From Candidatus Bathyarchaeota archaeon (GTDB taxonomy: Archaea > Thermoproteota > Bathyarchaeia > Bathyarchaeales > Bathycorpusculaceae): DNA of 64,000 nt. Shown one piece after another: positions 1 through 64,000 of this stretch (position 1 is its first letter; every line of letters starts with the position of its first letter). The DNA lies in the NCBI GenBank assembly GCA_963826715.1, contig CAWGYA010000002.1, forward strand, positions 288,001-352,000. The letters run 5' to 3'. The translations under genes were made by a program, and so were the position numbers. Under the pieces are notes generated by a model. That model was not told the DNA's origin, did no database searches, and saw only the letters and a program-made list of their open reading frames with translations.

Positions 1-262
1 GGTTAAGCTTGTAGAGAGTCTTGGTACTACGAACTGCTTTGTCGATTATGTAGGGTAAGACTTTAATGACATTGTAGTTGTATGCGAGTTTTAATATTTC
101 TGGATAGAGATCTTCGCGCTTCTTTGAAGTAAGCAGTTTGGAGTCTTTGACCCCAAGAGCCGCCAATTGAGACAGGTTATCAGATTGCACCGCTACGCCT
201 GCGACTACCAAAGGTCCAACCACGCAACCTCGCCCCGCTTCATCGACACCAGCAATCAACAC
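1..262 (-). CDS. rnhB: Ribonuclease HII (N-terminal part; runs off the window edge)
   Basis: Hand translation from GTG at 262: MLIAGVDEAGRGCVVGPLVVAGV...GVKDSKLL; contains the RNase HII DEAGRG and DSK motifs. Confidence 0.93.
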   Translation of the reverse strand, partial: MLIAGVDEAGRGCVVGPLVVAGVAVQSDNLSQLAALGVKDSKLLTSKKREDLYPEILKLAYNYNVIKVLPYIIDKAVRSTKTLYKLN

Positions 263-379
263 GTCCCAATTCTCACCCGTTTAAGAGTGACATTACTTTT
301 TCTATGCTATATTGCTTTTCCAAAACTGCAATCAGAAAAAAAATTACACAAAGGAGCTATCAAAAAATTTAATATTAAA

Positions 380-1078
380 TCAGGATTTCTGCGCTACAAT
401 CATGGCATGGGCCTTATCATATGGGTCCAAGGGCACAATTTCTTTGACATCAAAACCGCGTTTACGCAAAACCCTCGCTTCCTGTTGATAAACAGCCTCA
501 GGAACCATCGTAACATCGATGCTCTGCGACTTACATGCTAGCATAACCCAGCCTTGAGGTTTGAGGAAAAAGTCTGCATTATCCGCCAAAAGCTTTGCTT
601 GCTCAGGCTGGGCTACGTCACAATATATCGTATCCACTTTGCCACTGATGAACATAGCGTAACGTTCGGGCATCCGGGCATCCTCCAACATAGGTGAAAT
701 GTTAGTTCGGAAAGTAGCAACATTATTGACTAAATCCCTAAGTGATCGCTGTGCAAATTCTATACAATACACATGCCCTGACTCGCCCACAATGTCTGAG
801 ACGTGACTTGGAGTGGTCCCTGAAGCAGCGCCCAAATACAGCACCTTAAAACCAGGTTCAATGGGCACATTCTGCACGCCCTTAATGATTGCTCCTGCAA
901 GTTTGCTCCGAAAAGCATCCCACACACGATATTCGACACGCCTGAATTTGACCAGACGTTCGCCATACACGTTATGACCAGGTATGAGGTTTTCTGTGCC
1001 CAGTCGCTTAGAGCCGTCTTCAAGAAGGATTTGGTAGATTTCTTTGAATTTATCGTTCGGCTTTACTCTAATGCCCAC
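380..1078 (-). CDS. flpA: Fibrillarin-like rRNA/tRNA 2'-O-methyltransferase
   Basis: VYGE, YRVWDAFRSKLAGAI, VLYLGAASGTTPSHVSD and DVAQPEQA motifs; probable GTG start at 1078 overlapping the nop5 stop (the longer ORF start lies inside nop5). Confidence 0.96.
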   Translation of the reverse strand: MGIRVKPNDKFKEIYQILLEDGSKRLGTENLIPGHNVYGERLVKFRRVEYRVWDAFRSKLAGAIIKGVQNVPIEPGFKVLYLGAASGTTPSHVSDIVGESGHVYCIEFAQRSLRDLVNNVATFRTNISPMLEDARMPERYAMFISGKVDTIYCDVAQPEQAKLLADNADFFLKPQGWVMLACKSQSIDVTMVPEAVYQQEARVLRKRGFDVKEIVPLDPYDKAHAMIVAQKS

Positions 1079-2531
1079 GAGTGTCTCTCCATTGCTTGCG
1101 CCTACGTTTGCCCCCTCGAGGTGGACCCTCTCGTGGAGGTTTAGGCGTGAATGGCCGTTGTTGGTTATCTTTTGGCGGACCTTGAGGTTGAGGGGGTTCT
1201 CTATTTTGGCTACTTGGTTGGCTTTGTCCATCTCTTGGAGGTACTCGATATGTGAAGCGTTTTTCGCCTCCATCTTCTGAACGACGGTCTCTGCCACGAT
1301 CGAATCGGCGTTCTCCACCGTGCCTGCGATCAAAGCCACCTTCGCGTTGAGGTCTTGGTGTAGGTTCTTTTGGCGGTGGAGGATCCTTATATTTCTGGTG
1401 AATCTCCTCTATGCGCCTGTTAATTTCTGCCTTAAGATCGTCTCCTATAAAGTGTCCTTGTCCGAATACATCTGCACGTGCAGCTATGGCAAGTTTGCCT
1501 GCGATAACCCGCGCAATCTTTCCCCTTTGCCAACGCTTTGCATCATGCAAAAGATTGTGTTGGAAGATTAAGCCATGTTTGGGAGGCCTCGCACCTGTTT
1601 TCAGCGAGCGGAAAAGTGCTTTCTCTGCCCCTAAAACTTGAATAGTGCTGGCGGGTCTCATAGCGAGGTTCTGGAGGCTACCCGCAAAAGAGATTAGACG
1701 TGCGCCCAGGAGCGCCCCTGCGACGGCACGCACGTTAGGAGCCATCTCTTCCATGGTGCGGTCTACGTAGTCTTCCATACTTTTTCGGAGCTCATAAAAA
1801 GCGAGTACATCTTTGGCAAGGGCTTGAATTTGAATTAAATCTGTGCCTGCAATATCTGCACCCATAGAGTTTTCTGCAGCTTTTGCAATGTTTGCAGTCC
1901 GTTCTTTGGGAATGTTCTCAGCTTCTAAACCCTCTTCTGTAAAGCTTTCTTTATCACCGATGTTCAAGACGAGCCGTGCATAAGTTTCATGTTTCTCAAC
2001 TAGGCGATCAAGCTCGGGGAAGTAGACGCCATACCATTCGCGTAGTCTACCCATGAAGAGGTTAACTGTTTGGTCAAGACTGTCGAGTGTTTGGATACCC
2101 TGAGATACGATTAAGTCACGTTTCATTGTTGCGCCTTTAATTCGGAGTTTTGCGAGTTCCATGGCGACATTGCGGTTCCAGATACTTAGTTCAGACTCGT
2201 CTGCAGCGAAACCTGATTTCAACGCTACTTCAGCCATCAGGGAATTATGAACAGCGACTTCTGAAGGCTTTGCAACCTCAACTGTCACATCCATTTTGCG
2301 TTGGGTTTCTTCTGCCAATTTGGCATCTGTAAAGACAAACACGTCGTAACTTGTATTTTTTAGTAGAGAAATCAGTGATGTTGTTTGGTCTGAGAGTTTA
2401 CCAGTTTCGGCGCGGAGCAAGCTCTTAGCTGCTGCCTGCGGTTTTTTTGGAAAAAGTGCTTTTTCGACAAGTTGGTTTTTGTCGTCAAAGGCGGCTACGC
2501 CGAAAGGAAACTGTACGATGAATGCTTTCAT
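1068..2531 (-). CDS. nop5: C/D box RNP subunit Nop5 (Nop56/58) with long low-complexity C-terminal tail
   Basis: RLREWYGVYFPEL, PASTIQVLGAEKALF and PKHGLIFQH Nop-domain motifs; directly upstream of fibrillarin. Confidence 0.96.
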   Translation of the reverse strand: MKAFIVQFPFGVAAFDDKNQLVEKALFPKKPQAAAKSLLRAETGKLSDQTTSLISLLKNTSYDVFVFTDAKLAEETQRKMDVTVEVAKPSEVAVHNSLMAEVALKSGFAADESELSIWNRNVAMELAKLRIKGATMKRDLIVSQGIQTLDSLDQTVNLFMGRLREWYGVYFPELDRLVEKHETYARLVLNIGDKESFTEEGLEAENIPKERTANIAKAAENSMGADIAGTDLIQIQALAKDVLAFYELRKSMEDYVDRTMEEMAPNVRAVAGALLGARLISFAGSLQNLAMRPASTIQVLGAEKALFRSLKTGARPPKHGLIFQHNLLHDAKRWQRGKIARVIAGKLAIAARADVFGQGHFIGDDLKAEINRRIEEIHQKYKDPPPPKEPTPRPQREGGFDRRHGGERRFDRGRDRRSEDGGEKRFTYRVPPRDGQSQPSSQNREPPQPQGPPKDNQQRPFTPKPPREGPPRGGKRRRKQWRDTRGH

Positions 2532-2818
2532 ACCTCTGTGCCCCAGTAAACTATGTATTGTCAACACCTTTAGTTATAAATAGTTTCTTTGCCAGCCGAG
2601 GTGTTCATGTATGGGTGGGATACAAAACGAAACCTGCAAATGAGATTATTGCGGTTGCATTCGAACCAACAAACTTTTGAATCTTCGCTATTCTTTGTAA
2701 ACCCCAATTTTAGGACAGATTTGTCTTTTCAAGTTGTTACGAATGTGTTTCTTTATAATCAATCGTTATGTGGCTCAAAACAGTTAATACATACGACCAT
2801 AAAATATTCGAATTAAGG

Positions 2819-3721
2819 ATGGAAATAGGAATAACCGCAAATACAACCCCAAATAAAGTCACAGTTGCATTAATCCAGACAACAGTTTCAGAGAACATAG
2901 CTAAGAATATTCAAAAGACCCAGCGCAGAGTCGAAGAAGCCGCGCATGGGGGCGCCCAAATCATCTGTCTACAAGAACTCTATCGTACTCGCTACTTCCC
3001 ACAGGAGGAGCATCGTGACGTCGCAGATTTGGCGGAGTCCATCCCAGGTGAATCTACCGATGTCCTCGGCAAACTCGCAAAACAACACAGCGTTGTTATC
3101 ATTGCACCTCTGTTTGAAAAGGGAAGCGACAACAAATTCTACAATTCCGCCGCAGTCATAGGCGCAGACGGACAAGTCATGGGGGTTTACCGCAAAATCC
3201 ACATACCCTATGACCCCTACTTCTTTGAGAAAAACTACTTCACACAAGGCACAAACCCCTACAGAGTCTATGATGTGGGGTGCGCTAAAATCGGGGTGCT
3301 CATCTGTTATGATCAATGGTTCCCCGAACCCGCACGCATCAACACCCTGAAAGGGGCAGAAATTATTTTTTATCCCACAGCCATCGGTTACGTCAAAGGC
3401 TACAACAGTGCGGATGGCGACTGGCATGACGCCTGGCGAACCGTGCAGAGAGCACACGCCATTGCAAATGGCGTCCATGTGGCAGCAGTGAACCGAGTCG
3501 GTGAAGAAGATGAGCTGGAGTTTTGGGGCAGCAGTTTTGTCTGTGACGCCTTCGGCAAGGTCGTTGCAGAAGCCAGTAATCAAACCGAGCAAACCCTAAT
3601 CGTGACCGTTGACCTTTCTAAGAACAAACAAATCCAAGAGGGCTGGGGCTTTCTTCGTAATCGACGCCCCGATACATACCTGAAACTAACAGAGAAACTG
3701 AGAGGCACCTCAGATGAATAG
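2819..3721 (+). CDS. aguB: N-carbamoylputrescine amidase-like carbon-nitrogen hydrolase
   Basis: Nitrilase triad motifs CLQELY, YRKIHIP and ICYDQWFPE; overlaps agmatine deiminase; start uncertain (ORF opens at 2768). Confidence 0.85.
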   Translation: MEIGITANTTPNKVTVALIQTTVSENIAKNIQKTQRRVEEAAHGGAQIICLQELYRTRYFPQEEHRDVADLAESIPGESTDVLGKLAKQHSVVIIAPLFEKGSDNKFYNSAAVIGADGQVMGVYRKIHIPYDPYFFEKNYFTQGTNPYRVYDVGCAKIGVLICYDQWFPEPARINTLKGAEIIFYPTAIGYVKGYNSADGDWHDAWRTVQRAHAIANGVHVAAVNRVGEEDELEFWGSSFVCDAFGKVVAEASNQTEQTLIVTVDLSKNKQIQEGWGFLRNRRPDTYLKLTEKLRGTSDE

Positions 3722-4760
3722 CGGAAAAGCCTGCCGTGAACTTGGTTTCTGCATGCCCGCTGAGTGGAAACGTCATGATGCAATTTGGCTTGCTTGGCCC
3801 TACGACCCCACAACCTTCCCTAACCGAGTTGAGCGAGTCGAAAGCACTTATGTGCAGATTATTAAGGAAATCCATGAAAGCGAACACGTCAATCTGTTTG
3901 TCGTCGATGACCCCACAAGGAAAAAGGCTACTCAACTCTTCGATGAAGCAGGCATAGATCAATCCAAAGTGGACATTTTAGTTTCCGATTATGCAGATGT
4001 ATGGTTCCGCGACTATGGCCCTATCTTTGTCCGTAACCCCCGCCACGAATTAGCGATGATCCATTGGGACTTTAATTCTTGGGGCGAAAAATACGAAACT
4101 CTGCTAAAGGACCGAGAAATCCCATCTGTCATCAACGAGAGGATGAAGGTTAGGTGCTTCAAACCAGGCATTGTTTTGGAAGGGGGTTCAATTGAAGTTA
4201 ATGGCGAAGGGACGCTACTGACTACAGAGCAATGCTTGCTTAATAACAATCGGAACCCGCACCTAAATAAACAGAAAATCGAACAGTACCTAATGGATTA
4301 CTTGGGCGTTACCCACTTCATTTGGCTCAAACGCGGAATCCTGGGGGATGACACCGACGGGCACATCGATGACCTGGCGCGCTTTGTGAACCCAACTACC
4401 ATTGTCTGTGCCTACCAAGATGATCCAGCCGAAGCTGATTATGAAGCGCTTAGAGAAAACTATAAGGTCCTCAGCCACGCAACTGATCAAGACGGGGAAA
4501 AAATTAATATCATTAAATTACCCATGCCCAAAGTCATCAGTGACGAAGATGAGCAACTTCCCGCCAGTTACACCAACTTCTACATAGGCAATACCAAAGT
4601 ACTTATGCCCACCTTTGACCATCCTAATGATTTAGCAGCACTGTCTATTTTGCAAGAACAATTTCCGACACGCAAAGTGGTCGGTATCCGATGCACAGAT
4701 TTAGTTTATGGTTTTGGCACCCTACATTGTATTAGTCAGCAGCAGCCTTGCCCTATTTAG
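3714..4760 (+). CDS. aguA: Agmatine deiminase
   Basis: MPAEW, WFRDYGP, LEGGSIEVNGEG, DTDGHID and GTLHCISQQQP motifs. Confidence 0.93.
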   Translation: MNSGKACRELGFCMPAEWKRHDAIWLAWPYDPTTFPNRVERVESTYVQIIKEIHESEHVNLFVVDDPTRKKATQLFDEAGIDQSKVDILVSDYADVWFRDYGPIFVRNPRHELAMIHWDFNSWGEKYETLLKDREIPSVINERMKVRCFKPGIVLEGGSIEVNGEGTLLTTEQCLLNNNRNPHLNKQKIEQYLMDYLGVTHFIWLKRGILGDDTDGHIDDLARFVNPTTIVCAYQDDPAEADYEALRENYKVLSHATDQDGEKINIIKLPMPKVISDEDEQLPASYTNFYIGNTKVLMPTFDHPNDLAALSILQEQFPTRKVVGIRCTDLVYGFGTLHCISQQQPCPI

Positions 4761-5158
4761 ACAGCCCAATACTATATAGCAAAAACTATATTTGCCACCC
4801 ATCCCTCTTTTTGGAAAAAAGCTCGCCTGGATACCACTAATTGCGGGGTCAATATATTATTTGGCAAGTTAATCTTCTTGAGATTGACAACTGACACTAC
4901 AACATATAGTAACTAATTTAAAAAATCATTAAGATTCGAACTAATTGTCGCATCAGAAATTAAAAAGGAAAAAGTAACTTAACTTTTAAAATATTTAGAC
5001 CTGCTTGAGATATATAACGACATGACAGGGGCAATTTCAGCAGAAGTACATCAAACCCTTTCAATCGAAACCTCAAATGACTTACTATAAAGATGAAACC
5101 TGGGTTCATAAATCATATATTTAATTTATCTTAGTATTCAATTAATGGAAGCTATCAC

Positions 5159-5314
5159 ATGACAAAATGTCCAAAATGTGGAAAAGAAGTAGACCCTAAT
5201 AAGAATTATAAGACAGCAATAAAAACGGATGAATCTACAGAAAAGAGCTTCATAACATTCGGTATGTGCGAGGACTGCGCGCTAATATTAATTTTAAAGA
5301 TGCAAAAACAATAA
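5159..5314 (+). CDS. Small zinc-ribbon protein (51 aa, not in ORF track)
   Basis: Hand translation MTKCPKCGKEVDPNKNYKTAIKTDESTEKSFITFGMCEDCALILILKMQKQ; two CxxC; TATA-like AT tract upstream. Confidence 0.6.
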   Translation: MTKCPKCGKEVDPNKNYKTAIKTDESTEKSFITFGMCEDCALILILKMQKQ

Positions 5315-5433
5315 TAAGACTCTTGCCACACCCGCTAAGCTCTTTATTTTAAGTGCACTTGGTTTAAAACATATTGAAAAAAATTGAAGCAATAGACTTA
5401 TAATCCAAGTCAAACCAATAAAAGCCGAAGTGC

Positions 5434-5655
5434 GTGGATAAAATGGAAAGAAAGCTAAAAATTATACCGGAACCAAACAAAGGAACACAAACCATTTTTG
5501 CATCTAAAACAGTGCCAGTAATAAAAAGTAAAGGTGGTAATACTACTTATCTATGTGGTAACTGTGGAGCAAAGATAGGCGAGACTATCATTGAAGGCAA
5601 ATTCAAAAATGTTGTGTTAAAATGCCCAAAATGCAACCTTTACAACGAAATATAG
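5434..5655 (+). CDS. Small zinc-finger protein
   Basis: CGNC...CPKC motifs in a 73-aa ORF. Confidence 0.65.
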   Translation: MDKMERKLKIIPEPNKGTQTIFASKTVPVIKSKGGNTTYLCGNCGAKIGETIIEGKFKNVVLKCPKCNLYNEI

Positions 5656-5663
5656 TTTAGGTA

Positions 5664-6087
5664 TCAATGTTTAACATTCGAACAACATCAATGAAACCAA
5701 TTTTTTCGCCCTCTTGATCCCTCAAAAAAGAAGTCGTTACTTCTATTTTTGATTCTTCCCCATTCTTTAACACAACCCTATATTCATTACTCATATATCT
5801 TGATTATTCATTATTGCAGTAATAGAACGTTGAACAGCCAGACTTCTTTCTTCCTTAACCAAAAACTCAAGATAGTGCTTGCCTATAAACTCGCTTTTAT
5901 CATTTGCACCAAAAATATTTACAATTAATTCGTTTACGTCAGAAATGTAGCCATATAAGTCACCGACCAATATGCCATCACCTGCATTTTTGCTTGACGC
6001 AAACAGATCTTGATCAATTTCAAATTCTATTCGACCGTTTCTGTCAACTATCGAAATAAACTCTGCTTGCTTGACTGCTTTAGACAT
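5664..6087 (-). pseudogene. PAS-domain protein, frameshifted
   Basis: DGILVGDLYGYISDVNE...EFIGK PAS core; the PAC-like end (EYRVVLKNG...EVTTSFLRDQEGEKIGFIDVVR) continues in other frames past the stop at 5791. Confidence 0.6.
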
Positions 6088-6264
6088 ATTGAAATATTTT
6101 TCGATCGATTAAAAAAATGTTTCGACGCTACTTCACAACACAAAGCCTTCCACCTATTTTATTCAAAAATGATAATTCTTTCTTGATCTAACTCAATTTT
6201 TGAACTAACAACATTTCTTTGAGATAGTTTAACTTATAATAGTTGAGGATATGTCGCAGGTTGT

Positions 6265-6906
6265 TCATTGTAAATATTTCTGGGGATTAATTTTGAGTCT
6301 TTTGCATAACTCTAGAAACACAGCCAAACGTTCTGTTCTATCTTCAGTATTAAAACGTAGAAAGAAAGGACGTTGTTCCATGTCAAAAGGGTCCTTCGCT
6401 GCCCCAAATAAGTAAAAAAGCATTGCAACAAAAAGAACTGCCACATCACCTTTCCGGGCCAACAATCCTGCGATTAAGGCTTCTTTGATTTCTGGAGGAT
6501 GATATTCTATTATATCATCGAGTATTTGGGAGAGCCCAGTGAACACCTCTGCGTTTTGTAAAGCATCTAAAAATAGACAAACTTCTCTCACTATCCGAGA
6601 CCAAATCCGGAGCAAACCGTGTAACTGCAACGCGAACAGAAGGGTCAGGGTCCTTTATGGCTTGCTTTAAAGTTTTTTTAGCCCTTTCGGTATTAATTTG
6701 TGCAAGCGCTTCAATGCCGCGCCAATCACGAGAGCTATGATTGATTAATATTTGCTCAATTACCTTGCGTTCGAATGGAGATGCAGATTTTAGCAATCTA
6801 TGTCATAGCCTATGCCGTCGTGCCACTTATCGAAACCTATGATCATACTTTTTTCAAAGCGTTGAAGGGGAGTAGTTGGACGAAATTGATCATTACCAAT
6901 TGACAC
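6265..6906 (-). pseudogene. HEAT-repeat-like protein split by two frameshifts
   Basis: Three consecutive frame segments join (FDKWHDGIGYD / LKQAIKDPDPSVRVAV / EQRPFFLRF). Confidence 0.6.
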
Positions 6907-7061
6907 TTTAGTTTCCTCTTGGTGTTTTGAAGTTATCGATTACAAACAAGAATCATAAATAGGCTATTAAATGATCATTTTGGTGAAGTTAAGTTTAAAC
7001 TCTCCAGTGGAATAATAGGTAGAACACCACCAGTTTGGGCGTAAAGGGGAGAGAATGGTTT

Positions 7062-9278
7062 ATGGTTAATGCTCAGCCTAATCGCAGCCGCGGCGTCAAA
7101 GTTCTAAAAGCCGTTTCCTCACCCATGCGGCTGCAAATCCTTAATTTGCTATTCGATAAAAGTGCCCTATCTTATAGCGAACTCATGACTCAGCTCAAGA
7201 TGAATCCCAGCAGAGACGCAGGAAGATTTGCCTACCACCTCAAATTCCTCCTCAAAGCTGGGCTATTAGAGGCAGATGTAGAAGCAAAAAAATACTATCT
7301 AACCGACCTCGGCAAAATGGTGCTTGATGTAGCAGACCGAGTTGAGAAGAAAGCCGTTAAACCGCGCGGTATGCTTGTGCGCACGTCTCATTTAACGCTG
7401 GAAGAGTTTGATGCAAACAAAATCGCTAATTCTCTTATCAAAGAAGCAAAGGTACCAGCTGAGCTCGCCCAGAAAGCTGCAAAAGAAGCCGAGAAGCGCC
7501 TAGTGAAATCTAAAACCAAGTACCTTACAGCGTCGCTTATCCGCGAAGTCGTCAATGGCATCCTCGTAGAGAAAGGCTATGAAGAATATCGCCACAAACT
7601 CACTCGGGTGGGCATGCCAGTTCATGAAGTAACTGCACTCATTGAATCCAAAGATGCCGCACAGGACTGCTCAGTCGCCATCAGTCGGGCGGGACAAACA
7701 GTGCTGGGGGAATATACGCTACTAAACATTTTTCCCCGAGACATCGCCGACGCACATCTATCCGGCGCCATCCATATAGACAGCTTAGGCACATGGCTGT
7801 TAAAGCCCAATGAGGTCGTGCATGAACTGCGCTATTTCTTTATGCACGGCATCCAACCTGCTAACCCTCAGCAAGTCAAAATGGAAGCGCCTGACAACTT
7901 CAAATCCGCTCTCTCTGCAGCATTCAATGTACTTTTACATGCTAGTAGAGAAATCAATTGCACACAGACCTTCAACTATATCAATCTCGCGCTCGCACCT
8001 TTCGCACGGGGCAATGACGAGACTAAGCTTAAAGAGAACCTGAGACTGTTTATCTTAAACATTAATCAACATGTTGACGCTACGCTGGGGTTGGATCTCT
8101 CAATTTCCAACTCTACCGCCGAAAAGGAGGCCTTTGGCGCGCGGGGAAAAGCTGCAGGAAAGTATGGTGACTATGTTAAAGAAAGTCACTTGTTGGCCTC
8201 GTTAATTCTGGATGTATTCATTGAAGAGAGCTCCGCTAGACCGTTACTTAATCCCAAACTCATAATAAAAATCGCCCCCGAAACTTTAACAGATGAGAAT
8301 GCGAAGGCACTTTTTCAAAAAGCCCATCAGTTAGCACATCAGGGTGGAACCCCCTACTTCGCCAATCTCACAAAAAAAGGCTCGGAGAACTGGGCTTTTA
8401 CTTCTTCAGGAGCCAAATTCTCTTCCGACCTGACAGGAGACTGGGAAACCGATACATTACGTACAGGCGCCCTTGGCTGCGTTAACATAAACCTACCACG
8501 TATAACGTTGGAATGCGAGGGGAATAAAAACAAATTCATCGACTACCTAAAAGAACGCTTTGAACTCTCAGCACGAGCCCTAGGCATCAAAAATAACGCG
8601 TTAAAGCAGTTCGGCAAAAACGCGCTGCCATTTCTCTTACACAAATCTAACGGTGATACCTACTTCCGGCTAGAGAACTGCTCACGCATCGTGAATTTAG
8701 CAGGGTTCTGCGAAGCAATAGAATCTTTTACCGCTAAAAACATAAACGCCCCTGAAAGCCGCCAATTCGCCGAGGAAATAATCGCTAGCCTGCTGTCGTT
8801 TAAGCAGAAGTTGGGCAGAAAATACGGCAGACGACTCTACCCCGCAATCTTGGGTAATCGTGAAGCTGCCGAGCGTCTAGCCCAGCTCGACATCGAACGC
8901 TACGGCTTAGCAAAAGTTAAGTTCTCGGGGACACGCGACAAACCCTACTACTCAACGGTTAAACGTATCCAAATCAAAGCCGCCCCGACACTACTAGCGC
9001 CTGTTGGGACAATGGAAACAGCCCAACTCACAAAGGGCTTAATTGTAGGAGGGAGCCTTGATATACTCGAACTTCAAGGATCAGAATTTTCAGCAGAAGC
9101 ACTAATGGATTTAACTCGGCGAATAATTGAGAACGACACAAGCGAGTTCTTCACATACAATCGCGCGATAAGTTTTTGCGAAAACTGTAAGAAAAACTAT
9201 TACGGCACGTTACACAAATGCCCTAATTGCGGGGCTATGAGCACTCTAACAACATTTGACCGCTTTGCAACAACCTAA
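7062..9278 (+). CDS. ArsR-type wHTH + ATP-cone + class III ribonucleotide reductase (NrdD)-like fusion, apparently catalytically degenerate
   Basis: LKAVSSPMRLQILNLL...YHLKFL (wHTH); EEFDANKIANSLIKE...TASLIRE (ATP cone); ADAHLSGAIHI, LRTG..G.VNINLPRI and C-terminal CxxC..CxxC (NrdD); no terminal RxxGY. Confidence 0.85.
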   Translation: MVNAQPNRSRGVKVLKAVSSPMRLQILNLLFDKSALSYSELMTQLKMNPSRDAGRFAYHLKFLLKAGLLEADVEAKKYYLTDLGKMVLDVADRVEKKAVKPRGMLVRTSHLTLEEFDANKIANSLIKEAKVPAELAQKAAKEAEKRLVKSKTKYLTASLIREVVNGILVEKGYEEYRHKLTRVGMPVHEVTALIESKDAAQDCSVAISRAGQTVLGEYTLLNIFPRDIADAHLSGAIHIDSLGTWLLKPNEVVHELRYFFMHGIQPANPQQVKMEAPDNFKSALSAAFNVLLHASREINCTQTFNYINLALAPFARGNDETKLKENLRLFILNINQHVDATLGLDLSISNSTAEKEAFGARGKAAGKYGDYVKESHLLASLILDVFIEESSARPLLNPKLIIKIAPETLTDENAKALFQKAHQLAHQGGTPYFANLTKKGSENWAFTSSGAKFSSDLTGDWETDTLRTGALGCVNINLPRITLECEGNKNKFIDYLKERFELSARALGIKNNALKQFGKNALPFLLHKSNGDTYFRLENCSRIVNLAGFCEAIESFTAKNINAPESRQFAEEIIASLLSFKQKLGRKYGRRLYPAILGNREAAERLAQLDIERYGLAKVKFSGTRDKPYYSTVKRIQIKAAPTLLAPVGTMETAQLTKGLIVGGSLDILELQGSEFSAEALMDLTRRIIENDTSEFFTYNRAISFCENCKKNYYGTLHKCPNCGAMSTLTTFDRFATT

Positions 9279-9280
9279 AC

Positions 9281-10291
<1,011 letters not shown>

Positions 10292-10555
10292 TCAAGGCGT
10301 CTCATTTTTGTAGGTCTGAGTCATAAAGCAGGGGATTTAGTCTTTTTCAACCCTAAAGACAGAAGTAACGATAAAACCACTTGTGCCCTTTGGACTACAC
10401 TAACCTATGACACTAAACTCTGCTCATACAAAGAAGCAAGGGAACTAACAGGAATTTAACGCCTTCATGACTTATGTTAGACGTAATTTTGGTAAGGTTT
10501 CCTGTTATAAAGTGTTTGAATCCGTCGAAAACGGTTATCCCCTCATCATTGTATA

Positions 10556-10837
10556 TTGCTCTTTAAAGAATACACTTTCCAAGTGTTTAGAGACGACAAA
10601 GGTCAATTCAGAGTACATGCCCAAAAAAACGATTTAATAGTCAATCTCCCCAACAACCCCAAAACAAAACGATTTTATAGCAAATTCCTTAAAGGGTGGG
10701 GTCATCCACTACGACGACTGAGACGCTTTAAGCCCCTAAAGTGGAGGGCTGGAGTTTGGTGCATCGCTCCTGTTGCCGCAATCAGTTTTGAATGGATTAT
10801 TTTTTATCTAACATTGCGCATTAGTAGTTGCCTATGA
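10556..10837 (+). CDS. Hypothetical protein (3' half may be non-coding)
   Basis: 93-aa ORF; its 3' half coincides with the repeated motif at 10687-10763. Confidence 0.25.
   Translation: MLFKEYTFQVFRDDKGQFRVHAQKNDLIVNLPNNPKTKRFYSKFLKGWGHPLRRLRRFKPLKWRAGVWCIAPVAAISFEWIIFYLTLRISSCL
10687..10763 (+). repeat. Left copy of an ~80-bp motif; inverted homolog at 13303-13387
   Basis: Blocks TAAAGGGTGGGGTCATCCRCTACG, GCTTT(T)AAGCCCC and GTGGRGGGCTGGAGTTTGGKGCA are shared with the reverse complement of 13303-13387. Confidence 0.85.
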
Positions 10838-10908
10838 CGATTAACACGTCAGTCTGAGATGGGATCGGTAGTCCCTGAGATGATGACGGTTATACGAATT
10901 CTGAGGCA
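10829..10908 (+). ncRNA. Box C/D-like sRNA with three D boxes
   Basis: C-like ATGACGA 10834-40; CTGA at 10854, 10875 and 10901; ATGATGA 10880-86; terminal TGCC/GGCA stem; TATA-like TTTTTATC ~25 nt upstream. Confidence 0.65.
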
Positions 10909-11421
10909 CAAACTCTCATTCTTAAGTTTAAACTCATTATATTAACTTGAAATCAGTTGCCCCATGATAACAAGTGCACAAAAGTACTCGATACTACCAT
11001 TTCTTTTCTTAGCTTTCTTTACAAAAGAAAGCGTCAATCATTGGCGAAGGCGAGCGAAGCGCGCCAATCACTATAAAGAAAAGTTTCTTCAAAGTCATTA
11101 TTTGATAACTTTTCTGCGCTCAACCAGAGCAGCTAAAAGTTGACTGATATCTACACTATCAATCTTTCTTCTGGTTGCTTCAATCAAGTTGTAAGTAAAA
11201 AATTTGTAATTAGACCACAAAAAAATTTCTTCAAGAAATTCTATCTGCAAATCTGTGATTTCTTTGTTATTCTTAATTTGCTCTAAAATGTGCAGAAAAG
11301 AACGCAGACTAAAATCATGAATAACATCTAAAATGATTAAATGAACTTCGTTTTTTCCAGCAATGCATCTATATTTTTAGAGAATTCTTCTCTAAATAAA
11401 CAGTTTGGCGTTTAGAATACA

Positions 11422-11700
11422 CTATTTTTTCGATTCAATTAGAATTTTTAAAACCAGTTTAAGTGCAGAGTCATAGCCATCACAATATTCTTTGCTCGCG
11501 TCCTTATCCGCATAAGTTTGCTCTACAATTTCTTTTCCGATGCCTTCATTAGTTAGCTGGATTGAGCCTTCTTTAAGCCAAATCAAAGCATCTACATACC
11601 CATGTTCTGAATCTGAAAGCTCATCTGTTATAGATGATTCTGCTTTCTGTCTGATAATTTCTTCAATCTTTTCTATTAACTCATTCTTAACATTACTCAC
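11422..11700 (-). CDS. Hypothetical protein with internal GYxxAL repeat
   Basis: 92-aa ORF; SEHGYVDALIWL / EYCDGYDSALKLV; SD-like GGTGA upstream. Confidence 0.6.
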   Translation of the reverse strand: MSNVKNELIEKIEEIIRQKAESSITDELSDSEHGYVDALIWLKEGSIQLTNEGIGKEIVEQTYADKDASKEYCDGYDSALKLVLKILIESKK

Positions 11701-11831
11701 TTCTTTTCACCAATTCGATTACTTGTTTGTCATATAGTTAAATAGCTGTCGGCTAACCCATCGCGCTTCAGTAAACCTTATTAAAAAACATTTGTTAAGA
11801 CCTTGAAAAGCCCGCTTTCCATTTATTAAAA

Positions 11832-11854
11832 TGCATGGGTGGGATTTGAACCCT
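11832..11854 (-). repeat. tRNA 3'-end fragment (att-site-like remnant)
   Basis: Reverse complement AGGGTTCAAATCCCACCCATGCA resembles a T-arm plus acceptor 3' strand; no 5' half present. Confidence 0.55.
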
Positions 11855-11980
11855 ATGACTAGTGGAGATGTCACCCGAACACTTCATTATTAGTTAGATT
11901 TTTGAAGTTATTGATATACCGATATTGTTAATGTGATTATTAAATAAAAGTCTTTCACGATCGTAGTTAATGAGAAAAGG

Positions 11981-12706
11981 TCACTGTGTACAGATAGTGG
12001 TCTTTCGATGCCTTCTAAAAAAAAGAGATAACAAGATAATGGTGGATAGAACAATGGCTATTGTGATGCTTGTAGGCAGTAAGTAATCTATCGGCTCTAA
12101 ATGTGGTGCATTTATTGGTGGAAAATAATCCATACTTGCTTGGTGTATGGAAACCCTTGAAGTGGCCCCTGTTATGGTTATTCCAATATTAGCTCCACTC
12201 CAACCATCGCCTTGCTGTTTAGCTACTCCATCGATGTAGACGTCAGGGGTTCTTGTTGGTGAATAAGAACTATACAGGTAAGTATAATCCACAGTTTGGT
12301 TACCTCTTCCTTCTATTGTGTAATTGAGCCATGAGTCAGTATAATTGGTATATTGTTCTGAGCCGTTTCTGGTTAAGTAATTGAATGAAGTAATGGTTAA
12401 GTTGCAATTGTTGGCAGAAATCGTTAGGTCAACTGTTCCATTTCCTGTTGAGAAATTAGTAAAAATCCAAAAAGGTGGCACATAAAGCCCATTGATGGTA
12501 TTATAGTGAGCAGGATAATATGTAGCTCTGGTATTAGACGCATTTTCTGAAAGCATTATTATGGCGTTAGTATCTGGAATGGTATACTGGTTATCCGTGT
12601 CTTTTGTGCTTTTAGCATTTACTGATTGACAGGTAGTCAATGAACTAAGGAATATAATAGTAAGCAGTAAAGCCAAAGTTCTGTTCTTGCTACCCATACC
12701 AATCAT
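11981..12706 (-). CDS. Secreted/membrane-anchored surface protein, paralog of 34920-35594
   Basis: Signal peptide, many N-x-S/T sites, C-terminal TM helix with basic tail. Confidence 0.8.
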   Translation of the reverse strand: MIGMGSKNRTLALLLTIIFLSSLTTCQSVNAKSTKDTDNQYTIPDTNAIIMLSENASNTRATYYPAHYNTINGLYVPPFWIFTNFSTGNGTVDLTISANNCNLTITSFNYLTRNGSEQYTNYTDSWLNYTIEGRGNQTVDYTYLYSSYSPTRTPDVYIDGVAKQQGDGWSGANIGITITGATSRVSIHQASMDYFPPINAPHLEPIDYLLPTSITIAIVLSTIILLSLFFRRHRKTTICTQ

Positions 12707-12808
12707 TATAACATATGGATGATAAAAGGCTAATCATAAAAGATTCTTGACGAATTTAAGTCGGGCTTCTTGACCAAATGCGCTCGCTCAATCTGTTTTG
12801 GAGCAGAA

Positions 12809-12958
12809 TCAAGAGGATTGAAGAACCAAATTGTCGCCTTCAAGTTTCCAAAAACGTTGACGACCAGAAGCCGACCGCCTTAATCTTTTCAAAGGAACAC
12901 TACCCACATGAAAGCCACCTTGATTCCCTTTTTTAGAAATCCTCAAAACTACCTTCAA
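12809..12958 (-). CDS. AbrB/SpoVT-like microprotein B (49 aa, not in ORF track)
   Basis: MKVVLRISKKGNQGGFHVGSVPLKRLRRSASGRQRFWKLEGDNLVLQSS; TTG start immediately after the stop of its paralog. Confidence 0.65.
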   Translation of the reverse strand: MKVVLRISKKGNQGGFHVGSVPLKRLRRSASGRQRFWKLEGDNLVLQSS

Positions 12959-13102
12959 TTAACACGACTCCAAAACAAGCCATTCCCCTTCCAAAGACCA
13001 AGCCAATTTACGACCAGAAGCTAACTGTTTCAATTTTTTCATAGGAACGCTACAAATCCGAGAACCATTCGGAGTAGTAGTCACTTTCAATAAGACCTTC
13101 AA
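12959..13102 (-). CDS. AbrB/SpoVT-like microprotein A (47 aa, not in ORF track)
   Basis: MKVLLKVTTTPNGSRICSVPMKKLKQLASGRKLAWSLEGEWLVLESC; GAGGA upstream; clear homology to the adjacent ORF. Confidence 0.65.
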   Translation of the reverse strand: MKVLLKVTTTPNGSRICSVPMKKLKQLASGRKLAWSLEGEWLVLESC

Positions 13103-13211
13103 ATCAAGCTATCCTCATCAAATTACCTATCCCATTTCCTTGATTTATGCTTTATTATCGTGTATTATTAGTGATATTTCTTAGTGAGATTTGTTATATA
13201 TTATCAAGTGA

Positions 13212-13421
13212 AGGTCGTGGCGCTCACGCGCCCGACGACGACGCTAAGCCGTTGGTAGCGCAACGATGCACTCCTTGAGTGCATTTCAAAGTGATAGTAG
13301 CTTGCCCCAAACTCCAGCCCCCCACCTCAAGAGGGGGGCTTAAAAGCAACCGACACCTCGCGTAGCGGATGACCCCACCCTTTAGGGTACCCCCCCGCAC
13401 GCAAGGGCTCTGTCGGTTGCA
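13212..13421. other. GC-rich multi-hairpin non-coding block (origin or ncRNA candidate) containing the right copy of the ~80-bp motif
   Basis: Stems GCAACCGACA/TGTCGGTTGC, AGCCCCCC/GGGGGGCT, TGCACTC/GAGTGCA and GGCGC/GCGCC. Confidence 0.7.
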
Positions 13422-13479
13422 CGCTGGTTTAGTGTTTGAAGCGAATACTACTGAAGTTGATTTTATACGAACGTTAAAC

Positions 13480-14751
13480 CTATTCCTTTTTTGGTTTAAT
13501 GTACCCTGACTTTAGCTTCTCAGCATCTTTTTTGAATTTCTCAGCAAACTCTGGATCTTTCGCTAACTTGTCAGCTACTTGCTCCACTATGCCCTCAGCC
13601 ATTTCCTTGTAACTCTCTGAATTTGCTATTTGCTTAACCATGTTGCCCAAAGCAACGAGCTCGCTTTTCACTACCTCAAGCTCCTCGCCTTTTTCGTCAA
13701 GTTGCTTCTTTATCTTTTGATTTTCCTCAGAAATCACATCCGTAATTGTTCTTTGCTCAGTCAAATCGCTTTGAAGCTTGTTTATGGCATTTTTCAGCGG
13801 TTCAATTTTCTCAAGATCTAATCTTGGCTGTTCTTTTATGCTTAGAAACTTCTTTAATTGAATAAACTTCTGCCTCAGATTAACAGTTGTTAAATAGGTA
13901 TCGTCTGACTGCGCTATGGCTTTTCCACACAACTTCTTTCCAGCAGTCAATCCTATCCCACTGTCAATAGATGCCGAGAGAAACATTTTCCTAAAACAAT
14001 GAAACGAAATACACTTGCCATTAAGGTTAATCTTTGCTTTTTCTGCTAACCGTTGCAAGAGCTTGTTTAGCCACTCATCCGAGATACTTCTGCTTCCATT
14101 AGACGGGAAAAGGTAAGGATTACCATTTTTACGCTCCAAAGTTGGCAAATAGACTTTAAGAAGGTCAACTGTCTCTTGGCTAAGAAAACCATACGCTAAA
14201 ACTCCCTCTTTTGTAGTCATAATCTCAAAAGATATTGGTGGTTCCTGATCTAAAGGGGGCAAATCAGATTTTTTAAGCTCAATGAAGTCGCCTATCCTTA
14301 AGCCTAAATCCGTTGCCATGCTCAAAATTACTCTTTCTCGCAGGTCAGCAACTTCAAACATTTTACGCACATATTCAATCGTTAGAGGGAAATTCTTGGT
14401 TGTTTTAACCGTTTTACCTATTTTGCTTCCATTTCTAAAGCGTATGGGCATTTCATAGTATCTGAAAAGTTGCCTAATTCCTAAAGTCTGAACTCTTGCT
14501 GTGTTGATGCTTCCTTGCGTCAAAAGATGGCTATGGAACTTTTCTATTTCCTTTTCAAATCTTGATGCTCTATTTCTGAAATCAATTAGGTTTTCACCTC
14601 TTAGCTGTGTGAGGTCTTCTTTTCTTAGTTCAAGGATTTGTTCAGCTGTTTTTCCGTACCATTCACAGAATTTTTTTAGTCCATGTCTGTAACATTTTCT
14701 TGTTTTTGGGTTTGATATTGATTCAAGGAAGACTTGACTACTCAATTCCAT
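13480..14751 (-). CDS. Tyrosine recombinase/integrase with C-terminal coiled coil
   Basis: GLRIGD (R), FHCFRK (HxxR) and DTYL (Y); SAM-like N-terminus. Confidence 0.9.
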   Translation of the reverse strand: MELSSQVFLESISNPKTRKCYRHGLKKFCEWYGKTAEQILELRKEDLTQLRGENLIDFRNRASRFEKEIEKFHSHLLTQGSINTARVQTLGIRQLFRYYEMPIRFRNGSKIGKTVKTTKNFPLTIEYVRKMFEVADLRERVILSMATDLGLRIGDFIELKKSDLPPLDQEPPISFEIMTTKEGVLAYGFLSQETVDLLKVYLPTLERKNGNPYLFPSNGSRSISDEWLNKLLQRLAEKAKINLNGKCISFHCFRKMFLSASIDSGIGLTAGKKLCGKAIAQSDDTYLTTVNLRQKFIQLKKFLSIKEQPRLDLEKIEPLKNAINKLQSDLTEQRTITDVISEENQKIKKQLDEKGEELEVVKSELVALGNMVKQIANSESYKEMAEGIVEQVADKLAKDPEFAEKFKKDAEKLKSGYIKPKKE

Positions 14752-14849
14752 TCATCCACACTCCATATATTTTGTGTGGTATATCAAACTACCTCAAAAA
14801 CCGACTAATAGTTTAGTGTACACCCGCATTATCCTTTTTTATTGCTTGG

Positions 14850-15022
14850 CTACTCACTTTTCGGCATTTCAAAAGTAATGTAATGGCGAATAAGCTAAAA
14901 CCATCATTGATATGACCTCAAGCCCAGATAATTCTGGTATACAGTTGGCGAAGGTGTAGGTATTACAGTTGGTGAAGAAGTGTTTGTTGATGTTTATTGA
15001 GTAGGGTTCGTTGTGGGGTGTG
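14850..15022 (-). pseudogene. C-terminal remnant of a Thr/Pro-linker, PEF/PEL-CTERM-like surface protein
   Basis: Broken frames give TSSPTVIPTPSPTV / PELSGLEVISMMVL / LFAITLLLKCRK. Confidence 0.4.
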
Positions 15023-15116
15023 TAAGAAAAACACGCCAGAAAAGCTAACCTATGCTAAGACGTCAATTGGGAAACTTTTCTGTTTAGCGGATAATTAGAA
15101 AAGCCTTTTAAGGCAC

Positions 15117-15404
15117 TTGGACTCCCAAAGGGAAGCGGGGGGAACTATAATTAATCGTTTAGAGGCAGTGGATTTTCTCAAAGAGGTTTATGCAACATTC
15201 GGGGAAACACTGACGATCTCATCAGCGTGGCTAAGTCCCTCATCCAAAACAGGTGTTAACGACCCACAAGATTACGACATAGTTCTAAACGCAGAATTCA
15301 ACGAAGTCGAAATTAAAAGTATTAATTTGGTACTAAAAAATCATAATCTGGAAATGAAAAAGGAACAGAAGGGATGGTTAATTTTTAAAACAACAAATAG
15401 TTAG
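15117..15404 (+). CDS. Hypothetical protein
   Basis: 95-aa ORF with protein-like composition; start uncertain. Confidence 0.55.
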   Translation: MDSQREAGGTIINRLEAVDFLKEVYATFGETLTISSAWLSPSSKTGVNDPQDYDIVLNAEFNEVEIKSINLVLKNHNLEMKKEQKGWLIFKTTNS

Positions 15405-15529
15405 TTTGTCTGTTATATTCTGCAGCAAAACACGCTTAATTCAGGTTCTGGTTGGAAACATTTTTACCACACCATTTTTAGTCAAATAACCTGTGGCTCA
15501 TTAAATTGTTAATATTAGACTGATGATTT

Positions 15530-16441
15530 ATGGGAAAACTCGAATGCAAAAACTTAACCAAGGTTTATGCTGAAAACCAAACCGCTCTCGACCATGTCTC
15601 TTTTTCTGTTGAAACAAAAGGCATATTTGGGTTAATCGGCAGAAATGGTGCAGGAAAAACTACTCTTATCCGCATCTTAGCCACTGAATTGCTGCCCACC
15701 TTAGGAACCGCAAATATTAACGGCATAGATATCCTCACCCAAATGGGGAAGTTACGGGAGAAAATCGCTATTGTTCCTCAGGAAGCCCGAGCAATCCGCT
15801 GGATGACGCCCAAACAAACCGTTTTCTCTTATTTGCTCTGGCGTGGATACAGCTATCGAGAAGCTAGCAAACGAGCGTGTGATTCCCTAGCTAAACTGGG
15901 GTTAACGCAGTATTCAGGAATGCTCAACAGTCGACTCTCTGGAGGAACCAAAAGAAAAGTTCTAATAGCAACCGTAACCGCATCGGAAGCCGATATTATC
16001 TTCCTCGACGAACCAACTACAGGGCTTGACCCGATTTCCAGGCGTGAACTATGGACAATTCTACGTGACCTCGGAAAGGATCGCTTCATTTTTCTAACAA
16101 CACATTATCTTGAAGAAGCAGAGCAACTTGCGGATAAAATAGGCATTTTAAAGGAAGGCAAACTGGTTTCGGTGGGCAATCTCGGAGAATTAAGGACAAG
16201 TGTACCATACCAGTATAGTATAAAGTTGCTACCAAATGTGGAGATCCCCAGCATAGACAATGCGGAAGTCACAACCAGCAGTAGCGGTTTTACCCAAATA
16301 ATGACTAATGAAGCAGAAGCATTCCGTCTGGCAAAATTGCTTTCAGAGAAGGGCACAAAATTCTCCATAACCCCTGTTACCCTGGATGACATTTTTTTCC
16401 ATTTGGTGGGGCAGAAAGTGAGGGATGAAGCTGAAGCATAG
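15530..16441 (+). CDS. ABC-2 type transporter ATP-binding protein
   Basis: GRNGAGKTT, LSGG, IFLDEPTTGLD and TTHYLEEA motifs. Confidence 0.92.
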   Translation: MGKLECKNLTKVYAENQTALDHVSFSVETKGIFGLIGRNGAGKTTLIRILATELLPTLGTANINGIDILTQMGKLREKIAIVPQEARAIRWMTPKQTVFSYLLWRGYSYREASKRACDSLAKLGLTQYSGMLNSRLSGGTKRKVLIATVTASEADIIFLDEPTTGLDPISRRELWTILRDLGKDRFIFLTTHYLEEAEQLADKIGILKEGKLVSVGNLGELRTSVPYQYSIKLLPNVEIPSIDNAEVTTSSSGFTQIMTNEAEAFRLAKLLSEKGTKFSITPVTLDDIFFHLVGQKVRDEAEA

Positions 16442-17174
16442 TAGGTTGAGCCAGATTCTTGCAGGAGTTCTCGTAAACGCTGTCTATGAAATGAAAAACT
16501 ACCCCGTAGTACTCATAAGCACTGTAATTTCGCCGCTTTCGCTTCTGGCAGTCATCACTTTTGTGAGCAAAGGTGAATTGTTGGGAACAGCCATCGAAGG
16601 AGGATTAATCATGATTTTCTTTTCAAGCGGAATCGCATTACAGTCCGACCTCTCTCATCTCAAAAATGACTTCAAACTGCAAGATATGATTGTAAGTTCA
16701 CCTACAAGTGCAAAAATGTATTTGAGTGGTATGGCGATCGCTGAAATTGTCTATTCCATCCCAGGCATAGCAATACTCATAGCGCTTGCCGCAATCTACT
16801 TACAACCCAGTCTTATCCAGATCGCGATATTAGCCACGGTTCTGCTCCTAATGTTCGCAGTTTCCATTGCAATCGGGTTTATGCTCTCAACCCTTTCCAG
16901 CGATGTAGTACAAAGTTATGCATTCTCACGACTTCTTTCGCTGCTCTTTGCCACTTTGCCACCAGTTTACTATCCCATAACCCTAGTGCCCTCACCGCTC
17001 AATTACTTAGCATATCTATCGCCTACAACATACGCTGCGGAAATTATGCATTCAGCCACCGGCTACCTGCAGCTTTCAGCAGCAAATTTGGCTTTGGACT
17101 GGATAGTTCTGCTAGGAGTATGCGGTGTTATAATAACCATTGCGGCGAAGAAACACCGCTGGAGAGACATCTAA
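16425..17174 (+). CDS. ABC-2 type transporter permease
   Basis: About 6 TM helices, YYPI..P and SPTTYA; overlaps the ATPase gene. Confidence 0.88.
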   Translation: MKLKHSRLSQILAGVLVNAVYEMKNYPVVLISTVISPLSLLAVITFVSKGELLGTAIEGGLIMIFFSSGIALQSDLSHLKNDFKLQDMIVSSPTSAKMYLSGMAIAEIVYSIPGIAILIALAAIYLQPSLIQIAILATVLLLMFAVSIAIGFMLSTLSSDVVQSYAFSRLLSLLFATLPPVYYPITLVPSPLNYLAYLSPTTYAAEIMHSATGYLQLSAANLALDWIVLLGVCGVIITIAAKKHRWRDI

Positions 17175-17177
17175 ATG

Positions 17178-17429
17178 TCAATATTTTTTACCCAATGTCA
17201 GTTTCTTTCGGATTTCCATAACCTCAGATGCATTGTCAGCTAAAGCATTAAGCCAGAGATCAAACTCGTCTTCAGAGATTTCTTTTTGAATTATACCCTC
17301 TTGATCGCCAGAGAAATATCTGGAAGGAGCAGCAGAAAAAAGTTTAACGTAAAATATTCTGTCAGCTATCTCAATCTGTGAGGAGCAACAAACATTCTCG
17401 CCTACACAGTAATCAATATGGTATCCCAT
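17178..17429 (-). CDS. Hypothetical protein
   Basis: 83-aa ATG ORF convergent with the permease. Confidence 0.55.
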   Translation of the reverse strand: MGYHIDYCVGENVCCSSQIEIADRIFYVKLFSAAPSRYFSGDQEGIIQKEISEDEFDLWLNALADNASEVMEIRKKLTLGKKY

Positions 17430-17721
17430 TGGTAACCCATTCTGGAAGTGCCAGCTTATTTACTTAAAATTTTCCCAACAAAAATGCAATTTTATCAGAG
17501 ATTACGTTAAGTCAAAAAACCTTTCGCTCATTCCAATATTGCCTTCTGTCAGTCTGTACATATTAGGCTTAAAAGGCAAATATATTCATGTCCTGATCAT
17601 TATCTCCCTTATTTCATGCAAAATCTACTGGATATTCGAAGTGCACCGTTGATAAATCAGATCATTAAACGGTATCAGATTATATTGGCATTCAGAAATC
17701 CAATCGAACACTGACGGTGAG

Positions 17722-19329
17722 TTATTTTTTTGTCTTTAAGAAAATATACGCCGCTGCAAGAGCGATAATTATTATTACTAATGCCGCAACTACTAAAACA
17801 GTGGGAAACGTAGCAATTGTAAAATACATTTTCTGGTCAGATGTGTTTCCCAAGTCATCAGTGGCATATATGGTTATGCGATGAGACCCATCTGATAGTG
17901 CAGGCAAAGTGACGTTTCCGAGAATGGTAACAGTGTCCTGAGAGTCTAAGCTGTAAGCTAAATACTTAGCCGCCTCATCAATCGTGAATGACAATTGGAT
18001 ATCAGTTGAGTCATAAGATTGATTCTGCGGCGAAAGTACCGTGATACGTGGTCCCAACATATCTACTGAGAAATAAACTGTGTCTGAAGCACCCATATTC
18101 CCCATGCTATCATTAGCATAAATGGTTACGTAATGCCCTCCTTGACTAAGACCCAAAAGCTTTGTCGACGCTCCAAGGGTTATATTTGCCCTTCCATCTA
18201 CGCTGTATCCCATCCAAAAAATAGCCCTATTAACTGAAAAGTCCAACGTTACCTGTTGATATGTCCTGTTCCCAGGCGATGTAACCACAACTTTGGGCGG
18301 CACCGCTCCATAGCCCGCAGGTGTATATTGTTCAGTCGTATCAAGCCAATTTGTTCCGTCAAAGCCGCCTATTGCATAGAGAATATCTTTCACCACAACC
18401 AAACCAAGATATGCTCTACTGGTCGACATTGCCTCAATGTAGTTCCAAGAGTTATTTGATATGTTAAAAACTTGAGTCTGGCTACTAAAAACATCCGCCG
18501 AATATCCACCAACATAGTATATACGCTGAGGGGCAAGATAGCCTTCTGTTGCAGCCGCTGCGCCATAGCTAGATACTTCTTTTAGCGATGCTGCTTTGCT
18601 CCAATTGTCATTAACAGCGTCATAAACTTGGTTATTATTCACGATTACTGTGTTGCTCAACGAGTTCGGTTGCCTTGAACCACCCAAAAAGTAGATGCTG
18701 GTATCAACTACAGCAGAACCATAACCTTCAAGAGGAGTAGGCATCGACGTTCCAGTACTCCAAGTGTCGCTAGCAGGATCATAAATCTCATTTATGCCTG
18801 TTTCTATAGAATAGGGGCTGACATTGGAGTAGCGTTTTCCTCCGATTAGATATATTTTATCGTTAACAACATTTGCACATAAATCAGCTCTGGGAGTAGG
18901 CATTGAAGCTTTGGTTTGCCAAGAATTCGTAGCTGGATCATAAACTTCGTTGTTTCCTACATATCCGTTGCCAACTGTCCCACCAAAAACGTAGATTCTA
19001 TTTTGGTAAACAGCTACTGCAACACCACTTCGAGGCGTAGGCATAGCTGCTCTACTTTTCCAAGTATTGGTTGTAGGGCTGTATTCTTCGTTGTCATTGA
19101 GAGGGAAACTACTGCCGTTAATGCCGCCTATAGCGTAGATTTTTCCGTTTACAGCTGCCACACCAGAGCTGCCACGAGCTATCGACATAGGCGCTACATT
19201 GTTCCAAGCGGATGCGCCAGTTTCTGCAGCCGCAGGTGAAATGCTCAGGGCTAAACTTAATGTTGACAACAATGTCAATACAATAAGCATGTATGTTATG
19301 AGTTGGCTCTGCTTATTTATCGGTGACAC
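17722..19329 (-). CDS. Kelch-repeat surface protein with Ig-like domains and C-terminal TM anchor
   Basis: Six Kelch repeats (MPTPR..., IYxxGG, YDPxxxxW); signal peptide; two GxHxxTIYAxDxxGN modules. Confidence 0.9.
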   Translation of the reverse strand: MSPINKQSQLITYMLIVLTLLSTLSLALSISPAAAETGASAWNNVAPMSIARGSSGVAAVNGKIYAIGGINGSSFPLNDNEEYSPTTNTWKSRAAMPTPRSGVAVAVYQNRIYVFGGTVGNGYVGNNEVYDPATNSWQTKASMPTPRADLCANVVNDKIYLIGGKRYSNVSPYSIETGINEIYDPASDTWSTGTSMPTPLEGYGSAVVDTSIYFLGGSRQPNSLSNTVIVNNNQVYDAVNDNWSKAASLKEVSSYGAAAATEGYLAPQRIYYVGGYSADVFSSQTQVFNISNNSWNYIEAMSTSRAYLGLVVVKDILYAIGGFDGTNWLDTTEQYTPAGYGAVPPKVVVTSPGNRTYQQVTLDFSVNRAIFWMGYSVDGRANITLGASTKLLGLSQGGHYVTIYANDSMGNMGASDTVYFSVDMLGPRITVLSPQNQSYDSTDIQLSFTIDEAAKYLAYSLDSQDTVTILGNVTLPALSDGSHRITIYATDDLGNTSDQKMYFTIATFPTVLVVAALVIIIIALAAAYIFLKTKK

Positions 19330-19476
19330 CCACGCTTCTCTGATTAGGTAGTAAATAACAGTTTATGCTTATATTCCTTAAACATAAGGATCCATATAAT
19401 CCATTTTTTTAATCGCGTGCAGTAGTTTGGGTAGAAAATGTTTAATGCATCTAAAGATAATTCTAGTGGATATAAT

Positions 19477-19932
19477 ATGGTAATTAGTAAGGTTCTGGTT
19501 GCAGTCGACGGCTCCGAAAACTCTGAACGGGCACTTGACTTTACCTTAGATTTCGCAGAAAAATATGGAGCAGACTTAACTGCAATCAATGTTATGGAAT
19601 CTTCAGCGATGGCTACAGTTCCTGCAGACATTTCAGCTTACACTGGCGACAGCAGTATGGTAGTGGTCGCTAAGGAGTTAAGGAAGTTCCACGAGGATCT
19701 TTTAAAAAAAATATCTCTGAAGGCCAAAGCTACTAAACCTAACATTGCCATTTCAACTCTGCTTCGGGAAGGCAACCCTGCCTCAGAAATTATTTCGGCT
19801 GCTAAAGAAGGCAATTTTGATGTTGTTGTGATGGGACATAGAGGGGCAAGTAAGGTACGAGAGATTTTTTTGGGGAGTATCAGCGAGAAGGTTGCTCATT
19901 CACTAGACTGCACTTTCATAATAGTCAGATAA
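19477..19932 (+). CDS. Universal stress protein
   Basis: VLVAVDGSENS and VVMGHRG...LGSISEKV motifs. Confidence 0.92.
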   Translation: MVISKVLVAVDGSENSERALDFTLDFAEKYGADLTAINVMESSAMATVPADISAYTGDSSMVVVAKELRKFHEDLLKKISLKAKATKPNIAISTLLREGNPASEIISAAKEGNFDVVVMGHRGASKVREIFLGSISEKVAHSLDCTFIIVR

Positions 19933-20165
19933 TTCTTCAAACAGAAATGCAGCAACAAAAATAGTAGGCTCGATTGAGGCAATTTTCAAAAAATCATTTA
20001 ACTTAAGTGAAGAAACAACAAACGAAGAAAAAACATAGAGCCCGTAATCATTCATCAATAGTGAAAAATTATCCAAGCAAGAAATAACCGAAATTTCAGA
20101 TCTATTGTAAGTAGAAAAAGTTTGCGCATTAAACCCTTAAATTTCTTTTCACTTTATCTTTAATT

Positions 20166-21077
20166 ATGATAACAGTTATTGGCGCGGGCAAAGTTGGAAG
20201 CGCCGCTGCTTTTGATATTCTTCGCTACAAAATAAGCGATGTTATCTTGATTGACACCAATAAGAATCAAGCGGAGGGGGAAGCTTTGGATATGATGCAG
20301 GCCGCACCCGCCATAGATTTCGATGGAACCATCCGTGGAACCAATGATTTTAGCGCTATGCGGGATTCTGAGCTAGTCATCGTAACGGCTGGAATGGGTA
20401 GACGACCTGATATGACACGTATTGATCTCATGAATATCAATGCGCAAATAATAAGAAGTATCACCCATGAAGTCGCCAAGTATGCACCAAATACAAATTT
20501 GATGATAGTTAGCAATCCGGTGGACATTATGACATATGTCAGCTTCAAAGAAACAGGTTTTCCACGGAGTCGACTCTTCGGAATGGGAAACATTCTGGAT
20601 GGCATGCGTTTCCGAACTTATATCGCAGAGGAGCTAGGGGTGTCACGTGAGGATACAAGGGCATTGGTAATTGGTGAACATGGCGATTCAATGGTGCCAC
20701 TCGTTGATTACGCTTCAGTTTCAGGCATACCCATAACAAGTTTACTGTCAACAGAGCAGATTGAACGTATAGTACATCGCACTATCACGTCAGGAGCTGA
20801 TGTTATTAAATTAAAAGGAAGCACTGAATATGCCCCCGGATCAGTGATTGCGATAACCGCAGATGCGATTTTAACTGGTAGAAATCGTGTCATGAGCGTT
20901 TCAACCTGCCTTGAGGGCGAATATGATCAATCATGCGTTTCCATTGGGGTTCCAGTAGTTCTGGGTAAACAGGGAGTTGAGAAAATAATTGAACTTGATT
21001 TATCACTGAAAACTAGACAGCGGTTTGAACAATCAGTTACCGCAGTTAAAAATGCAATTGCGGCACTAAAATATTAA
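20166..21077 (+). CDS. mdh: Malate dehydrogenase (LDH-like)
   Basis: GAGKVG, RRPDMTRIDL, SNPVD and GEHGDSMVP motifs. Confidence 0.9.
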   Translation: MITVIGAGKVGSAAAFDILRYKISDVILIDTNKNQAEGEALDMMQAAPAIDFDGTIRGTNDFSAMRDSELVIVTAGMGRRPDMTRIDLMNINAQIIRSITHEVAKYAPNTNLMIVSNPVDIMTYVSFKETGFPRSRLFGMGNILDGMRFRTYIAEELGVSREDTRALVIGEHGDSMVPLVDYASVSGIPITSLLSTEQIERIVHRTITSGADVIKLKGSTEYAPGSVIAITADAILTGRNRVMSVSTCLEGEYDQSCVSIGVPVVLGKQGVEKIIELDLSLKTRQRFEQSVTAVKNAIAALKY

Positions 21078-21096
21078 TTTCTCTAAAAAGAGGAGT

Positions 21097-21300
21097 TTAG
21101 ATTTGAGGCTTAATTTTTGCACAGTAAAAGTTGCCATTTAACCGCACAAACGCCGGACATTTTCCGTCATCACAGTGCTCAAGCCATTGGCAAGGTGCAC
21201 GAATTTCGTGTATTCGTGGCATGTAACTTCTCAGGTTAATGATTTCCGTTTGAGTTTCTCTATGAGAGATTTGTTTAACAATTGTTTCCATTATTAACAC
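21097..21300 (-). CDS. Small Cys-rich hypothetical protein
   Basis: CQWLEHC...CPAF...C; start probably at METI, after a GGTG SD-like site. Confidence 0.5.
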   Translation of the reverse strand: MLIMETIVKQISHRETQTEIINLRSYMPRIHEIRAPCQWLEHCDDGKCPAFVRLNGNFYCAKIKPQI

Positions 21301-21557
21301 CTTATTTTTTTACAAGCCTGATTAAAATATTATTGCACACCTGAAGTTAATTAAAAAATGTGACAGTCATTGTACAACAACAAAAACATATAAGCGCTTA
21401 AACGTTAAAAAGATAAAATTTTTAATTACCTGACATGAGTGCAAACTACTTTCATGCGTTATTAGATCGGCAAGTCCATAGAGACCTTTAGTTCCATCCG
21501 CAAAATAGAGCCTGCAACGTTAACTTTAATATTCAAAAACCTCCACATTAAGACATC

Positions 21558-22532
21558 TTGGTGAACCAGATGGATAAAGCATTAAGCCTCAATCAAATGG
21601 CTTGGCAAAAAGCCCAGGAACTTCTAAATAACCCCGAGTTGTACGGAATAGCCGTCACAAAATCTTCTACAGGAGCCACAATAATCGATGCAGGTGTCAA
21701 AGCATCTGGCGGATTTGCAGCAGGCAAAGTCTTAACCGAGCTGTGTTTAGGCAATGCAGGTAAAGTAGAATTGGGCTTCAAAACCTATGGTGAGATATTT
21801 TTTCCATCCATAACCGTCACTTCTGACCATCCTGCAGTCGCCATGTTGGGTAGTCAATTTGCTGGATGGCGTATCAAGGACGGCGACAACATAGCCATCG
21901 GCTCAGGACCGGTCCGGGCTCTAGCGCTTAAACCCAAGGAAATTTACGAGGAACTCGGCTACTTAGACAAAAGCGATAAAGCTGTCATCACATTGGAAAG
22001 CAACGTTTTACCCTCTGATGTGCTGGTGGAGAAAGTCTGCAAAAACGCAAACATCACCCCAGAAAACCTTATCATCGTTGTCGCCCCAACCGCCTCCGTT
22101 GCGGGTTTAACGCAGGTTGCGGGGCGCGTCGTGGAAGTAGGCATCCATAAACTCCACACGCTTGGCTTAGACCCCAAATGTATCCGCTACGCCATGGGCT
22201 ACGCACCAATTCCGCCCGTTGGACCCGACTTTGAAGTCGCGATGGCACGCACAAACGATGTTATCCTCTACGGGGGCACTGTCTACCTCACTGTGGACTA
22301 CGATGACGAAGCAAAACTGCAAAAACTGGTAAACGATGCTCCCTCAATCAACTCTAAAGACTACGGCAAGCCGTTTCTGCAGATTTTCCTTGATGCCGGC
22401 AAGGACTTCTACAAAATAGACCATGGCTTATTCGCCCCCGCAGCCTTGATGATTAACAACGCAAAAACAGGCAGAACATTTAAGGCGGGAAAAATAAATC
22501 CGCAAGTGTTAGCCCAAGCTCTGGGCTTCTAA
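21558..22532 (+). CDS. mch: Methenyltetrahydromethanopterin cyclohydrolase
   Basis: LGSQFAGW, GSGPVRALA, AMARTND...YGG and DFYKID..LFAPA motifs. Confidence 0.93.
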   Translation: MVNQMDKALSLNQMAWQKAQELLNNPELYGIAVTKSSTGATIIDAGVKASGGFAAGKVLTELCLGNAGKVELGFKTYGEIFFPSITVTSDHPAVAMLGSQFAGWRIKDGDNIAIGSGPVRALALKPKEIYEELGYLDKSDKAVITLESNVLPSDVLVEKVCKNANITPENLIIVVAPTASVAGLTQVAGRVVEVGIHKLHTLGLDPKCIRYAMGYAPIPPVGPDFEVAMARTNDVILYGGTVYLTVDYDDEAKLQKLVNDAPSINSKDYGKPFLQIFLDAGKDFYKIDHGLFAPAALMINNAKTGRTFKAGKINPQVLAQALGF

Positions 22533-22544
22533 AACTCCCTTTCT

Positions 22545-23171
22545 TTATTTAACAGCTATGCCGTTTTTTGCTTCTCCCGGCATTGTCAAATGGAGCACCT
22601 TCTGGACTCTACGCGCTATCAGCCAACCAATCGGAATCGTATAAAGCGCTAGTGTAGCATTAAAGATGGCTGCAAAGGGCAAATATGCATTTGTTAAAGC
22701 TTGGTCAAAACCGAAGCTTTTGAATCCTATTGGGTATGGCTGGGGCAAAGCGAAGTATAGCAGCACAGACATTAAGCTGACGCGGGTTAGGATGCCCAGT
22801 CCAGTTGCAATTGCAGCCCATTTCGCGCTGGATAGAATGCTTTTGTCCTTGTTTGAGCGGATTCTTTTGCCGATAATTACGGCTGAAAAAATTCCAATCT
22901 GCATCGCTAATGTTGCAGCAAGGTTGTATGCTGGTCCAGTTGGGAGGGCGCCGGGGAAGATTGCGAACAGCACAGCGGTGTTTAAGAGTGATACTCCTAG
23001 TCCGGCTACTGGACTAATTATTAGGAAGGCAATAACAACTGGGATTTCCCATACTTGGTAGATGAGGCCCTGTGCAAATGGGGCTGCGAAGCTTATGAAT
23101 GTAAAGTTGGGGTTAAGAGCTATTGCTAGTGCAGCGAAAACTATTGTTAGGGCGAGTTTTTTAGTGTTCAT
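22545..23171 (-). CDS. ECF-transporter S-component-like membrane protein
   Basis: MNTKKLA...FAALAIAL, YQVWEIP; about 6 TM helices. Confidence 0.7.
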   Translation of the reverse strand: MNTKKLALTIVFAALAIALNPNFTFISFAAPFAQGLIYQVWEIPVVIAFLIISPVAGLGVSLLNTAVLFAIFPGALPTGPAYNLAATLAMQIGIFSAVIIGKRIRSNKDKSILSSAKWAAIATGLGILTRVSLMSVLLYFALPQPYPIGFKSFGFDQALTNAYLPFAAIFNATLALYTIPIGWLIARRVQKVLHLTMPGEAKNGIAVK

Positions 23172-23300
23172 GTTTGCTGTTCCTCTTTTGGTGTTGAATG
23201 TGGCAGTTACCTATTTAAGAGTAGCTACCTAAAAAAGCGTATTGAATTTTGGCTAAAATTGATAAACAAGACAACCAATACAGTAGGTAAGTGAAGCGTC

Positions 23301-24554
23301 TTGACGGAAACAACCATCCAATTCTCCAACTCCACGGAAGCCAAACAATGGCTCGAAACCCAGAGCAGCACCATCCTCAGCCCCGTCCATACCCAAGCCA
23401 AAAAACTACGGGATGAAATGGACACATCCGTCCAAGCTGTCTCAGACGTAAGCAAAGCTCTCTTTGACACTAGTACCAAAGAAATCGAAAAACGAAACAT
23501 GAAACTCTACAACCGCGCCCGCGCCCTAAACAAGCTCGCTCGCCTCTTCCTTGACAGATTCAAAAAACTCACGCCGCCCGAAGAGGTCTCCTACGATAAT
23601 ATGAACAAGTACACTCAAGAAACCCAAAAAGTCTTCTTGGTTACGGAAATCGACATTAAAAACTGGTTCCCCCGAATCTCACCATTCTTCATCATGGATC
23701 GTAGAAAGTTTTTGGCCATCTATGAACGAGCCAAACAAGCCTACAATACCCTAAACGATTTTGTTACTAAAGAATACGTGAAAACCAAGACACTTGAGGA
23801 AGCACTCAATCAACTTAATGATTTACAGAATCTTGAACGCCAACTTTCCAGTTTAGAAGAAGAACATGAAGACATAAAGAGCGAACGGGATTCACTCGAA
23901 CGAGAAATCGTAGAACTTAATAAAAAAATCGAGGAAATAACAAGCGAAGGCCCCATCGATAAACTTAACATAGTTAACAACGAAATCGAGAATTTAACCT
24001 ACGCACTTAAGAACACCCTTCGCCACCTCCAGAAGCCTTTCATTAAAATGCAGGCGTTAGCAACTTCAGGCGGAGGCGGAGGTATCACCCCCGATGAAGT
24101 CCAAAAAATTAATCTTTACTTGGATTCGCCGTTTGACGCGCTTGTGTCAGAGCAGCCAGGTTACCCTAAGTTGCGGGAGATTCTGGAGAAGTTGGTAGAC
24201 TTGATTGAAAAAGACACGCTTAAACTAAAAGCAGATAAAGCCCGCAAAGCTGAACAATCAAGCAATGACATACTCCACAACCATTCCCTAAACAGCCTAC
24301 AAACTCATTGTGTTGAGATTGCGACAAGACGAGAACAGATAGTTGCATCAGCGAAAATGGATGAAATAAAACGCGACCTCACTCAATACCAAGAACAAGT
24401 AGACCAGCTAAAAGCACGCAAAACTAGCGTTGAAACCCATGAAACCGTAAAAGGCAACATCCACCAAGAAAACATCGATAAAATCAACAACCTCAAACGA
24501 ACAATAGAACGCAACATCTACACAGCAATCGACAAAAAAATCCAAATCGCTTAA
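23301..24554 (+). CDS. Coiled-coil hypothetical protein
   Basis: 417-aa ORF rich in heptad/charged segments. Confidence 0.8.
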   Translation: MTETTIQFSNSTEAKQWLETQSSTILSPVHTQAKKLRDEMDTSVQAVSDVSKALFDTSTKEIEKRNMKLYNRARALNKLARLFLDRFKKLTPPEEVSYDNMNKYTQETQKVFLVTEIDIKNWFPRISPFFIMDRRKFLAIYERAKQAYNTLNDFVTKEYVKTKTLEEALNQLNDLQNLERQLSSLEEEHEDIKSERDSLEREIVELNKKIEEITSEGPIDKLNIVNNEIENLTYALKNTLRHLQKPFIKMQALATSGGGGGITPDEVQKINLYLDSPFDALVSEQPGYPKLREILEKLVDLIEKDTLKLKADKARKAEQSSNDILHNHSLNSLQTHCVEIATRREQIVASAKMDEIKRDLTQYQEQVDQLKARKTSVETHETVKGNIHQENIDKINNLKRTIERNIYTAIDKKIQIA

Positions 24555-24657
24555 GCAACTCCAGAGGACAGAAGCTTTTGAAGTTGACAGCTAAAAAACA
24601 TGAGTCCTTAGATAAATGGTTATGTACCCTTTCGCCCTCAAAATAAGGAAGGTTTAG

Positions 24658-25674
24658 ATGCTGCAAACGGAATACGCTATCCAAACAAACGGTCTAACCA
24701 AAACCTTCAAAACCAAAAAAGTTCTCAATGCACATAGCTTCTTTAGAGCAAAAAACGGCGTACCCATCAACGCCATCGACAACCTCAATCTCAACATAAA
24801 ACATGGGCAACTCTTCGGACTTTTAGGACCTAATGGTGCAGGTAAAACCACTCTTGTAAAAATTCTCTGCACCCTACTGCCCCCTGACAGTGGAACAGCG
24901 AAAGTCAACGGCTACGACGTTGTTAAAGATCAGATGCAAGTCAAGCGTTCGTTAGGAACGCTTTTTAGTGTAGGAGAACGGGGCTTTTTTTGGCGGCTAA
25001 ACGGCTACCGCAACCTAGAGTTTTTTGCCTCCATATATAACGTGCCTCGCCAGAATCGACATGACCGAATCATGGAGGTGCTAAAACTAGTTGGTTTAGA
25101 GTCCAACGCCAATGAACTGTACCAGCGTTACTCCGGCGGCATGAAACGCAAGTTATCTTTGGCAAGGACACTTCTGGCAGATCCGCCAATTTTGCTTCTA
25201 GATGAACCCACCGTTGGGTTGGATGTGATTTCGTCACGTAGCATTAAAGACTTCGTTCAGCGTACTGTGAAGGAAACGGGAAAAACAGTTCTATACACTA
25301 CTCACTACATCGAAGAAGCGGCCCAAATCTGCACTCAAATCGGCATTCTGCGCCGCGGACAAATTATTGCGCTTGACTCTCCCGAGGCCATACGCAGAAT
25401 GATCAAAACAAGAGAACTCATATACATCGTCGTCCAGCAAATCAGCGCCCAGCAAATCGAAAAACTAGGCGCTCTGTCCCCTGTAACCAACTTGACCGAA
25501 AACGATCAGCATACAACGGGCAACCAAAAAGGGTTCTATATAGAACTGAAAAATATGGACCAGATTCATGAAATCTTTGATTTCCTTTTCAAACAACACA
25601 TTAAACTTGTAAACTTTCGTCTTGAAGAACCGACTTTGGAAGATGCGTTTATTGAGTTAACTGGGAGGGTATAA
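24658..25674 (+). CDS. ABC transporter ATP-binding protein
   Basis: GPNGAGKTT, YSGGMKR, LLLDEPTVGLD; EPTLEDAF tail. Confidence 0.92.
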   Translation: MLQTEYAIQTNGLTKTFKTKKVLNAHSFFRAKNGVPINAIDNLNLNIKHGQLFGLLGPNGAGKTTLVKILCTLLPPDSGTAKVNGYDVVKDQMQVKRSLGTLFSVGERGFFWRLNGYRNLEFFASIYNVPRQNRHDRIMEVLKLVGLESNANELYQRYSGGMKRKLSLARTLLADPPILLLDEPTVGLDVISSRSIKDFVQRTVKETGKTVLYTTHYIEEAAQICTQIGILRRGQIIALDSPEAIRRMIKTRELIYIVVQQISAQQIEKLGALSPVTNLTENDQHTTGNQKGFYIELKNMDQIHEIFDFLFKQHIKLVNFRLEEPTLEDAFIELTGRV

Positions 25675-25715
25675 CGCTGGCGTTTTGGGATGAGCTAGAA
25701 AAAGTCTTCTACTTC

Positions 25716-26474
25716 ATGAAACGCGATGCAATAAGCTTCAGCACCTATAAAACCAATATAGCTATCCTAATCGCGACGGCACTATTCGGCGCCTTATCAT
25801 TCGCCTATTTGGGATCTAATGCATCAATGCAGACGGTTCTGCAACTCTACAACATGGACTTAACTACTTATCTGCTCATTGGTTTGGCTTTTAACACCTA
25901 TCTTAGCCAAAGCCTCACGCTGATTCAAAAAACCATTAACCCCTGGGCGCTTGAAGAAGTGCTAGTTTCACCTACTACTTTAAGAACATTCATTGTGGGA
26001 AGCTCGCTTTGGGGTTTTCTTTGGAGCACAGTAGTTGTCGTAGTATATCTTGCCATAGGAGTCTTTGTCTTCGATGTTTCATTAAGCATCAATGTGCTTG
26101 GCACGTTAATTGTGCTGGCACTAGGCGTTGGTACCTTCATCGGTTTTAGCATGATAGGTGCAGGCATACTCATCCTCACAAAACAGGGCGACCCCGTTAC
26201 GGCACTCATATCTATTGCAACCACCCTTTTTGGTAACGTGCTGTTCCCTCCGCAGGTTATGCCCCCTATATTGCAAGCCATCAGCTATTTGCTACCTCAA
26301 TACTACTTCTTCACATGCATCAGGCTCATGCTAACAGGCTGGACCATACCAATGATTCTACCCAACCTACTGGTGCTAGCGTTAATGTGTGCAATAATCA
26401 TGCCATTAGGTTACGGCGTATACACATGGTGCCTCAAAACGGCGCGGAAGAACGGAACCCTCTCCTGGTTCTAA
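25716..26474 (+). CDS. ABC-2 transporter permease
   Basis: About 6 TM helices, LFPPQVMP...LPQYY; follows the ATPase. Confidence 0.88.
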   Translation: MKRDAISFSTYKTNIAILIATALFGALSFAYLGSNASMQTVLQLYNMDLTTYLLIGLAFNTYLSQSLTLIQKTINPWALEEVLVSPTTLRTFIVGSSLWGFLWSTVVVVVYLAIGVFVFDVSLSINVLGTLIVLALGVGTFIGFSMIGAGILILTKQGDPVTALISIATTLFGNVLFPPQVMPPILQAISYLLPQYYFFTCIRLMLTGWTIPMILPNLLVLALMCAIIMPLGYGVYTWCLKTARKNGTLSWF

Positions 26475-26494
26475 GCTCAATATATCAGGACAAA

Positions 26495-28201
26495 CTACCT
26501 TTTGCATTTAAGGGAAACAATTTTTTGGTAATTAACCTCAAAGGCAGCTACTGGCATTTCAAACTTCCAAGCTTCCAGCACCAACGGGTGAATTTCACCA
26601 ACAACACCCACATCAACGTCCTCCACTTTTACGGCGCCCACTCGACCCTCTATAAAGGTTGGATGCAATATCTCTTTGATTTGCCAATCAAAACCCAAAT
26701 TAGTCAAAAACGAATCCAGAATTGATTTGATTTCCGTAAAATTTGCATTGGGATGCGTGGAAGAAGCGGCAAGCCAATCCTCATCGCGAGTTCGAGTTTC
26801 AGCCAAAGGATCAGGATACGTGATTTTACCCAGCTCAAAGACTCTTTGAGGAAACTCGACAGATTGGTTAATAGAAAGGAACTCCATGATGCTAGGCAAT
26901 AACCAACTTCGCAGGCAGGTCATAGTGTTAACTTTAGGGTTTGCCAACTCCACTGTTGCAGTGGGCAGCCAATTCATTTTTCGATAAAGGATATCCTGAT
27001 TAGTTAGCGTGTTACTTAGAATTTCCTGGAAACCAAGCCCTACCATTAAGTCTCGGGCGGCATCAATTTGATTTTGTCCAGGTTTAGCTTGCCCAGTTGT
27101 TGGCAACTCACGCCAAAGCGGCTCAATATTGTTATAACCATAAGCAATCGCAATGTCTTCAATAATATCCACTTGATGCATGACGTCTACACGATAACAG
27201 GGAACCAATACATTGAGGAAGTGGGAGTTAATTTTTTCAAAGTCGAGTCCAGCAATACCTAACAAATCTGAAATGTCCTCTGCAGAAAGATCGAGACCGA
27301 GAAGGCGATTTGTTTCCGCCACACTTAACTTTAAGGATCTGCTATCAAAGTTTGGCGTAACAACTGTATTTTCACAATAACATGAACCCTGGGGATAGGT
27401 AATAGTAGCACGATAAGCACTACCACCACGGTCGATAAGCGCCAAAGTAACCAAATTAAGCGTGTTAAGGACAGTTCGATGTAGCGTACCTGTTACTTCA
27501 ACTAAGAGATTGCGGCTATCTTCGGTGATTTTTCCTAGGTCATTGCTGTTAATAATTGGCGGGAACGAGAGCACTTTACCTTCACTATCAAACAATATCG
27601 GATAGAGAGAATTGCATTTAACTATGTGACCATATTCGACACCTTTAGGGTGCTGGTTCAAAATCTCATCAAGACACATAGCCTCTTTGAAACCCAGCGG
27701 CACAAACCGCACCTCAGAAGGCGGAACCGCCTCGTACTTAATTGGCGGCTTTATGAGGTCGAGATTGTAGATCCCGATACTGGTTTTCTGACGGCTGCGT
27801 CCGTTGGTTTGATCAAGTTTATCCTGCAGGTGCATTATACCCTTAATGACTTGATCGCTGAGGTTTACACCTTTGACAACTGCGCAGCAGATATAAGGGC
27901 GAATACATTGGAGCCGAGTATCCACATTAACTTCTATCGCCGATTCTCCGAGGCTATAATGCTTAATGCCCTTTTCCTGCCCAAGAAAACCGCGTAGAGC
28001 ACGAGACAATCCCTCTACGCTCCATAGGTCAGCCCGAGCTGTATCCTTCATTTCAATACTAACAGAGGCCTCCTTCTGATCAAAAGACTTTACTTCGCCT
28101 TTGACGTAAACAAGGATCTCATCTAGCTTTTCCATGTCGCCATTCAAAGTTATGTTCAAGAGCCGCTGCAACTCATTGTAATCCACCTCAATTGTGGGCA
28201 T
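26495..28201 (-). CDS. pheT: Phenylalanine--tRNA ligase beta subunit
   Basis: MPTIEV, RADLWSVEG, SFPPIINS, VPCYRVDVMHQVDIIEDIAIAYGY. Confidence 0.96.
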   Translation of the reverse strand: MPTIEVDYNELQRLLNITLNGDMEKLDEILVYVKGEVKSFDQKEASVSIEMKDTARADLWSVEGLSRALRGFLGQEKGIKHYSLGESAIEVNVDTRLQCIRPYICCAVVKGVNLSDQVIKGIMHLQDKLDQTNGRSRQKTSIGIYNLDLIKPPIKYEAVPPSEVRFVPLGFKEAMCLDEILNQHPKGVEYGHIVKCNSLYPILFDSEGKVLSFPPIINSNDLGKITEDSRNLLVEVTGTLHRTVLNTLNLVTLALIDRGGSAYRATITYPQGSCYCENTVVTPNFDSRSLKLSVAETNRLLGLDLSAEDISDLLGIAGLDFEKINSHFLNVLVPCYRVDVMHQVDIIEDIAIAYGYNNIEPLWRELPTTGQAKPGQNQIDAARDLMVGLGFQEILSNTLTNQDILYRKMNWLPTATVELANPKVNTMTCLRSWLLPSIMEFLSINQSVEFPQRVFELGKITYPDPLAETRTRDEDWLAASSTHPNANFTEIKSILDSFLTNLGFDWQIKEILHPTFIEGRVGAVKVEDVDVGVVGEIHPLVLEAWKFEMPVAAFEVNYQKIVSLKCKR

Positions 28202-28202
28202 T

Positions 28203-29729
28203 TTATCTCACCTGTGTCCTCCGTAACCAATCAAGATCCTGACTAAAAATCATGCGAATGTCATCAATTCCACTCCGCATCATGAAGAGCCGGTCCACTC
28301 CCAAACCCCATGCAATAACAGGAACTTTAACTCCAAGAGGTATAGTGACTTCTGGGCGGAAAATTCCTGACCCTCCGAACTCAATCCAACCGTAGCCCTC
28401 TTTGTAGGCGCTTAGTTCGACACTTGGTTCAGTGAATGGAAAATAGTCAGGTTTAAAGCGGACTTTATCTGCTCCCGCGATTTCAAGGGCAAACTTTCCT
28501 AAGACTCCAAGGAGGTCCTTTAGAGTGAGATTTTCATCGATTATGATGCCTTCAACTTGGTTAAATTCACTGAGATGAGTGCGATCAGTTATTTCGGGTC
28601 GGTATACACGTGCGATGCTGAAATGACGGCTTGGCACCGTAAACTTTCTTGATTCTAGGGTTCGAGCGCTTAGACATGTACCGTGACCCCGTAAGATCAA
28701 CCTTTGAGCAGCCTCAAGAGAGAAGGAGTAGCCCCAACCGGTGCTACCGGTATCATCGCCATTCTCATGGGTACCTTTAACACTCTCAAGTGCTACCGCG
28801 TGATTTTCAATGTTGCCATACTTGGGGTCCTTAATGTAATAGATATCTGAGGGCTCACGTGCAGGATGATCTTGAGGCACATAGAGCGCGTCAAAGTTGA
28901 AAAAACTGGTCTCAACCGCTGTCCCAGTCATCTCCTGAAAACCAAGTTGTACTAACTTAGCGCGAACCTCGTCAAGAAAGCTTAGATAAGGATGTTTTTT
29001 TCCGCCCCAAGTTTTCGCAACGGGGGCTTCTATGTTATATTTCTGAAGTTTGGCATCACGCCATTTGCCTGTGATTATGAGTTCTGCAGTGAGCTTAGTA
29101 ATTTCGGGAAGAACTGTTGCATTTTGGGATGCAACTTTACCTTCATGAGTGGTTTTAAGTTTGCGAGTTGTTTTGGGTTCTATAGTTAAGAGTTTACGTT
29201 TTTTAAGCTGCTCAGCCGCATCTTTGAGTTCATCGCTCAAGTCGTCAAGTGCCTCAAGCTCTTTGTCACAGAGGTGTTTGAGAAGGGCTTCGTCGCAGCC
29301 TTCGGGAATCGACATGTTGTGAATCAGGTTTTCGCTGATATGTAAATTGTTAGTTTGTGGGGAGTAGACTGCCCATTTCTTTCTGATAACCCATCCCAGG
29401 GCAATTTGGATGAACTGCGCTTCAAGTCCCGCTTGCTGGGCCGCCATACGTAAATCTGCCGTACCTCCAAGCTCTGCTACTTTTTGGATGAGTTTTCTTT
29501 CAGGTAGCTTATTTTTGGCGTATGCTTTGCCTTCAGCGGTGAGTTTAATTATGCTTTGGGTAGTGGCTTGTATGGTCAAAAGACCGCTTTCTTGCAGGGT
29601 AAGAGCAGAGCGCATGACAGCGGCATCTGAGAAGCTACATTCTTCAACTAGTTTCTCCACGGAAGCACTTCCGCCTTGTTCCTCTATTGCAGCAAGCAGC
29701 TGTTGTTCTTGAGCTCTAAGTTCAACCAT
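28203..29729 (-). CDS. pheS: Phenylalanine--tRNA ligase alpha subunit
   Basis: NFDALYVPQDHPARE, YFPFTEPS, GIFRPEV and AWGLGVDRL motifs. Confidence 0.96.
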   Translation of the reverse strand: MVELRAQEQQLLAAIEEQGGSASVEKLVEECSFSDAAVMRSALTLQESGLLTIQATTQSIIKLTAEGKAYAKNKLPERKLIQKVAELGGTADLRMAAQQAGLEAQFIQIALGWVIRKKWAVYSPQTNNLHISENLIHNMSIPEGCDEALLKHLCDKELEALDDLSDELKDAAEQLKKRKLLTIEPKTTRKLKTTHEGKVASQNATVLPEITKLTAELIITGKWRDAKLQKYNIEAPVAKTWGGKKHPYLSFLDEVRAKLVQLGFQEMTGTAVETSFFNFDALYVPQDHPAREPSDIYYIKDPKYGNIENHAVALESVKGTHENGDDTGSTGWGYSFSLEAAQRLILRGHGTCLSARTLESRKFTVPSRHFSIARVYRPEITDRTHLSEFNQVEGIIIDENLTLKDLLGVLGKFALEIAGADKVRFKPDYFPFTEPSVELSAYKEGYGWIEFGGSGIFRPEVTIPLGVKVPVIAWGLGVDRLFMMRSGIDDIRMIFSQDLDWLRRTQVR

Positions 29730-30076
29730 ATCAATGCAGCCTTTCCTAAGTTTTTCAGTCCGTAAAAGTAGTTCTTTCGCCTCAGATAAAAGCATGCTGA
29801 TTTATTGCAATTCAAGAATAATTAATCAAAAATAAAACATGTACATCTCTACAGCTGTCCGTAAACTATTTTTATTTAAAAACGCTGAATCAAAAATTCT
29901 TGTCAAACAAAAACCTGAGTGCATCCCTTACTGATCCATTGAAAACAAGCTGAAAAAAAGAGAAAATCAAGGTTGATATCAAACCTAATAGGGGGACAAA
30001 AAGCGCCGATCGAATTGAGGCTTTTTGCAAAAATTAGAAATACATGTTTATCAATATTTATTATTAGGAGAACGGC

Positions 30077-30250
30077 ATGGTTGACTACGTAAAGGGAGCT
30101 GAGCCGGACAGATGGCATTGGATTAAGAATTGTAAGCAATATCCTCGTGTAATTTTCCGCAGACGCCTTATTCGACCAAGCGCTGACTTATGTGACAATT
30201 GCTTAGATTTAGAGAAAAAAGCGTCAATTCATCAAGAATTAGCGGCATAA
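30077..30250 (+). CDS. Small putative metal-binding protein (57 aa, not in ORF track)
   Basis: AGGAG SD then MVDYVKGAEPDRWHWIKNCKQYP...LCDNCLDLEKK (H-x4-C...CxxC). Confidence 0.65.
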   Translation: MVDYVKGAEPDRWHWIKNCKQYPRVIFRRRLIRPSADLCDNCLDLEKKASIHQELAA

Positions 30251-30309
30251 TTTTCCCTTAAAAAACTTGAAGCGACTTAAATGCCAGCGTAAGCGCTATA
30301 TTTCTAGAA

Positions 30310-30414
30310 TTATTTTGATTTGCCTGCTTTCTTGGCGCATGCTGCGCTACAGTACTTCTTTTTAGCATCAAAAGTAGTGTAGGCTTTTTTGCAGACCGCA
30401 CACTTCTTGTCCAA
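30310..30414 (-). CDS. Zinc-finger microprotein (34 aa)
   Basis: GGAGG SD, TTG start: MDKKCAVCKKAYTTFDAKKKYCSAACAKKAGKSK. Confidence 0.65.
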   Translation of the reverse strand: MDKKCAVCKKAYTTFDAKKKYCSAACAKKAGKSK

Positions 30415-30528
30415 ACTAAATCCTCCTTTGTCTCCTAAATTAATTGTCTTAAGTGTAAAAAGATTTCGAAGCCAAAAATGCATAATATTCAAGTATCATT
30501 CCTGAACAAAAAATAGTGAACGTTTTTT

Positions 30529-30786
30529 TTATGTAGAAGATTCCTTAACGATTGCTTTAGGCTTCAAAACTAGATTCAATTTTAGAGCAAACTCATATTC
30601 ACCGTGTTCCTTGCTTACTGACACGTTAAAACCTTCAACAGTTACGCTCATGGGTTCGCCTCTAGATATTTCTTGTATATTGCCGACTAAATCTCGAACT
30701 TTACCGATGATTTCGGTGATGTCCAAGTTGGCGGTTGAGGTTTTATTGTCTTCTGGCGCAGTTTTATTTACGTCGATTTCAGCCAT
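30529..30786 (-). CDS. Hypothetical protein
   Basis: 85-aa ATG ORF with GAAGGAG SD. Confidence 0.7.
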   Translation of the reverse strand: MAEIDVNKTAPEDNKTSTANLDITEIIGKVRDLVGNIQEISRGEPMSVTVEGFNVSVSKEHGEYEFALKLNLVLKPKAIVKESST

Positions 30787-30960
30787 TTTTAATCTCCTTC
30801 AAATAATCATTAAATGAGGGGCTTTAAAGGTATGTGACTGCAACACGACAAGCACAAGTAAACAAATTTAGGGACGACGGAATCTGTTTTGGACGGTTTT
30901 TAGGAGGGTTTGTAGAAATAGTCTTAAACTCGAGTCTGCGTATCTATCAGCGAAGTTTGT

Positions 30961-32148
30961 ATGCCGACGAATTTGCCGCCTGAAGCCATGGATAAATGGG
31001 AAGAAGTAGAGGCAGCCCACACTCCGAAAGAAAAAATGGACAAGATGATAGAGTTTCTAAAGTATGTCCCACAGCACAAAGGAACAATGAAACTCCGTGG
31101 CGAAATTAAACGCAAAATCGCGATCATCCGCGATGACATCGAAAACAAGAGGCGGAAGGGAACTGGAAAGAGTAGTGGTGGACCTAAACTTTTCATAGAG
31201 AAGGGAGCTTCGGCGCAGGTGGCTTTGGTTGGAATGACAAACGTTGGTAAAAGCTGCTTAATGTCCGCAACAACAAACTCGAAAGTTGTTGTTACTCCCA
31301 CACCCTTTAGCACTCATGAACCTGTTCCGGGTATCATGACCTATAAGGATGTTCAATTCCAGATTGTAGAGGCACCAGCCGTGATGGAAGGGGCGGCAGA
31401 AGGCAAAGCAGGCGGCAACGTGACGCTGGGGTTGGCGCGGAACGCTGACGGCATTATTTTAATGCTTGATTTAAGTCGTGATACCGTTATACAGTTGGAA
31501 TTGATTTTAACAGAGTTGGAAAAGAGTCGCGTTTTAGTGAGCAAACCAACTGGTGGACGCGTGGAAATTGAGAGGCGCCCCGCTGGTGCAAGACTTCGAG
31601 TGGTTGTTGTTGGGAGACTAATTGATTGCAGCATGCGCGAGGTTGAGGAGTTATTACGCACATACCGAATCAACGACGCAATTGTACACGTCAAAGGCGA
31701 AGTCACAATAGATGATGTTGAAGATGCAATATATGAAAACACCATCTACAAACCCGCAGTTGTGGTAGCTAACAAGTTAGATTTGCCGGGTGCATCAAAA
31801 AATCTGCAGCGATTAAAGCAGCACGTAAAAGACAAATTACCAATTGTTGCAATGTCCTGTGAACAGAAAATCGGTTTAGAGGAACTCGGCAACGCAGTCT
31901 TTGAATCACTTGGGATTATCCGCATTTACACAAAAGAACCCAGCGCAAAAGTACATAGCAAGCACCCCTTCGCATTGCGCAAAGGCGCCACCATGAATGA
32001 ACTAGCTAAAAATATCCATAAAGAGTTGTCGTCAAATTTCATGTTTGCTATGGTTTGGGCAAAGCGACTTCCCTTCAGTCCCAAAAAGGTTGGGGTAAAC
32101 TTTGTTTTAGATGATGGCGACATTGTTGAGATTCACACTAGAACCTAA
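30961..32148 (+). CDS. DRG/Obg-family GTPase with TGS domain
   Basis: MPTNLPPEA, PQHKGT, GMTNVGKS, NKLD and GDIVEIH motifs. Confidence 0.92.
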   Translation: MPTNLPPEAMDKWEEVEAAHTPKEKMDKMIEFLKYVPQHKGTMKLRGEIKRKIAIIRDDIENKRRKGTGKSSGGPKLFIEKGASAQVALVGMTNVGKSCLMSATTNSKVVVTPTPFSTHEPVPGIMTYKDVQFQIVEAPAVMEGAAEGKAGGNVTLGLARNADGIILMLDLSRDTVIQLELILTELEKSRVLVSKPTGGRVEIERRPAGARLRVVVVGRLIDCSMREVEELLRTYRINDAIVHVKGEVTIDDVEDAIYENTIYKPAVVVANKLDLPGASKNLQRLKQHVKDKLPIVAMSCEQKIGLEELGNAVFESLGIIRIYTKEPSAKVHSKHPFALRKGATMNELAKNIHKELSSNFMFAMVWAKRLPFSPKKVGVNFVLDDGDIVEIHTRT

Positions 32149-32206
32149 AACAGAAATAGATTTTTTAAAAAATAAAAAATAAAAATAATTAAAAGAAAAA
32201 AGTTGC

Positions 32207-32794
32207 TTATCTGCTGGATTGTGCAACACGTTCGATTTCGTTACGCTTGGCTATTGCAACACTCTTGATGTCTTTGCTAGCTGCTAAGATGAGTTCGTCT
32301 GCGAGAGTTTCTTGTATGCTTTTTGGGGTATTGATTGAGGATGCTTTTGCACCTGCAGTTATGTGACGTACCGCAAGATCTATTCTACGTTGTGGTGCAA
32401 CGTCAACTGAGAGGTGATAGACAACTCCACCGTAGCTAACACGTGTAGTATCTTCAGCTGGAGAACAGTTCTCTACTGCTTGAACAAGAATGTCAATAGG
32501 ATTTTTGCCAGTGCGCACATTAATAATTTCGAATGCTTCTTTGACAAAGTTAGTTGCTTTGGCTTTTTTGCCTGCGTTTTTACCGCCGCGCATAAGACCG
32601 TTGATTAGACGTTCAACGATGTTAACTTTGGCTTTGCGGAATCTTTGGTGTTCATGACGACCCATACTATGGGGTGCAACCATTGGAGTAAGGTTTAGGT
32701 ATCTTTGCAGTCCTATGTCTTTAACCGTAATATCTTTAAAACTCCATTTTTGGAAGAGCAGGATTTCTTGGGGTTGGGAAACTGTTTGTGACAT
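32207..32794 (-). CDS. rps7: 30S ribosomal protein uS7
   Basis: IVERLIN, SVDVAPQRRIDLA, ERVAQSSR. Confidence 0.97.
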   Translation of the reverse strand: MSQTVSQPQEILLFQKWSFKDITVKDIGLQRYLNLTPMVAPHSMGRHEHQRFRKAKVNIVERLINGLMRGGKNAGKKAKATNFVKEAFEIINVRTGKNPIDILVQAVENCSPAEDTTRVSYGGVVYHLSVDVAPQRRIDLAVRHITAGAKASSINTPKSIQETLADELILAASKDIKSVAIAKRNEIERVAQSSR

Positions 32795-32799
32795 AGTTT

Positions 32800-33240
32800 T
32801 TACCTTGCTGGTTTCTGTTTACGACCATACACAAGCTCGTTGAGTGATGTGCCGTTGATTTTGACTACTTTCCATCTTACACCGGGAATGTCGCCCATGG
32901 CGCCACCTCGGGTACCGCCGATTCCTTCCACCACGACCTCGTCGTGTTCATCGACAACGTTTAAAGCACCGTCGCCTGGGAGGAATGCGGTGATGGTTCT
33001 ACCGTTTTTGATCAATTGTGTGCGAACGCATTTACGAATGGCGCTGTTGGGCTGCTTGGATTCAATACCGACCTTCTCAAGCACAATGCCCCGCGCCTGC
33101 GGTGCACCTTGCATAGGGTCAACTTTCTCGTCAAGCATCAACATACGTCGATTGAAGTATCTATCGTGCCAACGGAAATTCTTCCGTTTCTTAGCCAGTT
33201 GCCTTGCGGCGAATTCGCCTCTTGGTGACTTGGAACCCAT
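32800..33240 (-). CDS. rps12: 30S ribosomal protein uS12
   Basis: [22 protein letters not shown]. Confidence 0.97.
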
Positions 33241-33436
33241 ATCTAAGTTATTCCTTCTTTTTGCACATGCATAGTCATAACACTCATATTTAAAGGAAAC
33301 TAACCGAAATCACCATTACCCACAGATTTTGCTGTCTAGTCTGTAAAGGATTTATCAATGAAAATTTGGGATATTGCTGCGATGGCGATTAAGAAAAAGA
33401 CTTACCATATTACAAATTATCAGTTAAAGCGCCCTG

Positions 33437-33724
33437 CTATCGGTTTTTTTCTTTTTTAGCTTCTGCTTTAAGCGTATAGACAAAAGCAATAAACCAGAAT
33501 GCTACTGTACCCCAGCCGAAGATAAAGCCAACAACATTTCCAAGAAGATGATAGGCTAACTCAAACCCTACAATGGAGATAAAGGTAAGAAAAGAGCCAA
33601 TAACGCTAAAACCCCGCAAGTAATTTCGATTTCTTATAATTGCTCGCAACATCCAAAGAAGTGCCAAAAAATTTGTTATACTAGCCACGTCTAAAAGCAA
33701 ATTTGCGAAAGCTAAAGTATCCAC
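33437..33724 (-). CDS. Small 3-TM membrane protein
   Basis: 95 aa with three hydrophobic segments. Confidence 0.7.
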   Translation of the reverse strand: MDTLAFANLLLDVASITNFLALLWMLRAIIRNRNYLRGFSVIGSFLTFISIVGFELAYHLLGNVVGFIFGWGTVAFWFIAFVYTLKAEAKKEKNR

Positions 33725-34164
33725 GTATCATTCCCAATGCACCAAACAGGATGCACCCAAACTTAAGGGTACCGCAGAGGCGAGCTCTAAAGGAAAAATA
33801 ACCACGAACTCAAAGCAACCTCATTTTTGATGAGCGCTAAAAGAAAGTGAAAAAAGTGATTAATTATATTGCGTTTAATGCGGATGATAAAAGTCATGAA
33901 TTAAAAAATACCTAAAAGTTAGTTAGGCAAATTGCAGCCCAAATAAAATAGAAAAACGGGTGAACTATCAAACGTACTTCAAACATAAAAAAGCAAAAAC
34001 AAATTGGGTGTAAATATTCAACGCTATTATAAAATTTTTTTGTCGTTAGCTACAAACCAAATTGTCAAGATTTTCTATTAATCAACTTACAACCATAAAG
34101 GGAATTATGGTAAAATCATATATAGTTAATCAGACTATGAATTTCAAATTATCGGAGGGTTTAG

Positions 34165-34843
34165 GTGAATACTCGGCACATCACAGTTGTAATAGGTATA
34201 ATAGCAATCATAGTTCTTTCTAGCGGCTTTGCAGCTGCCAACATTAATCAAAACGATTTAATTGCACATGCAACATGGTCAAAAACCGACCTTGCCTCAG
34301 GGAAGCAGTGTAATTGTTACCATAACACTACAAAGCGAATCAGATCAACAAATTCAAGTATACTTCTTCGGAGTACACTTTGATTGGATGGCAGCAGATA
34401 CATTCGCAGGTCAAAATCTACAAAGTGCCCCCGTCACCATACCCAGCGGAGGCAGTTACCAATTTACCCCTTCAATAATCAATATTCCTCAAGGAACAAC
34501 CTCAGGCTCACACACCTACACTATAGGCATCGACGGAGAAGATAGCGATGGACAAGCCTTCTCATGGACCTCCACAGAGGCATCAATACAAGTAGTCGCC
34601 TCGTCAACAACCCCAACATCAGGCGGAAACAACAACCCAGGCGAACAGAACTCAGATTGGACAATTGGCATTGCAATCATAGCCGCAACCGCAGTCATAA
34701 TGATAGTAATAATCCTCATTGTATTGCGAAGGAAACGAAGCGCTCAAACAACAACCCAAACCACAGAGCCAGAAACAAACCAATCAGAACCGCAAAAACC
34801 TCAAGAAGAAAAATCCAAACCCGAACAGGAATTCGACATCTAA
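34165..34843 (+). pseudogene. Surface protein (signal peptide, Ig-like domain, TM) interrupted by one frameshift (or sequencing error)
   Basis: Removing one A from the A5 run at 34281-34285 fuses the signal-peptide ORF to the 34262-34843 frame (ATWSKPTLPQG). Confidence 0.7.
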
Positions 34844-34919
34844 ACTCTTTTTCCTACAGCTAAAGGTTGGCTGAATTACCAGAGGCTAAAAAACCTTATA
34901 GCCTATCTTTAATCATATC

Positions 34920-35594
34920 TTGCCAGCAGGCGTTGGCGTAACTATGCGTGGCATGGCATTCAAAACTGGGTTGATAGGAACGTTATTTCTATTATCAGCC
35001 TTTGCTTATGCACCAACGATAAAGTGTGATAATGCAATAGCCTTCAACACCGCTGATCAATTCACGATCCCAAATAGCGATGGATCAGTCAGGTTTGCCT
35101 TTAACGGAACTTACTCATCTGCGATATTGAACGGTATTTTTTGGCAGTTCAACGATTTAACCCTCAATGGAACGCAGAGACTAGGAAATCTCAAAATCTC
35201 AACTGAAAATTCTAACATAACAATCCTCTCCTACCGGACAGGCAGTCTACTTCTGCGAAGTGCCAGGTTGATGTATTCAGTAGAGGGTATTGGAAACCAA
35301 ACCATTAACTTCTGCATCAACAATACACAGCCAACCCATTCTAGCGAGTGGAGCGTTATCGTACCGGACAGCATTTTTCTTGCAGAAGGAGAAGGTTGGA
35401 ATCTTCTACCAGACGACTCTCTAATTATTAGTGGAATCGCGGGCAATGTGACAGTGGTCCATTATAGCTTCCAAGCGCCAAATGATTCCGACCAACCCTT
35501 TTATGTGCAGCATTCCGCAGGATTGGCTGCAGCGGCGATAGTGGCAGCTACATTCTCGGCGACGTTGGTTATTAAATACAGGATGAGAAAGTAA
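34920..35594 (+). CDS. Secreted/membrane-anchored protein, translationally coupled to a 4Fe-4S membrane protein
   Basis: Signal peptide, C-terminal TM; TAATG overlap with the next gene. Confidence 0.8.
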   Translation: MPAGVGVTMRGMAFKTGLIGTLFLLSAFAYAPTIKCDNAIAFNTADQFTIPNSDGSVRFAFNGTYSSAILNGIFWQFNDLTLNGTQRLGNLKISTENSNITILSYRTGSLLLRSARLMYSVEGIGNQTINFCINNTQPTHSSEWSVIVPDSIFLAEGEGWNLLPDDSLIISGIAGNVTVVHYSFQAPNDSDQPFYVQHSAGLAAAAIVAATFSATLVIKYRMRK

Positions 35595-36802
35595 TGCCTA
35601 CAGAGAATTCACCCTTCATTGTGTTGCCCCTATATGCTTTGATAGTTGCAGTCGGCATAATTCTCATTCTTAAATTCTCCAAAGATAAAACCCGAAAAAT
35701 CAGCACACTCCGCCTCTTCATTCAAACCGTTGCACTCGTCGCTGTTTTCATGGGATTAATTTTAGGGCCCTTCAACGTGCCCATTTTTGAGCCATTGGGG
35801 GCTGCTCCGCGAGATCGCCTAATCGGAGCCGATTTTTTAGGCAATCAGATGCCAGACGGACTGCCTTTGCCGATTCTGGCATGCTACTACCCTAACGGAC
35901 GGACAGTCACTTGCCCAATCTGGCAACTTCAAGCCTACATTTTCCCTTTTTGGAATTATCCAAGGGGCTATGAGGTTTTCTACTCAACCCTTGGAATTGA
36001 AAAAATCGCAATTGTACTAGGGTTAGTTGCAACTGCTGCAGTGATTCTCGGGAGGTCGTTCTGTGGGTGGCTTTGCCCATTCGGATTATATCAAGACATC
36101 CTAACGCGAATACGAAAAGCAACTCGACGCCGCCACCTGAGCTTCTCAGAAAAGACCAGCTCCAAACTGAGCCAATCACGCTACATAATAATTGCTGTAT
36201 TCCTAATCCTAAGCGTCATCTTCGGCTCCTATGCAATCTTCGGCACCCAGCTTATTCCCGGGACAATACCTGGAGGACCTGAGGGAACCGAAGCTGGAAT
36301 CGTAGGCAACATCAACGAACCCTTCTGCCTTGTCTGCCCTGCAAGACCTCTCTGCGTACTGGCTGAATGCGCAATTGGAGCTATGAAATACAGCTATGTC
36401 TCGCAGATAACCTATGGCCCTCTTTGGATAAGTGGTGGATACATAAGCTCCATAAATATAGCAGTCTTAATCGCCGTCTCTATCCTAGCCTTTGCATACA
36501 GACGGTTTTGGTGCCGCATCTGCCCCCTTGGAGCGTTAACCGCTCTTTTTAGCACTTTTACACCGTTTAAACAGATTGCATTAACAAAGCTGGAGAAAAA
36601 CGAGGAGAAATGCACTAAATGCGGCGTCTGCAAAAGAGTCTGTCCAACCCAAGCCACAGCTATGTATGAAAAGAAAGGGGGAGACGTTACCGAGTCGAGA
36701 TGTATGCTATGCGCTAGATGTGTGGAAATTTGCCCCTATGAAGATGCCTTAAAATTGAAGTTTGCCGGGAAAACAATAATGCGATCAAGAAACTGGGCTT
36801 GA
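35594..36802 (+). CDS. NapH/MauN-like 4Fe-4S polytopic membrane protein
   Basis: GRSFCGWLCPFG, RRFWCRICPLG and two CxxCxxCxxxCP ferredoxin motifs. Confidence 0.88.
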   Translation: MPTENSPFIVLPLYALIVAVGIILILKFSKDKTRKISTLRLFIQTVALVAVFMGLILGPFNVPIFEPLGAAPRDRLIGADFLGNQMPDGLPLPILACYYPNGRTVTCPIWQLQAYIFPFWNYPRGYEVFYSTLGIEKIAIVLGLVATAAVILGRSFCGWLCPFGLYQDILTRIRKATRRRHLSFSEKTSSKLSQSRYIIIAVFLILSVIFGSYAIFGTQLIPGTIPGGPEGTEAGIVGNINEPFCLVCPARPLCVLAECAIGAMKYSYVSQITYGPLWISGGYISSINIAVLIAVSILAFAYRRFWCRICPLGALTALFSTFTPFKQIALTKLEKNEEKCTKCGVCKRVCPTQATAMYEKKGGDVTESRCMLCARCVEICPYEDALKLKFAGKTIMRSRNWA

Positions 36803-36874
36803 GAACATAAAGACCCAGAATCAGAGTAAAGACTGCCGTAAAGGTTAATATTATTTTGTTGCCCATCTGAAGGC

Positions 36875-37366
36875 ATGTCATTTCATGTTAGACGTAAAGA
36901 CCGAGAAATAACCGACCCAGACGAGATACGGAAGGTCCTTAAATCCACAAAATATGTTACAGTTGCCTTATGCATGAATGGCGAACCCTATCTTGTTTCT
37001 TTGAGCCACGGTTACGATCAACTCCGCAATTGCCTCTATTTTCACTGCGCCCCAGAAGGCAAAAAACTCGTGTATGCAGAAGCCAATAATCGAATCTGGG
37101 GACAAGCAGTACTTGACTACGGTATAACTGATGAGTGTGACTATGCCTATACTTCAGTACATTTTGGCGGTAAACTATACCTCATCGATGACTTGACAGA
37201 AAAGCAGCATGCCCTAGAAGTTCTTGTGTATCAGACTTCAAAAGCACCTGAAGAAAAAATATCCAAGGTCAAGACTGAAAAACTTGCCAAAACCACTATG
37301 GGGAGAATTGACATTACCTACCTATCAGGTAAGAAACATCAAGCGCCACCTAAGACACAGAACTGA
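36875..37366 (+). CDS. Pyridoxamine 5'-phosphate oxidase-like (NimA-type) flavin-binding protein
   Basis: RRKDREI, PYLVSL, LYFHCAPEGKK, YTSV motifs. Confidence 0.85.
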   Translation: MSFHVRRKDREITDPDEIRKVLKSTKYVTVALCMNGEPYLVSLSHGYDQLRNCLYFHCAPEGKKLVYAEANNRIWGQAVLDYGITDECDYAYTSVHFGGKLYLIDDLTEKQHALEVLVYQTSKAPEEKISKVKTEKLAKTTMGRIDITYLSGKKHQAPPKTQN

Positions 37367-37477
37367 GAAAAAAGAATTTTATGGTTCTAACGGAATTCAT
37401 TTTTCGCCAAACAAAAATGTGACCACAACGAGTATAATCGCCAGAGGTATCTAACATCTATTAACAAATCTGATTCG

Positions 37478-39325
37478 TCAACCAGACATTTCCGCTAACT
37501 CCACCCGATAAACATACAAGCCATTGTCGGAATATACGTGCGTCAACCAGCTCACGTCATTTAAATAAGCTACACACTCTGGGTAATTACGCAATTCATC
37601 ATTTCCGACATACACATAACTCACATTAAATTCGCGGACAACTTCTGATAGTTGGCTCACGTTCCCATTATAAGCATCATCAATGGCATGCTCGCGCCTA
37701 TTTACTTCATTGAGAGGTTCACCATGCCCATAGGGCCAATACACATACGATGAAACACGAAGGCGCCCCGCAATCATCGATGGCGGGCACTGAATACTAT
37801 AATAGGTTAGAAAAACCGAATTCTGAGGGGTGTTATCCTTTATCCATGTGCCAACTTGGTATTCACTCCAACTAACGCCTGTGTAGTCTGTCCCAACATT
37901 GTAAATGATTACACTTGCCGAAGTTATAACCGAGAGCAAAACGAGTGATATAACAAAGATCTTTCCTCTTTTCGACAAAATTATCCCACTTAACACGGTA
38001 ATTGGCACCCAGGCGAAGATGAAGAATTTGTACATGTCCCAGTTCCAAGGCGTCAAGAGAAGAATATTGGGAATGAAGAAGAGAAACAGAAAAGTGACTT
38101 TAAGGTTTTCATGACCTGGCTTAACAAAGGAAATTATTGCTAAAATGAAAGGGATACCTAGATTGAGGAAGTAGTAAATCCAGGGGTTCACAGCGAAGTC
38201 AATTACAAACTCGGAGCTAACACTGATGGAGAAGGATGGTCCACCTGAAAAGATAAATGGCAAGGCGAAAATACTTGGCACCAGAAAATATAGAAAGCCC
38301 CAGTTAATTTTACGCGCACTAAAAATTAAGACAACCGCGAAAGCGACATAACAGCAGAAGAACGCTACGTTATGAAACTGAAAAACCAGTCCAGTGAGGA
38401 TGCCAGCAAGTAGAAGACGGTTTTTGTCACCAGAGTCACGTAGCAACGCCAAAACCAACGCGAACACAGGCAGCCCCATTAGAAGCGGACGCTGTTGTAG
38501 CAAATTATCGAATATTGAGGGTAGCCCAAACTGTTGTCCAAATTGGTAAATATAATTGGTAGTCGGCGTGAAGGTACCGTTAAGGAGCGCAGAGAATAGC
38601 CCAAAGTAACTCAAGCCCCAGCCGAAAACAGCTAAAACCGTTGCAACAACCGCAGCTCGTCTACCGTAGGGGCGCGCCAACGCATACATGGCGCCTGCAA
38701 ATACCAAAATAAACACGGCGTTAAGCACGGGAAGAAGCGTTGGTAAGTAGCCGTAGAGTTTCTCTATAAGGGCAGTATGGAAATCAACAAAGTAATGATA
38801 CGTCAGGGGGGTGCCGACATAGTTGGGGGTTTGAGGAGGAAAGTTGCCGTTGTTTATGCTTTCGATTATGTCAAAGTGGTAGGGAGTGTCCTGCCAGTTT
38901 GATCCAGTGATAACAATTCCGTATTGGTTGCCCCGCCAGACGCTGTAACAGAGCACGCTAAGCGATAACAAAAAAATAACTGTGAAGACGAGTAAGGTAG
39001 ATTTTTTAAGCTTAAGAATTTTGAGTAAACTTTGTGGCTGTAGCGGTTCACCTTTTTTGTAAACAACTAAGGCATACATTGCTGTTAACACAAAAAAACT
39101 CGCAACAATTAGAAGCCTAGAATATCCAAACTCTAAAGACAAAAAATATATGAGAAATACCGAAACCAACACGCTAAAAATTGGAACAAAAACCCAAGTT
39201 TCATGGGATTTTAAATTGAAGAAACGGTAGCCGATTAAGCCAGGAACAAGAAATGTGAAGATGAGCCCCATCGCCACTGCAATGTAGCCACCAATAAAAG
39301 TAGCTGTAGCTAAGATCAGAAGCAC
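37478..39325 (-). CDS. Polytopic membrane protein, GT-C-fold glycosyltransferase-like
   Basis: WQDTPYH..II, LTYHYFVD, WIKDNTP, YVYVGNDE; N-terminus may extend to 39392 through a frameshift. Confidence 0.75.
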   Translation of the reverse strand: MLLILATATFIGGYIAVAMGLIFTFLVPGLIGYRFFNLKSHETWVFVPIFSVLVSVFLIYFLSLEFGYSRLLIVASFFVLTAMYALVVYKKGEPLQPQSLLKILKLKKSTLLVFTVIFLLSLSVLCYSVWRGNQYGIVITGSNWQDTPYHFDIIESINNGNFPPQTPNYVGTPLTYHYFVDFHTALIEKLYGYLPTLLPVLNAVFILVFAGAMYALARPYGRRAAVVATVLAVFGWGLSYFGLFSALLNGTFTPTTNYIYQFGQQFGLPSIFDNLLQQRPLLMGLPVFALVLALLRDSGDKNRLLLAGILTGLVFQFHNVAFFCCYVAFAVVLIFSARKINWGFLYFLVPSIFALPFIFSGGPSFSISVSSEFVIDFAVNPWIYYFLNLGIPFILAIISFVKPGHENLKVTFLFLFFIPNILLLTPWNWDMYKFFIFAWVPITVLSGIILSKRGKIFVISLVLLSVITSASVIIYNVGTDYTGVSWSEYQVGTWIKDNTPQNSVFLTYYSIQCPPSMIAGRLRVSSYVYWPYGHGEPLNEVNRREHAIDDAYNGNVSQLSEVVREFNVSYVYVGNDELRNYPECVAYLNDVSWLTHVYSDNGLYVYRVELAEMSG

Positions 39326-39503
39326 TAATGATAGCCAATATTTTTGCAGAACACCGCAGGCTATTTTTGAAGCGATTTCTCTGTCCCCTCAAGCTACCTT
39401 CAGAATTAAGTGATTTTGGCGTATTAAGATTACTGCCGACGCGCGTTCTACAAGGTAAAATTGGAGTTTGCCCCTTTGGAGTTGATGATTAACCCAAAAT
39501 CCG

Positions 39504-39518
39504 AGAAAGCTTAATTAA
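39504..39518 (+). promoter_or_regulatory. BRE/TATA-like promoter of tRNA-Asp
   Basis: AGAAAGC-TTAATTAA about 36-50 nt upstream of the mature tRNA 5' end. Confidence 0.45.
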
Positions 39519-39553
39519 CCGAATTATCGTGTATTGATGCGGCGCATCAGTTT

Positions 39554-39631
39554 GCCCAGGTAGTATAGTTCGGTCCAGTATATGCGGCTGTCGCCCGCAG
39601 GACCCGGGTCCGAATCCCGGCCTGGGCGCCA
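39554..39631 (+). tRNA. tRNA-Asp(GTC), CCA encoded
   Basis: Acceptor GCCCAGG/CCTGGGC; anticodon arm TGCGG-CTGTCGC-CCGCA; T arm CCGGG-TCCGAAT-CCCGG. Confidence 0.93.
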
Positions 39632-40149
39632 CTTCTCATTAACTCATATTATTTCCGTAGTCCTTTGATTCTATTGACGACTTTTTTCAGAAGTAATATG
39701 AATTAAAAAAGTCTCCACCAGCTAGCCAAGTAGTTGACCCTAAACCAAAAACCGAAATACCACAAACTCAATCATTGATCAGAAAAACTCTGTTTTTAAA
39801 ATTAACATCATATCGCAAAAATGAGGTCAGCCTTGAGCCAGAAAATGGTAACCCCAATTCGCTTTCTCATATCATCAACAAACTCCTTATTCATCTAACG
39901 CCAAATCCTACTCACCGCAAGAGAAAAGAAACCCACCATATTTAGACCTAATAAGTACATATCGCTTATCAACTGTATTTTGGCTATTGCTATCTTCTAT
40001 CGTTTTTGCTTTTTAGAAGCTATTGAAAAATTGCTAGTTCCCACGCTTAGCTATAACCCGAACACGAGAATCAAGTTGCCACAATTTTCAATTAATGGGC
40101 AGAAGGTGTCGGAGGAAAAGACACTGCGTTAGTGAGGTTTGTAATCAAT

Positions 40150-41391
40150 TTATCCAAAAAGGGGTGTATAATCAGCTATGTATCCCAAGACGCCTGCAAC
40201 ATAGGAGAGTACCCATAAAATAACCGTTAACTTAACAATCCGTCTGCTTTTAGCTGGAAACGTTTGCGAGTTGGAGCGCCAAATAGCCACTAATAATACT
40301 CCAAATGCTATTGCCGGAATAGAGAGAACGCTGTGTGCAACAATTTCTGCCACCTTCAACGGAGAGGTGAAGTATGAGGTCATTGAGCCACCACTAGGCG
40401 GAGACATAAGCAAAACCAAAGAGAACCCCACAACAGTTGCGATGACAACTACAGCCATCACTACACCGTGTAGAAAGTAATTACGTGCTTTCCTAAAACC
40501 CATGCTTGCTACAATTAACCCCATCCAGTAAGACTGAATAATCAAGTTAATTTGGGCATCGCTGAGCCCGATTTCATTCCAGAAAAAGAATATTAGGGCT
40601 ACAAATGCCACACCCAACAGAAAAACCGTAAAAGCCCCGACTACTATCTTTTTCCCGAGTATAGGGTAACGTAATGTTAGCTTCCTTATTGCTTCCTTTT
40701 TATAAATCACTACTGCTGAAGTCAGTATCACCCCAGCCGTCACTACGCCTGACATAACCAAGGCAAATATAGCTTGGTTACCCATAATTTGGGGAATCCA
40801 TATGTTGGTGGCGACTGCTTCGGTTGTAACAGTTAAGTCTTCATTGTAACTGCCATCCTTGTTTGTAACGTTTTGGATGACCTCTGAGGAGCCGATAAAG
40901 AAGCCCGTGGTTTTGTCCCATTCTTTGATGTGTCTTATCGAGTCGTTTCCATATGTTACAGTTCTAGTTGCGCCCAGAACAATTTTTTGTTCCTCCCGTT
41001 GTATGGTTATATTGGCGGGTGTATTGTTGTGAATTGAGAAATCATAGAACATTTCGCCAGGGCTGAGATTGGCTGGAATAATTGTCCATCCACCGACGTT
41101 ACCTTCTGTGAAGTTGTATTTCCATACGGCGCTTCCCACAGTTCCGTTGGCGTATCTAGCGGTGAGGTTCACCGAGAACGCATCTCCATCAACTTTCAAA
41201 ACTTCCATCCGCATCCATCTCACGTCATGTGTCGGCGGAGCAGTACCGATGCCCTCTATAGTGATGTTGTATTCGACCCAATCGCCTTCTTTGACTCCCA
41301 CATGGAGTTCGTTAGAAGCAAATACAGGCGAAACAATCAAAGAAATGGATACAATTAAGATTGCCAAGACTAAGACTGCGTAAGCTTTCAT
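40150..41391 (-). CDS. Membrane protein with extracellular N-domain and several C-terminal TM helices
   Basis: Signal peptide, VGVKEGDWVEY, WDKTTGFF; hydrophobic C-terminal half. Confidence 0.8.
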   Translation of the reverse strand: MKAYAVLVLAILIVSISLIVSPVFASNELHVGVKEGDWVEYNITIEGIGTAPPTHDVRWMRMEVLKVDGDAFSVNLTARYANGTVGSAVWKYNFTEGNVGGWTIIPANLSPGEMFYDFSIHNNTPANITIQREEQKIVLGATRTVTYGNDSIRHIKEWDKTTGFFIGSSEVIQNVTNKDGSYNEDLTVTTEAVATNIWIPQIMGNQAIFALVMSGVVTAGVILTSAVVIYKKEAIRKLTLRYPILGKKIVVGAFTVFLLGVAFVALIFFFWNEIGLSDAQINLIIQSYWMGLIVASMGFRKARNYFLHGVVMAVVVIATVVGFSLVLLMSPPSGGSMTSYFTSPLKVAEIVAHSVLSIPAIAFGVLLVAIWRSNSQTFPAKSRRIVKLTVILWVLSYVAGVLGYIADYTPLFG

Positions 41392-41771
41392 TTTTCATCG
41401 AAGAAACTCTAGCAGCTTTAGCCTTAAAGTTCTTTTTATCAAGAAACCTTTACTAAGCTTAGTCAACAAATCTTGACAAATATTCTTTTATCTAAAACTA
41501 TTTCAACTTTAACTATGAGAAATTGAAGCCATAATAATTCTGGCCTAATAGTTGTTCTGACAACAGTTCTTGTTCGAAGATACTAATCGTTAAAGTACAG
41601 CCAATTCGTTTCGGATTATTTCAATCGGTTTATATTGAAAAGGTACCGTTTATTCGGTTTCTTACTTTTGCAACATTCTTTATTGCAAAAGTATGGTAAA
41701 ACACATACCTAACACTTTTAAATAAACAAGTGCAGAAAAGATATGAACACATATATCTATCTATTTTAGAA

Positions 41772-43127
41772 ATGACTTTAACCGAAAAAACATCCACAGA
41801 CGTCGGTAATTCGAAGAATTGGCTAGAGGATATAATAAGAAAAGTCAATAGTAGTGCTTTGGAACAGCAAGTAATCACCCGCGGTAGCAATAGTCTCTGC
41901 GTTTTATGCAAAGGCGCTCGGTTCCTATGTGGGAAAACCCGTTGCCCAATAATGCTTAAAGTTAACACTTTCCTCAAAAGCGTTCCTTTAATGGAAACTG
42001 AAGATATTGATGGTATGTCGCCACCAAGTGTCTTCATCGGCAGAATAGGCTACCCACATGTATACATCGGACCGTTAGTGCCACCGGTGCATGAAAACAC
42101 AAGCATTTATGACATGCCCGAAAAATGGTTTGGGAAATCAATGGATGAAATCGTAGGGTTTCGCAGCCTACTTATCAGGGGCAAACACCTCGTTAATGTA
42201 ACAAAAATCAGTGAAGCAGGCAAAATCTTTGACGATACCCGCGAGTTGGCGCTTGCCGATAATAGTGTAGAAACTGAACTCAACTTAACCAAGAAACCTC
42301 GAGGCTCCATAACTCTTAGTGATGACGTGCAACCGTTTGGTCCCTCGGCACCAATCCGCGACCTTCACGTTGGCAACGCACGATATAACCAAAAAATTGA
42401 GAAAGCATATTATGATACAGACCTTAAGGCAACTAACGCAGTTGTTGAACTCTACAGCAAGGGCGTTACGGTGACCAAAATCCAGAAAGCCTTTAGCGTC
42501 GGAGCTTTTGGAGTTGAAAAGAAGCGGCGACTAGTCCCTACAAGATGGAGCATAACCGCTGTTGACGACATCCTTTCAAAGAGCCTCATGAATAAAGTAA
42601 AGACTTTTCCCGAAATCAACGAGTACCGTGTCTACGAATCAATCTATCTTGATAATGTTTTTGAGATTTTGATGATTCCGATGCAATGGAGTTATGAATC
42701 CATGGAAGCATGGTATCCAGGTACTGTTTGGAATCCAAACGGCTCCTCTGTTGCCATATTCTCAGACTGGGAGTCTAACAGTGGGCGCACTACTTACGCA
42801 TCAATAGGAGGTTGCTATTATAGCGCCCGTTTAGCTATATGTGAGCAACTTCAAAAAGAACGCCGCCAAGCCACCGCGATAGTACTTCGGGAAGCTCGCC
42901 CTGGTTATATCATGCCTATAGGCGTCTGGCAAGTTAGGGAAAATGTGCGTAATGCCATGCGGCAGAAACCTTATACTTTCAATACACTGGCGCAATCACT
43001 AAAGTTCTTAAGCGGCAAATTTGAAATTCCCCTACAGCGCTGGATTCGGCAGAGTGAGCTTTTAAAGAAGGCTCTGTTTCAGAGGCGAATAAATGATTTC
43101 TTCTCAACCACAACGTCAAATCAATAA
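41772..43127 (+). CDS. nre: Nre family DNA repair protein
   Basis: CxxCKG..LCG...CP, SPPSVFIGRIGYP, LVPTRWSITAVD; C-terminal PIP box QRRINDFF. Confidence 0.92.
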   Translation: MTLTEKTSTDVGNSKNWLEDIIRKVNSSALEQQVITRGSNSLCVLCKGARFLCGKTRCPIMLKVNTFLKSVPLMETEDIDGMSPPSVFIGRIGYPHVYIGPLVPPVHENTSIYDMPEKWFGKSMDEIVGFRSLLIRGKHLVNVTKISEAGKIFDDTRELALADNSVETELNLTKKPRGSITLSDDVQPFGPSAPIRDLHVGNARYNQKIEKAYYDTDLKATNAVVELYSKGVTVTKIQKAFSVGAFGVEKKRRLVPTRWSITAVDDILSKSLMNKVKTFPEINEYRVYESIYLDNVFEILMIPMQWSYESMEAWYPGTVWNPNGSSVAIFSDWESNSGRTTYASIGGCYYSARLAICEQLQKERRQATAIVLREARPGYIMPIGVWQVRENVRNAMRQKPYTFNTLAQSLKFLSGKFEIPLQRWIRQSELLKKALFQRRINDFFSTTTSNQ

Positions 43128-43407
43128 GTTTCTCATTGGGAATCGAGCAAATTGGGTTTGGAAATAAACTTCAATCCATAACCACTTTAGTCAAGTTCAT
43201 AGAATCCAGACTAGAAGGTGTGTATGTGGTTACTTATTTTTTGCCCGGTGATCATGTACTTATGATGAAAAATGATAACTTTGTGTGGTCATCAAACTAA
43301 ATGATGGAGCAGCAATCAGCACTTGAAAGCAATCAAAAATAAAACATATGCATACTTTTTTGGAAAATTTTAAAAAAGCATGCCCTTTATACCTAACCTG
43401 ACTTTCA

Positions 43408-45018
43408 ATGTTAACCACCCCCGTTAAATGTTTCATGCTGCCATTCGCAACCAAGAAAAACCAAGACCCCAAGATTGAGGAAGCTGCGGTCTTTGCCATC
43501 TCAGAACTTCAGAGAAATAAGGGCGGAGGTTTACTTTTAAAGCAACCACAAGAAAAACTGTCTTTCGTATCAAGAGCGGCGTATCCCGTTTGGGTGTATC
43601 CCAAAAACAATTCGGCGTTAATCTTTGATGGCTTAAACGATTCAAGATATACCGCCTCATATAGTGAGGCACCTTCTGCGGGGGTTTTTTTGGATAATCT
43701 CCAATTAAATCAACGCCCAAGAGAAAACTACGCCGCATTCCTATCGAAGAATCAGTACTATTTTCAGAAACCACTCAAAGAAAAAGAATTCACCCTACAA
43801 GGCATAATAACCGACACAGTCTTCAAAGCAGAGTTTAACTTATACCGCAAAGAAGCCGATGATTTAAGTGTACCAGCAACGGTTCTTGAGCCTTTGCTTG
43901 AGGCAAATGAGATTGCGGCAATACTTAGTGAGTTAGATAAACTTCAGACTTATATTAATAACGACGCACAAAAACTGACAGAGTGCCTCAGAGCCCTCAC
44001 TAAAACAACCAGTCAATACATATCTGAAATAGACTTTGAAGCCAACGCAACTAATGAAGAAGCTGAAGCAAAAATAAAGGCACAAGGTGAATTCACTAAC
44101 CCCCAAATAACCAAACTCAACAAAGAGTATCAACGTGAAATCAAAAAAGTAACCCAGGACTTTGAAAGTAAAATAAAAAACCAGCAGAAGCAGAAAATAA
44201 AAATATTGAAAGACATATTGAACGCTGAAGCAAAAAGCCATAAATATGAACGTGAAGCAAAAGCACAGAGCAAGAAGGGGAATGAATTTTATGAGAAGCA
44301 TTGGAAAGAAAAAGTTAAGGTTACCGAGAAAGATCTCGCTACCCTTAAAAAAGAAAATAAAAACATAGAAAATAACATTAAAACACTTTCCAAACAAAAA
44401 ACCCAAGATATCTCCAAACTTAGTTTTGATTTGGACTCAAAAATCAAACTGGCACGTCAACCCCTCAAAGACCTGGCGGAAAACAGAGAAGATAAAAACT
44501 TTGCATATAAACAAGAAAAAAACAAGTTACTGGCACTTGAGAAAACCATAGTATATGGAATCAATAAGAGCATCAAACTACGAGAAACAATCAATACAAA
44601 TTTTGAGGGCTTAGGAACTCAAAATACTCAAATTAAGAACCCAACCCTGTTCTATATACCTTTTTATTTAGTCTGTTACGAAAACGATTCAGCCAGACGC
44701 TACACTTACGTTTCCCCATCTTCAGTTAGTTCGATTGATTTTTCAACTAAAATCAAAGGAGCATTGGGCATCCCTAAAATTAAGGACCTCCTTACACCCC
44801 GCTTTCAAGCTATAGCCGATCTCATAACCAATGTCGAAACACTCTCACGCCAAGACAACTGCTTTGAAGAGACCATTTGGAATTTTGGAGTGAAAAACAA
44901 CTTAATAAAAAACAACGCCTTCCAAAGTAACGTTGCCGAAGGTCTGCATATTCTTAGAACGCAAGGCTGGCTCTCAGAGAATGAAACATCAGACCTAAGC
45001 AGCCTATTGCATTCTTAA
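43408..45018 (+). CDS. Coiled-coil hypothetical protein
   Basis: 536-aa ORF; central Lys/Glu coiled coil flanked by YPVW and YIPFYL segments. Confidence 0.8.
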   Translation: MLTTPVKCFMLPFATKKNQDPKIEEAAVFAISELQRNKGGGLLLKQPQEKLSFVSRAAYPVWVYPKNNSALIFDGLNDSRYTASYSEAPSAGVFLDNLQLNQRPRENYAAFLSKNQYYFQKPLKEKEFTLQGIITDTVFKAEFNLYRKEADDLSVPATVLEPLLEANEIAAILSELDKLQTYINNDAQKLTECLRALTKTTSQYISEIDFEANATNEEAEAKIKAQGEFTNPQITKLNKEYQREIKKVTQDFESKIKNQQKQKIKILKDILNAEAKSHKYEREAKAQSKKGNEFYEKHWKEKVKVTEKDLATLKKENKNIENNIKTLSKQKTQDISKLSFDLDSKIKLARQPLKDLAENREDKNFAYKQEKNKLLALEKTIVYGINKSIKLRETINTNFEGLGTQNTQIKNPTLFYIPFYLVCYENDSARRYTYVSPSSVSSIDFSTKIKGALGIPKIKDLLTPRFQAIADLITNVETLSRQDNCFEETIWNFGVKNNLIKNNAFQSNVAEGLHILRTQGWLSENETSDLSSLLHS

Positions 45019-45108
45019 ACAGTGATGCCCCAAAAAGCTTATTGAACTCCCAACACTGAATATTCAATGCAATATTCGCATTTATAACATATGAAAAGTT
45101 GAGTCGCA

Positions 45109-45804
45109 ATGGTTGATAGTAACAATTACATCTTGAAGGTTTCCAATCTTGGCGTTAAAATGCAAAACCAAACCCTGCTGGACCACATAAGCTTCAACGT
45201 TAAAAAAGGAACAACCCTCGCGATTCTAGGTCCAAACGGCGCAGGTAAAACAGTCCTTTTACGCACATTACTTAATCTTGTTCCACATACAGGCCAAATA
45301 GAATGGACAGAAAAAGTAAAAATCGGTTATGTCCCTCAATATGTTACAGTTTCAGATGTTCCTATGACTGTCAAAGAATTTCTCTCAATCGGAAACGGCT
45401 TTAACGTTCAAAACGCGTTGAACATGGTTAGGTTAAAAGATTCAAGCATCCTAAACAAACGATTAGGCGTTCTTTCAGGCGGGCAGCTGCGACGGGTATT
45501 GATTGCATGGGCACTTAACGATCATCCTAACGTGCTCCTCCTTGATGAACCAACAACAGGTGTAGATATGGACAGCGAAGAACCCATCTACCTCATGTTG
45601 AACGACATCAAAAAAACCCATAAAATCACTATCCTTCTAATCACACATAACATCCATATAGTTCAAGAGTACGCCGATGATCTACTTGCCATAAACAAAT
45701 GCGTAACCTTTTCTGGACCATCCGCTGAGTTAGGGAAGCCCAATGTTCAGAGACAAATTTATGGTGAACCTGTCTGCGTTGAAACCATTCGGGGAGAAAA
45801 ATAG
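45109..45804 (+). CDS. Metal (Zn/Mn) ABC transporter ATPase, ZnuC-like
   Basis: GPNGAGKT, IGYVPQ, LSGGQ, LLDEPTTGVD. Confidence 0.9.
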   Translation: MVDSNNYILKVSNLGVKMQNQTLLDHISFNVKKGTTLAILGPNGAGKTVLLRTLLNLVPHTGQIEWTEKVKIGYVPQYVTVSDVPMTVKEFLSIGNGFNVQNALNMVRLKDSSILNKRLGVLSGGQLRRVLIAWALNDHPNVLLLDEPTTGVDMDSEEPIYLMLNDIKKTHKITILLITHNIHIVQEYADDLLAINKCVTFSGPSAELGKPNVQRQIYGEPVCVETIRGEK

Positions 45805-45805
45805 A

Positions 45806-46606
45806 ATGACTGATACATTGCTCTTTAGCCTCGTCTTATCCATCTTCGTGGGGATAGCCACTGGATACTTGGGCTCCCTGATGGTTCTAGAGAAGATGGC
45901 ACTTGTAGGCGATGCCCTCTCGCACGTTGCCCTACCAGGTTTAGCAATAGGCATAACTCTAAATTTTAATCCCTACATAGGCGCCTTCGCTTTCCTCTTT
46001 GTAACTGCAGCGATTATTTGGCAGATTCAGCGAACCACAAAAATTTCATTTGAAGCTCTAGTCGGTGCTATGTTCACTTTAGCCTTAGCTATAGGCATTC
46101 TTTTGTACGGTGACAACTTAGACGCACTTGAAGCAGCACTTTTCGGCGATATTTCACAAGTTTCCTTGTTAAGCACCGCAGTGGCTGCAACCGTTTGTGT
46201 AGTGGCAATCCTATTAACCAAATTCATCTACAAACGCCTAGTATTAGCAATGATATCCGAGGACCTTGCAATTTCAAAAGGAATCAACGTCGCCCGAACC
46301 AACCTGCTCTACCTATTTCTAGTTTCAGTTGTTGTCGCCATTGGAATCCAAATAGTTGGAACCTTACTTGTAGGTTTCTTAGTAATTGTGCCCGCAATAG
46401 CCGCTAAAAACTTAAGCAGCCATATTAAACGCTATTCAATGCTCAGCGCAGTGTTCGGTGCCACGGCAGGATTCTCAGGGGTTCTAATTTGGAGCCTTTT
46501 CTTCAGATTATCAGTACCTTTTCCGGGACCAATCGTGGTATTTGCCGGAATCATAATTTTCGTAATTTCATTGATAATTAACTGGAGATTAAAACTTACG
46601 ACCTGA
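45806..46606 (+). CDS. Metal ABC transporter permease, ZnuB-like
   Basis: MALVGDALSHVALPG, LFGDI, VGTLLV motifs. Confidence 0.9.
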   Translation: MTDTLLFSLVLSIFVGIATGYLGSLMVLEKMALVGDALSHVALPGLAIGITLNFNPYIGAFAFLFVTAAIIWQIQRTTKISFEALVGAMFTLALAIGILLYGDNLDALEAALFGDISQVSLLSTAVAATVCVVAILLTKFIYKRLVLAMISEDLAISKGINVARTNLLYLFLVSVVVAIGIQIVGTLLVGFLVIVPAIAAKNLSSHIKRYSMLSAVFGATAGFSGVLIWSLFFRLSVPFPGPIVVFAGIIIFVISLIINWRLKLTT

Positions 46607-46615
46607 GGCTTTAAA

Positions 46616-47032
46616 ATGAAGAAGTATACTGGTAAAACTTCAACCGCAATAATACCTTATCACAACGATAAAGTTCTGCTAATTAAAAGAAATACGATCC
46701 CCTTTAAGGGCTACTGGGCATTACCCGGTGGCAGAATGGACCCCGGCGAAACCATCGAACAAACAATCATCAGAGAAGTTAAAGAAGAAACTGGACTCAA
46801 CATCATTGTTATCCAGATAGTGGGCGAATACATAGAGAAGGGCGTAAAAGATGATATCGAATATGAGTACTACCCAACCTGCTTTGTCGTCAAACCAGTC
46901 GGCGGAGAAATCAAAAAACAAGAAAGTGAAATCCAACAAATCCAATGCTTCAGCTTAAACGAGTTGCCCATACCATTGGCTTTTGAACACGACAAAATGC
47001 TAAGTGATTATCTAAAAACCAAAAAACAGTAA
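46616..47032 (+). CDS. NUDIX hydrolase
   Basis: GGRMDPGETIEQTIIREVKEETGL NUDIX box; LAFEH. Confidence 0.92.
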   Translation: MKKYTGKTSTAIIPYHNDKVLLIKRNTIPFKGYWALPGGRMDPGETIEQTIIREVKEETGLNIIVIQIVGEYIEKGVKDDIEYEYYPTCFVVKPVGGEIKKQESEIQQIQCFSLNELPIPLAFEHDKMLSDYLKTKKQ

Positions 47033-47251
47033 CAAAGAAAACCGGAAACTGATCGACAATTAAAAGATTAGGGCATTCAATTCTTAACTAGAATAATGTG
47101 GTGGCAACAAGAACTGTTTAATCTTGAAAAGCTCGCTTTCTGATCACATTTTTGAAGGTAGATTCGGCTTCAGAAGGTATATTAAAGTCAATCTCAAAAA
47201 TATATTTGCTGGATTTATTTTTATATGAAGTTTTAGGAGGTGGAATATTTC

Positions 47252-47644
47252 ATGAAGTTTGGTGATTTAATTCAAGAGTCAGATTGGAAAGTTGAGAAGC
47301 ATGTACCTGTTATCGATTGCCCTGACGAGGTTACAAAAGGGGAATTTTTCGAAGTTACTGCAAGCATAGGAAAAGAGGTTGCCCATCCAAACACTACTGC
47401 ACATCACATTAGCTGGATATCACTGTTTTTCCTTCCCGAAGGAGAAAAGTTTCCATACCAAATAGGAAAAGTAGAGTTTAATGCACACGGAGCTTCAGCT
47501 CAAGGACCAGACACTAGCACAGTGTATATACACCATAAATCAATCGTATGGATGAAAACAGACAAACCGGGCTCCATATTTGCCATGTCTCTCTGCAACA
47601 TTCATGGTCTCTGGCAGTACTCTAAACAAATTAAGATCAAATAA
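47252..47644 (+). CDS. sor: Superoxide reductase (neelaredoxin, class II)
   Basis: EKHVP, HPNTTAHHISWI and CNIHGLW iron ligands; AGGAGGTG SD. Confidence 0.9.
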   Translation: MKFGDLIQESDWKVEKHVPVIDCPDEVTKGEFFEVTASIGKEVAHPNTTAHHISWISLFFLPEGEKFPYQIGKVEFNAHGASAQGPDTSTVYIHHKSIVWMKTDKPGSIFAMSLCNIHGLWQYSKQIKIK

Positions 47645-47826
47645 TTTCACCTACCTTTTTTCGGTTCTATAAAATTTTTTTTGTTAAAGAAGAGAAAAAA
47701 TCGAAAAATACAGGGCTCTTTAAAAAGAGTGATTTCGCACAAATGCAGATTAATCATCATTTGAAAACAAAATAAAAAAGGATCAAATTGGATTGCTCAA
47801 AAACAATTCAGAATCTGAAGTTGATC

Positions 47827-48084
47827 TTATTTTATCATTTCAGCCTTGGCAGTTTTTCCGTTAACGTAGATTATTTTGATTTTTATGTGGTTCCCAGGTT
47901 TTGCATTCGGTACATACACCACTAGACCCTGAACTTTGGCTATACCTTCCTCTTTTGGACTTATCTCTGTAATGTCCACTTCTAATTCTTCTCCCAACTC
48001 AACGGGATAGCGCTTAAAACCCTTGCCATGACCACGCCTTCCCTCATAACTGCCACCTTGCCTTGATTTACTCATAAACACCAT
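47827..48084 (-). CDS. Single TRAM-domain protein
   Basis: PVELGEELEVDI...GIAKVQGLVVYVP..KPG. Confidence 0.88.
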   Translation of the reverse strand: MVFMSKSRQGGSYEGRRGHGKGFKRYPVELGEELEVDITEISPKEEGIAKVQGLVVYVPNAKPGNHIKIKIIYVNGKTAKAEMIK

Positions 48085-48228
48085 CTTTTCGATAGATTAA
48101 ATATTTGTATATACATGCTTAAATTTTTCGCATAGACGTATTCAAATTTATTTTTCCCTGTAAATTTGTTATTACATTTTACTTAGGTTTTAAATAACTC
48201 TGCCTCATTATCTAAAAAGAAGTCCTCT

Positions 48229-48621
48229 CTATTCAGTGGCGGTAAGTATTACAGATTGCCTGTCGTTGTTTTTCCTGTTTGTCATAGCGCTTTCGCGTTT
48301 TTTTCTGAAACTTTCAAACCATTCTGAAACGTTTTGCCCTGTCAAACGATCAATACAATCGTTTCCCACGCGTATCGTCTTGCCATCTTCGTTTTCAATA
48401 ACAGAAACCTCGTAGGTTGGATAATTACCACACACCGCACATTTCATGTAGGGTACTGCAACGTAATTGTCAATTAACCGCCATTTCATGTTTTTATATT
48501 CGAACCTGGGAACTTTGTTAATAAACCTAGCGACTGTTTTATTCAACTCCAATAAATTATCATCAGTTTTTGTCAAATTAATCCACTCCAAATCTGAAAA
48601 ACTAGTGTTGCCAATTAACAT
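48229..48621 (-). CDS. Hypothetical Cys-motif protein
   Basis: CAVCG...VGNDC. Confidence 0.65.
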   Translation of the reverse strand: MLIGNTSFSDLEWINLTKTDDNLLELNKTVARFINKVPRFEYKNMKWRLIDNYVAVPYMKCAVCGNYPTYEVSVIENEDGKTIRVGNDCIDRLTGQNVSEWFESFRKKRESAMTNRKNNDRQSVILTATE

Positions 48622-48742
48622 TAACCCTTAATATATGGCAGCTTCCCTTACTACCTATTACCCTATAACCTATACAGCACACTATTACTTAATGTTACTG
48701 AAGCATTTCCACCTTTTCACTGCCAAACTGAGGCGAAACTTA

Positions 48743-48821
48743 TGGCGGGCCCGGTGGGATTTGAACCCACGATCTCCGGCTCCGAAGGCCGACACCTTAA
48801 TCCGTGCTAGGCTACGAGCCC
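48743..48821 (-). tRNA. tRNA-Arg(TCG), CCA encoded
   Basis: Reverse complement folds: GGGCTCG/CGGGCCC; TCGGC-CTTCGGA-GCCGG; GTGGG-TTCAAAT-CCCAC. Confidence 0.95.
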
Positions 48822-48933
48822 ATTTACATGCTTTTTCACTAGTATACGGTGCTAAATTAGTCCTCTATACTATTGCATTCCACTATGGATTTCTTGTTTT
48901 AAAGTGCAGACGCTATATTTAGACTTTACATGT

Positions 48934-49184
48934 TTAGTCCGTCTTGATTTTACGGTAAAAGTGAACACCATTCATCTCGTCGAATTTTCGTATCCTTTCC
49001 GAGCGACTTCTCTTAGTTCCTGTGGAGTTCTAACCTCTACCATGTCAAATTCTTGGTCGCCGAAGCATTGAGCTGCCAGTTGCGGATAGATTTGAACGTA
49101 CGCCAATGAACTATGACCTATCAGGTATTGCACTGCGTCTGAGTTGCCTTTAACGTGTCGCTCTTTGGTTGCTCTCCAATATCT
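48934..49184 (-). pseudogene. C-terminal remnant of a tyrosine integrase
   Basis: Hand translation RYWRATKERH...VQYLIGHSSLAYVQIY...KGYE / FDEMNGVHFYRK (R...GH...Y); no N-terminal part. Confidence 0.65.
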
Positions 49185-49381
49185 TTCGCTATAGGTGGGA
49201 TTTTTAGCAGAATTATAACTAACCTTTTAGAAACAGATTCAAAAAATATGGGTGCATGAAAAAAAAGTATATGCCCACCTGAGCAATTCTCCTCTGAACT
49301 AAGTTTATTAATGATTAGTATCTATATAATATAGGGTTTCTTACGAAAGTCACTAATTCATCTGCTCAAGCCCATGGAGAC

Positions 49382-50395
49382 ATGGGCAACCAGAGAATTT
49401 CAGATTTATTTGAGAGTTTTGATGAAGCTTACATAGCCGTCAACTGGGATTTAAACATCATATATTGGAATAGAGCAGCTGAAAGAGTAACTGCAACCAA
49501 AGCAAAAGATGCACTTGGAAAGAAGATATATGAAGTTTTACCTGAGATGATTTCGGTCGATTTTTCCCCATATTTGACTCTACTCCAAAATAAACAACGC
49601 AATCGATTTATGATGGAAGTAATCAGTAGGGAAACACACAAACCATCTGTTTTTGAGGTTTCAATGTATCCTTCTGAACAAGGAATAATAATCGTTGTTG
49701 AAGACAAAACTGAAGAAGAACAAACAAAAAGATTATCTGCAATCGGCGCTACCGCAGGAATGGTAGGGCACGATATACGAAATCCACTCCAAGCCATAAT
49801 ATCAGACGTTTTTTTGATCAAGCAAAGCCTAAAAACTGTGCCTGAATCAAAAAATAAAAGCGAAGTCACCGAGAGTTTGGATAACATTGAAAGTAATATT
49901 AACTACATCAACAAGATTGTGGCTGATTTACAGGATTATTCCCGAGAATTAGTCACTCAATACCAATCCATCAATTTCTCCGGTTTAGTTAAAGATATTT
50001 TGCAGTCTATTAATCGTCAAAGCAATATCAATATCTCTGTTGATATTGACAAGTCATTTGACATAGTTTCCGACAAGCTCATTCTTAGACGAATCTTGAC
50101 AAATCTTATTATCAACGCTCTTCAAGCAATGCCAAACGAAGGAAAACTCAAAATTAGCAGTTTTCTGAGTAATAGTAGAGTATTGATTATTGTAGAAGAT
50201 ACAGGTTTAGGGATCCCTGAAAATATTAAATCTAAATTGTTCATGCCTATGATGACTACAAAGGCAAAAGGGCAAGGACTCGGCTTAGCAGTAGTCAAGC
50301 GGCTGACAGAAGCAATAAAGGGAACCATAAGTTTTGAAAGCCAGGAAGGGATTGGTACAAAATTTATTATTTCCCTCCCCCAAAAGCCTGAATAG
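49382..50395 (+). CDS. PAS-domain sensor histidine kinase
   Basis: YWNRAAE (PAS); GHDIRNPL (H box); NLIINALQA, DTGLG and GQGLGL (HATPase). Confidence 0.93.
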   Translation: MGNQRISDLFESFDEAYIAVNWDLNIIYWNRAAERVTATKAKDALGKKIYEVLPEMISVDFSPYLTLLQNKQRNRFMMEVISRETHKPSVFEVSMYPSEQGIIIVVEDKTEEEQTKRLSAIGATAGMVGHDIRNPLQAIISDVFLIKQSLKTVPESKNKSEVTESLDNIESNINYINKIVADLQDYSRELVTQYQSINFSGLVKDILQSINRQSNINISVDIDKSFDIVSDKLILRRILTNLIINALQAMPNEGKLKISSFLSNSRVLIIVEDTGLGIPENIKSKLFMPMMTTKAKGQGLGLAVVKRLTEAIKGTISFESQEGIGTKFIISLPQKPE

Positions 50396-50476
50396 ACTCT
50401 AGCGAACAGCATATAGGTAGTATTTGAGAAGGAAATAGACGCACGCCAAAGTTTTCAGCTATTAACACCTATCGTG

Positions 50477-50985
50477 TAGGTTTATACATTAGCGAAACAG
50501 CGACTCTTTTTCCACTCAAGCTACATTTTTAATTCCTTGTTAATTCTTGTATTGATTCTTCCATGACTTGAGTGCTCCAAATCTAGTTATTTCCCAACCA
50601 ATTAAGCCGCCCCCAATTATCGGGGGAATTACTTGATAGAATATAGAAGGGCAATTTGGGCTGCGTAGTATACATCTCAACGACAAAATTTAGAAGCGTC
50701 TTCCTGATGCTTATTCCCTGATAATCAGGCAAGACAACTAATCGACTAACCCGATAATACGTCACTTTCATTCTTATGCAGGCTACAGCTATGAAAGTAT
50801 TGGCTCGCTTTGGTAGAAGGTAACGTAACATCGGACTCCTGCGCCTAGTTTGCTGTTTAGACAGTAATACTACCGAAACATGTCCATATGTTCTTGCCGC
50901 ACCGATTGATTTTGAGTTTAATGAGTGGCCGAACTCTTTTAACTGAGAATTTGGCGTGTCCAATCAAAATAGTAATTTCTTTTTT
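50477..50985 (-). pseudogene. Phage-type GNAT acetyltransferase remnant (several frameshifts)
   Basis: Frames join to RPLIKLKINRCGKNIW..F..Y..LNSKLG..VRCYV...YYRVSRLVVLPDYQGI (GNAT motif A). Confidence 0.65.
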
Positions 50986-51295
50986 ACTCATACCTATTTT
51001 GACTCTTGAAAGCGTCTTCAATAATGGGTAATGGTTTGAGTTCATTGAAGTATCTCAAAATATTATTACCTCGTTTAGTGACTACATAAACTGGCTTAGC
51101 TTCATGAACAGCTTGTTCTTCAACTATTCCTTGTTTAGTTAAGAAGTCCAAGTATTTTTCTAATAAACTCGAACTAAGATCGGCTTTGTTAATTATATTT
51201 GCAGACTTCAAAGGACCTTCCTGTGAAAGTACTTTGATTATTTGAATGCATATTTCGAGCCGCGTTTGCCCCACTGAGGTATATCTCCTTTTCAT
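50984..51295 (-). CDS. Winged-helix DNA-binding protein
   Basis: RLEICIQII...IINKADLS...YLDFL...YVVTKRG pattern. Confidence 0.8.
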   Translation of the reverse strand: MKRRYTSVGQTRLEICIQIIKVLSQEGPLKSANIINKADLSSSLLEKYLDFLTKQGIVEEQAVHEAKPVYVVTKRGNNILRYFNELKPLPIIEDAFKSQNRYE

Positions 51296-51673
51296 ATATC
51301 GACAGACTTGGATTTATAAACATTCTTATTCTTAATTCAAGCAATTATGCTTTTCATTAACAAAAATTCAAATAGACTCACATATTAACTTTAAATAAAT
51401 ATTTTTAGTTAAAATTTATATTAGATTAAAAGAATAAAAAAATCCTAGTTTACCATTATTAGTCTTTTTTCAAAAACCTTTCTTGCTGGTATGAAAGATG
51501 ATCTCTTTCAAATGTGCGGCAATACACTTTTAAAGTGCTCCAAATTTAAAATCCTAAGCAAAAAAGTTTTTAGCGCTGTTTATTCTGGTAAATTTAGATC
51601 CTGTCGGTTCCTTTATGTGAATTAGTAATAGATAATAACTACATATTTCATAAGGATTATCAAGACATATGAG

Positions 51674-52468
51674 TTGGTTCTATTGGATTATCTTTCCCCA
51701 CTAAGATCAGAACTTAAACTAAAAATTTTGTTAAGTCTCTTAAATGGCGAGAGAAAAATATCAGACCTTAGACGCGCTACCGAAACTCGAGACACCACAA
51801 TATTTCATGTTCTTGAAGATTTTGGAGACCTTGGTCTCACAATAAAGGCGCAAGGGGTTTACAAATTGTCAACACTCGGCATCATCGAAGCCAAAATAAT
51901 AAAAGAGACTATTTCCTCCGCTGAAGTTATTGAAAAATTTAAGGCCTTCTGGTTATCCCATAATGTAGATGATATACCTTCACACCTTCTTCTAAATATT
52001 GGTGCGTTAAAACAAGCACATTTAGTTCAGGCACAAGCAACAGAAATAGGGATTGTTCACCAGAAATTTATAGAAACCATTAGAACCGCTAAAAGAATAA
52101 AGGGTATATCACCTATATTTCACCCAGACTTCACATCTTTGTTTGGACAATTGCTAGAGCAAGGAAGCACAATCGAGCTTGTAGTTAGTAGCGATGTTTT
52201 GAGCAAGATAGCGGGTTTTATAGATTTTGAAATATTAAAGAAGTACTTCGCTAAGGATACGTTAAGAGTTTTTGTTAAAGACGATTTGAAAATTGCTCTC
52301 GCATTGAGTGAGCACAGTTTCTCTCTTGGGCTTTTTGATCAATCAGGATCTTATGACGACCGTATGGATTTGCGATCAGATTCAGTTGAGGCAATAAATT
52401 GGGGTGAGCGTCTTTTCGAAGGTATAGTAAAAAATAGCACAAGACTTGAAGCAGATTTATCAATTTAA
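51674..52468 (+). CDS. wHTH + DUF1724 (FilR1-middle-domain-like) transcriptional regulator
   Basis: N-terminal HTH; FWLSHNVDDIP, GISPIFHP, LGLF..G.YD and AINWGERLF. Confidence 0.8.
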   Translation: MVLLDYLSPLRSELKLKILLSLLNGERKISDLRRATETRDTTIFHVLEDFGDLGLTIKAQGVYKLSTLGIIEAKIIKETISSAEVIEKFKAFWLSHNVDDIPSHLLLNIGALKQAHLVQAQATEIGIVHQKFIETIRTAKRIKGISPIFHPDFTSLFGQLLEQGSTIELVVSSDVLSKIAGFIDFEILKKYFAKDTLRVFVKDDLKIALALSEHSFSLGLFDQSGSYDDRMDLRSDSVEAINWGERLFEGIVKNSTRLEADLSI

Positions 52469-52604
52469 CACTATTTAGGTTTTTATTTTTTTTTTCTAAC
52501 AAAAGTTCAATTTTTTTGATTAGGATATAGTCATTTTAGATCTGAATTAGTGCTTCATAAGCTTGATTACTTTTCTAAATCCATATTCGATTGAGAGAGG
52601 ATAG

Positions 52605-53504
52605 GTGGAAAAAGGAAACTTTCACGTAAGATCAATAAGTATTCTGAAAGCGATCGTTTTATCGAAAACACACCTCTCAATAATCAAAGCTCTAAAATTC
52701 ATGGTGTCAAGTTCTCTTCTCTTGGCTTTGAATGGAGTTATGGTGGTAATCTTTGGTTTTCTTTTAGAGGGCTCCACATTTTTGCCGCCCGTACTCTTCT
52801 CTGCATTTTTGGTTACTTTTGCAGTCTACGGATTAAACAAGTTCACCGACAAGAAGGAGGATTCGATTAATCGACCTGAAACTTTGCCAAAAGCTCCGGG
52901 GTACTATTTGTTTTTCTCAATCGTTTCAATGATAATTGGTTTTTTGATAGGATTATCGGAAGGTATTTGGTATTTTTTTGTTCTTTTAACACCTGTAATG
53001 ATTGGCATAATTTACAGTGTAAGGATTTCAAAATCGATCCCAAGACTAAAGGAAATTGTAGGTGTGAAGAGTCTTGTCGTTGCTTTAAGTTGGGCATTGA
53101 CAGGTTGTCTTCTGCCAGACCCCTTTTGCACAATGAAATTTCAGGTGATTATTGTTGTTTTTGTTTTTATTTTTATTCGAGTATTTGTAGGAGCGACTTT
53201 ATTCGATGTCTTGGATAAAGAGGGTGATTTAGCTTCAGGAGTCCAAACAATACCCTTGAAGCTGGGAAGAAAAAAAACTAAAGCACTTTTAATAATTCTA
53301 AACACCATAGGTATACTCTTACCGGTCTATTGTTTAGCAGTTGGGCTTCTTCATTTAGTACCTGCTCTGATATTCGGAGTTCTGTACGGATATTTTACGA
53401 TTTGGCTTCTATTTAGAAACAAATGTAACAGATTTACCGCAGGATTAATGCTAGATGGCGAATGGTTGCCCATCATCATTTTAGTTTGGTTACTTATCAG
53501 ATAA
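52605..53504 (+). CDS. UbiA family prenyltransferase
   Basis: NKFTDKKEDSINRP and FDVLDKEGD...GVQTIP Asp-rich motifs; multiple TM helices. Confidence 0.88.
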   Translation: MEKGNFHVRSISILKAIVLSKTHLSIIKALKFMVSSSLLLALNGVMVVIFGFLLEGSTFLPPVLFSAFLVTFAVYGLNKFTDKKEDSINRPETLPKAPGYYLFFSIVSMIIGFLIGLSEGIWYFFVLLTPVMIGIIYSVRISKSIPRLKEIVGVKSLVVALSWALTGCLLPDPFCTMKFQVIIVVFVFIFIRVFVGATLFDVLDKEGDLASGVQTIPLKLGRKKTKALLIILNTIGILLPVYCLAVGLLHLVPALIFGVLYGYFTIWLLFRNKCNRFTAGLMLDGEWLPIIILVWLLIR

Positions 53505-53663
53505 CAATTTGATCTAGTATTCTTATGAAGACCTTTCTTTTGCGTTAAAAAGCAAGTAATATTTTGGATGAAACATCTATCTTTCAGTCAGGAATATTCT
53601 TATGTGGGAAATAATTTCCTTTGTTATTCTTTATTCATACTTAGCTTAAAAAAGGTTTTAGAT

Positions 53664-53906
53664 TTGAGTACGATATCAGAAAATGGCCTGAAAAATAAAA
53701 AAGCGCCTTTCGTTAGGTGTGAGTGTGGTTTTGAAATTTTGTTGCTTCCTGATTTGAAGATGATAGTCAAGGCGATTGAAACTCATGGCGTTCAACATGG
53801 AGTAAGAGAAAAAGACGCTGCAAAAGCGGCTTCTGAACAACAACGGATCGAAAATGACCTATCTGCCAATACCCTGAAAGCAACTGCGAGCTTTACTGAA
53901 AAATGA
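53664..53906 (+). CDS. Small hypothetical protein (CxC...HxxxH)
   Basis: VRCECGFEILLLPDL...IETHGVQH; TTG start inferred. Confidence 0.6.
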   Translation: MSTISENGLKNKKAPFVRCECGFEILLLPDLKMIVKAIETHGVQHGVREKDAAKAASEQQRIENDLSANTLKATASFTEK

Positions 53907-53984
53907 ACTGTATTTGAAAATCATTTTACATTTTCCCTTAAAGGAAATGTAATTGTTGTTAAGAAAAACCATCTTTCAGCTGGC

Positions 53985-54205
53985 GTAACTTGCATAGAAA
54001 CCGTCAAGAGTTCTTGGCTTCGGTTGCTTTTAATTTCTGTGTTTATTTTTGAATTATCTTTTCCTTTACTTGCATGTCCGCAGCGTGTAATTCGCCAACT
54101 CTTCATGTGCCTCTAATAATTTGAGGGTTACTTGTTAGTTATAGAAGGGCATTTTCGTTTGCGAACTATATAGGTCGGCGATGAAGTTTTCATAAACGTT
54201 TTTAC
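53985..54205 (-). pseudogene. Second remnant of the same GNAT-like gene (C-terminal part)
   Basis: FIADLYSSQTKMPFY / SNPQIIRG / MKSWRITRCGH matches FVVEMYTTQPKLPFYILSSN / WEITRFG at ~50.6 kb. Confidence 0.55.
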
Positions 54206-54348
54206 GAGTTGCCTTTGATGTAAAGATGTTATTGGGCTCTATTGAGAGTATAGCGTCTCAACTCTTCAACTTTGCCCAAGCTTTACTGTGCCTTCCCTGA
54301 GTTTAACTCCAACACCTGGAGAATAGACAACAAAACGAGTTAACTCTC

Positions 54349-54517
54349 AAGACAACACAAAACAAGACAACACATAATTTGTATTGATTCTTAGAAAAAT
54401 AATTATTGGTTTTAGAGGGGTTTGCTGGGGTTCTGGCGTTTTCTTTAGGAGAAAAGAACTCAAATGCAAACACGATGAACTATGACGTTTCACCGTTAAC
54501 CAGAGCCCTCTCAGCCC
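54349..54517 (+). repeat. ~170-bp structured repeat, copy 1
   Basis: Aligns along its length with 58364-58535. Confidence 0.9.
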
Positions 54518-54587
54518 AATTAATAATTCCTTCAATTACTTGTTATTGGTAAACTTAAAAAAGGGGGGATAATTTTTTTGTATTCGC

Positions 54588-57203
54588 CTACTTTTTCCGA
54601 AGAATCAGAACGCCAATTATCGCGATTGCTATTACGATGACAACTACGCCCGCAATTAAAGCAGTCATCAGAGTGTTGGTTGTGGAATCAAAGGTTTGTG
54701 GAGTTTGAGTTGGAGGTTGTGTTGCCGCATAGCTTACCGTTGCGTAAGTTGTTGCCCAAGAACTACCGTATGATTCATCACCGGCAAATGTCGCAGTAAT
54801 CTTGTATTGCCCTGCAATGTCGGGTGTCCATGTGTAGCCAAAGTTTCCCTTCTCATCACTGGTAACTGTTGCGATATGGAAAAAGTTGTTGTTGGGGTCT
54901 ATGACATCTATAGAAACTGGAACGCCTGTTACTGTTACGTTGTGGTAAAAGCCATCGATTGGTCGCTGCATGTGCAGGTACTCCATATAGGCAGACATTG
55001 AGTCTTTCGATACGCACGCGGCACCTATTTGAGCTGGAGATTGATCTAAAACAGTGCCTGAAATTACTGCGCTTTCTCCTACAATGATACCTGTTTGAGG
55101 AGATGCTACGGTTGTTTGACTTTCTCCTTTACCGAATACGTACATGTAGCCATCGTATTTGTTGTCGTAGGTTAAGTATCCATCCGCGACTGCGCCTGCT
55201 GAGCCTCCGCCTGAGATGTCCCAGAGGTATTCGCCGGTTGTTGCGTTAAGTGCCCATAGTCTCCAGCCTCTTGCGAGGGGTTCTGTGGGTGAGTGTTCTC
55301 CGTTCGCATAGTAGAGTACGCCATCTGCGATTTGGGGTGAGTTGCTAAACAGTGTTGAGGAGGGATATGTTGCTGATTCGAAGGGCGCCGTGGGTGTAGA
55401 GAAATTCCAGACTATGTCTCCTGTGTTCCAATCAAGTGCGTAGAAGCCTGCGTATGAAAAGTCATAGATTAAGCCGCCGTATGAAGCTATAGTGTAGGCT
55501 CCGAAGTCTCCCCAGGGATATTCTTCGCCGCCGGGAGTTCCGGGTTTGTTGCTTTGCCATAGTTGCTGTCCTGTTTGTAGATTCCAGCAGTCCCACCATC
55601 CGCCTAAAACGCGTACTGTGACTTTTCCATGGTCAGCGCAGAGTCCTGTGGGGAAGAAGATGTCATCGGTTGTTACGTTCCAAAGGAGTTGGCCAGTTAT
55701 TATGCTTGCTGCCATAAGGTTTTGGCCAAGTGCATGTCCTGCGCCTGCAGGTATTATTGAAGCTGAACTTACAGCAATGTTTGATTCGTAGTCAACTGAG
55801 CCTAAACTGCTGAATGGATATGAAACATTGCTTATAATTCTGGTGCTAAAGTCTGTGCTGGTGCCTGTGGTTGTCCAGTTTATGAGTTGGTACTTACCAC
55901 CACCCATGTTTTGTGTACTTAGAACATAAGGGTCGTTGTATGTTGTTGCTGATGTAACTGGCAGCGAAATGTTGGCTTTTACTGCACCACTCCAAGGATC
56001 GTATTTTATCATCCTTGATGATCCAATATATACCAGCGAAAATGTGCCAGTACCCATGCCTGTCTGGTCGGCACCTGGAACTGAGGTACCGACTTCGTTA
56101 AAGGTTATGAATGTTGGCGGTTGTGTTATGCCTGTTTGTTCCCAATAGATTTCTCCAGTTCTAATGTCGTAACATTGCCATACGCTTGTGGTCTGAATAA
56201 CTGTGTTACCGCTTACAGTAGTAGTCATTGGTTTGCTGATTGTTTGGTATCCTCTGCCTTGGAATATAATGTTTGGTGTGCCTGCATATGTACTTTCACC
56301 GGGTCCTACTGAGCGGTAGCCGAATTGTCCTCCTGCTATACCTGCGAGTGCACCCTGCCTCAACCATGCTATGTGGGAGGTTTTTGGTCCTTGGACGTAT
56401 GGGGTGAATTTGTAGTTGCTTGAATATGCGTTAGTGTCTGCTGGCCAATCAGTTCCGCCCCCTACACCAGTAAAGGGGTAGTGTCCGCCAATAGTCCACC
56501 ATTCGCGGTTTTCTATGGGTATGGGGCGTGTCCAGAAGTCACTTGGAAGAGGTGCTGCTGGCCATGAATAGACTAAGTCTTCCTGTACTGTCAGCGATAC
56601 TTCTTTGCTGGTTGAGCCTTGATACCATGCTGATTCTAGATTTGCTGGTCCACCAAATCCCATGCCACCTGTGTTTGTTCCTGGCGGAAGATCTGCTGTA
56701 GTTGCATAGTATACACCATTATAATACCATCCTGCTGCGAAGTAGTTGCCTGGGAAGTTGAATTTGAATTTGTATGTACCCACTTGATCTACACTGTATT
56801 GTATCCATGCTGTTGAATCGCCTTGATATGAGTTTAAGGGTCCGATAGTTTCAGTTGCGTTGTTTGGTTTTGTGACTGTTATGGTGTATCCTGAAAAGTA
56901 TCTGTTGTATTGTACCGGGGGTTCAAGCCACAAGTTTATGAGCGCTGATTGTCCCTGGCCTAATGGGTTTGGACTGACACTGATGAAAGCGGTTGTTGCG
57001 ATTGTCACATTTGGAGTAATACCTGACGGAGGTGATATAGGCCAAGATGTTAGTTGCGGTGCGCCGATCTGTTCAACTTCTGCATTTGCAGGAAAAGATA
57101 CGATCATTGAGGGAACTAAAGCCATCAGTAAAAAAGCAATTAATATTGTTTTAACTTTAGATGTTCTCATCGGGATATGCCTTCTTATTATTTGTTTTTT
57201 CAC
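54588..57203 (-). CDS. PQQ-like beta-propeller surface protein
   Basis: Signal peptide, SPNPLG, FWTRPI, repeated xTGxxxW, NGEHSP, YMEYLHMQ; C-terminal TM. Confidence 0.9.
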   Translation of the reverse strand: MKKQIIRRHIPMRTSKVKTILIAFLLMALVPSMIVSFPANAEVEQIGAPQLTSWPISPPSGITPNVTIATTAFISVSPNPLGQGQSALINLWLEPPVQYNRYFSGYTITVTKPNNATETIGPLNSYQGDSTAWIQYSVDQVGTYKFKFNFPGNYFAAGWYYNGVYYATTADLPPGTNTGGMGFGGPANLESAWYQGSTSKEVSLTVQEDLVYSWPAAPLPSDFWTRPIPIENREWWTIGGHYPFTGVGGGTDWPADTNAYSSNYKFTPYVQGPKTSHIAWLRQGALAGIAGGQFGYRSVGPGESTYAGTPNIIFQGRGYQTISKPMTTTVSGNTVIQTTSVWQCYDIRTGEIYWEQTGITQPPTFITFNEVGTSVPGADQTGMGTGTFSLVYIGSSRMIKYDPWSGAVKANISLPVTSATTYNDPYVLSTQNMGGGKYQLINWTTTGTSTDFSTRIISNVSYPFSSLGSVDYESNIAVSSASIIPAGAGHALGQNLMAASIITGQLLWNVTTDDIFFPTGLCADHGKVTVRVLGGWWDCWNLQTGQQLWQSNKPGTPGGEEYPWGDFGAYTIASYGGLIYDFSYAGFYALDWNTGDIVWNFSTPTAPFESATYPSSTLFSNSPQIADGVLYYANGEHSPTEPLARGWRLWALNATTGEYLWDISGGGSAGAVADGYLTYDNKYDGYMYVFGKGESQTTVASPQTGIIVGESAVISGTVLDQSPAQIGAACVSKDSMSAYMEYLHMQRPIDGFYHNVTVTGVPVSIDVIDPNNNFFHIATVTSDEKGNFGYTWTPDIAGQYKITATFAGDESYGSSWATTYATVSYAATQPPTQTPQTFDSTTNTLMTALIAGVVVIVIAIAIIGVLILRKK

Positions 57204-57346
57204 TTTCTTTTCTTGAAAGAAGTATTCTTAAGAATACAATCATTCAAAAACAGAGTTTCTGCATTTTAATTATTTAAAATAGAGCCGTAAGGTGAACTTA
57301 TGACAATAAGTTAATTTTAAATGCATTCCAGAATAATATAACAACT

Positions 57347-58159
57347 ATGCAACAAATCTCTGAAAAAGAGGATGCTCAGATTCTCTCAGAGTTGGGATTA
57401 ACTAATAACCAAATTAAAATTTATTTTGCACTTCTTAAATTAGGCACATCAGCTAAGGCAAGCACGATATGTCAAGTTTCAGGTGTTCCGCGGCAAGATG
57501 TTTATCGAGTGCTACTTGAACTTCAGCAAATAGGTATTGTTGAGAAAATATTAGCAATACCAAGCGAGTTTATTGCTGTTAATCCAAAAAAAGCCGTGCA
57601 GATCCTAATCCAAAATAAAATTCAGCATATTTCTGAGTTAAATGATAAATCAGAAATATTTATTAGAAATGCAACAAAACGCTACACCAATATACCGCCA
57701 TTACAGAATAAAGACAAGTTTACTTTAATTACGGAAAAACAAGCAATAATACAAACAATTAAAGAGACTACTGAAAAAACGAAACATACTTTTTACTGTA
57801 TTGCTCCAAAAAGAGAATTTTTATCCTGCTTAGCTATCTTATCAGAGTCTCTAAGCATGATTAAAAGCAGAGGCGTGATCATAAAATGGGTAACACAAAT
57901 ACCAGACCGAGAAAACACTCAAAAATTTTTTAGTATTTTGCCAGAAAACCGCGATTTTAAGGTAAAATATATCGCTAAAAGACCTACTGTAAAATTTGCC
58001 TTAGCTGACGAGAAAGAAATTGTCCTGGCGGCGTTTGAGGAAGGCAACTTTGCTGAAACGCCGGCTTTAGTTACAAACAGTCCAGCTGTTATATCCTTAG
58101 CAAGAAATTACTTTAATACATGCTGGAAACAAGGAAAAGAATTAAATCATGCTACATAA
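57347..58159 (+). CDS. TrmB family transcriptional regulator
   Basis: LGLT..QIKIYFAL...SGVPRQDVYRVL HTH; C-terminal sensor-like domain. Confidence 0.88.
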   Translation: MQQISEKEDAQILSELGLTNNQIKIYFALLKLGTSAKASTICQVSGVPRQDVYRVLLELQQIGIVEKILAIPSEFIAVNPKKAVQILIQNKIQHISELNDKSEIFIRNATKRYTNIPPLQNKDKFTLITEKQAIIQTIKETTEKTKHTFYCIAPKREFLSCLAILSESLSMIKSRGVIIKWVTQIPDRENTQKFFSILPENRDFKVKYIAKRPTVKFALADEKEIVLAAFEEGNFAETPALVTNSPAVISLARNYFNTCWKQGKELNHAT

Positions 58160-58363
58160 CCAAAAAATTGTACTCTTAGTTCCTTCACTTTTTCAGCCTC
58201 GGAAAAGCCTAATAATTCGAGCTTTTACAATTCTAAGCGCCTAATAGTTGCTTCCATGCTTTGCCGCTCCCCTGAAATTGAAGTCTTCCTTCAATCACAA
58301 TATATCCTCATATCTGATATTGAGACTATAAACAGGCTGCGGATTCTAGAGAGATAGCTATCT

Positions 58364-58535
58364 AAGACAACCCAAAACGAGACAACAAATAACTTGTATG
58401 GATTCTAAGAAAAATAATTATTGGTTTTAGAGGGGTTTGCTGAGGCTCTGGCGTTTTTTTTAGGAGAAAGAACTCAAATGCAAACACGATTACTATGGCA
58501 TTTCATCGTAATGCTAATCAGAGCCTTCTCAGCCC
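58364..58535 (+). repeat. ~170-bp structured repeat, copy 2
   Basis: Aligns along its length with 54349-54517. Confidence 0.9.
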
Positions 58536-58594
58536 CCATTTTTTGCCAATGCATATAACTAAAAAAGGGAAGATAGTTTTGTTGTTTGGTTTGT

Positions 58595-61117
58595 TTATGG
58601 TCGTTTTCGAAGCATCAAAATTATCGCTGCGCCGACTAATACGATCACAACAATAATTGCCGCTATGCCTGGAAGTATGAATGTGTCAGCCATTGATGGT
58701 GCTATTGTTGGTGCTGCTGTGGGTGTTGGTGCTGCTGGATCAACTGCGAAAGAAGTTACAGCATGCGATGGCCAGTATGATTCACTGCCGCCAAAGCTTG
58801 CATATACGGTGTATTGTCCTTCGATGTCTGGTTTCCAGTTGAATGTGAAGAAGCCATCGGAAGTTGTGGTGGTGCCGATTTCTCGATAGTTGCCGTTAGC
58901 ATCAACAACGCTTAGAGTAATGGGGACGCCGATTGTGTCTGTGGGTCTTGCCTGCTGCATATAGAGGTACTCCATCCAGCTGCTCATGCTTTCGTCCGCA
59001 ACTACTGGAACGCCGCTTGGGAATCTCAATGTTAGTTCGCTTTGTTTTGTGCCTGGTGATGTATCGGTTACTGTGCCACGTATTGTAACTGATGAACCTA
59101 AGGTTGCTGAGACGAGGGGTGCTTCGGCTGTGACTGCACTTGTGCCTTTGCCGATGTTGTAGAGGTCTCCATCGTAATTGTTGAATTCAATCAGGTTCCC
59201 ATCTGCGACAACGGTACCTGTTGCCCACGATGATATATTCCAGACTGATGTGCCGTCAGTTGCGTTAATTGCGAAGATTTTTGCTCCACGATAAAGCGGG
59301 TCATTGGGGGTGTGCTCGTTTACTGTTGCAAAGACTACGCCATCAGCGATTGTAACTCCGCCATAGAATGGATAGTGACCATATGCTGTGTCGATGGTGG
59401 TTCCACTATAGAATTCCCACACCGTTTCGCCTGTCTTAATGTCGATTGCGTGGACAACGCCGTCATAGCCTACAGTGAAAATTTTGCCGTATGCAACTTG
59501 TGGGTTTGGTGCGCCTGCGCCTGCAAATGAAGCGCTGTACATACCAAAGGAGTCATTGTATGCTTCTGTTGGACCCCAGATTTTTTCTCCTGTTCGTGCA
59601 TTAAATCCATACCATTGCGTAGCTTCTTGCTTGAACCAAGCAAAGCAGCCCTCAGATACTGGGCTAAAGTTGTATTGTGGTCGAATTGTGTAATCGGTTA
59701 GGTTCATAACCCAAAGGTTCTCGCCTGTTTTTGCATCATAGCCTATAACGGTTCTGACTGGTGGGTTAGCTTCTCTAAAAGCAGCAGCAGTGATTAATAC
59801 ACCGTCGCCAAATGAACTGATTGTCTGACCGGTTATGTTCGGGATTGTTACGTTCCACATTAAGCCGTCAGCCCAATTGTATGTGCGTGTAAGGCTAGAT
59901 GAGAAGGTAAAGCTGTTGGTTGGGTTGGTAGCTTTAGTAGAATTCCAAAGAGTCATCCAATTCGCGTTAGTATTTATTGTGTAGATTAATACGTCACCAG
60001 TTTCTGACATTGCAACTTTAGTAGCAGCTTGGCATCCAGTAACCGTTAGCAACGCATTACCGGTGTAAGCATCATACAATGTAGCGGTACCGCCAAAGCT
60101 GGGGTAATTCCAAAGGTAAGCATCGACCCCGTGAGCATTAATGTTCTCAGTCGCCAGAAGCTGACCAAACCTGATTGTTGTACCATTTTTGAACCAGAGT
60201 TCTTCGCCAGTAGCCAAGTCAACACATGACAAGCCTTGCACCATAGCAGAGGCGGCGAATGTTGGGTGATAATAAAGTCTGCCGTTGAGAACAACTGCGC
60301 TTGTTCCATAGTTAAATTTCGCTTGATAGGATAAGCCTGTGTAGTAGTCTGATTGATTAAAGTTGTCACCTACAACGCCAGCGAAAGACTGTGGAATAGT
60401 CCAGAGAATGTGAGAAGTTTTTGGAGCTGCAGAGTATGGGTTAAAGGTTCCGTCCTCATTGCAACCTGATGCAAACTGCAAGGGTAGACCAAGCCAGTTA
60501 CCACCTAGTACGTGCCATTCATAATTTTGTGCATTGATTGGTCTGGTCCAGTATTCTGTTGGGAGTGGTGCGCCTGGGGTTGAATAAATTGGTTCTTCCT
60601 GCACGGTTATTTTTACTAAGTGACTTACACTGGGTCTATAGTAATCCGTAGTTTGGGGAGCTCCTGCTAATCGTGCACCAGTTAGCCATTCACCGCCATA
60701 GAAGAATTGGAAGGTGTATTCGCCTAATTGGTCAGGTATATAGCTGGTTGCAGTTGAACCGGTCGAATCAGAAGTGAAAGGACCCAAATTTTCAATGTGA
60801 CCATCAGGTCTTGTGACTTGCAATGAAAAGTTGGTGTAGGGGATAGCACGTTCAGTTGTAGTTTGAACAGTTGGCACTGGCGGAGGTTTATCTAGCCACA
60901 TAACTACAACAAGTTTCTGATCAACACCGACGGGATTAGGTCCAACAGAGAGTAATGAATAGGTTTCAATAGATATACTATCAGCTGCGATGACGGTCTG
61001 AGGTAAAGCCAATATTGGAATAGCGATAGATAATGCCAAAATCAATGTGAGAAAGACTGCATAGCAATTTCGAGATTTCTTGGTTGTTTTTATTGTGTTT
61101 AGAGTGTTTTGTGTCAT
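58595..61117 (-). CDS. PQQ-like beta-propeller surface protein (paralog of 54588-57203)
   Basis: PNPVGV, YWTRPI, xTGExxW repeats, NEHTP, WMEYLYMQ; C-terminal TM. Confidence 0.9.
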   Translation of the reverse strand: MTQNTLNTIKTTKKSRNCYAVFLTLILALSIAIPILALPQTVIAADSISIETYSLLSVGPNPVGVDQKLVVVMWLDKPPPVPTVQTTTERAIPYTNFSLQVTRPDGHIENLGPFTSDSTGSTATSYIPDQLGEYTFQFFYGGEWLTGARLAGAPQTTDYYRPSVSHLVKITVQEEPIYSTPGAPLPTEYWTRPINAQNYEWHVLGGNWLGLPLQFASGCNEDGTFNPYSAAPKTSHILWTIPQSFAGVVGDNFNQSDYYTGLSYQAKFNYGTSAVVLNGRLYYHPTFAASAMVQGLSCVDLATGEELWFKNGTTIRFGQLLATENINAHGVDAYLWNYPSFGGTATLYDAYTGNALLTVTGCQAATKVAMSETGDVLIYTINTNANWMTLWNSTKATNPTNSFTFSSSLTRTYNWADGLMWNVTIPNITGQTISSFGDGVLITAAAFREANPPVRTVIGYDAKTGENLWVMNLTDYTIRPQYNFSPVSEGCFAWFKQEATQWYGFNARTGEKIWGPTEAYNDSFGMYSASFAGAGAPNPQVAYGKIFTVGYDGVVHAIDIKTGETVWEFYSGTTIDTAYGHYPFYGGVTIADGVVFATVNEHTPNDPLYRGAKIFAINATDGTSVWNISSWATGTVVADGNLIEFNNYDGDLYNIGKGTSAVTAEAPLVSATLGSSVTIRGTVTDTSPGTKQSELTLRFPSGVPVVADESMSSWMEYLYMQQARPTDTIGVPITLSVVDANGNYREIGTTTTSDGFFTFNWKPDIEGQYTVYASFGGSESYWPSHAVTSFAVDPAAPTPTAAPTIAPSMADTFILPGIAAIIVVIVLVGAAIILMLRKRP

Positions 61118-61529
61118 TTTATTTTTTTCCTTTATTTTGTAATTAGCAGTTACGCTATCAATCGCTAATAAGACTCACGAACAATTTGTATTGACAAAAA
61201 AATTAAAAAAATGAAAGAAAACAAATTAATTATTGCTGTATTTTTACTTCATTCATCATGAAGTTATATTAATTCATGAAGATAGCAGTTCAACATCAAG
61301 TTTATTCTTTCTGGGATGACTTTAACTATCTTCTACAATAATCAAATCGAATTTTCTACACCCCATAAAAAGCAGGTGACGATATATCAAAATAGAAAAC
61401 TAAAATCTTTAACCATTGGCTTTGTTTAGAGAAGTATCAACAAATACGTATATTACAAAAAATTTTCGCTTAGGAACAAACGATAAAGGGAAAAGAAAAT
61501 AAGGCGAGACTGAAAAAGGTGTAGATGAA

Positions 61530-62198
61530 ATGATAGATCCCTTAGTAAGACTTATAATAGAACCTGCCTCAGCAATTATTTGCTTCATATTGGTATGGTA
61601 TATGGCAAAACCATTCCGCCTCACTGGCAAAGCCATTTTCCTCGGCTTACCACTTGGATTTGGCATTTTGGGCATATCACATGTTATCGCTGCATCTGTT
61701 GCATTTTCTACAGATTTGTCTTGGTTAATGCTTTTATTTAGAACATTCTCCTTCGTATTTCTCGCAACAGTCTATCTGTTTTCAAGTAGATCTTCAAAAA
61801 AAATACAACAACTATGGAACATATCCATTAGTGCAACAATCGTTACTCTTATCGCGTTATCGCTGCTATTATTTATCGCTCCACAAAATATCTGGCAAAA
61901 TTTTAGTACTGCTCAAATTTATTGCAGACTCTTTATGTTAATTTTCCTTTGCTACATTATTTTCCACACATTTAGAAGTCATGTTAGAACCCCAGATCCG
62001 ATGACAATTTGGATTCCTTTCGGATTTATCTTTCTTGCCTTAAGCCAGTATTCATTTTTTATGTGGTCTTTTGATTTCACTGACGCTGCTTTCTGGGGAG
62101 GAGTGGTTTTTCGTTTAGTAGGACTAGCCATTTTCCTTGTTGTCTCTTATCGAACTTTTAACAGTCCAAAGGAAATCAAAAATGTCAAAGATCCGTAG
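61530..62198 (+). CDS. 7-TM membrane protein
   Basis: About 7 hydrophobic helices; overlaps the downstream wHTH gene. Confidence 0.8.
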   Translation: MIDPLVRLIIEPASAIICFILVWYMAKPFRLTGKAIFLGLPLGFGILGISHVIAASVAFSTDLSWLMLLFRTFSFVFLATVYLFSSRSSKKIQQLWNISISATIVTLIALSLLLFIAPQNIWQNFSTAQIYCRLFMLIFLCYIIFHTFRSHVRTPDPMTIWIPFGFIFLALSQYSFFMWSFDFTDAAFWGGVVFRLVGLAIFLVVSYRTFNSPKEIKNVKDP

Positions 62199-62457
62199 AG
62201 ATAGATTAAAAATCTATGGCGATCTGCTGGCCGTGCTCAACGAAGAAGCTAAAAACGAAAAAATAGTACTATCGTGGGTTCAAGTAAGAACCAATTTACC
62301 CTTCACTCGTTTAAAGAGCTTCATTCAGGACCTAATCAAACTTGGATTAATTGAAGACGAAGATACACTCAGACTTACCGAAAAAGGCAAACAATACATC
62401 AAAGAATATGGCAAAGTGCTAGAATTCATTAAACGCATGGGAATAACCTACAAATAA
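62182..62457 (+). CDS. Winged-helix DNA-binding protein
   Basis: RRDRLKIYGDLL...NLPFTRL...LTEKGKQY. Confidence 0.82.
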   Translation: MSKIRRDRLKIYGDLLAVLNEEAKNEKIVLSWVQVRTNLPFTRLKSFIQDLIKLGLIEDEDTLRLTEKGKQYIKEYGKVLEFIKRMGITYK

Positions 62458-62591
62458 AAACATCATTTAATGAAGCTACATTTTTCACAGACTTAGAAAA
62501 CATTTTTTTGTTGCAATTATAACTCTACATTTGATATTTAACAATCAACGACTTAAGGTAAATTTGTTTTTTAAAAAAGGAAAGAGATTGC

Positions 62592-62660
62592 TTATTCTTC
62601 GTCTTCGCAGTCGCAATCTTCATCGCAACAGCAGTCATCGTCTTCTTCTTCAAAAATCAT
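62592..62660 (-). CDS. Cys/acidic micropeptide (22 aa, not in ORF track)
   Basis: MIFEEEDDDCCCDEDCDCEDEE; TATA-like upstream, T-rich tract downstream. Confidence 0.55.
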   Translation of the reverse strand: MIFEEEDDDCCCDEDCDCEDEE

Positions 62661-62963
62661 AAGGCAAACCTACTCTGAAATCAATTTTGAGTTTAATAGC
62701 CATTTCGATACACGCAACAATTGGACATATGACCTGTCGCCGATTGAGACGATAGAGAGAATCAACCCAGATTTTATTTATTATTGTTTAAATATTCTGA
62801 TAAGAAGATAAAATCAAGAAACCTTTCCTAATATAGCCCAGATTTTGGAAGGGCCTTCACCAAGATAGTCTGGAAGGAGTTGAGCAAACAGGCAGGACAA
62901 AATCCTATACTCCGGAAAAGAATATAATAATGCCTCACAATAGCTGTAAAATGAGGCTTTAGG

Positions 62964-63317
62964 TTGTCTCTTAGTCAAACAGAATATGAATTTACCCTGC
63001 CTATTGGTTTTGTTGACGAAACCGGAAACTTGCACAGGAAAGGCGTGATGCGGATAGCAACTGCCGCAGATGAGATCCTACCGTTGAAGGATTCACACGT
63101 CCAACAAAACCCCGCCTATCTCTCCGTCATCATTCTATCAAGGGTAGTAACGAAACTTGGAGATCTGAGCTCAATAAGCACCAAAACGATCGAAAATCTA
63201 TCCGCTTCGGACTTTGTGTTTCTGCAAACATTGTACAACCGAATAAATGGTGAAGGCGTCAAGGCACCACAGTCCACAAGAAAACGCCCGCCCCACGAAC
63301 AAACGCGTCGCCTTTAG
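62964..63317 (+). CDS. Contractile-tail/eCIS tail assembly chaperone-like protein
   Basis: TEYEFTLPIGFVD..G..H..G.MR.ATAADEI...NPAYL...LSRV...LG...D...L...YNRIN (recognised from family memory). Confidence 0.7.
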   Translation: MSLSQTEYEFTLPIGFVDETGNLHRKGVMRIATAADEILPLKDSHVQQNPAYLSVIILSRVVTKLGDLSSISTKTIENLSASDFVFLQTLYNRINGEGVKAPQSTRKRPPHEQTRRL

Positions 63318-63389
63318 CAGCTGAAATACAGCTAAAACCTATTAAGTTGATAATATTAAGTTTAATCTCGTATAGGTAAACGGTCTAAA

Positions 63390-64000
63390 ATGGAAAAGAA
63401 ACATTTAGCGTTTGCAGCCTTGCTTGTGATGTTGTCCGCTTTTTTAATAATAGGTCTCATTAATCAAACCGATCAGACCAACAGAAAAGAATCAATCAAA
63501 CGCTTGTTTTAGATGCCGCCAATCTTATCAATGTTAAGGGTGAAGCTGCCTTTTCTGATTTCAGACAGAACGGAACCAAATGGTTCCAAGGCGACAGGTA
63601 CATCTTTGTCTGGAAGACCGATGGGCTCCGACTTGTTTATCCACCCGACAGGACCGGTGAAGGCCAAAACATGAGCACGTTGGTGGATGTAACAGGAAAA
63701 CCGATTGGGAAACTGTTTATAGATATAGCCTTGAGTGAAAAAGGAGAAGGCTGGATAGACTACCAATGGCCTAAACCTGGAGAAACAGAGCCATCAACCA
63801 AACAAACCTTCATCAAAGGTGTCCAAAGCGGTGAAGAGGTTTTACTCGTCGGGTCAGGTCTCTACGTTGAAACATTCGAGGATGTTGTATCTCCGCTGCA
63901 ATATGTTGCCATAATCATAGAAGGCGCAATCGCGGCGGTTGGGTTGTTAATAGCGGTTCGACAGAAAAGAATTCTTGGTTACGGCATATTCCTGACTTTC
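63390..64000 (+). pseudogene. Single Cache-domain membrane protein, frameshifted near 63498-63500, truncated by the window end
   Basis: N-terminal TM frame stops at 63512; the -1 frame reads YIFVW...DVTGKPIG...GEGWIDYQWPKPGE.EP..K...VGSGLY. Confidence 0.75.

What the first reader, a model, noticed from the sequence alone, without database searches (positions are those of the whole stretch)
7062..9278. ArsR-HTH fused to an apparently dead class III ribonucleotide reductase: candidate nucleotide-sensing pseudoenzyme regulator
Seen: wHTH, then an ATP cone, then a full NrdD-like body with the C-terminal Zn motif (CENC...CPNC). The protein ends DRFATT* where NrdD has the glycyl-radical loop R-x-x-G-Y. 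The convergent pyrB stop is 2 nt away, so a frameshift cannot be hiding the motif. By eye, the thiyl-radical finger loop (MGCR-type, upstream of GDW..DTLRTG) reads SGAK, and the N-terminal active-site Cys position after HI.D...P reads NEVVHEL. No nrdG activase is in the window. Known: class III RNR needs the glycyl radical; ATP cones and RNR specificity sites bind (d)NTPs; bacterial NrdR couples an ATP cone to DNA binding. Inference: an RNR scaffold repurposed as a (d)NTP sensor for a transcription factor, or an inactive partner subunit regulating a real NrdD.
Basis: partly seen in the sequence, partly recalled or inferred. Interest (0 to 1): 0.82.

Follow-up and report, generated by a model that had tools for sequence, protein, structure and literature searches.

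The report
Dead reductase fused to DNA-binding domain
This archaeal gene encodes a full-length copy of the anaerobic ribonucleotide reductase that has lost its radical-chemistry residues and most substrate-contact motifs and gained a DNA-binding head, so it is most likely an undescribed regulator of nucleotide-synthesis genes that databases often label as an active enzyme.

Summary
Window 7062-9278 (+) encodes a 738-aa protein with a winged HTH, an ATP-cone and a NrdD body. The predicted fold matches class III RNRs at Z 29-33. It lacks the thiyl Cys (SGAK), the first-strand Cys (Glu), the NxN flap and the HxHD motif. It stops one residue after the radical-Gly position, with Thr-Thr where NrdD has Gly-Tyr.

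This is not decay. Orthologues occur in 40 of 41 related genomes, with dN/dS 0.05-0.14 and the same stop in 21 of 21. An N-terminal probe hits 264 of 401 genomes of the phylum.

The genome has a separate intact nrdR-nrdD-nrdG operon with NrdR-like boxes. So here the protein is not simply a stand-in for a missing NrdR.

Elsewhere the gene sits directly upstream of nrdD or a class I/II-type RNR, before dCTP deaminase, or next to pyrB/pyrI.

Best reading (0.55): a dimeric, nucleotide-responsive transcription regulator. DNA binding, ligand and targets are inferred. The cone lacks the canonical Lys-Arg pair, and I found no operator.

The scan made the same finding earlier on other genomes. My ten paper searches found no description.

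The parts
6984..7027 (+). Conserved promoter-region block upstream of the gene: TATA-like GTTAAGTTTAAAC, about 10 nt, then GGAATAATAGGTAG. Possibly the core promoter plus an autoregulatory site.
   Evidence: This is the only stretch that stays conserved in the upstream regions of 21 same-genus orthologues; the flanks do not align. A 44-nt PWM built from 17 of them finds only this site in the 2.64-Mb genome above 18 bits. Function is inferred.
7062..9278 (+). CDS of the HTH + ATP-cone + dead-NrdD protein (738 aa, stop included).
   Evidence: Start and stop positions are kept in 21 of 21 same-genus orthologues.
7101..7325 (+). ArsR-type winged helix-turn-helix (residues 14-88).
   Evidence: Pfam DUF7347 31.8 bits and HTH_5 28.4 bits, both above cut-off. 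The probable recognition helix G54, F56, Y58, H59, L60 is invariant or at least 90% kept in 70 relatives. pLDDT is 85-91.
7374..7589 (+). Non-canonical ATP-cone (residues 105-176, begins VRTS).
   Evidence: Pfam ATP-cone 30.2 bits, cut-off 25.8. It is the most conserved domain of the family: 23 of 74 columns are at least 90% kept in 60 divergent rows. The Lys-Arg pair is replaced by Thr-Ser.
7674..9254 (+). NrdD-like barrel body (residues 205-731) without catalytic residues.
   Evidence: Pfam NRDD 207.8 bits. VIA Z 32.9, rmsd 2.7 A over 518 residues to 8p2s_B. Foldseek E 2e-26 to 9dca_A.
7812..7814 (+). Codon of E251, at the place of the first-strand active-site Cys.
   Evidence: Cys is present in 0 of 70 family members.
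8406..8417 (+). Finger-loop remnant S449-G450-A451-K452, at the place of SCCR/MGCR with the thiyl-radical Cys.
   Evidence: Cys is present in 0 of 70 family members. The T. maritima motif SCCR 328-331 comes from a methods passage of bioRxiv 10.1101/2022.04.23.489257.
9177..9230 (+). C-terminal Zn ribbon (C706, C709, C720, C723).
   Evidence: All four Cys are kept in 70 of 70 family members.
9267..9278 (+). Last residues A736-T737-T738 and the stop. T737 and T738 sit where NrdD has the radical Gly and the following Tyr.
   Evidence: All 21 same-genus orthologues stop at this position.
9281..10246 (-). Convergent neighbour pyrB (aspartate carbamoyltransferase catalytic chain). A conserved neighbour, not shown to be a target.
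   Evidence: Pfam OTCace_N and OTCace. pyrB is present next to the orthologue in 22 of 23 same-genus loci and in L039. pyrB and/or pyrI is adjacent in 9 of 20 loci sampled across the phylum.

Best explanation
The gene encodes a transcription regulator built from a catalytically dead class III ribonucleotide reductase.

Proposed working (inferred):
- The NrdD body still folds and probably still dimerises as NrdD does.
- That places two flexibly tethered winged-helix domains so they can bind a two-part DNA site.
- The conserved cone-linker module and/or the old allosteric site at the dimer interface binds an adenine or deoxy-nucleotide and changes DNA binding.
- The protein thereby couples expression of nucleotide-synthesis genes to the nucleotide pool.

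In many relatives the likely targets are the RNR or dCTP-deaminase gene placed directly downstream. In this genus the real nrdD-nrdG operon has its own NrdR. The targets here are therefore unknown; candidates are the gene's own strongly conserved promoter and the conserved neighbour pyrB.

Shown here: the architecture, the fold, the loss of catalytic and substrate-contact residues, purifying selection, the wide distribution and the gene neighbourhoods. Inferred: DNA binding, dimerisation, ligand sensing and the targets.
For: 1. Architecture and fold. The protein has wHTH + ATP-cone + NRDD domains. The model has pLDDT 88.9 and pTM 0.80, with the HTH joined by a low-confidence linker at 99-102. 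Class III RNRs match at VIA Z 29-33, well above class I RNRs and other glycyl-radical enzymes at Z 19-20.

2. It is dead as an enzyme. Counts are in 70 family members against 7 active NrdDs:
- thiyl Cys 0 of 70 against 7 of 7
- first-strand Cys 0 of 70 against 7 of 7
- both Asn of the NxN flap 0 of 70 against 7 of 7
- second His of HxHD 1 of 70 against 7 of 7
- Gly 13 of 70, and Gly followed by Tyr/Phe 2 of 70
- the four Zn Cys 70 of 70

3. It is maintained.
- An orthologue is present in 40 of 41 related genomes; the one miss is a 65%-complete genome.
- Of 210 orthologue pairs, 157 are saturated at synonymous sites. The 15 least diverged give dN/dS 0.046-0.136.
- Every domain is constrained, with dN/dS 0.02-0.26 in 7 pairs.
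- The stop position is identical in 21 of 21.

4. The DNA-binding head and the cone are the best-kept parts. Mean top-residue frequency is 0.67 for the cone, 0.52 for the wHTH and 0.39 for the body, in 60 divergent rows. The probable recognition helix is nearly invariant.

5. Gene neighbourhoods.
- In 8 of 16 other-family genomes of the order, the gene lies directly upstream, on the same strand, of a full-length nrdD. These are the 8 nrdD hits scoring 515-543 bits.
- In 20 loci picked across the phylum before their neighbours were seen: a class I/II-type RNR follows co-oriented in 3; nrdD in 1; dCTP deaminase follows within 16-20 nt in 2; pyrB and/or pyrI is adjacent in 9; an Asp/Orn carbamoyltransferase is divergent in 1; no nucleotide gene in 4.

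6. Distribution. The N-terminal 204 aa hit 264 of 401 genomes of the phylum at E <= 1e-10. Of the 150 rows listed, 149 start at query residue 14 or earlier, in frames of 502-1096 aa. NrdR is found in 25 of the same 401, all in this genome's own family. A passage in the introduction of PMC9110341 says NrdR is rare in archaea.

7. The gene has a 44-nt conserved promoter block that is unique in the genome.
Against: - No operator could be defined. Neither the own-promoter block nor its halves recur convincingly elsewhere in the genome.
- The motif found before nrdD in 7 of 7 relatives has 0 strict-core hits in this genome.
- The cone lacks the canonical Lys-Arg phosphate-binding pair. It corresponds to the inner second cone of active relatives, whose own ability to bind nucleotides I could not establish.
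- The substrate-contact motifs are lost, so the ligand and its site are unknown.
- In this genome nrdR-nrdD-nrdG has its own NrdR and a pair of NrdR-like boxes, so regulation of the RNR by this protein is not needed here.
- pyrB is convergent, not co-transcribed. Its conserved adjacency may be plain synteny.
- One same-genus genome (G023, 86% complete) holds only a broken copy.
- There is no expression data.
Confidence: 0.55

Rival explanations
1. It is a DNA-binding regulator or chromatin-type protein in which the dead NrdD body is only a dimerisation scaffold. No nucleotide is sensed.
For: The Lys-Arg pair of the cone, the NxN flap and HxHD are all lost. The body is the least conserved part, with top-residue frequency 0.39. 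No ligand site could be identified.
Against: The cone is the most conserved domain: 23 of 74 columns are at least 90% kept. A roughly 530-aa body kept at dN/dS about 0.10-0.14 is costly for a mere dimeriser. The neighbours are nucleotide-metabolism genes in 16 of 20 sampled loci.
Confidence: 0.2
2. It is a non-catalytic partner subunit that forms heterodimers with a real NrdD and modulates the enzyme. The HTH would serve autoregulation or have no DNA role.
For: The gene is directly upstream of nrdD in 8 of 16 order-level genomes. NrdD enzymes are dimers (alpha2 in Table 1 of PMC2795772). Dead NrdD paralogues with two cones and no HTH also exist.
Against: - The protein is only 23% identical to this genome's NrdD.
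- In this genus the gene is unlinked from nrdD.
- In 3 of 20 sampled loci the neighbouring reductase is of class I/II type, not NrdD.
- The near-invariant recognition helix argues for a DNA role.
- Heterodimer formation was not tested.
Confidence: 0.12
3. It is still an enzyme, using the barrel for a non-radical reaction on nucleotides.
For: The barrel fold is kept with high model confidence. The body is under purifying selection.
Against: All known catalytic and substrate-contact residues are lost, and the replacing residues vary within the family. The thiyl position alone carries 15 different residue types in 70 sequences. That does not fit a new conserved active site. Only 15 of 467 scored body columns are at least 90% kept.
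Confidence: 0.04
4. It is a decaying pseudogene or an annotation or assembly artefact.
For: One genome has only a broken copy (G023), and one has an extra copy with 4 in-frame stops (G004).
Against: The gene is an intact 734-747-aa frame in the 120 closest protein clusters and is present in 40 of 41 related genomes. dN/dS is 0.05-0.14. Start and stop are identical in 21 of 21 orthologues.
Confidence: 0.01

Closest known systems
NrdD, catalytic subunit of class III (anaerobic, glycyl-radical) ribonucleotide reductase (solved: T4 1h78, T. maritima 4coi, P. copri 8p2s, S. thermophilus 9d3x)
   Same: Same fold: VIA Z 29-33, rmsd 2.2-3.3 A over 446-521 residues for the core matches. It shares an ATP-cone before the core and the C-terminal four-Cys Zn ribbon. 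Structural motifs such as AxAHxxG, NLPR and RLAxLD are kept.
   Different: It has an extra N-terminal wHTH. It lacks the thiyl Cys, the first-strand Cys, the NxN flap and a complete HxHD, and it ends at the radical-Gly position with Thr-Thr. It scores below the TIGR02487 cut-off (212 against 326 bits). No activase gene lies next to it.
NrdR (TIGR00244), the RNR-specific repressor: Zn ribbon + ATP-cone, about 150 aa
   Same: An analogous idea: a DNA-binding domain joined to an RNR-type nucleotide-binding module, encoded next to RNR genes in many genomes. The mechanism of NrdR is taken from the abstract and passages of PMC9110341.
   Different: The DNA-binding domain is different (wHTH, not a Zn ribbon). 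The protein is five times larger and carries a whole dead reductase. Its cone lacks the Lys-Arg pair that this genome's NrdR keeps as Lys-Lys. The NCBIfam scan of P0001 lists no TIGR00244 hit. No NrdR-like box lies near the gene. A real NrdR coexists with it in this genome.
ArsR/SmtB-family winged-helix regulators (weak sequence match to HlyU, 4k2e)
   Same: The N-terminal 14-88 matches HTH_5 and DUF7347 above their Pfam cut-offs. It also matches HlyU at E 9e-4.
   Different: It scores below the NCBIfam metalloregulator cut-off (33.2 against 55 bits). Typical ArsR proteins are about 100-120 aa homodimers (recalled). Here the domain is a tethered head on a 640-aa body.
Two-cone dead NrdD paralogues without HTH (P0198, P0212, P0228, P0263, P0268, P0269, P0273)
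   Same: They also lack the aligned thiyl Cys and the glycyl tail while keeping a cone and the NrdD body.
   Different: They have no DNA-binding domain, and most keep HxHD. In a FastTree tree they sit among active archaeal NrdDs, apart from the HTH family. They are undescribed as far as my searches go.

Membership tests
Class III RNR catalytic subunit NrdD | Ten-stranded alpha/beta barrel fold of NrdD | tested here: met
   VIA Z 32.9, rmsd 2.7 A over 518 residues to 8p2s_B. Class III entries score Z 29-33, against about 19-20 for class I RNRs and PFL-type enzymes. Foldseek E 2e-26.
Class III RNR catalytic subunit NrdD | Curated family score (TIGR02487 equivalog cut-off 326 bits) | tested here: not met
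   212.2 bits. The genome's real NrdD scores 577 bits.
Class III RNR catalytic subunit NrdD | Radical glycine in the C-terminal RxxGY loop | tested here: not met
   The protein ends R734-F-A-T737-T738 and then stops. T737 aligns with the Gly in sequence and in structure. All 21 same-genus orthologues stop at the same position.
Class III RNR catalytic subunit NrdD | Thiyl-radical Cys at the finger-loop tip | tested here: not met
   A451 sits in SGAK. Cys is present in 0 of 70 family members and in 7 of 7 active NrdDs.
Class III RNR catalytic subunit NrdD | Active-site Cys on the first barrel strand | tested here: not met
   E251. Cys is present in 0 of 70 family members.
Class III RNR catalytic subunit NrdD | Substrate-contact motifs NxN flap and HxHD (defined in passages of PMC11226230) | tested here: not met
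   The NxN columns are gaps or other residues in 70 of 70. HxHD reads H238-I-D240-S241.
Class III RNR catalytic subunit NrdD | C-terminal Zn-binding Cys cluster | tested here: met
   C706, C709, C720 and C723 are kept in 70 of 70.
Class III RNR catalytic subunit NrdD | Dedicated activase NrdG encoded with it | tested here: not met
   The only NrdG above cut-off is on contig C7, next to the real nrdD. None lies in the window.
NrdR (TIGR00244) | N-terminal Zn ribbon followed by an ATP-cone; family HMM | tested here: not met
   The NCBIfam scan of P0001 lists no TIGR00244 hit. The N-terminus is a wHTH.
NrdR (TIGR00244) | Binding to paired 16-bp NrdR boxes (passages of PMC12051234) | tested here: inconclusive
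   No NrdR-like box lies near this gene. The one clear pair in the genome is at the nrdR promoter. The binding specificity of this protein is unknown.
ATP-cone (PF03477) | Pfam gathering score | tested here: met
   30.2 bits against a cut-off of 25.8.
ATP-cone (PF03477) | Basic pair in the first hairpin that holds the phosphates (Lys7/Arg8 in P. copri NrdD; passage of PMC11226230) | tested here: not met
   The aligned residues are T108-S109, against K-R in the own NrdD and K-K in the own NrdR. R107 is invariant, and other basic residues (R161, R177, R182) are conserved.
ATP-cone (PF03477) | Binds ATP/dATP | not testable with these tools
   Needs binding assays.
ArsR/SmtB wHTH regulators | Pfam HTH_5 gathering score | tested here: met
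   28.4 bits against 22. DUF7347 scores 31.8 against 27.6.
ArsR/SmtB wHTH regulators | NCBIfam metalloregulator subfamily cut-off (NF033788) | tested here: not met
   33.2 bits against 55.
ArsR/SmtB wHTH regulators | Sequence-specific DNA binding | not testable with these tools
   Only inferred, from the near-invariant helix 53-65.

The most novel reading that the evidence does not exclude
A phylum-spanning archaeal master regulator of DNA-precursor supply, acting on RNRs of two classes, dCTP deaminase and pyrimidine synthesis. It would have arisen once, from a working anaerobic reductase, by adding a DNA-binding head and stripping out the radical chemistry. [quoted passage not shown] That would make it the archaeal functional counterpart of bacterial NrdR, built from the enzyme itself.
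Probability: 0.35. Interest if true: 0.85.

Novelty: new variant of a known kind. Interest (0 to 1): 0.68.

Why it matters
How most archaea control RNR and dNTP supply at the transcription level appears unsettled. NrdR is rare in archaea (introduction passage of PMC9110341). It was found in only 25 of 401 sampled genomes of this phylum, all in one family.

This family is found in up to 264 of the same 401 genomes. It sits beside RNR, dcd and pyr genes.

If it is a nucleotide-sensing regulator, it would fill that gap. It would also be a clear case of a whole enzyme turned into a sensor domain.

There is a practical point too. Sources name close relatives 'anaerobic ribonucleoside-triphosphate reductase' or '(formate)'. 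Metabolic reconstructions could therefore wrongly credit a genome with a second, or an only, class III RNR.

Tried and rejected
**Operator search**
- The 44-nt own-promoter PWM finds only itself above 18 bits.
- Half-site PWMs give 1 and 3 weak extra hits with no telling context.
- The element TACAnnnTTTTATAC + N8 + CTAAAAAATTAAA lies before nrdH/nrdD in 7 of 7 fetched loci. It has 0 strict-core hits and 5 loose hits in this genome. It may be only the core promoter of those genes. Similar elements in L077 and L079 were seen by eye only.
- The upstream regions of 20 phylum-level orthologues show no common motif by eye beyond TATA-like TTTAAAC.

**Expression.** No RNA holder is listed. The 4 DNA runs that hold the stretch come from one soil study.

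**Dimer test.** It was never queued because the queue was full. There is no result, and dimerisation stays inferred.

**Active NrdDs with an HTH (an intermediate form).** The six active NrdD representatives among the hits were aligned. None of the five scanned with Pfam has an HTH, and two have two cones.

**Single origin.**
- FastTree on full-length rows puts the 62 HTH rows plus P0186 in one clade with SH-like support 100, but the HTH columns were included.
- With the body alone, 56 rows were used. 25 rows were dropped because my anchor pattern missed them. The 41 HTH rows plus P0186 still form one group, but with support of only 56.
- A single origin is therefore consistent with the data, not shown.

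**Bacterial-type scans.** The sigma-70 promoter and terminator scan and the tRNA scan gave nothing useful.

**Literature.**
- Ten searches found no description of an HTH-fused or dead NrdD.
- Term look-ups in PMC2795772, PMC3019208, PMC9669993 and bioRxiv 10.1101/2022.04.23.489257 found none either.
- I saw only listings and passages, not whole texts. Subscription journals are outside the library.

**Not done.** The origin of the nrdR-nrdD-nrdG operon (horizontal transfer?) was not tested.
Full report
**1. What is there**

Window 7062-9278 (+) is one open frame. The ATG at 7062 gives 738 aa. It is the start shared by 21 same-genus orthologues, and all 21 stop at the same aligned position.

Pfam finds three parts:
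- an ArsR-type winged helix (DUF7347 and HTH_5, residues 14-88);
- an ATP-cone (105-176, 30.2 bits against a cut-off of 25.8);
- an NRDD body (205-731, 207.8 bits) that matches profile positions 11-535 of 562.

NCBI's NrdD equivalog model scores 212 bits, under its cut-off of 326.

The convergent gene at 9281-10246 (-) is pyrB. Two bases separate the two stop codons.

**2. Fold**

An AlphaFold2 model built on a 70-sequence family alignment (A1) has mean pLDDT 88.9 and pTM 0.80. Residues 99-102, between the HTH and the cone, have low confidence.

Foldseek puts class III RNRs first (9dca_A, E 2e-26). VIA-align gives Z 32.9, rmsd 2.7 A over 518 residues to P. copri NrdD 8p2s_B. Class III entries score Z 29-33. 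The next folds, class I RNRs and PFL-type glycyl-radical enzymes, score Z about 19-20. Model residues 1-103 are not covered by these matches.

**3. It cannot be a working NrdD**

The landmarks come from passages I read, not from whole papers:
- P. copri NrdD: NxN flap 114-116, HxHD 157-160, Cys171, Cys416, Glu581, Gly711-Tyr712 (PMC11226230).
- T. maritima: finger motif SCCR 328-331 and Glu495 (methods passage of bioRxiv 10.1101/2022.04.23.489257).
- T4: Gly580 (Table 1 of PMC2795772).

Against the genome's own active NrdD (P0122), BLASTP gives 23% identity and E 1e-30. I aligned the 70 family members with 7 active NrdDs. The results are:

| Landmark | This protein | Family (n = 70) | Active NrdDs (n = 7) |
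|---|---|---|---|
| First-strand Cys | E251 | Cys 0 | 7 |
| Finger loop (thiyl Cys) | S449-G-A451-K452 | Cys 0 | 7 |
| NxN flap (both Asn) | absent | 0 | 7 |
| HxHD, second His | H238-I-D240-S241 | 1 | 7 |
| Glu (TPAE loop) | R600 | 17 | 7 |
| Radical Gly | T737 | 13 (Gly followed by Tyr/Phe in 2) | 7 |
| Four Zn ligand positions | C706, C709, C720, C723 | 70 at each | Cys at all four in 6; C-H-C-C in P0122 |

The structural alignments agree on the end of the protein. The last model residue, 738, pairs with residue 712 of P. copri NrdD and 581 of T4 NrdD. So the protein stops one residue after the radical-Gly position and carries Thr-Thr there.

Many more distant relatives keep a longer tail that is a recognisable but degenerate glycyl-radical domain. 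An example is GRSSATYAPLELW, against SRITGYLQNISNW in active enzymes.

Two representatives that I left out of A1 (P0124, a fragment, and P0132) have a Cys at the finger position. P0132 still has Glu at the first-strand Cys position and no Gly at the aligned radical position; the fragment P0124 has Glu at the first and does not reach the second.

**4. It is kept, not decaying**
- The 120 closest protein clusters are 72-99% identical and 734-747 aa long, and all carry the same four Pfam domains. Where sources name an organism, it is Bathyarchaeota or Bathyarchaeia, and once Nitrososphaerota.
- Sources name the protein variously: 'anaerobic ribonucleoside-triphosphate reductase', '(formate)', or 'ArsR family transcriptional regulator'.
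- 40 of 41 related genomes have an orthologue at E <= 1e-50. The miss is a 65%-complete genome.
- Of 210 pairs among 21 orthologues, 157 are saturated at synonymous sites. The 15 least diverged give dN/dS 0.046-0.136.
- In 7 pairs, each domain is constrained: HTH 0.025-0.20, cone and linker 0.022-0.124, body 0.096-0.137, Zn ribbon and tail 0.021-0.255.

Against this, G023 (86% complete) has only a broken copy. G004 has an intact copy plus a neighbouring one with four in-frame TAA codons.

**5. The rest of the genome**

The assembly has 2.64 Mb in 8 contigs and is 96% complete. Contig C7 holds nrdR (TIGR00244, 156 bits), nrdD (NF006126, 1075 bits, with SMCCR and RVVGY) and nrdG (TIGR02495, 182 bits) in a row. 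No class I/II large subunit was found.

In the 15 upstream sequences I could anchor (the own genome plus 14 of 20 fetched same-genus stretches), the nrdR promoter keeps these elements:
- a TATA-like CTTATATA;
- a 16-nt box, GCGCTAAnTGTAGTGT;
- a 16-nt spacer;
- a second box beginning CACTA.

A pair of 16-bp boxes 15-16 bp apart is the NrdR site architecture (passages of PMC12051234). The consensus sequence of the box itself I only recall. The first box is unique in the genome, and none lies near the gene studied here.

So in this genome the real reductase appears to be under NrdR.

**6. The cone**

The cone begins V106-R107-T108-S109. In the alignment with the own NrdD (VLKRDS) and the own NrdR (VRKKNG), Thr-Ser take the place of the basic pair. 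In P. copri NrdD that pair is Lys7-Arg8 and contacts the phosphates (passage).

The same VRTS cone and the following linker (YLTAPLIRE.VN ... EEYRHK.TRLG.PV.D) occur as the second, inner cone of active archaeal NrdDs (P0184, P0195). Those enzymes have a canonical cone in front of it. In the family studied here the wHTH stands where that first cone stands.

Yet this cone is the most conserved part of the family. Mean top-residue frequency is 0.67, with 23 of 74 columns at least 90% kept. The wHTH scores 0.52 and the body 0.39, in 60 divergent rows. Invariant residues include V106, R107, F116, I121, R161, R182, G184 and P186.

I read this as a module that still matters. It may bind a ligand in a non-canonical way or relay a signal. 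I cannot say which.

**7. Spread and neighbourhoods**

*Spread.*
- The 50%-identity representative library gives 1576 hits at E <= 1e-3. These include true NrdDs.
- Full-length relatives with an HTH go down to about 25-30% identity.
- A probe made of the N-terminal 204 aa hits 264 of 401 genomes sampled across the phylum at E <= 1e-10. Among good-quality genomes the count is 213 of 335.
- 149 of the 150 listed rows start at query residue 14 or earlier.
- By my count from the table, about 26 of the 264 are weak (E above 1e-35). They may be cone-only matches, and I did not inspect them.
- As a lead only, the ESM Atlas lists clusters with the same three domains. Their commonest phyla are Bathyarchaeota, Nitrososphaerota, Promethearchaeota, Thermoproteota and Nanobdellota.
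- NrdR was found in 25 of the same 401 genomes, all in this genome's own family. It was also found in two other-family genomes of the order, G027 and G036.

*Neighbours in the order.*
- In 8 of 16 other-family genomes, a full-length nrdD lies directly downstream on the same strand. These are the 8 nrdD hits scoring 515-543 bits. I drew that score line after seeing the data.
- The higher-scoring nrdD type (554-600 bits), which this genome has, is never adjacent.
- In 4 of the 7 loci I fetched, a 88-108-aa ORF with a CPRC or CTRC motif lies between the two genes. It looks NrdH- or glutaredoxin-like by eye and was not scanned.

*Neighbours across the phylum.* I chose 20 loci, one to three per family, before seeing their neighbours:

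| Immediate neighbour | Loci |
|---|---|
| Class I/II-type RNR large subunit, co-oriented downstream | 3 (L068, L069, L077) |
| nrdD, co-oriented downstream | 1 (L079) |
| dCTP deaminase, co-oriented, 16-20 nt downstream | 2 (L084, L085) |
| pyrB and/or pyrI, next gene downstream (that gene convergent) | 9 (L072, L073, L076, L078, L080, L081, L082, L086, L087) |
| Asp/Orn carbamoyltransferase, divergent | 1 (L074) |
| No nucleotide gene | 4 (L070, L071, L075, L083) |

In this genus pyrB is the convergent neighbour in 22 of 23 loci. The 23rd locus is cut by a contig end.

**8. Regulatory DNA**

Upstream of the gene, one 44-nt block (window 6984-7027) stays conserved in the genus while everything around it has diverged. 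It is unique in the genome. It looks like a BRE/TATA element plus a second box about 22 nt downstream. It may be only a strong core promoter, or it may also carry an autoregulatory site.

Before nrdH/nrdD in 7 of 7 fetched relatives there is a shared element, TACAnnnTTTTATAC + N8 + CTAAAAAATTAAA. It is not in this genome. I could not tie either element to the protein.

**9. Reading**

The best-supported explanation is a transcription regulator of nucleotide metabolism whose sensor and dimerisation part is a dead reductase (confidence 0.55). DNA binding, dimerisation, the ligand and the targets are all inferred.

For this genome the simple 'archaeal substitute for NrdR' version does not fit, because NrdR is present and apparently serves the reductase operon. 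The gene is nevertheless kept under selection beside pyrB. That points to a role beyond switching an adjacent nrdD.

Rivals:
- a ligand-blind DNA-binding protein (0.20);
- a non-catalytic partner of NrdD (0.12);
- a new enzyme (0.04);
- decay (0.01).

**10. Novelty**

Earlier agents of this scan reported the same kind of protein on other genomes. Here I re-tested the loss of catalytic residues, the adjacency to nrdH-nrdD, the adjacency to reductases of two classes and the pyrB adjacency.

My ten paper searches and four term look-ups found no description (63, 64, 66, 67). The library lacks most subscription journals, and I saw only listings and passages.

Regulators that use an enzyme-derived sensor domain are a known kind. 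I therefore class this as a new variant of a known kind.

Noticed in passing
proteins P0198, P0212, P0228, P0263, P0268, P0269, P0273: A second kind of apparently dead NrdD without any HTH. These have one or two ATP-cone matches plus an NrdD body that lacks the aligned thiyl Cys and the glycyl tail, while most keep HxHD. In a FastTree tree they form two groups among active archaeal NrdDs, apart from the HTH family.
   Followed up: partly
window about 6840-6972: Three TGATCA words lie within 133 nt upstream of the gene. This is one of only 3 such clusters in the 2.64-Mb genome. None of the 20 other same-genus orthologue upstream regions has more than one. Unexplained.
   Followed up: partly
L001:600-697 (genome contig C7, upstream of nrdR): A TATA-like box is followed by a pair of NrdR-like boxes with a 16-nt spacer, conserved in the 15 usable same-genus sequences. 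In the phylum sample NrdR is confined to this genome's own family, 25 of 401. That suggests the nrdR-nrdD-nrdG unit was acquired as a package. The origin was not tested.
   Followed up: partly
loci L012, L015, L017, L018, L021 and others (upstream of pyrB in same-genus genomes): A conserved inverted repeat (GTTGCA...TGTACAAC) lies just before an AAAAGCATATAAGC TATA-like box upstream of pyrB in most same-genus genomes. The pyrB upstream region of this genome differs.
   Followed up: no
G004:C4:3071-5032 and G023:C15:47984-49779: G004 has a second copy of the gene with four in-frame TAA codons beside the intact one. G023 has only a copy broken by three stop codons and lacking the N-terminal 140 residues.
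   Followed up: no
window 13480-14751 (-): A phage-integrase-family ORF lies about 3 kb beyond pyrB. No tRNA gene was found in window 1-20000. This may relate to the rearranged pyrB upstream region.
   Followed up: no
window 380-2567 (-) and 2768-4760 (+): A fibrillarin and Nop5 gene pair, then a carbon-nitrogen hydrolase next to an agmatine-deiminase-type (PAD_porph) gene. These are ordinary housekeeping and polyamine genes.
   Followed up: no
proteins P0180, P0181, P0202, P0248, P0250 and others: Many active NrdD representatives that hit the query are 1000-1700 aa long, keep RITGY and match in two or three stretches. That fits inserted elements such as inteins. Not examined.
   Followed up: no
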